Assembly: GCA_051294905.1 (NCBI GenBank)
Contig: CM119372.1
Location: 17,114,001 to 17,178,000, forward strand
DNA: 64,000 nucleotides
DNA from: Botryllus schlosseri
Taxonomy: Eukaryota
Direction: 5' to 3'
Part shown: positions 1 through 64,000 of the stretch, piece by piece
Position numbering within the stretch: the first letter of the stretch is position 1
How the letters are laid out: each line of letters opens with the position of its first letter
Position numbers and translations under genes: made by a program
The notes under the pieces: model-generated
Told to the model about the DNA's origin: nothing
The model's input: only the letters and a program-made list of their open reading frames with translations
The model's database searches: none

Positions 1-289
1 TATTTCTTGATAATGTATTCAACGACAAATGCATGTAAACGACGGTTTTCGGGTGTATTTCCGGGTCTTATGATGAAAGAACAATTTTAGGAAGACGACT
101 GGATACCTACTACGCAGCCGTTTGACTGAATATTTGGCAGAGAAATCGCCAGAAATGTGTCGATGATAACGCTCAGCAGACCATGTCTATCGACAATCCT
201 TGGGGTATAAATATATTTCGAAGAGTGCGAGAATGGTTTGACACCGGCGACAGCTACAAAGAATCATCATTTTCCAGAATATATGATCA

Positions 290-3240
290 CAACGAATAGT
301 AGAACACTTTTTAAAAAGATTTAGGCTCCGGACTCTACATATATCTCATTAGAATCGAATTGAAATCAGACATTTTCAAAATTTCGGTAATCCGGACACA
401 ATTATGGCCCCAGATCGACCCTTGGGACGTCGACTTGAATAATAATTTTGGTATTGATGGAATCGGCTAGACTAGTAGAATCCATTTCAAAAAGAATTAG
501 GCTTCGGACTCTACGTATATCTCATTAGAATCGAATTGAAATCGGACATATTCGAAATTTCGATAATCCGGACACAATTATGGCCCCAGATCGACCCTTG
601 GGACGTCGACTTGAATAATAATTTTGGTATTGATGGAATCGGCTAGACTAGTAGAATCCATTTCAAAAAGAATTAGGCTTCGGACTCTACATATATCTCA
701 TTAGAATCGAATTGAAATCGGAAATTTTCGAAATTTTGATAATCCGGACACAATTATGGCCCCAGATCGACCCTTGGGACGTCGACTTGAATAATAATTT
801 TGGTATTGATGGAATCGGCTAGACTAGTAGAATCCATTTCAAAAAGAATTAGGCTTCGGACTCTCCATATATCTCATTAGAATCGAATTGAAATCGGACA
901 TTTTCAAAATTTCGGTAATCCGGACACAATTATGGCCCCAGATCGACCCTTGGGACGTCGACTTGAATAATAATTTTGGTATTGATGGAATCGGCTAGAC
1001 TAGTAGAATCCATTTCAAAAAGAATTAGGCTTCGGACTCTACGTATATCTCATTAGAATCGAATTGAAATCGGACATATTAGAAACTTCGATAATCCGGA
1101 CACAATTATGGCCCCAGATCGACCCTTGGGACGTCGACTTGAATAATAATTTTGGTATTGATGGAATCGGCTAGACTAGTAGAATCCATTTCAAAAAGAA
1201 TTAGGCTTCGGACTCTACATATATCTCATTAGAATCGAATTGAAATCGGAAATTTTCGAAATTTTGATAATCCGGACACAATTATGGCCCCAGATCGACC
1301 CTTGGGACGTCGACTTGAATAATAATTTTGGTATTGATGGAATCGGCTAGACTAGTAGAATCCATTTCAAAAAGAATTAGGCTTCGGACTCTCCATATAT
1401 CTCATTAGAATCGAATTGAAATCGGACATATTAGAAATTTCGATAATCCGGACACAATTATGGCCCCAGATCGACCCTTGGGACGTCGACTTGAATAATA
1501 ATTTTGGTATTGATGGAATCGGCTAGACTAGTAGAATCCATTTCAAAAAGAATTAGGCTTCGGACTCTACATATATCTCATTAGAATCGAATTGAAATCG
1601 GACATTTTCAAAATTTCGGTAATCCGGACACAATTATGGCCCCAGATCGACCCTTGGGACGTCGACTTGAATAATAATTTTGGTATTGATGGAATTGCCT
1701 ATACGAGTAGAATCCATTTCAAAAAGAATTAGGCTTCGGACTCTCCATATATCTCATTAGAATCGAATTGAAATCGGACATATTCGAAATTTCGATAATC
1801 AAGACACAATTATGGCCCCAGATCGACCCTTGGGACGTCGACTTGAATAATAATTTTGGTATTGATGGAATCGGCTAGATTAGTAGAATCCATTTCAAAA
1901 AGAATTAGGCTTCGGACTCTCCATATATCTCATTAGAATCGAATTGAAATTGGACATATTAGAAATTTCGATAATCCGGACACAATTATGGCCCCAGTTT
2001 GACCCTTGGGACGTCGACTTGAATAATAATTTTGGTCTCGATAGAAGCGGCCAGACTAGTAGAATCCATTTAAAAAAGAATTAGGCTTCGGACTCTACAT
2101 ATATCTCATTAGAATCGAATTGAAATCGGACATTTTCGAAATTTTGATAATCCGGACACAATTATGGCCCCAGTTGGACCATTGAGACGTCGACTTGAAT
2201 AATAATTTTGGTCTCGATAGAAGCGGCCAGACTAGTAGAATCCATTTCAAAAAGAATTAGGCTTCGGACTCTACATATATCTCATTAGAATCGAATTGAA
2301 ATCGGACATTTTCGAAATTTTGATAATCCGGACACAATTATGGCCCTAGTTGGACCCTTGGGACGTCGACTTGAATTATAATTTTGGTCTCGATGGAAGC
2401 GGCCAGACTAGTAGAATCCATTTCAAAAAGAATTAGGCTTCGGACTCTACACATATCTCATCAGAATCGAATTGAAATCGGACATTTTCGAAATTTCGAT
2501 AATCCGGACACAATTATGGCCCCAGATCGACCCTTGGGACGTCGACTTGAATAATAATTTTGGTATTGATGGAATCGGCTGGACTAGTAGAATCCATTTC
2601 AAAAAGAATTAGGCTTCGGACTCTACATATATCTCATTAGAATTGAATTGAAATCGGACATTTTCGAAATTTTGATAATCCGGACACAATTATGGCCCCA
2701 GTTGGACCCTTGGGACGTCGACTTGAATAATAATTTTGGTCTCGATAGAAGCGGCCAAGCTAGTAAAATCCATTTCAAAAAGAATTAGACTTCGGACTCT
2801 ACATATATCTCATTAGAATTGAATTGAAATCGGACATTTTCGAAATTTTGATAATCCGGACACAATTATGGCCCCAGTTGGACCCTTGGGACGTCGACTT
2901 GAATAATAATTTTGGTCTCGATAGAAGCGGCCAGACTAGTAGAATCCATTTCAAAAAGAATTAGGCTTCGGACTCTACATATATCTCATTAGAATCGAAT
3001 TGAAATCGGACATTTTCGAAATTTTGATAATCCGGACACAATTAGGGCCCCAGATCGACCCTTGGGACGTCGACTTGAATAATAATTTTGTATTGATGGA
3101 ATCGGCGAGACTAGTAGAATATATTTCAAAAAGAATTAGGCTTCGGACTCTACAGATATCTCATTAGAATCGAATTGAAATTGGACATTTTCGAAATTTA
3201 GGCACCCGAATTACAAATAGGGCCCCGCTTGACCCGGGGC
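290..3240 (+). repeat. 176-bp tandem satellite array, ~16.5 units (left arm)
   Basis: The motif gacttgaataataattttgg recurs at 432, 608, 784 and onward (period 176). The unit contains ggacgtcgac, actagt and tccgga. Confidence 0.97.
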
Positions 3241-3320
3241 TTCTGTTCGTCCAGCACTCTGTTGACGAGCAACTGATATTGTACAGCTAATTTTCGCGCA
3301 TAAGTAATCTGTAGTAATGT

Positions 3321-3758
3321 TAGGGTTACAATACCTCCTTTAAAGAGGATTTGTCCTATTTTTTCACTATTTTGAAAGTGTCCCTGGAGGACCCCAAATG
3401 TCCTTTTTTTTAGATTTTGTCCTATTTATTGGCGAATTATGGTTAAATATTGGGTGAAATTCGACTGAAGTACAGTACATCGGCACCGGAGTAACGTTCT
3501 GGAGGACATTCCGGGAGCTGAGCTGGAAAGTCGACATTTTTGTCTATTTTAGTCAATCAACGAAGAATTCAACAAAAGTGTGAATTTCTGGAGCCAAGTC
3601 GGAAAATGACCTTTTTTAAAGTCAACCAACCACAAAGTCAACCAACCACAAAGTCGGGAAAAATTTATCATTTTTCCCCGATTTTACTCCGGTTATTGTA
3701 AGTCTGAAAATTTTGGAGATCTGTCCTCTATTCAGATTTCCGAAATATGGTAACCCTG
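3321..3758. mobile_element. hAT (Blackjack-like) MITE
   Basis: Termini tagggttaca...tggtaaccctg; TSD agtaatgt/attaatgt (7/8). A related right-end remnant ends at ~51563. Confidence 0.7.
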
Positions 3759-4752
3759 ATTAATGTATTAGATTTAGTTGAATGTGTGTTGTGATTGGCG
3801 CTTATCAACACTTCGGTCAAATGCACCCTCACGGTAATTTTATAAGGTTCGTGTCTTTTCGGTTTTTTCCTCCTTCGCCGTTCTTTTTCTGGTCTCTGCT
3901 GGCGGCTTGGCTTTCTTGAGTTCGTCTCTCTCTTCATCTGGGCTTGTGAAGGCGCTGAGGAGCCCAGATAGACGCATAGAAACACTGCAGACCCGAGACT
4001 ACAAACAGCAATCATTGGTGTCGGGACTGTAATGCTTAGCACACTGCGCCACTCGCTTCCCCTGTATTGTGTTGTATTGTGATAGATATTTGTATTAATG
4101 AAATTTGTGGTTCCGTGAAGGTCTCCAAATCGGCGTGTTCCGTGGGTTCTGCGGCTTGGTAAGGGTTAAGAACCACTGAGCTGACAGCTTCACGCTTTCA
4201 CCATTTAGGCCTACTTTTAATTCAGACAATACATCTTATGATCGGTTCAAGGTCTGTTGTCAGACAAAATCCATCAGCGGTGTGTGGATGGCACGACGAC
4301 GTAACTATGACATTTAAAATCATCAGATTATTAGGAATATTGCCACTGTTGTTAAAACTTGAAGGTTTCAGCACAAGTTTAACTCATTCCTAATTCAAGA
4401 ATGATAATTTCTCTCAAATGGCTTCGACCCCCTTCAGATGATTTGACGCCTGCAAAGGGGGTGCACCCCCAGTTTGAGAATCACTGTTATTGAAGAAGAA
4501 CTATTGACAGCAATGCTTGGGGCAACGCGGGGGTCGTAGCTGAAGCAGAGAATTATGTACATTTTTTGCCCTTAGGGAGTCGGTTTCAGACTTCAGAGTC
4601 GAAATCACAATTTCACTCACATGAGAGACGGTAGCCGGAGCGAGTCGTCAGTCAGAGTCGCAATGTTGAGTGCAGTCAGGAGTGGAGGGCGCATCTAAAT
4701 TGATGCGAGATCTCCAGCCCGCGCGGTAGCTACCGGTTATTGGAAAGGGATC

Positions 4753-5452
4753 CAGTGTTGGGATCAAGTCACCACCTTCGAGTCACGAGTCATTTCGAGT
4801 CATTGCACATTTCGACTCGAGTCGGGTCAAGTCAATTTATTTTCAAAAGTGACTCGAGTCAAGTCAAGTCAATCGATTTTTGGAAGTGACTCGAGCCAAG
4901 TCGAGTCAAGTCACAATTCAAGTCAAGTTGCCTTTTCGAAATATGGGCATGATTACGTCATTGCATTTTGCGAGCTGTCTGAAATACAGATTGAGTGGTC
5001 ATTGATTCCGAACCGATGAACAAAAATAGAGTTAAATGTACATGCAAGAAGGCGCTGTATCGCTCACATATACGTAGAACGATTAAACCACGTAAGTAAT
5101 TGCACAGCCTCAGTTTATACTTACCAGCTAAAATAGAAAATACAGAATAGAGAAACGAATTGATAAGATATGCAATACATTATCCATTTACAAATTGATA
5201 TGATACAATTCGAGCCTGCGCCAATGGTTTAGGACTATTTAGACTATATATTCGAATTTAATCTCCTTAAACCGTTTGGTTATGTAAGAGCAGAGAACAG
5301 AACTGCTAATTTTGCTACTAAATTACTTTACTACTAGTTTACGACAACGTAAGCTGTAAGCTTCGATCACTTCGATTGCAGTCACTTTATTTGTGAGAAA
5401 ACAGTGTAGGCCCAGTCAAACGAAAAAGGTGACTCGAGTCATCCCAGCACTG
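4753..5452. mobile_element. hAT MITE family A (cagtgttgggat TIR, gactcgagtc subterminal repeats), deleted copy in opposite orientation to the other two
   Basis: TIRs cagtgttgggat...atcccagcactg. The interior is the reverse complement of the copies at 28457 and 48061. TSD not clearly preserved. Confidence 0.8.
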
Positions 5453-6065
5453 AGAGATATATTGGTTGAGGGCCCTTTTACAACAGCGCGGCACAGGAAG
5501 GATGATGCATAATGTAATGTTACGCGATTTATGGATCTATATTTTATACCTATACGCCTCTAATCAGGCGTTGTTTTAAATTGAAAAAAATGAAAATATG
5601 AGGTGTCTCAAAACACTTTGTTTAAAACGTGTATAAAATGATTTTTTTCAAAGGCTGGATGTCATAATTGTGTAAATACTTGAGAAAAAGATGCAGTATG
5701 AGCCGTCGGACCACTTACTCTAGCTAGATATAGTCGAGCAGTTTAATCGGCACCCGGTTCAGAATCACTGTGACGCAGTCGATAGCCCAAGGGTCGGCAA
5801 CCTACGGCCCGCGGGCCGGATCCGGCCCGCCAAGCGAAATGTCCAGCCCGCGACGAAATAATTAGTTTCCAAAAGAATACGGCCCGCCGTTTCGTAATGA
5901 GTTCCAATCTGCAGTGCAGCACTGCTTGGAAAGAATGCGGCATTGCCCCGATATAAAGTATCCTACGTCGTATTAGTCTATTGTTACGCCGTAAAACTGG
6001 TGCGAAGGCGGTCGACTAGTAGCCTATCTCGTACTAAAAGTAGGAGATGGAGAATGTCTGTAGAG

Positions 6066-7197
6066 CAGTGGTTCCCAACCTTTTTCCACCCACGTACCAC
6101 TTCGAGGTTTTATGCAGTGCTCGCGTACCACCTACATAATTTAACATAATAACTCCGTAGGCGGTCAAAAATGTTTTCACCATTTATGACGTCATACTCA
6201 CGTATTTGAGCTATGTGAGGTGTAATAACTAGGGCGATTTTTTACCTAAAAATCAGAGGATTTTGACCTAAAGAAAACTTGATTTTGATGTTTTGGTTTT
6301 GGTGTTTTCGCACATAATGGTAAAATGTTGCAACTTTTATTCATTTCCGGTTGGGACTGTCTGTCCTTACGAAAAGGCGTTTTTGACCTAAAAACTGACA
6401 AATTCTGACATGAAAAAACTTTATTTTAACGATATCTGGCCCAGTAGTGACACCACGTATTACGGTAGAGTTCATTAAAATTTGTTGTAGTACAACGAAA
6501 TATACTTTCTTACATTCTCGGGTAGAAAAGTGTCTGTCCTTACTAAGTAGCTTGCCAAGAATGGAGAAATACCGTATAACAGCGGTAGTTGTTGGCTGAC
6601 AACACTGAAGCTGGGCGTACACTGCTGGTGACACATCATGTTGCTTCATACTGACAATGTTGTCATGCATCGCAATTTTTCATCATGCGCTTCTTGATAA
6701 AATAACCATGCAATGACAAGCAGTCTTGCTTCAGTTAGGACATCGCGGTACGTTGAGCATAACACCATATCTATTGTCAACCTATTTGTTTCATTTGACA
6801 GTTTATGATCCACGATGAGCAGACAATGGGCCGCCTACAACGGTAGGCATATAAAGTGGGCTACAAGCTGTAAAATATCAAAATCTGCGATACAAACGAA
6901 ATGGAGGGGTCCAAAAAGTTTTGGTTTTGTAAACAATTCTGACAATTTTTTGACTTAACGCTTAATTTTGTAAAGAAAAATCGCCCTAATAATAACAAAT
7001 TCTATGAAACTAGGCATTATCAGCCCGGGTTGATGAGATACATGGAATTGTTTTTTCACTAGTCAAAAAACTTCAAAAAATTCAAAATTAACCCAACTGA
7101 ACTAATAACTTCGAAAAAAGCAGAATCTACTCGCGTACCACCTGGAAGACCTTCGCGTACCACTAGTGGTACGCGTACCACAGGTTGGGAACCACTG
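6066..7197. mobile_element. hAT-Charlie (MER5-like) non-autonomous element
   Basis: TIRs cagtggttcccaacct...aggttgggaaccactg; perfect 8-bp TSD ctgtagag. Confidence 0.9.
6230..6988 (-). mobile_element. Nested hAT element with C-terminal dimerisation-domain remnant
   Basis: TIRs tagggcgattttt...aaaaatcgcccta; TSD gtaataac/ataataac. Minus-strand ORF 6341-6670 (CQPTTTAVIRYFSILGKLLSKDRHFS) resembles the hAT 'TS..VERxFS' motif. Confidence 0.8.
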
Positions 7198-8049
7198 CTG
7201 TAGAGTAGACTAGCTAGACCAGTGCTTATCAAGCGGGTGTATCGCGCAACCGAAAGTATACCATACTTTTTTATTGGTTTGCCACTCAGATAGGGTGCGA
7301 CAATAAAGGTGCCGTTCCTCTGCCCAGACGCAATGACAAAATCTCAAACTTTCCCTGTTTCATTAGATAGCCTAACTAGCCGCCGTAGGTTAGTCATCTG
7401 TAGTTTAATTCACCAGAAGACATTTTACGCCAAGACAACAAACCTGAATAATGTTTTGGACACAATGGTGAAAGCTGATTTTGTCTCACATACTGAATCA
7501 CCGACAGTTAGCCTACCTCAGATATTACTAGAAGCAGAGCATCAACAGGGCGATGTGTTGTGTATTGCCATGTTCGCGTATTACCCCTTATCAGCACAGG
7601 GATTTAGGGTAACTTAATCGGCACACACGTTAATAAATTGTCAACCTGGCATTTTCTAGTGTTTCTCAATGCAAAGACGCTAGTCTCATAGTGAATTTGT
7701 TATTTTAAGGGATTTTATATTGATAAAACCTTAAGGCACGATCATTGATACTAATTTCAAGGACTGTTTTAGCTTGAGCAAGTCAAAAATCTACGAAAAA
7801 TGTCAAAATTTATAATGTTTTCTTCCACTTACGGATGATGATTCCGGAACATGTAATTCACGCACCTATACGGGGCTCGTTCACTTTCGGCCCAAAATCA
7901 GTACATCCTTACGGAGAAAAAGGGTTTTTGGTCCGAAAGTGAACCAGCCCCGTCCTGGTATGGGTTCGTCATATTCCGATTTTAGAATGAGGCTGCGTGA
8001 TTCGCGGAATACCACTTTTTAAATGTTAATCACCTTAATAGCTCTCAGA

Positions 8050-11000
8050 GAAATGGATTCTACTATAGTCTAGCCGATTCCATCAATACCAAAATTATTA
8101 TTCAAGTCGACGTCCCAAGGGTCGATCTGGGGCCGTAATTGTGTCCGGATTATCAAAATTTCGAAAATGTCCGATTTCAATTCGATTCTAATGAGATATA
8201 TGGAGAGTCCGAAGCCTAATTCTTTTTGAAATGGATTCTACTAGTCTAGCCGATTCCATCAATACCAAAATTATTATTCAAGTCGACGTCCCAAGGGTCG
8301 ATCTGGGGCCATAATTGTGTCCGGATTATCGAAATTTCGAATATGTCCAATTTCAATTCGATTCTAATGAGATATACGTAGAGTCCGAAGCCTAATTCTT
8401 TTTGAAATGGATTCTACTAGTCTAGCCGATTCCATCAATACGAAAATTATTATTCAAGTCGACGTCCCAAGGGTCGATCTGGGGCCATAATTGTGTCCGG
8501 ATTATCAAAATTTCGAAAATGTCCGATTTCAATTCGATTCTGATGAGATATATGGAGAGTCCGAAGCCTAATTCTTTTTGAAATGGATTCTACTAGTCTA
8601 GCCGATTCCATCAATACCAAAATTATTATTCAAGTCGACGTCCCAAGGGTCGATCTGAGGCCATAATTGTGTCTTGATTATCGAAATTTCGAATATGTCC
8701 GATTTCAATTCGATTCTAATGAGATATATGGAGAGTCCGAAGTCTAATTCTTTTTGAAATGGATTCTACTCGTATAGGCGATTCCATCAATACCAAAATT
8801 ATTATTCAAGTCGACGTCCCAAGGGTCGATCTGGGGCCATAATTGTGTCCGGATTACCGAAATTTTGAAAATGTCCGATTTCAATTCGATTCTAATGAGA
8901 TATATGTAGAGTCCGAAGCCTAATTCTTTTTGAAATGGATTCTACTAGTCTAGCCGATTCCATCAATACCAAAATTATTATTCAAGTTGACGTCCCAAGG
9001 GTCGATCTGGGGCCATAATTGTGTCCGGATTATCGAAATTTCGAAAATTTCCGATTTCAATTCGATTCTAATGAGATATATGTAGAGTCCGAAGCCTAAT
9101 TCTTTTTGAAATGGATTCTACTAGTCTAGCCGATTCCATCAATACCAAAATTATTATTCAAGTCGACGTCCCAAGGGTCGATCTGGGGCCATAATTGTGT
9201 CCGGATTACCGAAATTTTGAAAATGTCCGATTTCAATTCGATTCTAATGAGATATATGGAGAGTCCGAAGTCTAATTCTTTTTGAAATGGATTCTACTCG
9301 TATAGGCAATTCCATCAATACCAAAATTATTATTCAAGTCGACGTCCCAAGGGTCGATCTGGGGCCATAATTGTGTCCGGATTATCAAAATTTCGAAAAT
9401 GTCCGATTTCAATTCGATTCTAATGAGATATATGGAGAGTCCGAAGCCTAATTCTTTTTGAAATGGATTCTACTAGTCTAGCCGATTCCATCAATACCAA
9501 AATTATTATTCAAGTCGACGTCCCAAGGGTCGATCTGGGGCCATAATTGTGTCCGGATTATCGAAATTTCGAATATGTCCAATTTCAATTCGATTCTAAT
9601 GAGATATACGTAGAGTCCGAAGCCTAATTCTTTTTGAAATGGATTCTACTAGTCTAGCCGATTCCATCAATACGAAAATTATTATTCAAGTCGACGTCCC
9701 AAGGGTCGATCTGGGGCCATAATTGTGTCCGGATTATCAAAATTTCGAAAATGTCCGATTTCAATTCGATTCTAATGAGATATATGGAGAGTCCGAAGCC
9801 TAATTCTTTTTGAAATGGATTCTACTAGTCTAGCCGATTCCATCAATACCAAAATTATTATTCAAGTCGACGTCCCAAGGGTCGATCTGAGGCCATAATT
9901 GTGTCTTGATTATCGAAATTTCGAATATGTCCGATTTCAATTCGATTCTAATGAGATATATGGAGAGTCCGAAGTCTAATTCTTTTTGAAATGGATTCTA
10001 CTCGTATAGGCGATTCCATCAATACCAAAATTATTATTCAAGTCGACGTCCCAAGGGTCGATCTGGGGCCATAATTGTGTCCGGATTACCGAAATTTTGA
10101 AAATGTCCGATTTCAATTCGATTCTAATGAGATATATGTAGAGTCCGAAGCCTAATTCTTTTTGAAATGGATTCTACTAGTCTAGCCGATTCCATCAATA
10201 CCAAAATTATTATTCAAGTTGACGTCCCAAGGGTCGATCTGGGGCCATAATTGTGTCCGGATTATCGAAATTTCGAATATGTCCGATTTCAATTCGATTC
10301 TAATGAGATATACGGAGAGTCCGAAGCCTAATTCTTTTTGAAATGGATTCTACTAGTCTAGCCGATTCCATCAATACCAAAATTATTATTCAAGTCGACG
10401 TCCCAAGGGTCGATCTGGGGCCATAATTGTGTCCGGATTACCGAAATTTTGAAAATGTCCGATTTCAATTCGATTCTAATGAGATATATGTAGAGTCCGA
10501 AGCCTAATTCTTTTTGAAATGGATTCTACTAGTCTAGCCGATTCCATCAATACCAAAATTATTATTCAAGTTGACGTCCCAAGGGTCGATCTGGGGCCAT
10601 AATTGTGTCCGGATTATCGAAATTTCGAAAATTTCCGATTTCAATTCGATTCTAATGAGATATATGTAGAGTCCGAAGCCTAATTCTTTTTGAAATGGAT
10701 TCTACTAGTCTAGCCGATTCCATCAATACCAAAATTATTATTCAAGTCGACGTCCCAAGGGTCGATCTGGGGCCATAATTGTGTCCGGATTACCGAAATT
10801 TTGAAAATGTCCGATTTCAATTCGATTCTAATGAGATATATGGAGAGTCCGAAGTCTAATTCTTTTTGAAATGGATTCTACTCGTATAGGCAATTCCATC
10901 AATACCAAAATTATTATTCAAGTCGACGTCCCAAGGGTCGATCTGGGGCCATAATTGTGTCCGGATTATCAAAATTTCGAAAATGTCCGATTTCAATTCG

Positions 11001-12470
11001 ATTCTAATGAGATATATGGAGAGTCCGAAGCCTAATTCTTTTTGAAATGGATTCTACTAGTCTAGCCGATTCCATCAATACCAAAATTATTATTCAAGTC
11101 GACGTCCCAAGGGTCGATCTGGGGCCATAATTGTGTCCGGATTATCGAAATTTCGAATATGTCCAATTTCAATTCGATTCTAATGAGATATACGTAGAGT
11201 CCGAAGCCTAATTCTTTTTGAAATGGATTCTACTAGTCTAGCCGATTCCATCAATACGAAAATTATTATTCAAGTCGACGTCCCAAGGGTCGATCTGGGG
11301 CCATAATTGTGTCCGGATTATCAAAATTTCGAAAATGTCCGATTTCAATTCGATTCTAATGAGATATATGGAGAGTCCGAAGCCTAATTCTTTTTGAAAT
11401 GGATTCTACTAGTCTAGCCGATTCCATCAATACCAAAATTATTATTCAAGTCGACGTCCCAAGGGTCGATCTGAGGCCATAATTGTGTCTTGATTATCGA
11501 AATTTCGAATATGTCCGATTTCAATTCGATTCTAATGAGATATATGGAGAGTCCGAAGTCTAATTCTTTTTGAAATGGATTCTACTCGTATAGGCGATTC
11601 CATCAATACCAAAATTATTATTCAAGTCGACGTCCCAAGGGTCGATCTGGGGCCATAATTGTGTCCGGATTACCGAAATTTTGAAAATGTCCGATTTCAA
11701 TTCGATTCTAATGAGATATATGTAGAGTCCGAAGCCTAATTCTTTTTGAAATGGATTCTACTAGTCTAGCCGATTCCATCAATACCAAAATTATTATTCA
11801 AGTTGACGTCCCAAGGGTCGATCTGGGGCCATAATTGTGTCCGGATTATCGAAATTTCGAATATGTCCGATTTCAATTCGATTCTAATGAGATATACGGA
11901 GAGTCCGAAGCCTAATTCTTTTTGAAATGGATTCTACTAGTCTAGCCGATTCCATCAATACCAAAATTATTATTCAAGTCGACGTCCCAAGGGTCGATCT
12001 GGGGCCATAATTGTGTCCGGATTATCAAAATTTCGAAAATTTCCGATTTCAATTCGATTCTAATGAGATATATGTAGAGTCCGAAGCTTAATTCTTTTTG
12101 AAATGGATTCTACTAGTCTAGCCGATTCCATCAATACCAAAATTATTATTCAAGTCGACGTCCCAAGGGTCGATCTGGGGCCATAATTGTGTCCGGATTA
12201 TCGAAATTTCGAATATGTCCGATTTCAATTCGATTCTAATGAGATATACGTAGAGTCCGAAGCCTAATTCTTTTTGAAATGGATTCTACTAGTCTAGCCG
12301 ATTCCATCAATACCAAAATTATTATTCAAGTCGACGTCCCAAGGGTCGATCTGGGGCCATAATTGTGTCCGGATTACCGAAATTTTGAAAATGTCCGATT
12401 TCAATTCGATTCTAATGAGATATATGTAGAGTCCGGAGCCTAAATCTTTAAAAAAAGTGTTCTACTATTC
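8050..12470 (-). repeat. 176-bp tandem satellite array, ~25 units, reverse complement of the left array (right arm)
   Basis: ccaaaattattattcaagtcgacgtcccaagggtcgatctggggcc repeats with period 176 and is the reverse complement of the left-array unit. Confidence 0.97.
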
Positions 12471-13539
12471 GTTGTGATCATATATTCTGGAAAATGATGA
12501 TTCTTTGTAGCTGCCGCCGGTGTCAAACCATTCTCGCACTCTTCGAAATATATTTATACCCCAAGGATTGTCGATAGACATGGTCTGCTGAGCGTTATCA
12601 TCGACACATTTCTGGCGATTTCGCTGCAAAATATTCAGTCAAACGGCTGCGTAGCAGGTATCCATTCGTCTTCTTAAAATTGTTCTTTCGTCATAATACC
12701 CGGAAATACACCCGAAAACCGTCGTTTACATGCATTTGTCGTTGAATACATCACCAAGAAATAGTCTGGCAAGAGGTTCCCGAATATGCCGATGTAATTT
12801 CCAAAGCACAAAACGTAATGACACCCGAGTATATTTCCATGATTCACCCGTTCACCGATTTCGGTCAAAAATTCTAATAGAATCACAGTGGTTATTCTTA
12901 CCATTGAACGGGACCGTGTGAATCTGGTATCAAGATGCGTAAGCGTTAGTTGTAATTTTTCGAAAATTGGTTACTATTATATGAATTTACTGGCCTGACT
13001 GGGGTGTACCAGTGTGGTGTGTATATCTTAGTTCTCTTCTCCCTGCTTCTCTTGCTTTGATAAACTATTATTGAATAAATGTCACGTTAATGCATGTCTA
13101 TTTAGGCTGTTACACGTAACTGAAGCAACCAATTCGAGGTCCATTAGATTCGGGCCATCAATTTGTATAGGTTGTAGCAAGTATTACTGTTACTGGTGCC
13201 GTAAATTTTATACTCTAATGGAACTTGGAAGTATAGTCATCATTTCAATGTACCCCAAGACTGTGATACAATGTAAAAAAAACATAAGGTGTTCTAACGA
13301 CTTGAGGTAGTCTTTACAATCAGACATGAATCCGAAGAGTGACCTAATACTAATAGTAACTATTTTTTCTTTAAAAGATGTTAATAAGGAGTGGAATTAG
13401 TCCAAAAATAACCACTTAAGTGCATAAGTGTGAGTAACCAGCATAACCAATATATTTATACCATCCCCTATGAAATCTCGGTTCATTTTTTGAAATAAAT
13501 CCTGCGTGATAAGAGCTTTTCTGCATAGAGTAATTAAGT

Positions 13540-14616
13540 GATTACCAGAGAACCCGGCCCTTGGAGAACCCGGCCCTACCAACTCGGCCCTCGGAGAACC
13601 CGGCCCTCGGGAAATTTTGTATATCAAGCACGCGTGGTCTACTTGTTGTGGTATTCATGGTGTTTTTCGACTACTCTGGACCTCGGTGAATGCGGCCATC
13701 GAATAATTTTGAAATAAAAATGCATTAAATGTGATATGATTCTCAGGTAGGGAACAATCACGTGCCGTGGTAGATCTCCCAGTGCGAGAGCCTGATATCG
13801 AAGAATCTACCACGCATGCTACCGGTTCACCATGATTGGTTGCCAGGGAACTCGGCACTTGGAGTTTGATACCGCAGCTTTGCAGCATGTGGCCTAATAT
13901 CCCACCCCGGCAACCCTAATATCCCACCTCCGGCAACCCTAATATCCCACCCCCGGCAACCCTAATATCCCACCCCCGGCAACCCTAATATCCCACCCCG
14001 GCAACCCTAATATCCCACCTCGGCAACCCTAATATCCCACCTCCGGCAACCCTAATATCCCACCCCCGGCAACCCTAATATCCCACCCCCGGCAACCCTA
14101 ATATCCCACCCCGGCAACCCTAATATCCCACCCCGGCAACCCTATAATATCCCACCTCCGGTAACCCTAATGTCCCACTCCCCGGACCCTAATGTCTCCT
14201 TTCCCAACTACCCTAACACCCCACCTCAACCTACAGTTGCAATAACGAGCAGACCACGTGTGGTTGATATGTGAGCAATAACAATCATCTGAACAATTCA
14301 CACACAATGTACAATGCGATAAGACCCAATACGATGTCATGAACCGATACGAGTATGTCGAACATCGCACGTCCGCCCTTCGCCAAGTCAATTCAACACT
14401 GAGCCGACCACGCAAGCGTGATCACGTGATCTCTGCGTGATCTACGCATGCCCTGACCTCCTTACAAGATTGACAAATCAGTTGATAATAACATTATTAG
14501 TTTAATAATTCATATTAATACTTGTGAATACACTTAATTTCAAAATTTCCCGAGGAATTCACCGAGGGCCGGGTTCCCCAAGGGCCGGGTTGGTAGGGCC
14601 GGGTTCTCCGGCAACC
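13540..14616. mobile_element. MITE with modular TIRs (ggagaacccggccct repeats) and internal minisatellite
   Basis: ~80-bp inverted ends built of gagaacccggccct units; direct repeat aattaagt on both sides (13532-13539 and 14617-14624). Confidence 0.8.
13893..14200 (+). repeat. 22-23 bp minisatellite (ggcaaccctaatatcccacccc), ~12-13 copies
   Basis: Directly visible tandem units, degenerating after ~14160. Confidence 0.95.
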
Positions 14617-14683
14617 AATTAAGTAATTGAACAGAAAGTCCTGCATGACGTTGCCAACTTGCCACCAATTTCACTCTGGTATA

Positions 14684-15136
14684 CCATAGTGTCCTATTGG
14701 TGTGGACGCAAGCAAATATCACCGCTCAGAGAAATTGGTCTACGTGTCTGTATGGAATCGGTGTCCTGTGCTCACACTATGTTATATATTTTTTCATTAA
14801 ATTGCTTTAACACGGAGAATCAACGCTTCTCACCAGATATATCAGGCAAAACGTACCGAGATTCCAGTAGGGACTACGTCACACTTAACATCAACTCTGT
14901 TACAACATTCGAGGCCGATTTTGTGGGGCTCCCCGTTCCAGGACCATGAGAAGAATAAAATTTATATTTTCGCAATCAGTACCCCGGTAGCTTTCGATTG
15001 ATACCCGTTCCATCAAATTTCACGTTCGGCAAGCCCGACAAGAATTGCTGTTAAATGACCTGAAAAGTGTGGCGTAGACCAATTTCACTGAGCCGTGAGA
15101 TTTGCTTGTGTCCACACCGTATATAGAACAACATGC
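14684..15136. mobile_element. MITE with ~60-bp TIRs (possibly PIF/Harbinger-like)
   Basis: ggtgtggacgcaagcaaatatcaccgctcagagaaattggtctacg (14699) is inverted against cgtagaccaatttcactgagccgtgagatttgcttgtgtccacacc (ends 15118). A related copy at ~49717-51635 is interrupted by another MITE. Superfamily is inferred from the ccatag start only. Confidence 0.7.
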
Positions 15137-15336
15137 TTATACTCTCAAAAAGTTGATGCACTTCGTTACTGACCACCTCTGCTTATGATAAACTGCCACA
15201 AAAATTTCCGGAATGATGATTTTATAGTGCTGGGATTGTTAACAATCTCAATAATGTGAGATCAATGGAATAAATCTGTACACAGGAGGTAGCGATATCT
15301 AGGCTCAGTCTGTGGTCGATTCGAAGATCGTCAAAA

Positions 15337-16770
15337 ATGACTTCTGTCGTTAACAACACGGAGGAATGGATGTTTGTGGATCTTTTCCACGCCTTGCTGC
15401 AAGCCCCTTTGTACCACTTGTCTATCGAGGCCCTCCTCGTTCTGTGGATAATACGATTATTGTTCTTCAAAAAGAGCTACAAGCCACAGGACAGGCTGCC
15501 TTTGACGGCGTCGGAAAAGCAAGAATTGATTGACGAATGGCAGCCAGAGCCACTGGTTCCAGAACAGACCACACCGTACACTTACAGGAGAATTACCGGC
15601 CGTCCTGACAAAGAAATTACTGTCGACGGATTCAAGTGTTTCAACCTTGCTTCTTTGAACTTCCTGGGGTTACTTGGAAATAAGAACATCGAAGAAAAAT
15701 CCACGACCGCTATTAGGAAATATGGAGTTGGATCATGCGGGCCTCGCGGGTTTTACGGCACCGTCGACGTGCATTTGGAGTTGGAAGATCGTCTGGCGAA
15801 ATACATGAAAGCCGAAGAGGCAATTATATACGCTTACGGTTTTGCCACCATAGCGAGCGCGATTCCTGCGTACTCCAAACGCGGTGACATTATCTACGCG
15901 GACGAGGCGGTGTGCTTTGCAATTCAAAAGGGCCTGCAAGCGTCGCGTAGTCGCATCGTATATTTCAAGCACAACAACATGGACGATTTGGAGGCGAAAT
16001 TAAAAGCGCAGGAGGCCGCCGATAAGAAAGATCCCAAACGCGCTTCAGTCACTAGGAAGTTCATCGTTGTCGAAGGAATTTACGCCAACACTGGCACGAT
16101 TTGTCCTTTGCCCAAACTCGTTGAATTGAAATACCGATATAAGGTGAGAATCTTTATCGAGGAATCGTTTTCGTTTGGTGTACTCGGCGAGCACGGCCGT
16201 GGCGTCACCGAACACTTTGATGTTCCGATCGAAAAGGTCGATCTCGTTTCGGCGAGTCTTGAGTATGCTCTCGCGTCTATCGGCGGGTTTTGTGCCGGCA
16301 GCTCTTATGTAGTAGATCACCAACGTCTGTCCGGTCAGGGCTACGTATTTTCTGCGTCGTTACCGCCGGTGCTAGCGTGCGCCGCAATCGAAGCCGTGAA
16401 CATTATGGAGCAAGATCCCAGTTGTTTCGCCACGCTGAGAAGTAACGGCAGTTTCATGCAGCAGGCGTTGTCTTCCATACCGAGTTTGGAAGTGGAAGGG
16501 TATCCGGAATCTCCCGTTTTTCACCTGCGAGCAAACTCGTTCGAAGATCCGACCGAAGCCAAAAAGTTTCTGGAAAAGATTTCGGATCAGTGCTTGGCGA
16601 AAGGTGTCGCGCTCACGCTCACCGCCAAGTTAGAGCAGGAAGAAAGGAATAAAGAAATAAAACCGAGTATCCGCGTCAGCGTGTCGAGCGTTATGACCGA
16701 GGCCGAGTTGAAGTCTGCCGCGGAAACTATCAGATCTGTAGTGCAAGACGTGGAGAACAGCGGTTGGTAG
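15337..16770 (+). CDS. SPTLC1: Serine palmitoyltransferase long-chain base subunit 1, single-exon ORF, 477 aa
   Basis: N-terminal transmembrane segment [21 protein letters not shown]; motifs [39 protein letters not shown] and [17 protein letters not shown]. It lacks the PLP lysine ([14 protein letters not shown]), as expected for SPTLC1/LCB1. Confidence 0.97.
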
Positions 16771-18619
16771 TTTATTGGTTGTCCTCGGATTTTGTTTATG
16801 TATTGCGTAAATGCGATTAGTGAAAATGGTTCGCATCATTTTGGAGGTGTATCATCACGATGCTCTGTCCGTCACTATGATTCGGTAGGCAAGTAGAAAT
16901 AACGGCACTTATTCTGTGAGAGATGTTTGCATTTTGTTGTGCTAATTTTGAACTTGACTTTCGCATTTGCGATGTCACAAGCAAATTAGGCTGTTGTATT
17001 TGTTGTGAATTTGAGAGAGTTAGTTTTGATATCCCCATCCGATAGTATTGCGTATTTCAATGTTTTTTTTCATGCACATTGCACGTACATATAGGCCTGA
17101 CGCAGGCATGAGTTTCTTGAATACACTAATTGCTAGTCCTAGGTAAGCTATGGGTCGTTTGGTTCAAAAAGCAGCAGTTGCTACCTTGATAGGATTGTGT
17201 CTATAATCTCAATGCTGCTCAATTTTTACCTAGAATTTACTGGCACCAATTTGACATGATTTCATCATTTGGTACTTTATATGTGATGTTATCGAAACAA
17301 AAGGTTAGGCCTTGAGTCATGATAGCTAGATTTAGATTTGTTAACAATGATTATATCCGTAAGTGGTGATGTACGTAATTGTATTACGCCTACCATCTAC
17401 ACTACATCATACACTAGCGCAAAAAATTATGCAAAGCAATGTTGGTACCAACGTCAATTCGGTTGTGTGTCTCATTTCTCGAGTACCGTACCAGAAATTA
17501 AATGTTAGCAGAATGTTTTTGGCAACTGGCGGAAATTGTTCTGGATGTCACTGCACATTGGGAGCAGAAATACAGAATCGGGGTAATACGGACAAGCACA
17601 TTTTCGCACTGAAAATGAAGAGAAATTAAAAATAGACTGGTTATGTGCAACTGAAATTATGTCCATCAACTCATTTTACTTGTTTGAGCTTTTGCCCAGC
17701 CCTAGTGTATTGCCAACGCAATGCTTGGTATGATGAGGCAAGCATTTTGAATGCCGTTTTAGTGAAACGTATTCCAGTGTTGCACAACGGTGCCATGTGG
17801 AAATGTGTGCAAGTGTAGCATAGCAGTGTTATGTGCTCAAGCTCAGCAGTCCTACTACCTAATAATACATGTCAGTAAATTTTCGTCCGGTCTCAAGCCT
17901 GATGCAATTCTCTCAATATTCAGCGATCAAGCTCTTTATGTCATTTGCCATGATTGATTTGGATACCGCAGCAATGTTGTGTGAGTGACATTATTTCATG
18001 CATTTCTGTGTGTGTTGTCAGTCCATGTCAATTTTCTATGTAGTCATGTTTGCTTAGCATTGTCTTTTCACAGAGCTGAACTATTTTGCCATTGAGCAAT
18101 CTGTGGGTACGGCACTTAACAGTATCCATAATATTTCATTTCACTGAAATACATGTTGATTATGAATAGCGTAATATATAATAAGATGTGTTTGATTGAA
18201 TGCATTCCTACAATTGTCCCAGTGTCATCCTTTTATATTTTGCAATGATCAGTTTGGTATCCAAAGTAGGTATTGTGTAATTTGCCTGACAAAATGAAGT
18301 CCAGTTGTCACACAAGCCGGAGCAAACAACCTATTGTTACATAAAAGCGATTGCACAAATCCACACGATTTGCTTGATTTCCGAATAGTGTTCAGCTCTG
18401 CTGTTTTCATGTGATTGTGCTAATGAAATCTTTTATTTATTTCGAAATGAACTCCTTCGATAACATTTGACTTGTAGTAATGTTCTTAATATGTTTCTTA
18501 TTTTGATACAGATATTATAACGTGATTCAGAATGTGGAATAGGTATATTTGCATGGCTGACTTCAGATGTTTTGGCTGAGGATGCAGATCTATGCAGCTG
18601 TATCGACCACTGGCTCAGG

Positions 18620-18870
18620 ACATATAATAATGATGGAGCATCTAGGTTCAGGATGGGTAGGTTGTGGGTACGATTCTTAGCCGGTGAGACCAAAGACGTG
18701 ATGGTGAAACTGGCATTCGCGGCTTCCCCGCTAGGTGCTCGGCACACCGGGATTGCTTGGAGAGAAAAATCCCTGCTGCAGACTTGATAACCTTGCAGTT
18801 TCTTAGCATCTCCATCGCACAACGATGTCGTAGACGAAATTGAAATTTGTTCCTTCCTACCAACCGAATC
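18620..18870 (+). mobile_element. tRNA-derived SINE remnant
   Basis: B-box-like gtgggtacgattct followed by accaaagacg...gcggcttccccgctaggtgctcggca. A similar core occurs at ~23236 (gtgggttcgatccctgcttggcgctc). Boundaries approximate. Confidence 0.5.
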
Positions 18871-18887
18871 ATGTCTTCTATGTAGAG

Positions 18888-19981
18888 AAGGAGTGGGCAA
18901 ACTTTTGAGCTCGCGGGCCGCATTCAACATCTGAATCCATTCGCGGGCCGCACTATATAAAACTGGGATTATAATCCAATACGCAATATTGCCATTTGAT
19001 TATATAGTGAGGACAAGGAGATAATATAGATGCTTATTTAAAGCATACCAGACATTGCTTTGATGATATTGACAGTGGTGAAATTTCATAGGCTGATCGA
19101 CCTCAATAACCAATTTGTCAAAACTATATAGCGATGAAAGTCGGCTGTCCTGATCTTAGAACAGGATTGAAATATAAATCTGTGCGCAGCGATCTGTTCA
19201 AAGATTTACTAATTCCACTTTTGGTTCAGTTCCAGGACACACAATGCTGACAGCATCATAACCATGTTAGTTTCAAACACGCTTGCACTATGTGTAGATA
19301 AAATATAAATACCCTAATTTTACGCACACAGAGAACGAATTTCTCTAAGACACGCGCAACTCGTTTTTAATAAGCATCACTGAAATACCAGTAATTAAAA
19401 CTGGAGTGGCCAATCCGAAATCACACTCGTGATCCGAAATATGTCAATGTCGTTTAGGATTTCTGTGATGCTTAGCAGTTGAACTCTCTCAACGTTCATG
19501 GGCCTTGAGATTGGGCTGCCGCGCCAAAAATTAAACATAAAAATAACATAGGAAGTATTTACCATTGAAGGGTGGTTCTCAAACTTTGTAAGACACGCCC
19601 CCCTGCCCGATATGATGGTGAAAGACTTCGGGCCCCCCCCCCCCTTAGCTAGCAAACCTGACGGATAGTTTAATGGTATGGAAGGTTACGGCTGTGGATG
19701 AGAGATTCTTAAATATGAAATTGAAACTAAATAAAGAGCAATAACTATAAAGATCTTTGCGCGAAAATATTTTTCAGTCGAGCTCAACTTCGCGCTCCCC
19801 TTCAGATGCCTTCACGCCCGCCAGTTTGAGAACCATCTGCCTTAGAATTATCATGGTGAAATATACTAAGAATTCGATTTTTAGTACACATTTCATCAAT
19901 ATTTTTAATAAGTTTCTTTTGACTCTCGCGGGCCGCACAGAATGGTGTTGCAGGCCGCGGGCCGTAGTTTGCCCACCCCTG
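18888..19981. mobile_element. hAT-Charlie non-autonomous element with a nested ~270-bp MITE (~19567-19840)
   Basis: Termini aaggagtgggcaaac...gtttgcccacccctg with cgcgggccgc subterminal motifs; perfect TSD atgtagag. Confidence 0.85.
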
Positions 19982-20776
19982 ATGTAGAGGTACCAATATA
20001 CATAATCTACCTTTGCATTCCAAACCGTTTTTTTTTTCTTGTAAGCTCAAAACTAATCTTAATATAGTTGACTATATTGACTGGAGCAGTGACTTTCAAC
20101 CTATGAGCATTGGCACAAGAATGGGCTATGGTTGTTCAACAGTCTTGCATGATATATCGAAGACCTTTATTTTTCTAGTCGTCAGTTTCCCAAATAGGCT
20201 GTGATTAGATCTTGGCGAAGGAGGTAACTGTTAGCTTCCCACATAGGCCACGAATCAGGTTGAGCAAAGGTGCTGACCTTTTTTTATTGACAAATTTAGA
20301 GGTGGGTAACAGTACTTTTTTAAATCAGAAAATAGGCCATGGCTATAAACTGGTCCTGAACCACTTAACTAGCGGTTATGTTGTCGAATGCAATTTTAAA
20401 AACCATTTTATGTGTGACGTGAACATTTCGGCTTCAAAAACTGTTGAAGTAGAAGTAGGCTTAAGCCTAAAAGCAAATTTCCCTGGTTGGAAAGGTGGTA
20501 TTCTGTAACGTTAAAAAAATCTAGGAGTTCGGCACAGCTTCTGTTCAATTTTGAATAATTTGTTGTTAATGAACAACTGTATGTAGCAGGGAAAAAGTCA
20601 CTCGAAGTCAATTCTCTGATGGATTTTCTCTCCGGTAAACTATGCGTTATATTTTTCAGACTTTTGACCTATATTGTATGCTAATCATGTCGCATACAAA
20701 TACGATGCGGCTCTCAAGTGCCTTAATTATCATGCGTTAGTGAGTGGTGGACAATCTTGACGATAGGCCTACTATC

Positions 20777-23700
20777 ATGGACTCGGCGGCAGAGCCAGTC
20801 GAAACGGCTGTGGAAAGTCACATGCTGGAAGAAGACAATTTCGTGGAAAATCTGTCCGATGCCGGGAAATTCAGTTACTTGGCTCTTTGCAGCAGCGCTC
20901 TCTCTCTACTCTTTGGAACTACAGATGACAAGTAAGTCGCAAGGTGACGGTATGTAGGGTAGGCCGATTTGAACATGGGTTTACCAGGGGTCAAATAACC
21001 GAACTTGGACCTGCTGCTATAATTTACAGTTTACGACTGCTTATTAACCCAGGAGTCCACCAATGCTTTATGGCGCTGTCTCCTAGTAGAATATTTGCTT
21101 TCAATTCTCATGGTCCAATTATATTATGGAGGCATATACGCCCTACGGTAATTTTGTGGTAAATGTAGTATGTGTCACCAAAATGGCACAAACCTTGGAA
21201 CTGTAAATGACCCAGATTGCCGTGTCAGAATGGGTAGATCACCTCGTTGACGCATTTTAACACTGTGCTGAAATTGGTCGATAACACTAGTATCGATTTT
21301 CAGATTCAAAAGTGATTCTCGTGCCTTTGCCGGTAAAATTTTATATTTTCGGAAAAATTTAGAGTGCATAACCGCTATGTAGTAACAGAGTTCAATTACA
21401 GGTACAAAATCATTGGCTTGAACTTCACTTCACTATTATATAGACACAATGCTCATACTCGTAGTAGTTTTATAATCCTTGACGTCTCAGCGACCCACGA
21501 CTTGCAGCTAGTCTGGCTTAACCTACGTTAGCGTGTCTTTAGGTGGTAGGACGGGTAAGCAACATCTGATGCACGTCATGTTTCAGGGTCTACCGTCACA
21601 AGACCGTTTATTCATTGGTGAAACACGTCAATTTGGAGAGTAACTGTTATCCCACGATGGTGGCGATTTCCGATGGAATGAGCGTAGCGGATAGTGACGT
21701 CTTCGTAAAGACATTACGGGAGGAGGGAACGATCAAAGTACACTTTGTCCCGTTTTAACTTGGTCAGTTTGCAAATACACTTTCCGTTTAGGATACACCG
21801 GAAGCTGTCGCTTACGACCTTGTCGCCTGGGCCCTGCTGAGCGATCACGGGGACGGCTCCGGACATAATCTGACCGGACGTTACGACAGCAGGACACGCA
21901 TCTTGTTGAGACACGTCACCTGGCAGCTTCGAATCGTTTTGGAAGAGCTGGAGAAAGCCGAGCATGAGATGGTGGAGATGTTGGAGTCTCGAACGGAGAA
22001 GGAGAAAATGTAGGTTTGTGTGTTTGAATTTAGGCTACTTTTCCGGTGTCGTGAATCCGCAAAGCATGCAGAAGTGCATTGTCGTAACCAATGCAAAATA
22101 GTTACTGATGCAACAAATAGATAGGGCTGGGCACAATGATTCGAATACTCAAATCTGGATCAAGTATTAATCTTATTGAGTCAAGTCGAGTAGTGAAAGA
22201 CTATTCTTTCGAGTATTGAAAGTATAGGCTACTCACCACTAAAAGTAAATTTATCAACGAAAATTATAGCTCCGATACTATTTTCCACTGTTGAAGCCTT
22301 GAAACCTTAATTGGCCGTACTGCAGCCTACAATATAGGGTATAAAGTACTAGTACAAAGCTACGGATGTTACTGGAAATGCCACATTTCCGAAGTCATGG
22401 TCATCCCACAACATCGTCACAAAGTGCAATGAAATCGGTATGGTCGAAAAAATACTGAGTATGGTTAATGTGATGGATAACAGGTATTTTATTTGAACTT
22501 TGACATATTACATTCTGCCATGACGTCATAATGAGTGATACTCGAATACTCGAAGCATAATACGTGATTCAGAATCGAATCACTCAGGTACTCAAATTTG
22601 CCCAGCCCTACAAATAGGTACAGTTTTCGAAAATAAGTTAAGCTACTCGATACAGGTGCTATTGCACCCAATCGTTATTACATTTATTCATAAAGAAGCT
22701 ACAAAACTACTTTTATACTTCACAAAATTCAAACCGATAGAAATAGGCTAAATAGTTGAGCAACGTGGAAGTAGTGCAAAGGACAATCACTGAAAAAACT
22801 GGGAGTTCTTGTACTGTTACTGACCGCCTGTTGTATTCAACAGATAAGGTTTGGTAAATGACAGACTGCACAAACTGTATACTATTTCTGAACTCACCAT
22901 GCCAAGCAGTTGTTTGATTTACAGTATTGTGCTTTCCCAGTTCGCATCGGTCATTACTCAATTTGCAAACAGCCCATGGGAGATCTGCACGACACGAAAC
23001 CTTTAAAGATCCGAATGTCTAATTTTGTTTCTGTTCCAGGGAACATAAGGAAGAGAGAGATCGCCAACAAAGGAAGAGTAAAATCAAGCGGTACACTATC
23101 ATTGGATTGGCGGCGATCGGGGGTGGCGCTATTATCGGACTGACAGGCGGCTTGGCGGCGCCATTGGTAGCGTCTGGAGCAGGTGATTACCATGTTACTT
23201 GAATAGGCTCACAGTATTTAACTTGAGTGCCGCGCGTGGGTTCGATCCCTGCTTGGCGCTCATGCATTACTGGGATAGCATGGAGGGGTGGTGCATGACT
23301 TAGAAAGCCGTAAAGGCTATATCTGCACTTCCTTGTCCAGCGGCGTATGCACATCATGCACTCATGGTATGCATATGCACAGATCGTGTGTATGTGTATC
23401 ATAGTTGGTGTATATTCCTCAAAAACATCAGGGACGAAAATAAACTACGTCCTTTCCTTCCTTTACTTTTGTGTAAAATGCATGCGATCAGACCAGTCGA
23501 GTCCACTCAGAGTGATATTAATCACGCCATGTCACACACCGGTAAGTTTACTTTGTTATTATTTTAATGTATCGTGATTTTCTTTTCGGTTGCATAAATC
23601 AATAAAATTTCTCTTTTCTCTATCTGTCAGGTGCAATATTCGGGGCGTCGTCCGCCGCTGCGCTCGGGTCAGCCGCTGGCATTGCTGTGATCACGTCGCT

Positions 23701-26700
23701 GTTCGGGGCGGCCGGCGCCGGACTGACGGGCTACAAGATGAAAAGGCGCGTCGGGGGTATCGACCAGTTCGTCTTTCGACCTCTGACTCCGGGGAAAGAG
23801 TTGAGCATTTCGATCGCCATTTCCGGCTGGCTGTCCAGCTCCCAAGGAGAATGTATGTGGTTTTCTGTACGGAACGTCGCTTATCCTTGGCTCGCTGTAC
23901 AGTACACGTACAGTCACAGTCTACCGCTAACATTCATTTTGAAGGGGCCCTGCGATGTGGTCTCAAATTAAAGATGAAAGTGTGGAAAAATTTTTGGCGG
24001 CAGCCATTTTCTTCAGAAAACCAACGTATTCAAAATGCAGTTGAAATATTTTCATGAGTGTTACTTTTCACTCTAGCTTATCTCTTTCGTATCACAGTCA
24101 CAGTAACGTGTCATCGCAGCTTAAGGTAAATGGGAATTTTCACATTTCTCTCTTTAATTTGAGACAACATCATATTCTACGCGTACTTGTCCCATTAAGG
24201 TTTTTTTCTCCCTCAGTTCAAATGTTGCTTTCTTAGCCAAAAGACGTTTTCTATTAGGACAATATCAACCTGCTTCATGTTCTAGCTAGTTGTTCTGGCC
24301 AATGTTGAATGTTATGCACAGGTACATAACCAGGGGAGCAGTTTTAGAAGCCTATCTCCTATTTAATGGGTGTATGCAAATTATTTCGCTCAACTCCCGC
24401 ATTTGACATATTGGTTTTCCTCGCTTACCTTCATTTTACTTCTACATTAATTGTGATCAATATCCTGTGAATTGACTTGAAAGAGATGTGTAGTGCTGCA
24501 TAACAGTTGCAGATTCTCGATATACAGAGGTGATCTTACCGCTGACGCCCTGAACGTAATATTCAACATTTCGAAGGTAATATCGCTCGCAGACCGTGGT
24601 TATAATATAAATTATATTCTAGTTGGGGTACTAGATACCGCGCAGATAACGATAACGTCATAACAGAGTTGCCCAGTTTCTAGACCGAGCTGACCAGTTT
24701 CTAGACCGAGCTGACCAGCGCTCATTATGATATTCCCATCCGCAGGTGACTTTGCGATTCCGTGGCAGTCGCTGAAACAAAGTCAGGAACAGTATTATCT
24801 AGTCTGGGAGTCGGACCATCTTCTCAGACTCGGCGGGGCGTTGGAGTACATCTTGGACAGTCTGGTTTCTGTCGCCGCCAGCGAAGCGCTCAAGTACACT
24901 GTGCTTTCGGGTGGGCAACTTTGATAAGTGTTGTCGGAAGACAAATTTTAATTGAAAAAAATCTGTTTCTAGGTCTTGTCGCCGCCGTGGCGTGGCCTGC
25001 GTCATTGATTGGGGCCGCTAGTATTATAGACAATCCGTGGAGCGTGTGCTTACAGAGAGCAAGTCAGGTACTCGATGATAACTGTACTGTAATTCTTTAT
25101 TGCTATGTATGATGGTTTTATTGCAGTGGTTCCCCACTTTTTTAGACACGCCCCCCTTTATGATAGTGAAAAATTTCGCGCCCCCCTTATCGTCATATCA
25201 CAGAATCCAACCGGGATGCTAGCAACCTAAACAGATTGTTTGATGGCATGGAAGGTTATGTCTGTTGATGAGAGAATTAAAAAATATGAAATTCGGTCGA
25301 TATATAGAGAAACACACCGCTTCTTCGTGCCCACCTTCAGATGCTTTCACGCCCCCCAGGTTTGGAACCACTGTTTTATTGGATCTTGATTGGTTTGTCT
25401 ATATGAAGCGTGCGAGATCTCGTATGTAGACAGGGGTGGTCGTCGTCGGTGGCTAGAATCGAATACAATGCAATTCGCACACCGTATCTTCGGGCTGTTC
25501 TTGTGCACTGTCTTACAACATAAATCTTTATAATTACCCATTCGTCATACTAAATCATGCCCGCACATTCAGTCGTGAATAGCGCTCCGAAATTTGATTG
25601 TGATTTGCTTTGCGAGTGGTCATAACATTATTGACATGCGTTACTGAAGTACTGAATTGAATATAATGTATCTAATTCTTCATTTTATATGCTGTAACTA
25701 GCATATGTTTGTTGTTCATGTGTATAGAGAAGCTTACACGAGCAAGATTATCTCATTCTTGTTGATTAATCTGATTAACCTATTGTAATTTAAAACGTCA
25801 GTTTTCAAAAGATCCCTCCTCTCCCCCCTGGTTGTTTTGTTTCATGAGCCTGAACATCGTACTCATTTTTTGCAGTATACAAGTAGGTTCTGCCTGTCTG
25901 CACTACTTACGGTACTTGAGTGGTTGTGCTTTCGACTGTTACCAATTCTACTTAACAATATTTTAGGCAAAACTACTGTAGCCTCCCTGTATTTGTAATG
26001 TCATTAGTCTTTTGGCGTTGGTCACAAATATATCTCGTGCTGTTTTGAAACTAGCCACCCACGATTAACTTCGAATAGTATGCGACCCCTTGGCCACTGC
26101 CATTGCTACTTGTACCTGTCAACACATCAATTTTACTTCTACTTGTTGAGTAAGAACACCGAGTACTTTGCCCACCTCTGCATACACACGAGTACTGTTA
26201 TATACGTTTTGGACGCACAATGCTTTTATCCACGGTAGTGTCGCGAGTCGTCTTCATTGTCCTCTGTTCTGTGCTGGTATGGTGTTATCGTGGGTATGTA
26301 ACGATAAAGTGTGCGTAATTATCCTGTAAATAATTTTTAATATATAATTCAGTGCACACCATTTCCCTTCACTTCATTCAACTCCGAGCCAATTCTCGAC
26401 TACCGGCCGAATCGCTTGGTTACTTGACCTCTGCCTGTTAGTTACCTTATCCCTTTCCTCAAGGTTGGTAGAGAGCTAGCGGATGTGTTAGTGTCTCGGC
26501 AGCACGGACACCGGCCGGTCACACTGGTAGGATATAGTCTCGGCGCCAAAGTCATTTTTCACTGCCTAGAAGAAATGGTCAAAAGAAAAAGTGAGCTGTT
26601 CTCCATACTCTAATCAGCGACGTGCTCGTGACGGAATCGGTTTTTGCAGACAGCTCGGGCATCGTGGAAGACGTGGTTCTTCTCGGCGCGCCGGTCACCG

Positions 26701-29700
26701 GTAGCGTAGAAAAGTGGAGAGATTTCTCGAAAGTTGTTGCTGGTCACATCACGAACGGATATTGCAGGTCGGTGTGAATTTACAAACGGAAATGTGTAGC
26801 ATGTGAATATATAGTGACGAGATAGTGTACACTGTACAGTGATACGATCCACAGCTACAACACCAATGAGTTGCGAGTACGAATGAGGTAGACTCCAGAC
26901 TCCCTACCGAAGGTTTCAAGCTGTTTATCTAGACTCCTCCTCGCTCACCGTGGACAGTGTCTTACAAATAGCCTGGAACGAATGCTGGTCGTGCTACAGG
27001 TCGCCAGATCAGGAATCAAAATAAAGAATATCGACCTATTGTGAAGTGACCGATGTTGCCAAAACACCATCGACACTAGCACAACAAGTTTGTAGCTAAT
27101 CTAGCCTGCTAATGGCTTTTCGTTTGGAAACGGAAGCTTTGGGTCATGCTGCAGGACGATGGCATGACTCTGATTGCTTTGCTCCTGTAAATGAAGTCTT
27201 GTGCGCAATTCATCTCCATGGCGTTGCCAATTGTAATCGACAATTTTTCGGGCATATACTGATTGATTGCCTCCATAATGAACAGCATTGATCAGAACAA
27301 AAAACTGATCACCATGATAGATGCTATCAAGACCGTGTCTCATATGTATCATTTTGCCTGTTGCCTCGTTGTTGACGATGTTATTTGCATCTCAGATCGG
27401 ATTGGCTGCTGAAGTTCCTTTACCGTACGAGCTCCCGACAGACTGAAGTTGCCGGGTTGCAGCCGATCGAATGGCGCGACCGTCGTATGATCAATATCGA
27501 TTTGACATCTTTGATAAGCGGCCATCTCGACTACCGGACAAATATGAACGCGATTCTGCCGGCCGTGGGATTAAGGTGGGTTGGCTCGTTCTTTGGATTG
27601 GGTTAGGACGACTGCTGGGTGTAATTAGGAATCCTTATCGTGCTATTGTCATTTGTGTTTCACAGTTACTTGTGTAACACTGAAGGCTTTTTTGAAAATG
27701 TGTTTCCTTGTTGAACTGGTGATAGTATTCATTGAATCTATGTCCAAGTTCATAAAATCGAGCCGAGATGCTTAGATTCCTTGAATAGTGAAAGTGCCTT
27801 GGTGGTGTTGACACTCAGGGGGGGAACCTTCACAAATTTGCTCTCGACCCATTACGAATTTGACTTAGTCGTAAATAATGCGCGTCATGCATTTTATGTC
27901 ATATGTCTATACTTTCAAATGTCACATCTATTGGTTGTGGGATTATTCAGTTAACGTTAGTCTCGAAGATGTTGTTCAATCACAAAATTGGCAACCTCTG
28001 ATTAACTGCTAAAAGTATGTGACCCCTCGACCAAATCTAATTATTAACAACTGAATTGAGTAGTTTTCAGACCTTATTTACTGTAGGCCTGCTTCCACTT
28101 GAAGTAGTTTTGCCATGCGTTAGAATTTGCTGCTTCTACTTCTGCCTTAGTAGCAACCAGAATTACATTGACCGCCTCTGGTTGTACCCCGCGAGTGTAC
28201 TGGGTTCTGTATCGATACACCGGCCTAAGAATTCATAAACAGAAGTCAAAATAGTAATCATTCTATTCAAGTACGTAAGTGGAAGTAGTAATTTCCAAGT
28301 AAGTAAAACAGTAAGTATCGTTTTGTTTAAAAAACTGAAAACTGTTACGGAGAGGTTGCGGTGTAAAACCAAAGCCAATTGAGTATTTAGTGCAAGTCCA
28401 CAAAACCTTCTTGAGCACTCAAAAAAAAGTAGAAGTACTTCATTGCTGACCACCGCCAGTGTTGGGATGACTCGTGTCATGACTTGACTCGAGTCAGACT
28501 CGAGTCACCTTTTCGTATGACTTGACTTGACTCGAGTCACTTTGCTAAAATGACTTGACTTGACTTGGCGTTTCAGAAATGTGGATTGACTCGTGACTTG
28601 GAGGAAAATTCACGAGTCAATTTCAAGTCATCAAGTAAAACTCACTCTATCTTGCATATGTTCGGATTGTTCGCCAAATGCTTGTGTAACCCATGAGAGC
28701 GACCAATCATTCAATGATCGTGTGTTTTACTGAACCTCCATTATTCTCTCACAAATATATTGACCTCAAACGAAATGATCGAAGCTTACAGCTTACGCTG
28801 TCGTAAACTAGTAGTAAAGTAAAGTAATTTAATAGCAAAATAATCTATTTCTGTTCTCTGTTCTTACCTTAACCGAGCTTCTTTTTTTCTTGAAATTGAA
28901 ATTCAATATAGTTTATATACTCCTCAACCATTGGCGCAGACTCGAATTATATCATATGAATATGTATAAATGGGTACTGTATTGTATCTTATCAATTCAT
29001 TTCTCATTCTCTATCTTGGCTGGTAACTATAAACTGAGGCTATGCAATTACTTAAACGTAGTTTAATAGTTTCACGTATATGTGCGCGATACAGCCCCTT
29101 ATTACATGTATATTTAACTCTATATTCGTTCATCGGTTCAGAATCAATGTCCAATCAATCTGTAATTCAGACAGCTAGTGAAATGCAATGACGTAATCAT
29201 GCTTCATACTTGGAAAAGGCTACTTGACTTGAATTTTGACTTGACTCGAGTCACCTCCAAAAATGAGTGACTTGACTTGACTTGAGTCAAAATGTGTAAT
29301 GACCTGTGACTCGAAGGTAGTGAGTTGATCCCAAGACTAACCACCGCTATGCGCAAAAAGTTGGTGTCTGCACATAGAACTCACTACATCCTTGGGATAT
29401 ATCCCCAAATCAAACGATGGTTCAACTCTTTCACACAAATTGGAACGGTTGTTTATCCCGAATTACATATCAGAAAGGTCCTCGCATTGATTCAAACCCC
29501 ATGTTTTGGCAAAAACATCCGTTTTCTATCCATTAATTCACAATGTGGTAATGCCTACCACCATCTACTTCGCCGTGCGTTACATTGAAATTATGTTTAC
29601 CGCGTTTCTTTCGTCAACTCAGGTCTGCCGAAGAAGTTTCCAACGTGGCGGCGCTAGCCTGTCACGGCGAAGCCAGGAAATCTCAAAGCGTCCCGGATAT

Positions 29701-30052
29701 AAAGTCGAATGACGACGACACAAATTTGCTGTCAACGTCGACCTCTGAACCTGTCGACGTAGCCAAAACAGCTCCTGCTGAAACTGTGGGGCCGTCAAAT
29801 TCAGAAGCGGCAGTCCTCGGGGATTCTCTTATATGTAACAGCGACCAGCATGCCTCAGAATCACCTTCCAATATTGCAATTAGCGTGAGTGAATTAATTG
29901 ATACGGACAGTGCGGAAGCTGCTTGCGTAAAGCCGGTGGAAGCGGACACTTTGCATGTGAACTGCATCGACGAGAGTCTGTCAGACGTTGGTGGCGATAA
30001 CCAATGCAAACCAGCGCCCGTAAAAGTAGTCGAGGAAGGTGGCACTCGGTAA
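20777..30052 (+). CDS. TMCO4: Transmembrane and coiled-coil domain protein 4 (DUF726 alpha/beta-hydrolase-like), 11 exons, ~667 aa
   Basis: Exons 20777-20931, 21587-21737, 21792-22009, 23040-23182, 23631-23852, 24746-24910, 24973-25067, 26464-26590, 26650-26767, 27396-27575 and 29623-30052. All introns are GT-AG, phases are consistent, and the total is 2004 nt. Motifs RYDSRTRILL, IGLAAIGGGAIIGLTGGLAAPLV, GYKMKRRVG, IDNPWSVC, RPVTLVGYSLGA, SDWLL and GHLDY. Confidence 0.93.
22122..22610. mobile_element. hAT MITE family C (tagggctgggca TIR) in TMCO4 intron 3
   Basis: TIRs tagggctgggca...tgcccagcccta; TSD caaataga/caaatagg. Homologous to the copies at 31633 and 42078, in opposite orientation. 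Confidence 0.9.
23200..23400 (+). mobile_element. SINE remnant in TMCO4 intron 4
   Basis: B-box gggttcgatcc plus ccctgcttggcgctc core shared with the ~18620 copy. Boundaries approximate. Confidence 0.45.
25124..25373. mobile_element. hAT-Charlie MITE (~250 bp) in TMCO4 intron 7
   Basis: TIRs cagtggttcc...ggaaccactg; perfect TSD ttttattg. Homologous interior (atggaaggtta..gatgagaga) at ~19570-19840 and ~41100-41360. Confidence 0.88.
28457..29339. mobile_element. hAT MITE family A in TMCO4 intron 10
   Basis: TIRs cagtgttgggat...atcccaagacta; perfect TSD accaccgc; gacttgactcgagtc arrays at both ends. Confidence 0.9.
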
Positions 30053-31044
30053 CAGGTTCAATGCCGGTGATTGCGATTCTCTTCTTCATCCCGACGATAC
30101 CAATCTTATTGCTTTATCGCGATTCTTTTTTCATCATTGTGAAATTACTCGCATCAAACTAGCCGGGGCAGTCCGCGGACATAGGAGCATGCGACACTTG
30201 ATCATGTAGGGTTAGATTTAAGGTTAGATTACGGTCAGAGGCTATCGGTAGCAAACTATTTCTTCTTTTCGAAGTACTCAAGTAGATTTCCGTACTTGCA
30301 CTACTTACGGGGTTGCGATTTTAGACCAGAATACTTAACAGTTGTTTTGTATTTTTTGTTTTATGCAAAACTAGGCCTACTTCTCCAGTAATAATTTACA
30401 ACAGTACTTCTACTTGTGTTGTGGGTTATAAAGTCGCATGCTCAACTGTCAGGTGACCAATCCGGCGTCCCATAACACCGCTGAGCAAATTTTGAATCAA
30501 ACCAAAGTTCCTATTCTGTGATCGATCGCCCTAAATGCACTTTTACGGATGATTCTGTCATTATGCAAATTTCGCTTTGCCTCACGGCCATATATTTTCC
30601 AAAGCAATATGGCGCAATATTGAAATTCTCCCTGAAGATTTGATCATTGACTCATCACCCTGCCATTTAGAAGGCCTTACGTCCGAATCATTGCCATGTT
30701 CGTCATATTTATTTATTTATAACTTTATTTTAGTCTTACTGCGACAGTAAGAGAGTGTTCGTTCTTGTAATTTCTGCGTTTCTCGGTAGTTAGATCATCG
30801 GTGTATGATGTCAATTTTTCGGTGCCGTTTATGTCGCTTTGTTGTGTCTAAAGGGAAGTCTGATTATTCTTTAAAGTGCGTTATTCGTTATTTTTCTGCA
30901 ACGAGCCTGTTGTCAGCATTTTTCTGGTCGTCTTGACCTGGTTGTTATTATGTCACTGTGCATATTTGTCCCGGATTTTCACGTTCCATGTGAAGCGCCT
31001 TTTAGTCGTACGTTTGAGATTGTCAATGTTGTTGGGTGTATTGC

Positions 31045-31050
31045 AATAAA
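31045..31050 (+). promoter_or_regulatory. Candidate TMCO4 polyadenylation signal
   Basis: AATAAA ~1 kb after the stop codon, following a T-rich 3'UTR-like stretch. Confidence 0.4.
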
Positions 31051-31343
31051 ATTGGAGAATTGGATCGCTGTGACTATTTTGATCTTACGAAACGTAGGAG
31101 TCGCCGTTTGATCGGATTTACGTGAAAAGGTTACGTTTGGAATGACTCGATCCTAAACTGCAAATACCATCAACAAATTGTTTTAATCGAGTCGTCTGAT
31201 AAATTACGGCCGTAATACTCTTGGGACGTCGTAAGAACTGACGATTTTTGGATTAGGCCTATTTCTGCTACACCCCGATCATTTTCGCAAACGAATTTAC
31301 TATTACGTATTTGCTATGGTTTGAAGCTGTGTAATGTGTACCC

Positions 31344-31376
31344 CAAAGAATGTAGAAGGTCCTTCTACATTCTTTG
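31344..31376. mobile_element. 33-bp palindromic micro-insertion with 8-bp TSD
   Basis: gtgtaccc|caaagaatgtagaagg t ccttctacattctttg|gtgtaccc. Confidence 0.75.
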
Positions 31377-31632
31377 GTGTACCCGACAGCTACCTCGAGA
31401 ACAGCCGGTCGCACCGGTTTTATAGAACAGTCTTCCGTAAGTTCATGAGATCAGAAAACCGGTTCGGTTGGGAATATTGATTACCTGTGACGAACGGTCA
31501 GGTTCATGGTTGTTGATTCAGATTTACAAATTTTTATACCCAAGTATTAGCTGATTCAGTTGGCCACTGAAGCTACAGCAGAAAGGGAAGAATTTACTCC
31601 TCACCAACTGTTGGCCCTCGCGACTTCACGAC

Positions 31633-32925
31633 TAGGGCTGGACAAAATCGAGTACCTGAGTGATTCGATTCTGAATCACGTATTATGCCGTATTATGTGA
31701 AAAAAATAGCAGACCGTTAAAAAGTAACAGTTAAGCTTTTCAAGTAGCAGTAGCAGTTACCTGCTAACCCAAATCTCAGTTAACAGAATAGCACTTAAGC
31801 ACATAGCCTTGACATGCAATATAGCCGACATTTATCCTGGAATACCGGATGGAATAGTGGTAGTTCTCTGATGGGTTTCATTATTCGAGAAAAGAGTGCT
31901 ACCACAGTACAGTCTCAACCAGACCACTACATCACACTAGTGACAATAGCAGTGCTTATTCTCAACCACCACCCAATTCCACTGAATGACGTCTTCGGCT
32001 GCAAAATTAAATCCATATTTGTCATGTGCATGCCTCATCTTTACATCGCCTAGGCCCAGGTGGGTGTCTGATTTCAAAGACTACTCCTAGTCGTTTCGGC
32101 ATCTTCCTATCATTCATTGTATTGCAGTCTTGTGATGATTTTGAAGTGATGAAATTGTATGAATAAACTTGAACTTGAAGGGCATAAGGTGGGCGGTTCT
32201 GTAAAAATACTTCATGAATGGATCTTCTTCAAGCTCTATAGTAAGATGAGGCTAGACGACTCTGTGTGATTATGACTTCAACCATAATTAATTGTTAGAT
32301 TAAAGTTGAGGTTTGATATCGTCGAGTTTAGAAGTAAACGAATACATTTGCACTTTTTCGACTAAATTTGCGGTCAATTGTGACGTAGGATTTACCTCGA
32401 ATATAACTGCTAAAAAGTAACAGTTAAAAATCACAGTTAAGATTTCGAAAGTAGCAGTTCGTAACTGCTACTGCTAAATATCGGTTAAGCCGATCTCTAT
32501 GTGCGTCGAGTCGAGTTCGAGTATTCGAGTATCACTCGTTATGACGGCACAATAGAATGTAATATGTCAAAGTTCAAATATGTACCTTTGATGCCACCAC
32601 AAAGGGCACATTAAAGATACTTTGGTATTTTTCGACCTTACCGATTTCATTGCACTTCTTGACAATGTTGTGCGATGATCATGACTTCGAAAATGTGGTA
32701 TTCTCGGTAACGTTCGTAGCTTTGCACTATGTCTGGTATGCTGCAACACGGCCAATCAAGGTTTCAAGGCTTCCTGAGTGGAAAATAGTATCAAAACTAT
32801 AATTCCCGTTAGTAAATTAACTTTCAGTTGCGAGGAGCGTATAGTTTCAGTACTCGAAAAAATCGTCTTTTACTACTCGACTCGAATCAGCAAAATTAAT
32901 ACTCGAAACATTGTGCCCAGCCCTA
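31633..32925. mobile_element. hAT MITE family C carrying nested insertions (~31690-32500)
   Basis: TIRs tagggctgg...cccagcccta; perfect TSD ttcacgac; ~800 bp longer than its sibling copies. Confidence 0.88.
31800..32179 (+). mobile_element. 5'-truncated CR1/L2-type LINE 3' end
   Basis: Shares ctttacatcgcctaggc..ggtgggtgtc..gactactcc..catcttcct with the 48756 stub and ends aataaa(cttgaa)2. 5' boundary approximate. Confidence 0.65.
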
Positions 32926-34992
32926 TTCACGACTCATCACTACTGTGGCGGACCGCTAGTCCTTTTGGTCCAGTGTCCCTAGCTAACGCCAGGCATCCGT
33001 TATGAAGGAAATATACCTTGCTCGTATTGGGATTTTAGTATATCATAACAACTCGTAGAACTATCTCTGCTAGTGTTGCGCAAGCTTCGTAAGCATTGTT
33101 ACGCCAAACATAGTCCTAGCTAGAGTACTGCCTTTTTCCTGTCACTAGAACTTTACCAACCCGGTCTTATTGGCTAACGCATTACAATCACATTCATTGT
33201 TACGCATTTTCGAGTATATAAACCCACGTTTCTCTGTGACGGCCCTTGAGATCTGAGATTCACCTCAGCGCCTGACGTACCATCTCTGCTGCAATACATC
33301 CGTACCGAGTGAAACTGTGGGTTAAGAAGTCGCCAACCTAAGACAGCCAGTCAGCTATCTACTGCTCCAGGCACGACTCAGCCTTACTGCCACATGATGC
33401 CATCGAGTTCGGTAGCTCACCATGACCATACTGTCACACTACACGTACGATATACACATGGTAAGGTTGTTCAGAATTGACCGACTTTCAAAAACTCATG
33501 GTTTTCAGTCCGATTCCCGTGCCTTATGCCTTGAAAACATATTCTAGCCACTTTTTTCTGTAATTCATCCCTTGCATCTGTGTGCATGTTGAGCTGGAAG
33601 AAAATCGGCTGAAAATGGGGGATTCCCTTAAAATTTGAGTGCTGCGATTTTACTTAGCCTACAAAAAATCCAAACATGTCAGGTTTTAAGCAGCTGCTGT
33701 GGTTTGAGGTGATGCAAAACCTCACTGTAGATATTTCTCCGAGTTCAGGACACCATTTTCATATTGCACACTGCCTTGGAAATCCTCCAACTTAACCTAA
33801 AACTGAGCATCATTTTGCGCGATTCACCATGTAAAAGAATACAACTGTAAATGCACCATCCAATCGCGCAGCGACGTGAATATCTTATTATTCAATGAAA
33901 CGTAAGAACATAACTGGGGAATAGATAACGCAGCGATAGAACATGAAAAAAATGGATTAATTTGACAAAAATCCGATACCAATCAGATTTATTTTTCGAA
34001 ATTTTGAACTATTTGTTGGAGATCATCCACGGCTTGGCAGAGACAGGCTTGCTGTTTTCTGTCGTCTGGTATGTACCATGTTTAATGTACTGTACATAGC
34101 GACATGGCGTGGTCGTTATTTAATTGACATTTCGAAAAGGCTAAGAGAGTACATACAGATTTCAGAGTTTTATGGGAAAATTGAAAAGAAAAACCAATTA
34201 TTCACAGAAGTGAAAAGACCAATGCGTGACCGTTATATGCTGGTTACATGCAGTGGCGTGTGGATTATCTATGGATCAGAGGATTATCAACGAAAAACTC
34301 CAATAACTCCGCTTCTACTAGTTGGAATTGATTCAAATTTGTTTTGCATCGTCTCTGAAGACAACTCAACAATTTCATGGGGTTGACAGAAAAATTTTTA
34401 AAATTTTTTTTTTAATTTTTCTGTATAAATTAAAAATTTTAATTGGATCTGCGGACCCTTATACTTGTTAGAATTGAACCAAATATGGTGTGAAGCGTTT
34501 TTTAGGGTAACCTGACAATTTAATGACTGAATGGCTGGAATCAAGAAAATAAAGTTGTTTTTGAACAGCCCTACTGCACAGTGTACACAGTCGGCTAAAA
34601 GCAGCGTATTTGGTAGTCCTATAGCTGGCGACCAGAGAGATAAAATTTAATCAGACTGGTCTCTATCGAAAGCTAGTGTCGCACTGATTCCGAAACACAC
34701 AAATTAAAATGTGAGCATCGCAATGGAACCACACCGAAATAGCCGTCAAGGCCGATTGTTCCGAACAATTGCAGCACCGCAACACAGTGACCAATTGACC
34801 ATGGTAATGGAAATTGTATCGAGCGATTATTCGCAACAAAACCGATTTTCAGACTTTGATAGACATTTCGGGGTGGTTCCGTTGTCCTGGCCAGCTTTCA
34901 AATTGTATTTCCGGAATCAGGGCGACAATAGCTTTCGATTAAGATCAGTATTGCTAAATTGGAGTTAGCGGGGGAGATACCATAGTGGTGAC

Positions 34993-37803
34993 CATACGCG
35001 CCGAGTTACGGGGTGGCGGGGTGGCGAAGCGTTTATGGGGTGGCGGCCACCCCATCCAATACGATTAAACGCCAGCCGTCTGCGATTTCAAATCATCAGC
35101 GCCGTCAATTAGCGAGTCCGTAAGAGCGCGTGATTGCCAACTATTTACCATTGACCGATACGCGCGCGAATAATTGAATACGCAGCTTCGTTGGCGACGA
35201 CGAACTAGTGCTTAAAACGCCCCAATCAATTGTAATCCGTGATTAGTAATCAGACAATCGATGCAGCCTCGTTTACGGTGTCGATTTCGACACGCTTGCG
35301 CTGAGAGAAACACCATCTTCTCTCTCGACCAGACGAGCGAGGTCACGTTTTTGTTCTAATTAAATTGTATTTGCGCCCATATTCGTTTACAAAATAATTC
35401 TTGAGTTAGTTCCGTGAGTCTCTTTAACTGGAGGCTTGGAGCACGAAATAGGACAGTATGTTTGTGCATAGGCGCCGAGTTACGGGGTGGCGGGGTGGCG
35501 GGGTGGCGAAGCCACCCCATGACACGTTTATGGGGTGGCGGCCACCCCATGCAATACGATTAAACGCCAGCCGTCTGCGATTTCAAATCATCAGCACTGT
35601 CAATTAGCGAGTCCGTAAGAGCGCGTGATTGCCAACTATTTAACATTGACCGATACGCGCGCGAATAATTGAATACGCAGCTTCGTTGGCGACGACGAAC
35701 TAGTGCTTAAAACGCCCCAATCAATTGTAAACCGTGATTAGTAATCAGACAATCGATGCAGCCTCGTTTACGGTGTCGATTTCGACACGCTTGCGCTGAG
35801 AAACACCATCTTCTCCCTCGACCAGACGAGCGAGGTCACGTTTTCCTTCTAATTAAATTGTATTTGCGCCCATATTCGTTTACAAAATAATTCTTGAGTT
35901 AGTTCCGTGATAGTCTCTTTAATTGGAGGCTTGGAGCACGAAATAGGACAGTATGTTTGTGTATGCCTGCGAATTGAAAGTCATTCCTGCGCGAAGGGCG
36001 CATATTCATTACTCTAACAAGGCTTTGCCAACTTTATCGGTTGATGCAACAATGCAGCTCAAACGTCGTTCTAATGTGCAAACAATTGTCGCGATGTCAG
36101 ACTTGGAACCCCATTGTGCTGTACGCAAGTTGAGGAATTACCGATTAGAAACGCGTTGTTAATACTGCGCATTGTGCAGTGCACGGCGTTGAATTACGTT
36201 GTCAAAATTGATGCAACACGAGATTCTAGGGGGCGCAACTTCTGAATTTATTCGATTAGTTTGAGCCGGAACCTTCTATGTTCCAATAAACTTCATTCCT
36301 GGACGGACTCAATCGAGAGCAACCATATCGCGGATCGAATTTCAAACCTTTGGGATATGTATTTCTATTGATAAGGTTGCGGCATGCACCCATATTGCTC
36401 TTACTGCAATAAAACATGGATAATTGAAAGCGCACCGTTTAACGATCAAATTCGACTGGCTAATCGGTGCCTACGTAGGCCGTAGGCCCTGGGCTGATAT
36501 TAACCAGCGCGTTGTCGGCATGAAAACCCCAGGTGCGTAGGCAGGGAGTTTCTCATTTATAACTTGAAATCCCGTCATTTTGAAATGCCAATTCGCTTAT
36601 TCGTATTATCGATGCTGCGTACTGCAAATTAGCGAGAATCAGTTGTGTGCGAAATGAGTCATCGATATCTCATCTGCACTATCGTCGGTGGTTTATTTTA
36701 GCGCGTCCGCATGCAGGCCTGCTACCGTCCGGGGAAACACTTTTGCCAAACAGTAACAATCTCTGAGTGTAATATTGTTTGTGTGTATATGTATCTTTTT
36801 GATTAAAACTTATGCCCGCGTCTGAACAAATTGTGCTCGTTGCCATTGCCGAATCTGGGTATTTAGTTATGACTTTTTAGTAGGCCAATTGTAATTATTG
36901 CAGGTTTGCGGCAAGTCTGCTATTTCGTTATCAGCGCAACTTTGCCGGCCGATTGTACAGTGCGATAAAATTGATCACTACTATGTATTTCGCACAGCGT
37001 ACTGATGCTGATGTCAGCAAACTAACGATCCTTATTTGATGTATAAATTCGACCTCATCGTTAGAAACGTAGATTTCATCGCGAGCTCGGAGAACACCAT
37101 CTCCTATCGCGATTATACGTCCACCTTCTACATATTAAAGTGCATTATTTCCATCGATGAGGGCCGCAAGCCGCGTTTAAAATATTTTGTGAACCATTTT
37201 TGTGATAAATATATTCTCGGAGCGCAAAGTTGAACAGTGTTTTAGTGTGTGTGCTTGCTAGTTGGAATTTATTCCAGTGCCCCAAATATTATTTCCAATT
37301 ATACTGTGCGAACGTAAATCGGGAAATGCAGCAATGCAGTCAAAATCGATATTTTAATCAGCAACCAATTTTCGCGATTCGAGCTACTCAATGCTCAGTA
37401 AAAACCCATTGTGTTGGCGGTAAGGGATAATTACTGATTGGCCGCGCGCGTTTGTAATCATCATTCCTGTCTGTCTTTCGTGTTCCAGAATTGTCGCGCC
37501 GTGGTACTGCTCGATCCAGCGACGAATGCCGAGCGCGCGGCAATCAATGACCTAATTCCGCAATCATCTCCGCGGGAGATCGCGTTGCATTGTGTGATGC
37601 AATATGCGTGCACAGACGAATCTCGCTAAATGGTCGCAGCCCCACGTAATACTGATAATACGTCTTGTTGAATTACAATGATTATTAGCGTCAGAATGGT
37701 CATCTCAAACGGACGGGTTTTGCGTTTCAAAAGGAGGGGTTTCGACACCCCCTGGCTACGCGCCTGCCGCCACCCCGTGCAAAATGAAAAGTCGGCGCCT
37801 ATG
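34993..37803. mobile_element. hAT-like non-autonomous element with tandemly duplicated left end
   Basis: Termini cata(c/g)gcgccgag...tcggcgcctatg; TSD gtggtgac/gtggtaac. 34993-35466 is repeated at 35467-~35960. Confidence 0.85.
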
Positions 37804-39379
37804 GTGGTAACAAAACCGGCTGAAAAATTGACTTTTGTGATAGAACCGAATGACAAAAAAATTGCACCCGACATACTGCATGGTTAGATTGGTTACACGT
37901 GATATGCATGTTCTATTGTTCTTTCTCGTGCGCTGTGATTCATAGAAACTTATAGAAATGACAGCCTTTACGCCATGCACGTTATCGATATTTTTCTATA
38001 TACAGTGGAATTTATTGCCTGTAACCGATCAGTGGACAAATATTTCAGTTAAATTGGAGTCTAAATTAATTTTAGACTTTGCTTAGCTGAGCGCATCAAT
38101 AAAATATTTACCTTTCCATTGCCCAGTCGACGATTTAGCATAAAATTCAACCAATATATATTTAGAATCACGAACCAACTCGCTCGCTATAGCTCAGAAG
38201 TTACGTAACTGCAAATGGAACCAGTGGCTATTATTGAGTAATAACAAGCGAGGTGATCAGGTGACCATTGTCACTGGTGCGGAATTCAATTACGCAACGC
38301 CGTTGGCAATATAACATAACCGGCGTTTCTATAACCGCATAAGACACAGAGTGTGTACTGTACTGTACGGTGTACGGTACATACACTACAATACAAGACA
38401 CAGTGCGATGTGATGAACACTACAGTTAGGAGGTTTTCGAAATGACCAGTCACGGTTTCGCATTCTTGGATCCACCTCGTCCTAATGCCCGATGTAATAC
38501 GATGTCTTAATTTCTTTGGCGTTTCTGATACGTCATTCACCGGATCTGTCTCTGTGATTTTTTTGGTAAAATCGTCATAAGAACAGCTCCAGGATAGCCA
38601 CTGGTCATTTATAATGATAGTTTGGTGAACAAAATTAGAACAATCATTTTGAATTTTATCGAGCGGTGTCCAGACAAACCCAAGTATTTTGCGTCAATTC
38701 GAGCATCTCGTTACTCAGCCAAACTCAACAACTGAGAGTAAATATTAACACCACGTTCGTGCGTTGGTGGGTCGATCGTTATAGTACTGGACCTCAGCGT
38801 GATTCTTGGTTGACTTCGGTGTCGATTTCAATCAATTGATTCCATATCCGAGCATCACGTCATGCGTAATGATTATGATTATACGGGGATATTTAATAGA
38901 GCGAGATGTTTCGCAACCGTATTGTCACCAATCAGTACAAGGTACATTCGTAGCATATAATTCGGAATCGCATATCAATTTCGTTATTCTTTGGAGAATT
39001 CATGTAAAATTAATAAACGAACGAGTTATCGAAATGTCTTGACGTTATCGTAACGGAAATGAATCGAATTATTAAATTTAGCTGAAGCGAATCAGTGAAT
39101 GGTATAGCGGTTATGCTAGCCCTGTTATATTCAATCTTCCATTCACTGGGGCAGTGCTATTAAGATATTATATCCCGCATCATGCATTCGTTTGTGAATA
39201 TTTCCATCGATTCAAACACACCACAAACCGCAATTAAGATCGTGATATCCAAATCAACCTTTCGCTATTAGATAATATTAAATGAAGAACGTGCTATAAG
39301 TCGTGTCCATTGTACTGTACACGCAATGATAAATAGCCTGCAAAATTATCAAAAAATATGTATGTAACGTTGTTATACA

Positions 39380-39395
39380 CAGGGATATATCCCTG
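39380..39395. mobile_element. 16-bp palindromic micro-insertion with 8-bp TSD
   Basis: gttataca|cagggatatatccctg|gttataca. Confidence 0.65.
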
Positions 39396-40686
39396 GTTAT
39401 ACAGCACAAGTCGATGTGTCAAATCGATCTGGTAATCCCGCATGCTAGTGAGTCTGTATAGACCTATTACTATGGCCTATAGAGCCAACATTATACAGGA
39501 AATCCTTTCTCCAACGTTCATTTTTGAAAATCGATTGGGAGAATTTTCGGGTAATTTCTCAGTTCTTACGAATTGATTTAATTCCGTATATAGATCGGGA
39601 TTAACATGTGAAATAGTCGCTTCGATGGAGTATTCCATTTTCGTAGCCATTCTTAAATATGATTTCAACAGAGTGGGTGGTGCTTCGTGGACTGCTCTAT
39701 ATTGTATAAATTCGTGGTCGGGAAATTGAATATCCCGGACATTAATCACATTTCGGTTAGATATAATTCGTTACCTGCCAGTAACATAATGTGATCACCT
39801 GACAGTGCTACGAAGTGCGGCGTCAGCTAAGGTGGCATCGCATAGCATTACGTCACAAACGTCCGATTACTTTGTCATTTCGCACCCTATTAGGAAGTAA
39901 ACTACCACTCATGACTGCAGAGGAGTGAACTGACGCGATTGCAATCATGGTTCGTTAATAGTCATTTCGACATCCAGTGCAATGCCAAGAGGAACGCGGT
40001 GCCCTTACAGCTCACCTGGTAGAAGTAACGTACTGCCTTTGTCGGAAGGGGTCTACTTACGAATCTGGTGTTACTGTGTCGAGTTAGAACGATTACGTAA
40101 CTGTATGATTTCAGTCAGTCTATACTTTTAGTAATTTGGTCGAGACGCGTGGCCTGAAGCGACGTCTGACTGCGTCGCTATTCCTTTTGCAAGAAACTTG
40201 TCGCGCGCTATTGTATTGGGGCTAAGATGATTGGCAGAATTGATGGATTGCGAACTAGTAGAAGAACAGTAGTCATGCTTACTCGACAAGCTGGCCTCTA
40301 CAGGGATTGATACTTTAGCATGCATTTGAAGAGCCTGGTTGCCTGATTTATTGCATAATGTGGTTTCCGACCGCACCGTGACATGTGATGGGTTTTACGT
40401 CCGTATCTCTCGATTTTATACGCCGTGCGATAATAATGATCTCAAGTTTTATAATCTTGGATATAGACTTGTGTTGAATTTGTAATTTATTCCCTCGTGA
40501 AGTCCATGCGTGAAATGATAAACGGCGTTGTCACTATTCATGTATCCATGTAGACAACTTATAAGTAGATGGATTGTGGACCATTCATGATCTTCGATGA
40601 ACTTCGTTGGAAGATAATAACAATGTCGAGTCGAGAGGGCTGCACTTGATGACCGGCGTCATACTTACTAGCTGAAGCTTATATAT

Positions 40687-43600
40687 ATGACTTCGCAGTT
40701 CTTACGACGTTATTCGATGTACAATATGATAACTTTGCTGTTGCTGCTTGTTCCCGTCTCCGTCGTTTTATTGTCGCTTTTAAAGAGACGGAGGAAGCGT
40801 AAAGGGAATGAGCCGCCGTTGATAAAGGGGTGGATTCCTTGGATCGGTTCGTTGGCCGTGGTTGTCAGATCATTTGGTATATATAACCATCGGAAATCGT
40901 ATGTCGTTTCAGGCTGCGGTCTGGATTTTCGAAGAAATGCCTTGAGATTTTTACAAAATCTTCAAAAGAAACATGGCTCCATTTTTACCGTGGCAATGGG
41001 TGAGTAATATCTCAACATACGAAAACACTGCCTTTGTCAAATGTTTCACTTATTACTACATTAAATACCTATTTATATATTCCTACGTACATGCAAAGCA
41101 AATACCCTGTATTACCTTCCACCCCCTTATCGTCATATCACAAAATGCAACTAGAATGCTTGCAATCCCAACGGATAGAATGGCATGGAAGGTTATGGCT
41201 GTTGATGAGAGAATTCTCAAATCTGAAATTATGAGTATGCACAGAGCAATAACTATGAATTGAAGGTAAATCGCGCAGAGTGCGATAAAAATCTTCGATT
41301 TACCGCAGCTACGCGCCCCAGTTATTATGCTTTCACGCCACCCAGTTCGAGAACCGCTGTATAATCGGAGTGCACAAGTGGACCGGGGCCTACGTTGTTC
41401 CCGAGTGGACAGTGTGAAATTGTGTACTCTTCGGAATTGGAATTCACTCCTGCCCATAATAGGCCTAGTTACTCGCGAATACAGCCTTGTGATCGATAAC
41501 CGAGAAATGCAGCAATACAACTCACCGACTCGCGCTATCAGCGAACAATTGCCGCAATTCGACGTTGGAACTCTTGCGTTGGCGTACGAGACGGAATATT
41601 GATTAGATATCGAAGCGTGCTTTCTCGAATAGTGCTTGTAATCATCAGTTTCATACGTAATACGTATTCCCGAATTGTCACGCAATCTGTCACTTGTCCA
41701 CGTGAGTCGTGAGTGTTACTTACAGGGCGCATAGTGCAGCAGATTCTCGGAGACACAAATTGTGAATTTATTCGGGAACCTTCTGTATTCAAATAAACTT
41801 GATTGACGCCGGTCGGACTGATAACGCTATTCATAAGGTGACGAGGTGTGCTCACCGCTCGCATTGACGTAGCTGCTGTTGCTGCACTTGAATAATCACA
41901 CCATTTCACGACTGCGTGGTTCGATAATAATGAGCGCGGTGCGGATAATAAATTGAATCAGTAGTTAGGTGCTCGTGTCGTATCTCCAATGACATGTAGT
42001 AGTGACTATAACGTCACTTATCCGTAGTGGTTGTTTGTGACGCGACAAGACCAAGTCGAAAGGTTCCAAGTCACAAGTAGGGCTGGGCAAAACCGAGTAC
42101 CTGAGTGATTTGATTCTGAATCACGTAACATGCTTCGAGTCGAGTAATCGAGCATCACTAATTATGACGTCATAACGAAATGTTATACGTCAAATTTCAA
42201 ATATGTACCGTTTATGCCACCAGAAAGAATATAATGCCTCTTATATATCTAATAAATGATGCTTCGGTATTTTTTGACCATTCGATTTCATTCCACTTGG
42301 TGACAATGCTGTGGGCTAATCATGACTTTGGAAATGCGCGACGTCCAGTAACCTTCGTAGCTTTGTACTATACCTTTCGTATGCTTCGTTACCGCCAATC
42401 AAGGTTTCAAGGTTTCAACAGTAAAAATTAGTATCGAAACTATAATTCTCGTTGATGAATTAACTTCCAGTGGCGAGACGCGTATAATTTCAGTACTCGA
42501 AAAAATCTTCTTTTACTACTCGACTCAAATCATTAAATTTAATACTCGATTCAGATTCGAGTACTCGAATCATTGTGCCCAGCCCTAGTCACAAGTCAAA
42601 CCATAGTGTTTACTGTTCAGTATAGAGTTCAAGTCGGGTTCAATTCATTTCTGTGATTCTTGGGTGATATCGAAGACCTCGAATTCAAAGCACACCCATT
42701 TTTCTCACTCCAAAGATGTTTATTCAAACAGACTAGTTATTACCAGTTATAATATAGGAGACTTGTCAAGTCGTCAATGGAGTGTCATAGTAATATGACT
42801 TGATCGAGTCATGCGCAATCACTAGAGTACAAGTCGAGTCCGATTACACAAAATGACTTCGATCGAGTCGAGATATTTTATATTTTTAAGAAATGAACGC
42901 AGATGCGATGCGTATAGCGTATGCAGCGACTGGTCGAGCAACGCCTGACCCAGAGAGCGTATAATCTATTTCTTTGGCCTATAGCCCAGACTTGTTATTC
43001 AGCATGTTTCGTCACAACGGTAGTATTGTAACAACTTTGATGCTATTTCAGGTGGAAGGTGCTTCACGTTTATCACTGACGCCAGAGATTATTCCTCCAT
43101 AACGAAGATAAGCCACAAACTGAGTTTCAAGAAGGCTGTGGGGGACGTGTCCGGGCGAGTCTTTCATCTGAAAAATCATTCCGACTTGCCGAGAGGACGT
43201 GAAATTTTTAGCGAATTCCTTCACGTGAGTGTTTTGATACTCTTATCTATGGTCATCGCTGGACTGGCTAAAGTCTATCACGGTCACTGTCTGATCTATA
43301 TGCAAATTGAAAACACGCGTAAGAGATTGCGATGCAGTGTATTTGATCAGTGTCTGAATTGCAGTGATGTAGTAGGCCTACACGCAAGATCCTCGTAGCC
43401 ATGCCGTCCTGTTTTGTAAAATTGGTCCATATTTCAAGGGCAATGTCAAAAAATATTGTTCGTGACTATTTTTGATTTGGTTCTTATATTTTGTTCTATT
43501 TTCAACAATTGCGAAACAATCTTTTCTCTCGTTATCTTGGAGCTCAGTTGCAATATTATAACTTCTTGTTAAATAGGACGCCGCTGCTTATATAACACTG

Positions 43601-46600
43601 TAGATTGGTGCGCGCCACTTCAGGTCAGAATAGACTCGCAATTTCAAATATTAGCATTGTGGCGTCAAAATTCAACTGACAACAAACTACGAAAGCATCA
43701 CTATATGAACAATACAACCAGCGTTTGGAAAAAGCATGCCTTTTCAACAACCCAGATGTAGAATATACATTATGCATTATACATATACATTTATACGTAT
43801 ACATATATTTCTCGAATGCATGGTATTCAGAGACGTCAGAATGCGTCATATGTCGAACCTGAGTGCCGCGCTTACTATTACATTACGTCATACCTTTATT
43901 AGCATTCTGAGCGATTCATGTCGCCTGCGATTATTATATATTTCGTCGAAGCCCATGCACTCGAAAATAACCGAGACTGCTGGCACCTACAAGAGAGATT
44001 CAGACGTCCGGTCATTTTTTACTCCCATATGTAGTTATGTGCCAGTACCCAACAAAACAACTGTTCCGAGAAGAGATTTCAGATTTTATGAATGTCTCAT
44101 TCAACCGGATTGTCAAAAACAATTTGCGGTAAAGTGCGTAATTGAACGCCACTTACCATAATCCGGTAATGCGGCGCGTGCGGTTGGTGATATCAAAACT
44201 CAATCGAACCGGTGGCAGACGCAGCACTTCGTGAGAAGTCACGCTGGCCGCATGCAATGAATGATACTTGAGTTGTGTCGCCATCGGATTTCCTGACAAA
44301 TATATCCAGAGAATGTCATACTTTATTACACGGCAATCTGACGCCCAGAAATGGTGTGACTTGACCTTTTAAGTGTCGGTTGTATCACCTGCGAGAGATC
44401 AATGTGGTTATATGATTAAAATCAGAGGCGTTCAAAGTAGTAAACGTTACTACTCAAGTAGTAGCAATGTCGTAAAATCCTAATCAATTACAAGTAGAAG
44501 TAGCTATTTCCAAGCATTGTCAAAACTATTAGAGAGGCAGCAGAAAATTAAAATTGTAAAAATTTTCTAAAGTAATTTAGAAAGTATATAGGCTTAGTTG
44601 GTCGCGATGTGGTAAGTTATATCTATATACAGGGTTGCCATACCGTCCCTATTTCTAAGATTTGTCCATATTTTGAAGGGTCAGGTCTTAGAAAACTCAA
44701 CCGTCCTTATTTCTGAGATATGTCCTTATTTTCGACTTGCGTCCTTATTTTGTCTTATTTTCAACAACTACAGAACTTCGATCATTTTCCTCTGGTATCT
44801 GCTTTGCATAATATTCTAAAATTATGCTTTTGCGTCGAGATTTTATGACATCATAAATTAACGGAACTCCCGCGTGGCGTACACAGCACATGATTTGATA
44901 TCAAAGTGAGTGGCATAGCTGTTTCGGCTGCATCAAGCTATCGCAGCGGACGTCATTTTAGCAGTAAACAGCAGTACTAGGTTTCTGCTGTTTAGTCTAT
45001 AGCAGAATAAGCTGTGGGGAAGGCAGCATTTATTGCGTAGTGAAAAAGGGCGCAGTGCAGTCGACACTTGGGTTAAAAGTAGAAAAGTTATAAATCATTG
45101 ATAAATTTCTCCAAATTATATTGCACATATAGTTTTATCTACTACTAAGGCTAAATATGATTAGTTAAATGAGCAAGCGTAAAAACGTTTGTCGTGACGA
45201 TTGTGAGAGAGAATTCAAAGGTATCAAATGAAGCTCGAAGGGCGAGTGTTTCGCACATTGCAATATGTGCAATTGTGACATTAACCTAGACGCCATAGGA
45301 AAGACCGCTATTTCAACTCGCATTCATACCACAAAACACAAGAAGTGTTTCATTAATATTAATTCGAACCAGTCGATAAATAATTTGTTCGCAAGTCGAT
45401 CAGCATCAAAGACCACAGGCTACAAGCAGCTGCTGCGTAGGGTACCTGGGCATTCCATACTGTCAAATACCAATCATTCCTCACCAACGATTGCTCATCG
45501 CAATTGTTCAAAGCAACATTCCCCTATCCCAACATCGCAAAGAAGTTTGCTTCGGCCAGAACCAAAACTACAAGCATTGTTACTGGATTTCTTGCTCCAT
45601 ACACTCGAAGAATAATTTTGTCTGAACGTGGTGTACAGTTTTTTCCATCTCGATTAACGCCTCTAATCACAACGAGGTAAAGAAGTTTGGTTTATCATCC
45701 TATTGGGGCAACGCAAGGCCAACGTTTTTTGGGGGGTTGGGCTGACGAAGTGCTGTTTCGGCCTTGAGTAAAGCTAAACCTGGACCTGAGCTGACGTGAG
45801 ATTCATGAAGCCCTTTTTACAAACAAGGAGTTGCTGGAGCAGATTGCTTCTGGCGAAAAGGGTGGAATGAGATATGCCACGGCTCGAATAAATACAAAGT
45901 ATGATCAAAAACGCTTTTTAAATGGCAATCTAATAATTCGACTGTCCTTATTTTTGGGCCATGTTGATGGCAACCCTGTCTATATAGTCAACGTTAAAAT
46001 CGATGTTACTCTGCAAATTACATGATGTGTCCTCGCGACCAACTCGCAATTAGTGATCACTATAGGGCGAACTTATCTCGAACTGCTTTCTACTTTTCAA
46101 AGTCCAGAAGTATAAAATGTTGTGCAGAAGTGGAAGTAGCCTGAAACGTAACCACTCTAGTAAGTAATGCAGGTTAGGAAAAAACGAGGGTTATCCGAAA
46201 AAGTAAAGTGCATTCGTTATTGGCCGCCTCCAATTGAAATGCATAAATAAACAGACTGCAAACATAGCAGTGCAAATATAGCAATGCTTTTCCTTGCTGA
46301 AACTTGTTCATCACAGCTCGTTGACTTCGAAAATACAAATTTGCAATTTTATTCATGTCGATAGGGAACTGGACTGGCAGATTTGGATTCGACATCGGCG
46401 CGTATTATGCAGGAGACTATAACGAAAAAGATTTCGATCGACTGGACGCAAACAGGCTTGCTACAGCTCTGCCACGAGATTCTTTTCCCTTCCGTGTTCC
46501 GCACATTGTAAGTCCGCCACGCTGCACGTATCTGGGGGACACGCATATCAAAAATTCGGTTCTTCTCTAAAGATTCGATCAAGACGGAGACTGCGACGAT

Positions 46601-49600
46601 GCCGCGATGTCGCAAGCGATGCGCGACTTTCGGCATTTCGACAACATGTTTGTGGGAATGGCGTTGGGCACAGCTTCGGCGAAGGTTGGTTTTAGTGCAT
46701 AATTTTACATTTAATTCACGAGAATTTCCCGACCCAGTAATTTCCGAGTTAATCGTCATGATGTTAGGGCGTCTGTGAAGCCACTAATCTATGAGAGAAA
46801 TCCGAATTCTGAAGCTACGGATAGACGTGACAACACGGCGTTTCACGGCCAGCTATTGTAATATGGCGTCGGCAATCGATTATATATATGTGATGTTTCC
46901 CAAAGTATCAAATCGATAACCGCAGCAGATTTCGTGCTTCCGTGTGACGTCATTAATAGCATAATATTGCTTATTGCATATTGTATCGATCATGCGCAGG
47001 TAGGATCATCCGGTTATTCCGAGACTGTTGGAATATACAAGACTTCATTTAGATGGGAACAGTTAACAATGATCCATGTCGAATCGATATATCCTCCAGT
47101 TATCAGTGCAGTTGTCAAGGATATGTTATCCCGACAGTGGTGACGAGTCGGTAACTTTGTGGTTCCTTTCGGCCTCAATCTTCGAACCACCAGGATGTGC
47201 AGACGGAAGTAAACTCTTCCTTCTCAAACTCGACAAGTCGCGTGATTTCAGTCAACTGATATGCACACGAATCGCGAGCTGCGACATTTCGACGTGAAGT
47301 CCTTCGGATTTGCAGGGTCTTCCCCAGAGTTACCACATAATCACCCATCGCTAAGTTTCGCTCCAGTCTCGGCACCAGTGGTATAGAACTCCGCTTACAG
47401 CAGTCTGTCGTGTTTTCAGCTGGAAGCTGCTGAGAGATTGTGGAATACCTTGAATAAGTTGTCGGAGTTGGGCCGGGGACACGATATGATAAAGAGGCGA
47501 GACGAAGTGTTGCGACAGAAATCGTACGAGTCCAGAATCGGCAAAGAAGCACTCAGTATTCTCTGGGCGTCGCTGGTGCGTTTTTTCAATGTCCTCGGGT
47601 GGACGAATTAGATTAATTCTACCTTTATCGTAGAGCAATTCGGTGACAACCTTGTTCTGGGCCCTGCATTTCGTCTTGCGCGACCCATCGGCTTTACGAG
47701 ATATACGCAACGAAATCGACACCGTCCGGGCCAACAAGTGCATGGACGATTCATCGTCGGGGGATTTCACAATGAAAGAGCTAGGGCAAATGAGATTACT
47801 CGGTATGCATAACGCGTTGGATAGCATCATGCCGACATGAACGTAACGGTAACTGCGTTGTTCTAGACTGCGCTATAAAGGAGACGATGAGATTGACGTC
47901 TTCGTCAATGTCGGCGAGGCAGATTCTAGACGACGTTGAGTTCTACGCGCCCTCGGAGAAAAAGATAATCAGGTGACAAAATAAAGCTGATCGCATCATA
48001 ACGCTGATATCAGACGCTTCAGCCAGCAGCATCCTCGAATTGTGTTAAGCTACTACGTTACAGTGTTGGGATGACTCGAGTCATGACTTGACTCGAGTCA
48101 GACTCGAGTCACCTTTTTCGTATGACTTGACTTGACTCGAGTCACTTTGCTAAAATGACTTGACTTGACTTGACTCGGCGTATCAGAAATGTGGATTGAC
48201 TCGTGACTCGGAGTAAAATCTACGAGTCAATTTCAAGTCATCAAGTAATCGGTATCGATTAAAATCACTGCATCTTGCATATGGTCGGATTGTTCGCGAA
48301 AATCTTGTGTAACCCGTGAGAGCGGCCAATCATTCAATGATCGTGCGTTTTACTGAGCCTCCATTGTTCTCTCACAAATAAATTGACCGCAAATGAAGTG
48401 ATCGAAGCTTACATCTTACGTTGTCGTAAACTGGTATAGTAAAGTAATTTAATAACAAAATGTCTATTTCTGTTCTCTGTTCTTACCTTGACCAAACCTC
48501 TTGTTTTATTGAAATCTAATTCGAATATAGTTTATATAGTCCTCAACGATTGGAGCAGCCTCGAATTGTATTATATCAATTTGTAAATCGGTAATGTATT
48601 GCATCTTATCAATTCGTTTCTCAATTCTCTATTTTGGCGGTAACTATAAACTGAGGCTATGCAATTACTTACGTAGTTTAGCAGCTCTACGTATATTAGC
48701 AGCTCTACGTATATGTGAGCGATGCAGCGCCTTCTTGCGTGTATACGTGTATATTCATCATCATCATCATTGGTTTATTAGCAATTTTATCAGTTCAATA
48801 CACCACAAAATGCGATACAATGAAAAGACAGGAAGATGTCGAAGCGACAAGGAGTAGTCTATGGAATCTGACACCCACCTTGGCCTAGGCGATGTAAAGA
48901 GGAGGCATGCACACTGAATGAAAGTAAAGAAGATAGTATAGAAAAAGAATGCGACAAGAAATAGGGCGGCATGTCATGGGAAGCGAGATCGATAGGTCAG
49001 TCGTGGTCCGGTAATCTTGAGGATGGACTGTATTTATTTAGTAGTAATTGCTTGTATTTCGACTTGAATGTGGACATGCTCGTCGACTGTCTGATGGCCG
49101 GCTCTATATATTCGTTCATCGGCTCAGAATCGATGGCCACTCAATCTGTATTTCAGATAGCTAGCAAAATGCAATGACGCAATCATGCCTCATACTTCGA
49201 AAAGGCAACTTGACTTGAATTGTGACTTGACTCGTAACTTGACTTGACTTGACTCGACTTGACTCGAGTCACCTCCAAAACTTGAGTGACTTGACTTGAC
49301 TCGAGTCACCTTCGAAACCCGATTGACTTGACTTGACTCGAGTCAAAATGTGCAATGACTCGAAATGACTCGTGACTCGAAGGTAGTGACTTGATCCCAA
49401 CACTGCTACGTTATCGTATACGACTGAAGCACATGGGGCGCAGTTGCATTAAGAAGTAGGGACGTGCTGTGAAAACCAAATGGGCAATGACGCGACGATT
49501 CCGTGGCATTTTTATTGGCGTATCACCTAATATGAAATGTCGAGTGTAATTATGATGAGCATTAGCGTTGTGAAGAGGTATTGGCAGAGTGAGTTATTTC

Positions 49601-52600
49601 CAGACGGTGCTGAGATGATCTGGAACGATTGACAATCAGTTCAGGCCACAACATTTATTGAAATATGAAGATCAATTTTGCGATTTTACATAACTACTTA
49701 GTGCTTGGCGATCATACCATAGTGTCCTACAATCAGAGGTGGCCAGTAACGAAGTACTTCTACTTTTTCGAAGTACTCAAGTAGTTTTGCTCTACTTCTG
49801 GTACTTACTCAAGTAGATCTGATTTTCTCTACTTCTACTTCTACTTCGTAATATTTTGTGATCGGCTTACTTTTCGCTATTTTCAGTTTGTCAAGTAGAA
49901 GTAGTTTAATCCTCCAATCAGGAAGATAGCCTGAGGAATTTGGGGGCTGTTTTCGCGGAGTATCAACATCTAATTTTCATAAAAGTTGAGTAAAGCCCAG
50001 AATTTTCGTCGCGCTTCGTGCGCAGTGGATACGGAGTAACCAGTGTGATTTCACCAAAGTATCGGTGAGAAATATTTCATCACAGTATATCTGGCTCACC
50101 ATAACGTTCGAAACTGATGTTTTGCAATCTAGCATTTATCATATCGTATAATCTAGCAGTCCATGGCGTGTCCTAATCTGGAAAAGTGGACTCTGGCCTT
50201 TTTTTTTAGTTTTAGAACTGTTTTAGCATACCACCTTTGGTAACTTCTTGACATGAAATACATTTTCCGCTATTAGAAGTAGTATTTATATTTCACTTTC
50301 AATTCCCAGTATCATATACTTTTAGTTCTAATTAATATCAGTTCTGTTGTCTGGATAACATACATGTTGAAGTATAAGAGCAAGTGTAGTAATGCCTTTA
50401 ATTTCCGGAAATAAAGCTACCCAATATGGCATTTTTACGATCCACCATATTTTTTTTATCAACGTTTACTGATCGCACAAGGTGTTTACACCGTATCCTA
50501 TACAACTTCTCCGTATTGCTCTATGACTAAACTGTGGGCCTTATAATATACGGGAGGGCGCGATACCATGATATTTTCTAAAACTCGCTGTTCGAGTATA
50601 CAGAGGATTAGTATCGCATTTTCATATCAATACTAGCATTTTCATCCAATTATGCGGACGAATGCTTATGCGGTCGAAAATTGGATACCTCCTGGTATGC
50701 ATCAATATGAATCAAGATCGGAACCATGACTCAATTACACCTTTTGACAATCCATGCGAACGAATTACGATAGTTTTCATAACTACTTACTTACTTATGT
50801 AGATTCGAAGTCGGTCAATTCTACTTCTACTTCCAGTAGTTTTGGTTTGCTTATGGAAAAAGTACTTCTACTCGTACTTGAGTAAATTTTTTCGTCGCTA
50901 CTTCTACTTCTACTTGAGTAGCTTTCTTGACTACTTTGACCACCTCTGCCTACAATGCTGTAGACACAACCAAATCGCACGCTCACTGCGATTGGGTGCC
51001 GTTACACTTTCCATTTGGCCAAAGGCAATTTTCCGGTAATTTTTCACCGTCTTGCCGAGCGCTAAATTCAATAAAATGGGTATCAATCGAAGGTTGCGGC
51101 TGTACTGATCACGAAAATATAAATTTCATTCCGCTCGTGGCCTTGAAACCCCCGAAAATAGGACTTTTTTTATTGGGGGGGGGGGTATCTAGGACCAGGA
51201 GCAGAATATAATTTATATTGTAGTAATCGGTACCGCGGTGGCTTTAAATTGATACTAATTATCTCAAATTTCGTGAAAGTGTCCTCGGAGGACGCCTAAA
51301 TGTTCTCTTTTTTGGGAATGTGTCCTCTTTTTCTCTGAAAAAGGACTAAAATGCTGCGAAGACTCCGACGCAGCGAAAGTCATAGTTTCGTAAAAAATCG
51401 AGTAAATCGAGACCCTAGTCAAAGTGAGACTTTTTTATTTTGCTTTTGTTTTAGTCAACACAGCGCTATCGGTCGGAAATTTGTCAAAATCGCCAGTTTT
51501 CTTGGAGCTTTCAGAATTCGCAAAAAGCGTCCTCTTTTTAGGATCTCAATTATGGTAACCCTACTTTGGTCGAATGGAAATAATGACGTAACCCAATCGC
51601 AATGAGCCGTGAGATTTGCTTGTGTTCACACCCTGCTATACTACTTTCACCGTCCATGTCGTGACGATGTAGTGATGTAGTCTTTGCTTCGTATATATCC
51701 ATTTTGAATATCATCAGTCGTGGACTCGTGGTCACAAGTAATCATCTTTGATACTCAAGCAGAAGTAGAGTGAGATCGTCAATTTCTGCTCAAATACAAG
51801 TGGAAATTGCGATTTCCAAGTAACTAAAAACTTAGTGTTCTAGGCTTAGTTTTGCCGACAAAACTGAAATCTGTCGAGTAAAAGGGGAAGAGTATAAAAT
51901 CATAACTTGAGCAAGTAGTGCAAGTGGGCAAAACCTACTTGAGTACTCCCGAAATATTAGTACTTCATTACCGGCCTCCTGTGTTGATTATACATTAACG
52001 CGAATGACGATATGAGTAAATTTCGATTCCGGATGGTCAATCTAGGCCAGTGGTTCCCAACCTTTTTCGGTGGCAGGGCCAAATTTAGAATTTCAGAGTA
52101 CGGTCGGGGCCGCACGAATACCAGGGCAATGAAAGGAACCCAAAATAGCCACCAAATATGAAAATTCGCATTGTTCCGATCATTCGCTTGACGCCATTGG
52201 CCATTGTGTTGCCGCGCTCCCGTTGTTCAGAACAATCAACCTTTGCTGGCTATTTCGGAGTAGTTTTATTGCCCTGGCGAGATTTCAATTCGTATTTTTG
52301 GAATCAATGCGGCACCTCCTTTCGATAAACACCGTCATATCAAATTATTTTGACGCTGTGGTCGCGAGCTATAGGACTACCAATTATGCTGTTTTTGCCG
52401 GCTAAGCGGTAAGCATCTCGGCGTATTTAATCGTGAGTCACTTGTTGCACATCTATCCGTAAATTAGTTATCAATACCCAGGGCCGTAACAGCACTTCGT
52501 CAGCCACCCCCTCCCCAAACGTTGCTCTTGGCCCCCTCAGGCTAGATGGCTGTTTACCGCTATTTATCATCTAAATCAGGTGTCCGTTTCAGGCAGCTTC

Positions 52601-55222
52601 TCTAACCGCGCGAAGCGCTAAAAATTTCTATAATGCATGATTGAATCGGTCAATATAATCGGGAATTGAAAATATTTTGGTATCAATTTTTATCCTCTCT
52701 CTCCTCACGTAGTCAGATTCACCGGTTGAGCCGAGTGAGTTGTGTTTGAAAAGGTAGGACCACTCAATAATAATTAAACATCTTCGGGCGTATACCCGTT
52801 GGCAGGAACGAAACAGCACTTCGTCAGGCCCCTCAAAACACTTAGGTCTTGAGCTCCCATAGGGTGATAAACCGATCCCCCGTCCCGTTGTTCGCTTCTG
52901 CCACGAAATCAGGATCACCGTATAGTGAGCCAGCGTGGAGCGCGAAAATTTTCGATAATTCGAAATAAAATAGGTCAATAAGATCGGGAATTGCATATAT
53001 ATTGCTATCAATTACTTGTCCTCTCTGCTCACGTAATTAGATTTACCGGTAGAGCTGAGTGAGGTGTCTTGGAAACTGTAGGGCCCGTAAATAATAATGA
53101 AACATATTCGGACGGGCGGACCCGTTGGTACGACTTCGTTACATGATGTTATTTCGTGACCTCCAGTCTGCTATATATCAAAAAATATTGAAGCGCCCAA
53201 ACGTACTAAACTAAAAGATGCACACGATTTCAAATTGGTAGTTCTTCACTGGCATATAATTCTTCCCTGCGGGATGGTAGCCTATTTGTTTCGTGCGGTT
53301 CAGATTGCCAAGACAGGAATATTCGGCGCTTGTCATTTAAGCGCCTATGGTCAATTATACCCATATGTATTTTGTATATACATAACGAAGTTTCCGGTCA
53401 GCGTAAGGGCAGTCCTTTTCGGCCAAGGTTTTCTCGCTGTCGATCGTTCTGGCACACTTCTTGGAGTCGCATGTTATATGGCCTAAAACTTTATATGTCT
53501 TCGTGCGTCGTGACGCGGTAATGGCAAACGCCGATATGCCCACTTCTATAAATCTTGCGTATTTTATCTTGGTGGAAGAGTATCCAATAATGCAGGTACT
53601 TGGAAACTTGAAATCGCGACCAGCGCGAAAAAAATTTGAAAAAGTTGCATAAAATTTCATAAAATACTCTATAATTCATGCTAATTCACAAAATAATTTT
53701 GGGCCCCCTTCGAGCTCGTTCCCCCAATTGGGGGACTTGGGGTGTGGCAGTTAAGGTCCTGTCAATACCTATATCTATAGGTACTGCTCGTTCAACTGGA
53801 CGGAAAGTTCTGGGGAAAGTTGCATTGAAACAGCAGTGACGTAATCTTAGCAGTCTACTCACAACTTTCCTGCAATCCTAATTGAAAACTCCAGACTCCA
53901 AACCAAGCAAGAGTATTTTATAAATATTTTTTTTTCATAAATAGATTTCTCAATATTTTTGTGGGGGTCGCAGAAAGGCTAGCTGGGGGCCGCGGTTGGG
54001 AATCACTGATCTAGGCTATTAAATCGATTCTTTCCCTCGGCGTCTACAGCCTAGCGATTAATTCTTAATCTTGTCATTAAAATACATTCCACTTTTATCG
54101 GACCACAGGCTGAGAAAAGACGATGTCCTGCTTATGCCGTACCAATTGACGCATTCCGATCCTGAGATCTACGAAAATCCCGCAGAATTTCGTCACGATC
54201 GGTTCTTGACTGAGGCCGGTGCTTCTAAAGACTTCTTCAAAAAGTGCGTCAAAGTGCACGGTTATTTGAAGCCATTCGGAGACGGGCCAAGGTACGTCGT
54301 ACAAGAATGCACCAGTTCTTGTTGTAATTTACAATAGACGAGACATAGCCTAGTATTCTAATCCCGCGTCTCAGAGATAGAGTCATATTCTATTCGCTTA
54401 CGCGGGAAGAAAACTCGAGAGATATATTAGCAGTCATGTTGACTTCACTACAACATGCCATGTCACACTAGCACACCGCACTGAGAACATGAGCAACTTT
54501 CGACGCCATACCCGAAAGCCATAAATATTATAAGGGACAGAAGTCACGAATTAGTATAAATGTGAAATATTGCTCACTTGAGGTATTATTTTGAAGTATT
54601 TCGTACTAGAAATCTCAACGTTTGTTAGAAATGTGCTGGATAATACAGCCATTTTTCAGAATGGATGAAACCGTCTGGCGGGCCCGATGCGGCCCGCGGG
54701 CCGTATGTTTGACACCCCTGGGTTAGATAGCGTGGAACAGAATTTCGTCGGCTATCGGACAGTCGACGAGAACGTTCAGTCCACTTTCAAGTCAAAATAG
54801 AGGCTGATTCTGCTGAATAAATACGAGTGTGCCATCGAGATTACCAGACCTCCTTTCGCGGCATGGCCCATAGCATGAGACTTGACAAATGAAGTAACTT
54901 CTGGACTTTTATAGGGCTTGGAAGCGTGAACAGGAAAATAAAAATTACTGAAATTCATATTCAAATACTATTATAAATCGGAAATCTATGAAAATCGGAT
55001 GAGTAGCATATTTTATATTTCAGCTTGTGCCCTGGTCGCCACTGGGCGCAGTTGATGATTAAAAGAGCCTTCATCGCGATGCTTGAAAATTTCGACATCA
55101 GGTTATCCGATGTGAGCATATCGACACCGACCATCGACCGGTTTGGATTTGGCATTCTACATCCGAATGTGGACGAAAATGTACTTTTGAGGACTAATCG
55201 AACAGATTCTTACTGTACCTAG
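40687..55222 (+). CDS. Cytochrome P450 of the CYP7 clan (CYP7A/7B/8-like sterol hydroxylase), 10 exons, ~495 aa
   Basis: Exons 40687-40846, 40913-40999, 43052-43224, 46365-46507, 46573-46684, 47420-47575, 47634-47802, 47867-47972, 54109-54291 and 55024-55222. All GT-AG, 1488 nt in frame. Signal anchor, EPPLIKGWIPWIGCGLDF, I-helix LWASLSNSVTTLFW, ExxR (ETMR), HSDPEIYENPAEFRHDRF and heme motif PFGDGPSLCPGR. The start could be a slightly later ATG; exact orthology not determinable here. Confidence 0.92.
42078..42587. mobile_element. hAT MITE family C in CYP intron 2
   Basis: TIRs tagggctgggca...tgcccagcccta; perfect TSD gtcacaag. Confidence 0.92.
44630..45978 (+). mobile_element. hAT-Blackjack deletion derivative with transposase N-terminal zinc-finger remnant
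   Basis: TIRs cagggttgccat...atggcaaccctg; perfect TSD tctatata; gtccttattt subterminal repeats. Peptide HCNMCNCDINLDAIGKTAISTRIHTTKH (~45250-45340) is BED-finger-like. Confidence 0.88.
48061..49405. mobile_element. hAT MITE family A in CYP intron 8, containing a LINE stub
   Basis: TIRs cagtgttgggat...atcccaacactg; perfect TSD ctacgtta. Confidence 0.93.
48756..49101 (-). mobile_element. 5'-truncated CR1/L2-type LINE (ORF2 C-terminus plus 3'UTR)
   Basis: Absent from the sibling MITE at 28457. The minus strand encodes PAIRQSTSMSTFKSKYKQLLLNKY, typical of an ORF2 tail, and ends aataaaccaa(tga)n. Confidence 0.8.
49734..50948. mobile_element. hAT MITE family B (cagaggtgg TIR, tacttc repeats)
   Basis: TIRs cagaggtggcca...tgaccacctctg; perfect TSD cctacaat; colinear with the 59865 copy. 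Confidence 0.93.
52048..54008. mobile_element. hAT-Charlie (MER5-like) element hosting a nested hAT
   Basis: TIRs cagtggttcccaacc...ggttgggaatcactg; perfect TSD atctaggc. Confidence 0.9.
52479..53761. mobile_element. Nested hAT (Ac/Tip100-like termini) deletion derivative
   Basis: Termini cagggccgtaac...gttaaggtcctg; perfect TSD tcaatacc. Confidence 0.82.
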
Positions 55223-55405
55223 ATGTATGTCTTTCGTACTACCCGAAATGGAGCTGATTTGTACTTTTATCAATGAAATATCCACGTTTTATTGTTTAGC
55301 GATTGATATTAAAATACGCTGTGATGCCGTTATCCATCTTTTCACTTTATCATTCCTTTATTGTAGTTTGTTTTTATTTGTGAGTTATTAATTCTTTCAG
55401 TGCAC

Positions 55406-55411
55406 AATAAA
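55406..55411 (+). promoter_or_regulatory. Candidate CYP polyadenylation signal
   Basis: AATAAA ~185 nt after the stop codon (an ATTAAA also occurs near 55308). Confidence 0.45.
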
Positions 55412-56299
55412 TTCTATAGACAATTGCCGACCAAAATTGTAATACCGGAATCACAACAGCCGCCGGTTAACCCTTTTGAAATCTGGTCAGTTTTCGCAAA
55501 ACTGACCATCACATTTCAAATTCATACCGTGACCTCAGCAAGACTTAAATCTGGGCTGTTTGAGTTTAAAAGTGGGCGGACTATATCCCTCTACCGTTTC
55601 CGTTCTCGATCGACACCCCAAGACATGTCTAGGTTTTTTTATAAGACTACATAAACAAATTTTTTCTCTAACAAATCTCTTTCGTTCTCATTTTTCAAGA
55701 CTGACCCCTCAGGATGGCGTCAGAGAGTCAAAATTGATGCATCAGTGTGTAGCCACCGTTGCCTGGTTTCGAACAAGCCGTCAACCATGGCCGTAAACCG
55801 CGCGGTTCGCCAGATATCGAAAAATCAAAAATACCTGAAAAATTTACATATGGGCGTGGTCAGTGAGTGGTCATAATGGTCAAGTTCAATATCAATACCG
55901 CGACGCGATCGCTCTTCAAATGGACTTCCTTCTATTACTCGTCGCTCCAGAGCTGAGGCATCGTTTCTCTTCGACGACATTGTTCGTCACTATGCAAAAT
56001 TCGATTCTGAATTTGGGGGTTCCAGACCCATGAGCAGAATAAAATATATATTTTCGTAACGCAGTACAGCTTTCGATTGATATCTGCTCTATCAAATTTC
56101 CAGTTCTGCAAGGAAACTGGAAACCAGACCAAATATTGCCATGATCCTCCTTGGAGATGACAAGAACATTCGAGCGATAAGTTATTAGTGTCTCACCGAC
56201 CCTGATGCAATTGTAGTTCATGGTGGCGAATAAACCGTTTTCGCCGACATTATTTTACGCCACATCCCAGGAGGTATACCCGACTTTAATCTGCTCTCT

Positions 56300-56975
56300 G
56301 CATAATCAATTAATCATCATATTGAAAACGTGAAAATTTTCAAATACGTTGCATGTATCATTCACTGTAACGAAAGGAATGTGGGAATATCAGAAATCAA
56401 CAATAGGATCAGCTCGGCTCATGCAGCTTTCCAAACCCATAAATACCTGCTTCGAAACTTCAGAAGTTGGATTGGCACAAGAATAAAATTTTTGAATGCC
56501 TTTATGAGAAGTTGACTCACATCTGGCTGCAGTGTATGGTCTCTTTCGGAAAATCAAAGAAACGTCCTGGATGTCTGCTACAGACAATTTTTGCGAAAAA
56601 TGGTACATGGAGGCTACACTCGAAAGGGAACCGATCACGCCTTCAAAATTAGCAATCAGAATCTTCATAGAATCTGTCGCACTGAAGACCTCTCATCATC
56701 AACAAGCTAAATGTCTTGCACACATAATTAGAAAACCTAATGACAGTGTCGTGAAGTCAATAAAGTTTGAAGATGAAAGGAGAACGAAAAAAGGAAGACC
56801 CTCTGCAACACTGATGAACAATGTCCTCAATCGGAACGATACCGACATCAGGACATTCGCAAAGGCAGCACTTTCACGGGAAATTTAATTAATAATTCAA
56901 ATCTTTGATGCTCTCTTTTTTGATGGGTACTTCCATCACCTCGGTGATGGTGCTCTTAGTCTGAACGCAGACAGA
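56300..56975 (+). mobile_element. 5'-truncated, frameshifted RTE-clade LINE
   Basis: Translation IENVKIFKYVACII..EINNRISSAHAAF..TRIKFLNAFMRS*LTSGCSVW..FLRKM..ISNQNLHR, then a frameshift to AHIIRKP..KGRP. This matches the FKYLG / EI..RI..A..AF / YG..W / GH..R pattern of RTE ORF C-termini. Confidence 0.82.
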
Positions 56976-56983
56976 GCTAGACC

Positions 56984-59108
56984 CATAGGCGCCGACTTAC
57001 GAGGTTACGAGGTGGCGGCCACCTCGTACAAAATGCTCAAACGCCCAAGTGATTTGTGACCAGTAATTAGTAATCAGGCGAATTGATGCGACCTCGTTAG
57101 AGACGTCTTCGATTTCGATACGCGCCTGTGCCAGGCTTGTAGCCACGGTGGTTTCGGGGGTCGAGCTTCCCTGTTTAAAACACGAAACCCCGTCATTTTG
57201 AAATGATTATTCCAACTCTAATAACCAGTTGCAATTCAATAATTGTGTTATCAGTGTTCCGCGCGGCTGATTAGCGAGAAGAATCTGTTATGATCTCCCG
57301 TTGAGATGGTCACGAAATTAGGTCATTCATTCCCGTGCGCGTGGCAATCGTCGCTAGCCTGATTTATCGCGTCTCGAACAAGCATGGTTCCGCAGGCTGG
57401 AACAATCGCATCTGCAGTAGGCCCAGTTCACACTATATCATCGCTTGCCTGCGCAATCACATCTGCATTGGCGGCTTCGGCCTGGTGTGCGCGATATCAT
57501 CGCTGGTCTACACAATACCATCGTCAATAGGCCTGGTGTGAAAGATATCATTGCTAAGCGCGCGTACTTAATTGTTCGACGCATTGATAAGCACACGATA
57601 TCATCGGTTGACCTACGTCCTACAAGATCGCATCTGCAATAGGCCTAATACGAGGATATATCAATAGATCATCGCTAGCCTAACTCCATCGCTAGCCTAA
57701 CTATCGCGTCTCGGGCCTAGCATGGTTTGGCTCCTATCTCTCGATGGCTTGGACACCATGCCGTTGATTGTATGCTGATTAGCGATTGTGATTAAAGAGT
57801 AACATCGCGAAACTGAAATACATCGAATGTCCGAAAACATGTGCGATGCGTGCGTAATATATTTCCGCTAATACTTAAACATAAATATCAGAATATGTGT
57901 ATCAACTTGACTTATAAAAGAGGACAGGCTAAAAGCACGGGAACTCGGCGTCAATATGTCACATATTCCCTAAAAACTCGGACATTTCGACTTGCGCAAA
58001 TAGTCGACGAGGCTGCGTAAGACGCGTTGATGAGCGCGTATTTAACTGCTCGACGCTTTGATAAGCGCGGGTATTTAATTGTTGACGACAGATCAGGGAG
58101 TCGCTAATTAACAGCACTTCCGGACTCGTGGACAAGCTTATCAAACGCGTATAATCGCGAACACGAGGAGATTGTATAATGTATATTCGTCATTTACGCA
58201 TGTATTTAACCCTAATGAATTGACGCTATATTAGTAAATTCGCAAAACATCGAAACCCCGCCCTTTTATTTTAAAACCCCTTCCTTATTTTTCGGCTGGC
58301 TACGCGCCTGGCTTCAATACCGATATAATGAGAAAACAATTGTCGCGACGAAAGCTACTCAATACGGTGTCAGACTCAAAACCCATTCGTGGCGATACTG
58401 ATTAGAATACACGCTTTCTCGTTTGTCATTATCCAAATTTGAATTAGAAGGAAATTTGTGCAGCCGTCAACACGTAATTCAATTGGTATGTGTTGGCGGC
58501 TGTCGGCATGCAAATCGAATTTACGAATTGACCGATGTACTCCCGAAATGCTTTTCGAACTTAAATCGGCAAATGCACCAATGCCGCCCAAATCGCTCTT
58601 TTAATCTTCAAATAATTGCCGCGATGCGAGTTGGTCAACGCGAAGCAAGCCAAGAAACCGCAAGATACAATTACTGATTGGGTACGCGCTTTCGCGTTTG
58701 TAATCATCATTATTGTCTGTTTGAAATATTCGACAGTTGTCTTGTGTTACTTGGCAGGCCAGTGCGTAGACGGCGCGTTGCGCTGAATAACATTGATGCA
58801 ATTCCAGATTCTCAGTGACGTAAATTCTGATTTTTGTTTGATGCATTCCGTGGGACGGACTGTTAGCGCTGGCCGCAGTTACACTTTCGAATGATCATAC
58901 CGTTTTAAGATTCCATTTACTAACTCGACTGCATGGTTTGATATTAATGAGTGCAGGGCCGGTATTACACGAATGGTTTAACACTGCACGTACACCAGCG
59001 GCATGTAGTAAAGTGCGTTTTAGTGCAACGATGACGTCATCGATATGGAACAATTATGATGTCACAAGACTTCGCCACCTCGTAAAAAAATAAAAGTCGG
59101 CGCCTATG
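56984..59108. mobile_element. hAT-like non-autonomous element related to the 34993 element
   Basis: TIRs cataggcgccgact...agtcggcgcctatg; perfect TSD gctagacc. Confidence 0.9.
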
Positions 59109-59864
59109 GCTAGACCTATATATATATATATACATCTTACCAATATGGTCAATGATATACAAATAGATATGCAAGGGAGTGCCTTGCGAATGAGATCGTA
59201 GCCAAAATCGTACAAACTACCAATTTAGTTAGTTGACGGACAACAAACTAGCAGTTTTTTGAATAGTTCAAGTTGCGGATTTTGAAAAGTGAGCAGGTCT
59301 AGTTCTAGTTAACTGATTTTGAAAAGGGAGTAGTTCTAGTTGCGGATATCCAAAAGTACGTAGTTATAGTTATAGTTGCAGATTGTGAAAAGTCAGTAGT
59401 CATAGCTATAGTCGCTAATTTGAAAGAAATAGCAGTTGCCGAACAACTAGACAACACATGTTGCCGATTTGCGTGAATCGTAATACCAGGGGTCGAAACT
59501 ACTCCCATTTAAGACTCGAGACCGGGTTTTTTAAATGTCAGTTCTATGTCGGATATTTCCAAAACAAAATGAAAATTAATGTGTTGCCTCGTAGAATAAA
59601 ATGTAGTTCAGTGTGGTCCATAGCCTTCAATCTGCAAACCTTTTCGGGGAACGCCTAATTTTTCTTGAGTCAAGAAAATAAAAACTATAGCACATTACAC
59701 AGCTATAACTATGCACCTAAAACATTTTGTGCGCAAAATTAATTGCGCATCAGCAGAGTGCTGATAAACGAGAATCCTTAAACCATGATTTTCACAGAGG
59801 ATTCGCATTGGAAAATAAAGCGCCATCGTGGTGTTTGGTCTAAAGCAACAGTGCGATATAAATT

Positions 59865-61068
59865 CAGAGGTGGTCAGTAACGAAGTACTTCTACTTTTCC
59901 GAAGTACTCAAGTAGTTTTCCTCTACTTCTGGTACTCAATCAAGTAGATCTCCTTTTCGCTACTTCTACTTCTACTTCGTAATATTTTGTGAAATACTTA
60001 CTTACTTTTCGCTATTTTCAGTTTGTCAAGTAGAAGTAGTTTAATCCCCCAATAAGAAAGATCGCCTAAGGAATTTCGGCCTGTTTTCACGTATAGTACC
60101 AACATTTAATTTTCATAAAAGTCATGTAATAGGCTACCCAGAATTATGGAGTGACAAATATGTTTTAACGAAAGTATCGCTGAATATAATTTAGATACCG
60201 GGTTGCGTTGTTCCGTTCACATCGCATTGTTGCCTATATCAAATATTTCATCACAGTAAGTATGACTCCCCATAACGTTTGAAACTACCGTTTCGCAATC
60301 TAGCAATTACCTATTACACCTAGCGACCCATGACGTGTCCTAATCTGGAAAAGTGGAGTATATGACATGAACTATATTTTCCGCTTTTTAGAAGTAGTAT
60401 TTGTATTTTTTCTTTCAATTACAAGTATTATACGTTGAGTTCTAATTATAGTTTCAGTTCTTTTGTCTGGAGAACATACATGTGAAAGTATAAAAGCAAG
60501 TGTCGTATTGCCTGATATTTTCCCAAAATAAAGCTATACGCAATATGACATTTTTACGATCTGCCATATTTTAAATAACGGATACTAATCACGCAAAGTG
60601 TTAAAGCCGTATCCGACACAACTCCTCCGTATTGCTCTTCGACTGAACTAGGGTCCTTATAATAGGGGCGAGCGCGCCATGCCATAATATTCTCCAAAAC
60701 GGGTGTACGAGTAAACAAAGGATTAGTATAGCATTTCCATATCACTAATATTATTTACATCCCATGATGTGGACGACTGCTTAGTGCTTATTCTGTCAAA
60801 AATTGACACCTCCTGGAATGCATCCTGGAATACATCTTCCGCGTAGCTCCATTTGCAGCTTTTGACAGTCCATGCGAACGAATTACGATCGTTTTTAAAA
60901 CTACTTACTTACTTGAGTACATTTAAAGTCAGTCAATTCTACTTCTACCTCAAGTAGTTTTAGGTTGCTAATAAAAGAAGTACTTCTACTCGTACTTGAG
61001 TAGATTTTTCCGTCACTATACTTCTACTTCTACTTGAGTAGTTTCCTTGACTACTTTGACCACCTCTG
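59865..61068. mobile_element. hAT MITE family B
   Basis: TIRs cagaggtggtca...tgaccacctctg; perfect TSD tataaatt. Confidence 0.93.
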
Positions 61069-61562
61069 TATAAATTGCCTGATTGCAGAGCGAGATAGTA
61101 TATATCGGAGATAGCATCGGCATTTCAGAAAGACGGGGGTTCGATTTCGAACTGCAAACGTTCGAGCCTAATTGCCTGCAACCAATGATGGCCAAAACGG
61201 GCGTGACATCACAAATCCTATATATTGTTTTAGTTTGTGTTGCGACCTACAGGGATCCCTGAGACTGCCCCACGGAACCCCTGGGATTTCCGGGAAGCCC
61301 GGTCACGAATCACTAATTTAGTACGTTGTGTTTTAGTTAGTTGCGGATTTTTAAAGTCGTTGGTTCTAGTTCCAGTTGCGAGTTTTAAAATGTGAGTAGT
61401 TCTAGTTCTAGTTGCGGATTTTGAAAAGGGTGTAGTTCATTCATCAGTAACCATTTGCTGTCGCGGAGCGCTAAAGCTCTACTTGCGGGCAGCTCTAAAT
61501 GACAGGAAAACATGTCGGCTAGCATGCCTCGCATGCATTTTCTACAATATTTCTCGTAAAGG

Positions 61563-63223
61563 TCATCCGATACCGGGCCCGCATGATTTACATAAAGCGA
61601 CTTGTCCACGGACATAATCTCTACACGGACAAATTCTATAGTGGTTCTTACCACTGCCAGAACAACTAAAAAGTCTGGGATTAATCTGCACGTAGCATTT
61701 ACCGGTTGTCCTATCAAAGGACGGATGAAAAGTGTCTTGAATTCGAGGCACAGCAGTCCGACTGCAAGGGAATTCATGGTCGAAACCGCGAAAAGATTCT
61801 ATCCTGTTGATCACGGGGAAAAACGTTGGCTCGCAAATAAGACCGGCGGAACTGCAGACATCGTTACATGATTTGGAAACGTGAGGATAGGAGGATATAC
61901 AGCGCATCGCTTCAATGGGAGGCCACCTCATTTTTTCTAGATCGTGTGAATGGTTTTGGGCGTACGGGATTTCGTTGCAAAACTGCTGTTTGTCGACATG
62001 CACGCTGAGACGCTCTAACATTCCCAGAACCGAATACTCGCGTGGAAGATACCCGGGCAGGCTGTCCGCTTGAGACACCTTGCTCAGCGTTTGTCTCAAT
62101 TCTTTCTCATTATCGACGTCAATCGTGTACACGTAAGGCTCACCTATATACTCCTCGGCGTACGGGTTTTGAGACGTGATCTCGCGAAGAGTGGGTTTAC
62201 CTTTGTAAAAATCGTTGTTGAGGGAAGAAACGGGCTTTGCGTATTTCGGATTCAAAAACACGGCCCCGTGCTGGATGGCTTCCAACGGAGCCGGGCCTTC
62301 GAATGGAAATCCCAGCCCGACGAACAACTTGGTTTTACTCAAAAGCTTAGCTAGCACCGTTCTGTTTACGAGTCCGTGGTTGATTACGAATCTCGGCAGC
62401 CTTTCAACGCCAGCAACTGTGGCGTGAACTTCAAAATATTCGCTCACAATCTTCAAATACTTATCTTTGCCGCGCCAGAATTCTTTTGATTTTCCGTAAA
62501 CGAGAGCTATCTTCTTTGCGTCCTGGGTCTGCCCCGTTTGGGCGGAGATGTCCGGCGGAAACTCGGTCACAAAACCGAGAAATGTGTTGTCTGGGGTGTG
62601 CGGGAACATGGTGTTGAACTGTTGTAACTTGACATCCAGCCCATTGTATTGAGTTGCTGCGATACCTAGTCGGTCGCGGTAGGGCGGATGATTGAACAAA
62701 GCTTCCGTACCGAAGCTGTCTACAATTCGGCAACGGCACCGAATCGGTTGGAATGCGCGGTCGCCTAGTTTTGTCTTTATTACGTTATATCCGTTGATAT
62801 CGGTGTATACGATGTCAAACGGGATATTTCTGTGCTCGTACACAGATTTCGGCGTACACGTTGAGGAGGTGGAAAACAGTTTCATATATTTACTGTAATG
62901 GAAAGCTATCTCGTTTTTCTGGTAGGAAATTATGACCTCGTGACCTATGGAATGAAGCGAAGCGATCACATCACTCCATTGTACCAGCTCTCCAAGCGGC
63001 CCTCCTTTCCACGCGCTTGTTCCTATCCCTGTAGTCAAAAGACCAAGATGGATATGAATTCTCTTTTTATCGAGGGCCGGTATGTTCGAGAAGAGATTTT
63101 TCGTTGCCCGTGTCCACATGGATTCCATGGTCGAAATGCGGTGCTTTATCCACGAATAGTCTGCGCTTTTTGAGAGTGTGTAGTACAGCTGGCGAAAGTC
63201 ATAACGAGGAGAGCATTTCGCTT
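61563..63223 (-). CDS. MGAT5: Alpha-1,6-mannosylglycoprotein 6-beta-N-acetylglucosaminyltransferase (GnT-V, GT18); terminal coding exon, 5' part missing
   Basis: Motifs HLGLL, GGPLGELVQWSD, DSFGTE, FNTMFPHTPDNTFLGFV, GLGFPFEGPAPLEAI and RICPCRDYVRGQVALC. A polypyrimidine/AG acceptor (tttactttctatag) ends at 63224, and ORF sequence upstream of it looks intronic. No N-terminal signal anchor is visible. MGAT5 versus MGAT5B is not resolvable here. Confidence 0.93.
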
Positions 63224-64000
63224 CTATAGAAAGTAAAGGTGGATGAGTCAATATGAGTGCAAACGACGAATGGTGACATGGGTTGTGAAAAAAATATATG
63301 TCTGATGGCGGGGAAAAATTGACCATTGCGTCGCAGCACATAAACATTAGATTGTGGCGTCTCGATTAATGGTGATTGATGGAGGAGTATATTCGTCCAA
63401 TGACTCCAACCCTTTATTATGTCATTCTGAAAATGATATGAATACGCGTCATATTTATATACGCAGGTAGGCCTATGTCGGTACGTCTATATCAATAGTC
63501 GCCAACTCAAAACGAGCCGCTTGAATTAAATATCGCGATAAAAAAGGCCACACAGTGAACCATCGTTTTAAAAAGTTCACGTCAGTACACAACGCTGTGC
63601 TCTCTAACATGGGTGACGGGTATATTTACCACAAAAGAAATGATATTTTATCAAAGAAATACAAACACAACAAACAATATCATGACCACACCTTTAATTC
63701 TATTTTGAGCTATGAGCTGCGCGCGCTAATTTACAAAAGAAATACAAACACAAGAAATAAAATGATGATCATGCCTTTCATTCTATTTAGAACTATGAGC
63801 TGCGTGCGATAAGTGACAACACGTTGTAGCGACTAAAGAATCCATATTGGGGATATAGCTAGACACGGCACTTGCAGAAAACTACCTGCTCGTAAAGCTT
63901 GGTCTTGTGGGGAAGCTTCAAGTCGTTTTCTAAGCCTCTAGGTCTTGGCAGTGTCTGGGCCAATTCATGTCGAGGCAATTATGTCCAATTGCCCATATGC

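Follow-up and report, generated by a model that had tools for sequence, protein, structure and literature searches.

Two arrays of a 176-bp monomer face each other near the start of the window, the whole 64,000-nucleotide stretch of DNA analysed here, from the stolidobranch ascidian Botryllus schlosseri. Comparison of their letters establishes both as descendants of one ancestral arm with at least six ordered monomers, because six monomers are mirrored and, on a tree, those of the left array are interspersed with those of the right. We read the locus as one old, dead foldback element of the Tetris/Rehavkus type with an inner deletion and arm-to-arm exchange, a reading to which we give about an even chance.

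Mirrored arms and their arrays

The two arms are composed of the following features.

1–296, plus strand: left unique leader, clipped by the window edge; mirrors 12468–12763 with 10 mismatches in 296
297–3245, plus strand: left 176-bp array, with a degenerate first unit, 16 full monomers (329–3143) and a degenerate last unit (3144–3245)
3221–3241, plus strand: GC hairpin by fold prediction, within the degenerate last unit of the left array
8050–12449, minus strand: right 176-bp array, with 24 full monomers and one cut unit (25.0 copies by TRF)
12450–12763, minus strand: right unique leader, the portion with its mirror inside the window
12764–13016, minus strand: remainder of the right leader, with no partner inside the window and a putative tip at 13016

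Positions 1–343 align with the reverse complement of 12421–12763 at 96.5% identity (12 mismatches), in agreement with the first-pass annotation, which had called the outer segments ~96% identical inverted repeats. The common degenerate first unit that it described is present in both arms. The arrays lie on opposite strands, with 17 plus-strand and 25 minus-strand monomer matches (0 expected). L1–L3 differ from R1–R3 by 1, 1 and 0 bases, the best among 286 trimer offsets, so the mirrored order claimed earlier for three monomer variants holds, and it now extends to six; R1–R6 are matched in order by L1, 2, 3, 7, 8 and 9 with 9 differences, and 3 of 720 permutations are equally good. TRF counts 16.5 copies on the left (297–3199), and with the 25.0 on the right this reproduces the unequal numbers first proposed (~16.5 versus ~25). 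Given the six mirrored monomers and the interleaved tree, the earlier view of paired arms, not two independent satellites, stands.

The array pair is mirrored at the outer side alone. Homology between the arms can be demonstrated only as far as 12763, because the window begins within the left arm, and the 500-bp inner flanks score 28, which is equaled in 96 of 300 shuffles. The element end at 13016 is putative, placed by just two features, a CAC-starting motif (9 such 8-mers on both window strands) and a CpG drop (p = 0.001; equally extreme in 2 of 92 control window pairs). Within the monomer the tip motif occurs at chance level (70 of 100 shuffles). An Rfam search of 1–15500 gave 0 matches at E ≤ 0.1, monomer and leader pattern scans gave 0 and 0 in genome contigs and 0 and 0 in viral contigs, and no match was found for the leader as decayed coding DNA. 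The sole monomer/leader pattern match, metagenome contig L001, is a coding contig with only a short word in common and was set aside as chance.

Judged from their units, the arrays each expanded by their own block duplications after the common origin. The right array contains internal 9-mer and 7-mer block duplications, with R13–R20 identical to R4–R11, and L10–L12, L14 and L15 form a subfamily confined to the left array (clade support 100/99). Right-array variants comprise 16 common with L1–L9, 4 private ones and 0 from the L10–L15 subfamily. That only 4 are private counts against an old pair, and fits a young copy too.

Arm mismatches over 1–856 number 14 in all, 9 in the 141 positions of 1–141 and 5 in the remaining 715, and 0 of 1000 permutations were as clustered. 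Divergence is 6.4% in the distal leader and 0.7% in the arrays and proximal leader, a gradient consistent with an old pair in which one tract was converted recently.

Inner junctions and the middle segment

The DNA between the arrays contains the following features, none assigned to a strand.

3246–8053: middle segment, single-copy DNA with several MITEs, which make up ~2891 of 4808 bp (about 60%)
3321–3758: hAT-like MITE with an 8-bp TSD (one mismatch); its end bins are multi-copy
4753–5452: high-copy repeat, with further window copies at ~80–84% identity and a depth ~1000x that of single-copy DNA
5791–7225: nested hAT-like MITEs; 6066–7197 has a perfect 8-bp TSD and encloses 6230–6988; the outer right end is approximate
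7736–8053: TTAA-flanked multi-copy element, with high depth at 7792–8050 in X1 and X13

X1, X5 and X13 are public sequencing samples from three studies, in which contig depth serves as a rough guide to copy number. The middle has been filled with later MITEs. We take 3321–3758 to be hAT-like from its TSD length and end motif, and the element at 7736–8053 probably lost its terminal bases at the right-array junction. The middle is single-copy and polymorphic; the nearest alleles differ at 2 of 375 and 10 of 697 positions, and alleles diverged by 7–9% also occur. No Pfam family reached the cut-off in 59 stop-to-stop and 30 read-through frames searched for a transposase, PHD or protease remnant, and two candidate peptides yielded none of these either. 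A possible host exon or transposase tail at 3843–4061 (minus strand) was rejected, with 0 homologues among 84 candidates or among 1.84 billion representatives. Aligned with each other, the halves of the middle outscore 50 of 50 shuffles; the aligned stretch includes a MITE end and does not reflect arm symmetry.

On the left, the array grades via its degenerate unit into sequence of single-copy depth in X1, X5 and X13, equal to the baseline at 3200 and 3295; in X5 the depth at the left inner end is 22.7, equal to baseline, and a second copy was not seen. This junction is found in three studies (3 of 3 samples holding the locus), and one allele of it shows 16 differences in 189 bp; the locus has thus existed in the species for a long time. 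The idea of a separate TIR for each arm, pairing the left inner end with the right tip, was dropped when 56 and 243 of 300 shuffles scored as high.

On the right, the array breaks in mid-unit at a 4-bp microhomology (8050–8053), and the junction unit carries an extra TA at 8064. None of the depth at 8064 in X5 and X13 contains this unit. In X1 the 2-base gap is missing from 882 of the 25,695 depth at that position, about the single-copy level, and this fraction is perhaps the window's own junction unit, which we take as a hint only. No bridging contig was found among those listed. Two X13 contigs continue beyond 8053 into non-array letters found nowhere in the window, and a clean insertion is therefore excluded.

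The unbridged right junction could point to an assembly artefact, either a chimera formed by fold-back or a single array whose haplotype copy was mis-joined, and since R4–R11 are identical to R13–R20 the right-array length could be inflated. We consider an artefact extremely improbable, however, as 14 of 856 sites separate the arms, whose block structures and private variants are also distinct, which is not what a read-level palindrome would look like; three studies confirm the left junction, and the X1 fraction at 8064 hints the same way.

The junctions also bear on the main alternative, which is a real contender but one we would not bet on, namely that the left arm came first and the right arm was copied from it later in inverted orientation (leader and monomers to about L9), the middle being host DNA. 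Local template switching during replication, or else the left end transposing aberrantly, would have produced the copy, with a join at the 4-bp microhomology and loss of adjacent DNA, and the foldback shape would have originated at the present locus. It would account for right-array variants that are nearly a subset of L1–L9, a microhomology junction at which a monomer and another repeat are both truncated, a left junction present in every sample with the locus, against a right junction unit missing from X5 and X13, a single-copy and polymorphic middle, and a proximal arm divergence no larger than the nearest middle allele differences. On the other hand, the 6.4% divergence of the distal leader would require haplotype mosaicism, for which middle alleles 7–9% apart do exist; the X13 letters beyond 8053 rule out a clean insertion; unless a transposase took part, only chance would have put the edge of the copy at a transposon-like tip; and X5 and X13 may have a right arm at a position further out. 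A narrower form, a foldback at birth and still polymorphic, in which an old single arm with a locus-restricted 176-bp array was copied inverted 4.8 kb away, is unlikely. Maize composite insertions made by alternative transposition, a possible parallel, are said to contain inverted element-end copies joined by microhomology.

Copy number and known systems

Monomer depth relative to single copy is 12–58x in X5, the cleanest run, 4–226x in X13 and 44–514x in X1. No other family member sharing the middle or the left inner end was found in these three samples. Against ~1000x for the neighbouring MITE, a monomer depth of 12–58x leaves dispersal unsupported, and with it the first-pass idea of a satellite dispersed by a transposon: monomer depth is low, and all 3 of the 3 samples that contain the locus have the middle and the left inner end at single-copy level. 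A further sample, X18 (raw Hi-C, organism D), is taken as another species because it contains MITE ends only and no monomer, and it does not bear on the locus. These four are drawn from 23 listed runs, and six runs with small shares play no part in the analysis.

One close likeness is to Tetris of Drosophila virilis, whose arms have a unique outer domain of up to 866 bp followed by ~220-bp inner repeats, in arrays that expand by unequal exchange (Dias et al. 2014, PMC4079207). As in that account, the locus has long inverted arms, unique on the outside and tandemly repeated within, unequal repeat copy numbers and a non-coding middle (by Pfam, in the 59 + 30 frames), with an outer domain of ~580 bp and a repeat of 176 bp. 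Tetris is also described there as having an arm inner domain, 8–10-bp TSDs and many dispersed copies, whereas here the arms share no inner domain (96 of 300 shuffles score as high), of which the right copy may be deleted, and the middle and left inner end are single-copy.

Tribolium Rehavkus elements, related to MULEs, carry subterminal satellites with up to 50 monomers in their termini (bioRxiv 10.1101/2024.12.02.626372); the Rehavkus-1_TC monomer is 164 bp, TfSat06 termini sometimes exceed 11 kb and elements are ~10 kb (bioRxiv 10.1101/2024.12.02.626372, PMC10218199, PMC6446971). The present locus likewise has subterminal tandem monomers in both inverted termini. It differs from the described elements, which have an ORF with a DDE transposase and PHD finger and a 9-bp TSD, in that neither such an ORF nor a recognisable remnant of it was found; the likeness is one of architecture.

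In Cg_HINE, non-autonomous Helentrons of Crassostrea gigas, 160–180-bp monomers dominate and the longest array has 29.3 units (PMC7492417). Monomer length class, array size (176 bp, 16–25 copies) and a hairpin following the final unit are shared with our locus, and they raise the prospect of two independent facing insertions of a dispersed Helentron/HINE-like array element, the left complete and closed by its GC hairpin and the right truncated. This reading is very improbable and already largely refuted. The array-closing hairpin and its flank are single-copy, and the hairpin is therefore not a family's shared 3′ module, which rejects it as the HINE 3′ module, described as conserved (PMC7492417); here the arrays also form an inverted pair. 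The subTIR-IR pair and leader microsatellite of Cg_HINE (same source) are both absent, the hairpin from 12840–13100 and the microsatellite from the whole leader. With monomer depth low, chance is unlikely to have put two insertions within 5 kb of each other.

Proposed history and meaning of the locus

The proposal of a foldback-type element therefore survives in part: the Tetris layout and the common arm ancestry support it, and the lack of a shared inner domain and the microhomology break at the right inner junction do not. In the preferred reading of an old foldback, a non-autonomous DNA transposon, Tetris/Rehavkus-like (Mutator-related) in action and ~13.3 kb long provided that the left arm mirrors the right, would have inserted both arms in one event. 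Each arm would consist of a ~580-bp unique terminal domain and then 176-bp repeats inward. The middle would have lost its coding capacity, and a haplotype-limited deletion would have removed the inner portion of the right arm. Unequal exchange or gene conversion may have held the arrays and proximal leader near-identical while the distal leader drifted. The element would now be dead, its satellite growing in place rather than spreading.

Satellite-bearing foldback architecture is already published, in Tetris and Tribolium Rehavkus. Our search, with most subscription papers outside it, found no publication combining foldback, ascidian, tandem repeats and terminal inverted repeats. Simmen and Bird (2000) reportedly described a Ciona intestinalis foldback element with subrepeat arms, a possible parallel.

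If the preferred reading is true, the locus adds an unsurprising ascidian case to the foldback arms already known to bear satellites. Its use lies in illustrating array turnover, with six ancestral monomers, independent block duplications and a conversion-like identity gradient. If the right arm is instead a younger copy, the origin of long foldback arms would be on view at this locus; genotyping could test this, since the two junctions do not appear to be equally frequent across the samples. A foldback at birth would mean two matching ends around host DNA, with the satellite first and the foldback shape later, the reverse of the Tetris model, and it could mobilise should a Rehavkus-like transposase in the genome recognise the tips.

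Descent of both arrays from one arm

The paired-arm feature is laid out as follows, with coordinates as window positions.

1-296, + strand, leader of the left arm, cut by the window edge
297-3245, + strand, left array of 176-bp monomers
3246-8053, middle between the arrays
8050-12449, − strand, right array of 176-bp monomers
12450-13016, − strand, leader of the right arm, with a putative end at 13016

The window has no N bases. TRF assigns the 176-bp period to 297-3199 with 16.5 copies and to 8050-12449 with 25.0 copies, reproducing the unequal copy numbers (about 16.5 and 25) of the first-pass annotation. In the whole window, the monomer motif matches 17 times on the + strand and 25 times on the − strand, never outside the arrays. 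The outer segments, previously described as inverted repeats of about 96% identity, differ at 12 sites when 1-343 is compared with the reverse complement of 12421-12763 (96.5%), and the same degenerate first unit is indeed present on both arms. The inverted mirror is traceable within the window as far as 12763, where its partner reaches the window edge.

When monomers are numbered from the outer end inward (L for left, R for right), L1-3 differ from R1-3 by 1, 1, and 0 bases, the best among 286 trimer offsets. The mirror is longer than the three variants first noticed and extends to six monomers, as L1, 2, 3, 7, 8, and 9 correspond in the same order to R1-6 with 9 differences in total (3 of 720 permutations do equally well). 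On the monomer tree, left and right interleave, with 10 label changes versus a shuffled mean of 12. Because the order is mirrored and the monomers interleave, the two arrays are descendants of one arm, and the earlier view of them as related arms rather than independent satellites stands. That the pair is an assembly artefact is improbable, since the arms differ in a structured fashion. Incidentally, each monomer contains an imperfect internal inverted repeat (440-483 in one monomer; score 40, with 0 of 300 shuffles as high).

The arrays have turned over since the arms split. L4-6 are similar to L1-3 (2, 2, and 0 differences), R4-11 are identical to R13-20 by block duplication, and a 7-mer block also recurs in the right array. 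A clade of five inner left monomers has no member on the right. With L16 (175 bp) omitted, the two arrays have 16 monomer variants in common; a further 23 occur in the left array alone and 4 in the right array alone. Had the right arm arisen from the left as a more recent copy in inverted orientation, its variants would be accounted for as a subset of the left ones; this main alternative is possible, if somewhat doubtful. Arm mismatches are uneven, with 9 in 1-141 versus 5 in 142-856 (0 of 1000 permutations equally clustered). This reflects one of two histories: the pair is old and exchange has recently taken place close to the arrays, or the copy is young and its distal part mosaic. A mosaic distal leader is what the younger-copy reading requires.

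At 13016, CpG drops (p = 0.001; 2 of 92 control pairs as extreme) and a CAC-starting motif is found, such 8-mers numbering 9 over the window's two strands. From the drop and the motif, which we assume to resemble transposon ends, a putative arm end at 13016 is plausible.

The middle segment and its junctions

Contigs from 4 of 23 listed public sequencing runs (X1, X5, X13, and X18) were compared with 3144-8100. X1, X5, and X13 covered 30 of 30 bins; X18, covering 11 of 30 with MITE ends only, was set aside. Contigs attest presence, not absence, and the junction and depth results are among the best-supported rows listed, beyond which lie 208 further rows of variants, another 2206 loose ends, and 92,336 pieces.

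Mirror symmetry of the two inner flanks was not found. The left array tapers via a degenerate unit bearing a GC hairpin, and the right array is broken mid-unit at 8050, with 2 extra bases at 8064. Because two X5 contigs (depth 15.8 and 6.9) span the left junction, one with 2 differences and the other with 16, and depth at 3295 equals the baseline in X1, X5, and X13, this junction is real, single-copy, and old enough for diverged alleles. No second element copy sharing it at 90% identity or more was found in these three runs.

At the right junction (8050-8053), the 2-base insertion that the window has at 8064 is missing from all depth in X5 (278.6) and X13 (219.3). In X1, 882 of 25,695 depth lacks the gap, which hints at the presence of the window's junction in that run. 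Two X13 contigs run beyond 8053 into non-array letters nowhere present in the window; they may represent alleles, or else further copies of the adjoining repeat. Because of these contigs and four bases common to both sides, the junction reads as a deletion-type join rather than a transposition end. The unequal spread of the left and right junctions among runs would also be accounted for by a younger right arm.

The middle is single-copy, its non-repeat part having an X5 depth of 19-28 (bins 3808-4637). MITEs make up about 60% of it, one of them at roughly 1000x single-copy depth. Pfam searches covered 59 stop-to-stop frames in the middle and 30 read-through frames drawn from both the middle and the leader; no family reached its cut-off, and three weak ones fell below it. 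Searches for relatives of a K/E-rich frame (3843-4061) and of the leader frame found none, and Rfam gave no matches in 1-15500. At 3792-4781, which contains the minus-strand K/E-rich frame, X13 depth is 2-7x that at 3200-3500; the excess could be transcript or pooled haplotypes. A 107-aa + strand frame at 7294-7614 has no Pfam match and by its motif resembles a decayed hAT/SPIN-type transposase piece. At a TTAA site (7735), an X5 contig alignment ends exactly and an X13 contig crosses, a pattern that suggests insertion polymorphism of the 7736-8053 element.

Other features of the window

13531-14625, small element whose inverted arms consist of 16/30-bp subrepeats (54 nt at 91%) and flank a 23-bp minisatellite (13893-14193); a miniature version of the same modular-arm design
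14699-15118, MITE with 46-bp inverted ends immediately upstream of the SPTLC1 ORF, also present as partial copies around 50959-51149 and 56019-56112
15340-16767, intronless ORF, serine palmitoyltransferase 1 (SPTLC1); best named relative Styela clava (74%), with Ciona, Phallusia, and Clavelina relatives at 60-62%, which presumably places the host among the stolidobranch ascidians
23578-30052, + strand, short frames, presumably exons of a TMCO4-type gene
34644-34960, degenerate palindrome
35030-35961, near-perfect tandem duplication of 495 bp
49733-50948 versus 59864-61068, 1.2-kb repeat pair (75%)
61563-63365, long intronless ORF, a 600-aa frame resembling glycosyltransferase MGAT5

Monomer copy number and origin of the pair

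Relative to single copy, monomer depth is 12-58x in X5 and 44-514x in X1; in X13, which has an uneven baseline of 12 or 50, it is 4-226x. Summed contig depth is not copy number, and the compared stretch holds about 50 bp of monomer at either end. In X5, the cleanest run, monomer depth is on the order of this locus by itself (about 41 units) and far under that of the MITE. Therefore, dispersal of the 176-bp satellite, attributed to a transposon by the first-pass annotation, is not supported.

Comparable systems have been described. In Tetris, the outer domain measures at most 866 bp and the repeats 220 bp; the element also has an inner domain, a middle that is non-coding, and TSDs of 8-10 bp, and it has seeded satellite arrays (PMC4079207). 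Tribolium Rehavkus termini hold up to 50 monomers, and TfSat06 termini exceed 11 kb (bioRxiv 10.1101/2024.12.02.626372; PMC10218199); the defining features of Rehavkus are one ORF, a PHD finger, and a TSD of 9 bp (PMC6446971). HINEs are described in PMC7492417, with PMC9659126 as an additional source. Independent HINE-type insertions are improbable here, as neither a 5′ subTIR hairpin (12840-13100) nor a leader microsatellite was found, and the hairpin that closes the left array is single-copy in X1, X5, and X13, unlike a conserved 3′ module.

The best reading, held at about even confidence, takes the pair for a single old foldback element of Tetris/Rehavkus build, now dead. Both arms would have been inserted jointly as one element, possibly of Mutator affinity; unequal exchange would have enlarged the arrays, an inner deletion would have occurred on the right side, and conversion may have acted between the arms. 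The locus would work like a Tetris-type foldback and is a candidate member, although no inner domain shared by the two arms, as in Tetris, was found here. The paired-arm feature itself is real and of a kind already known.
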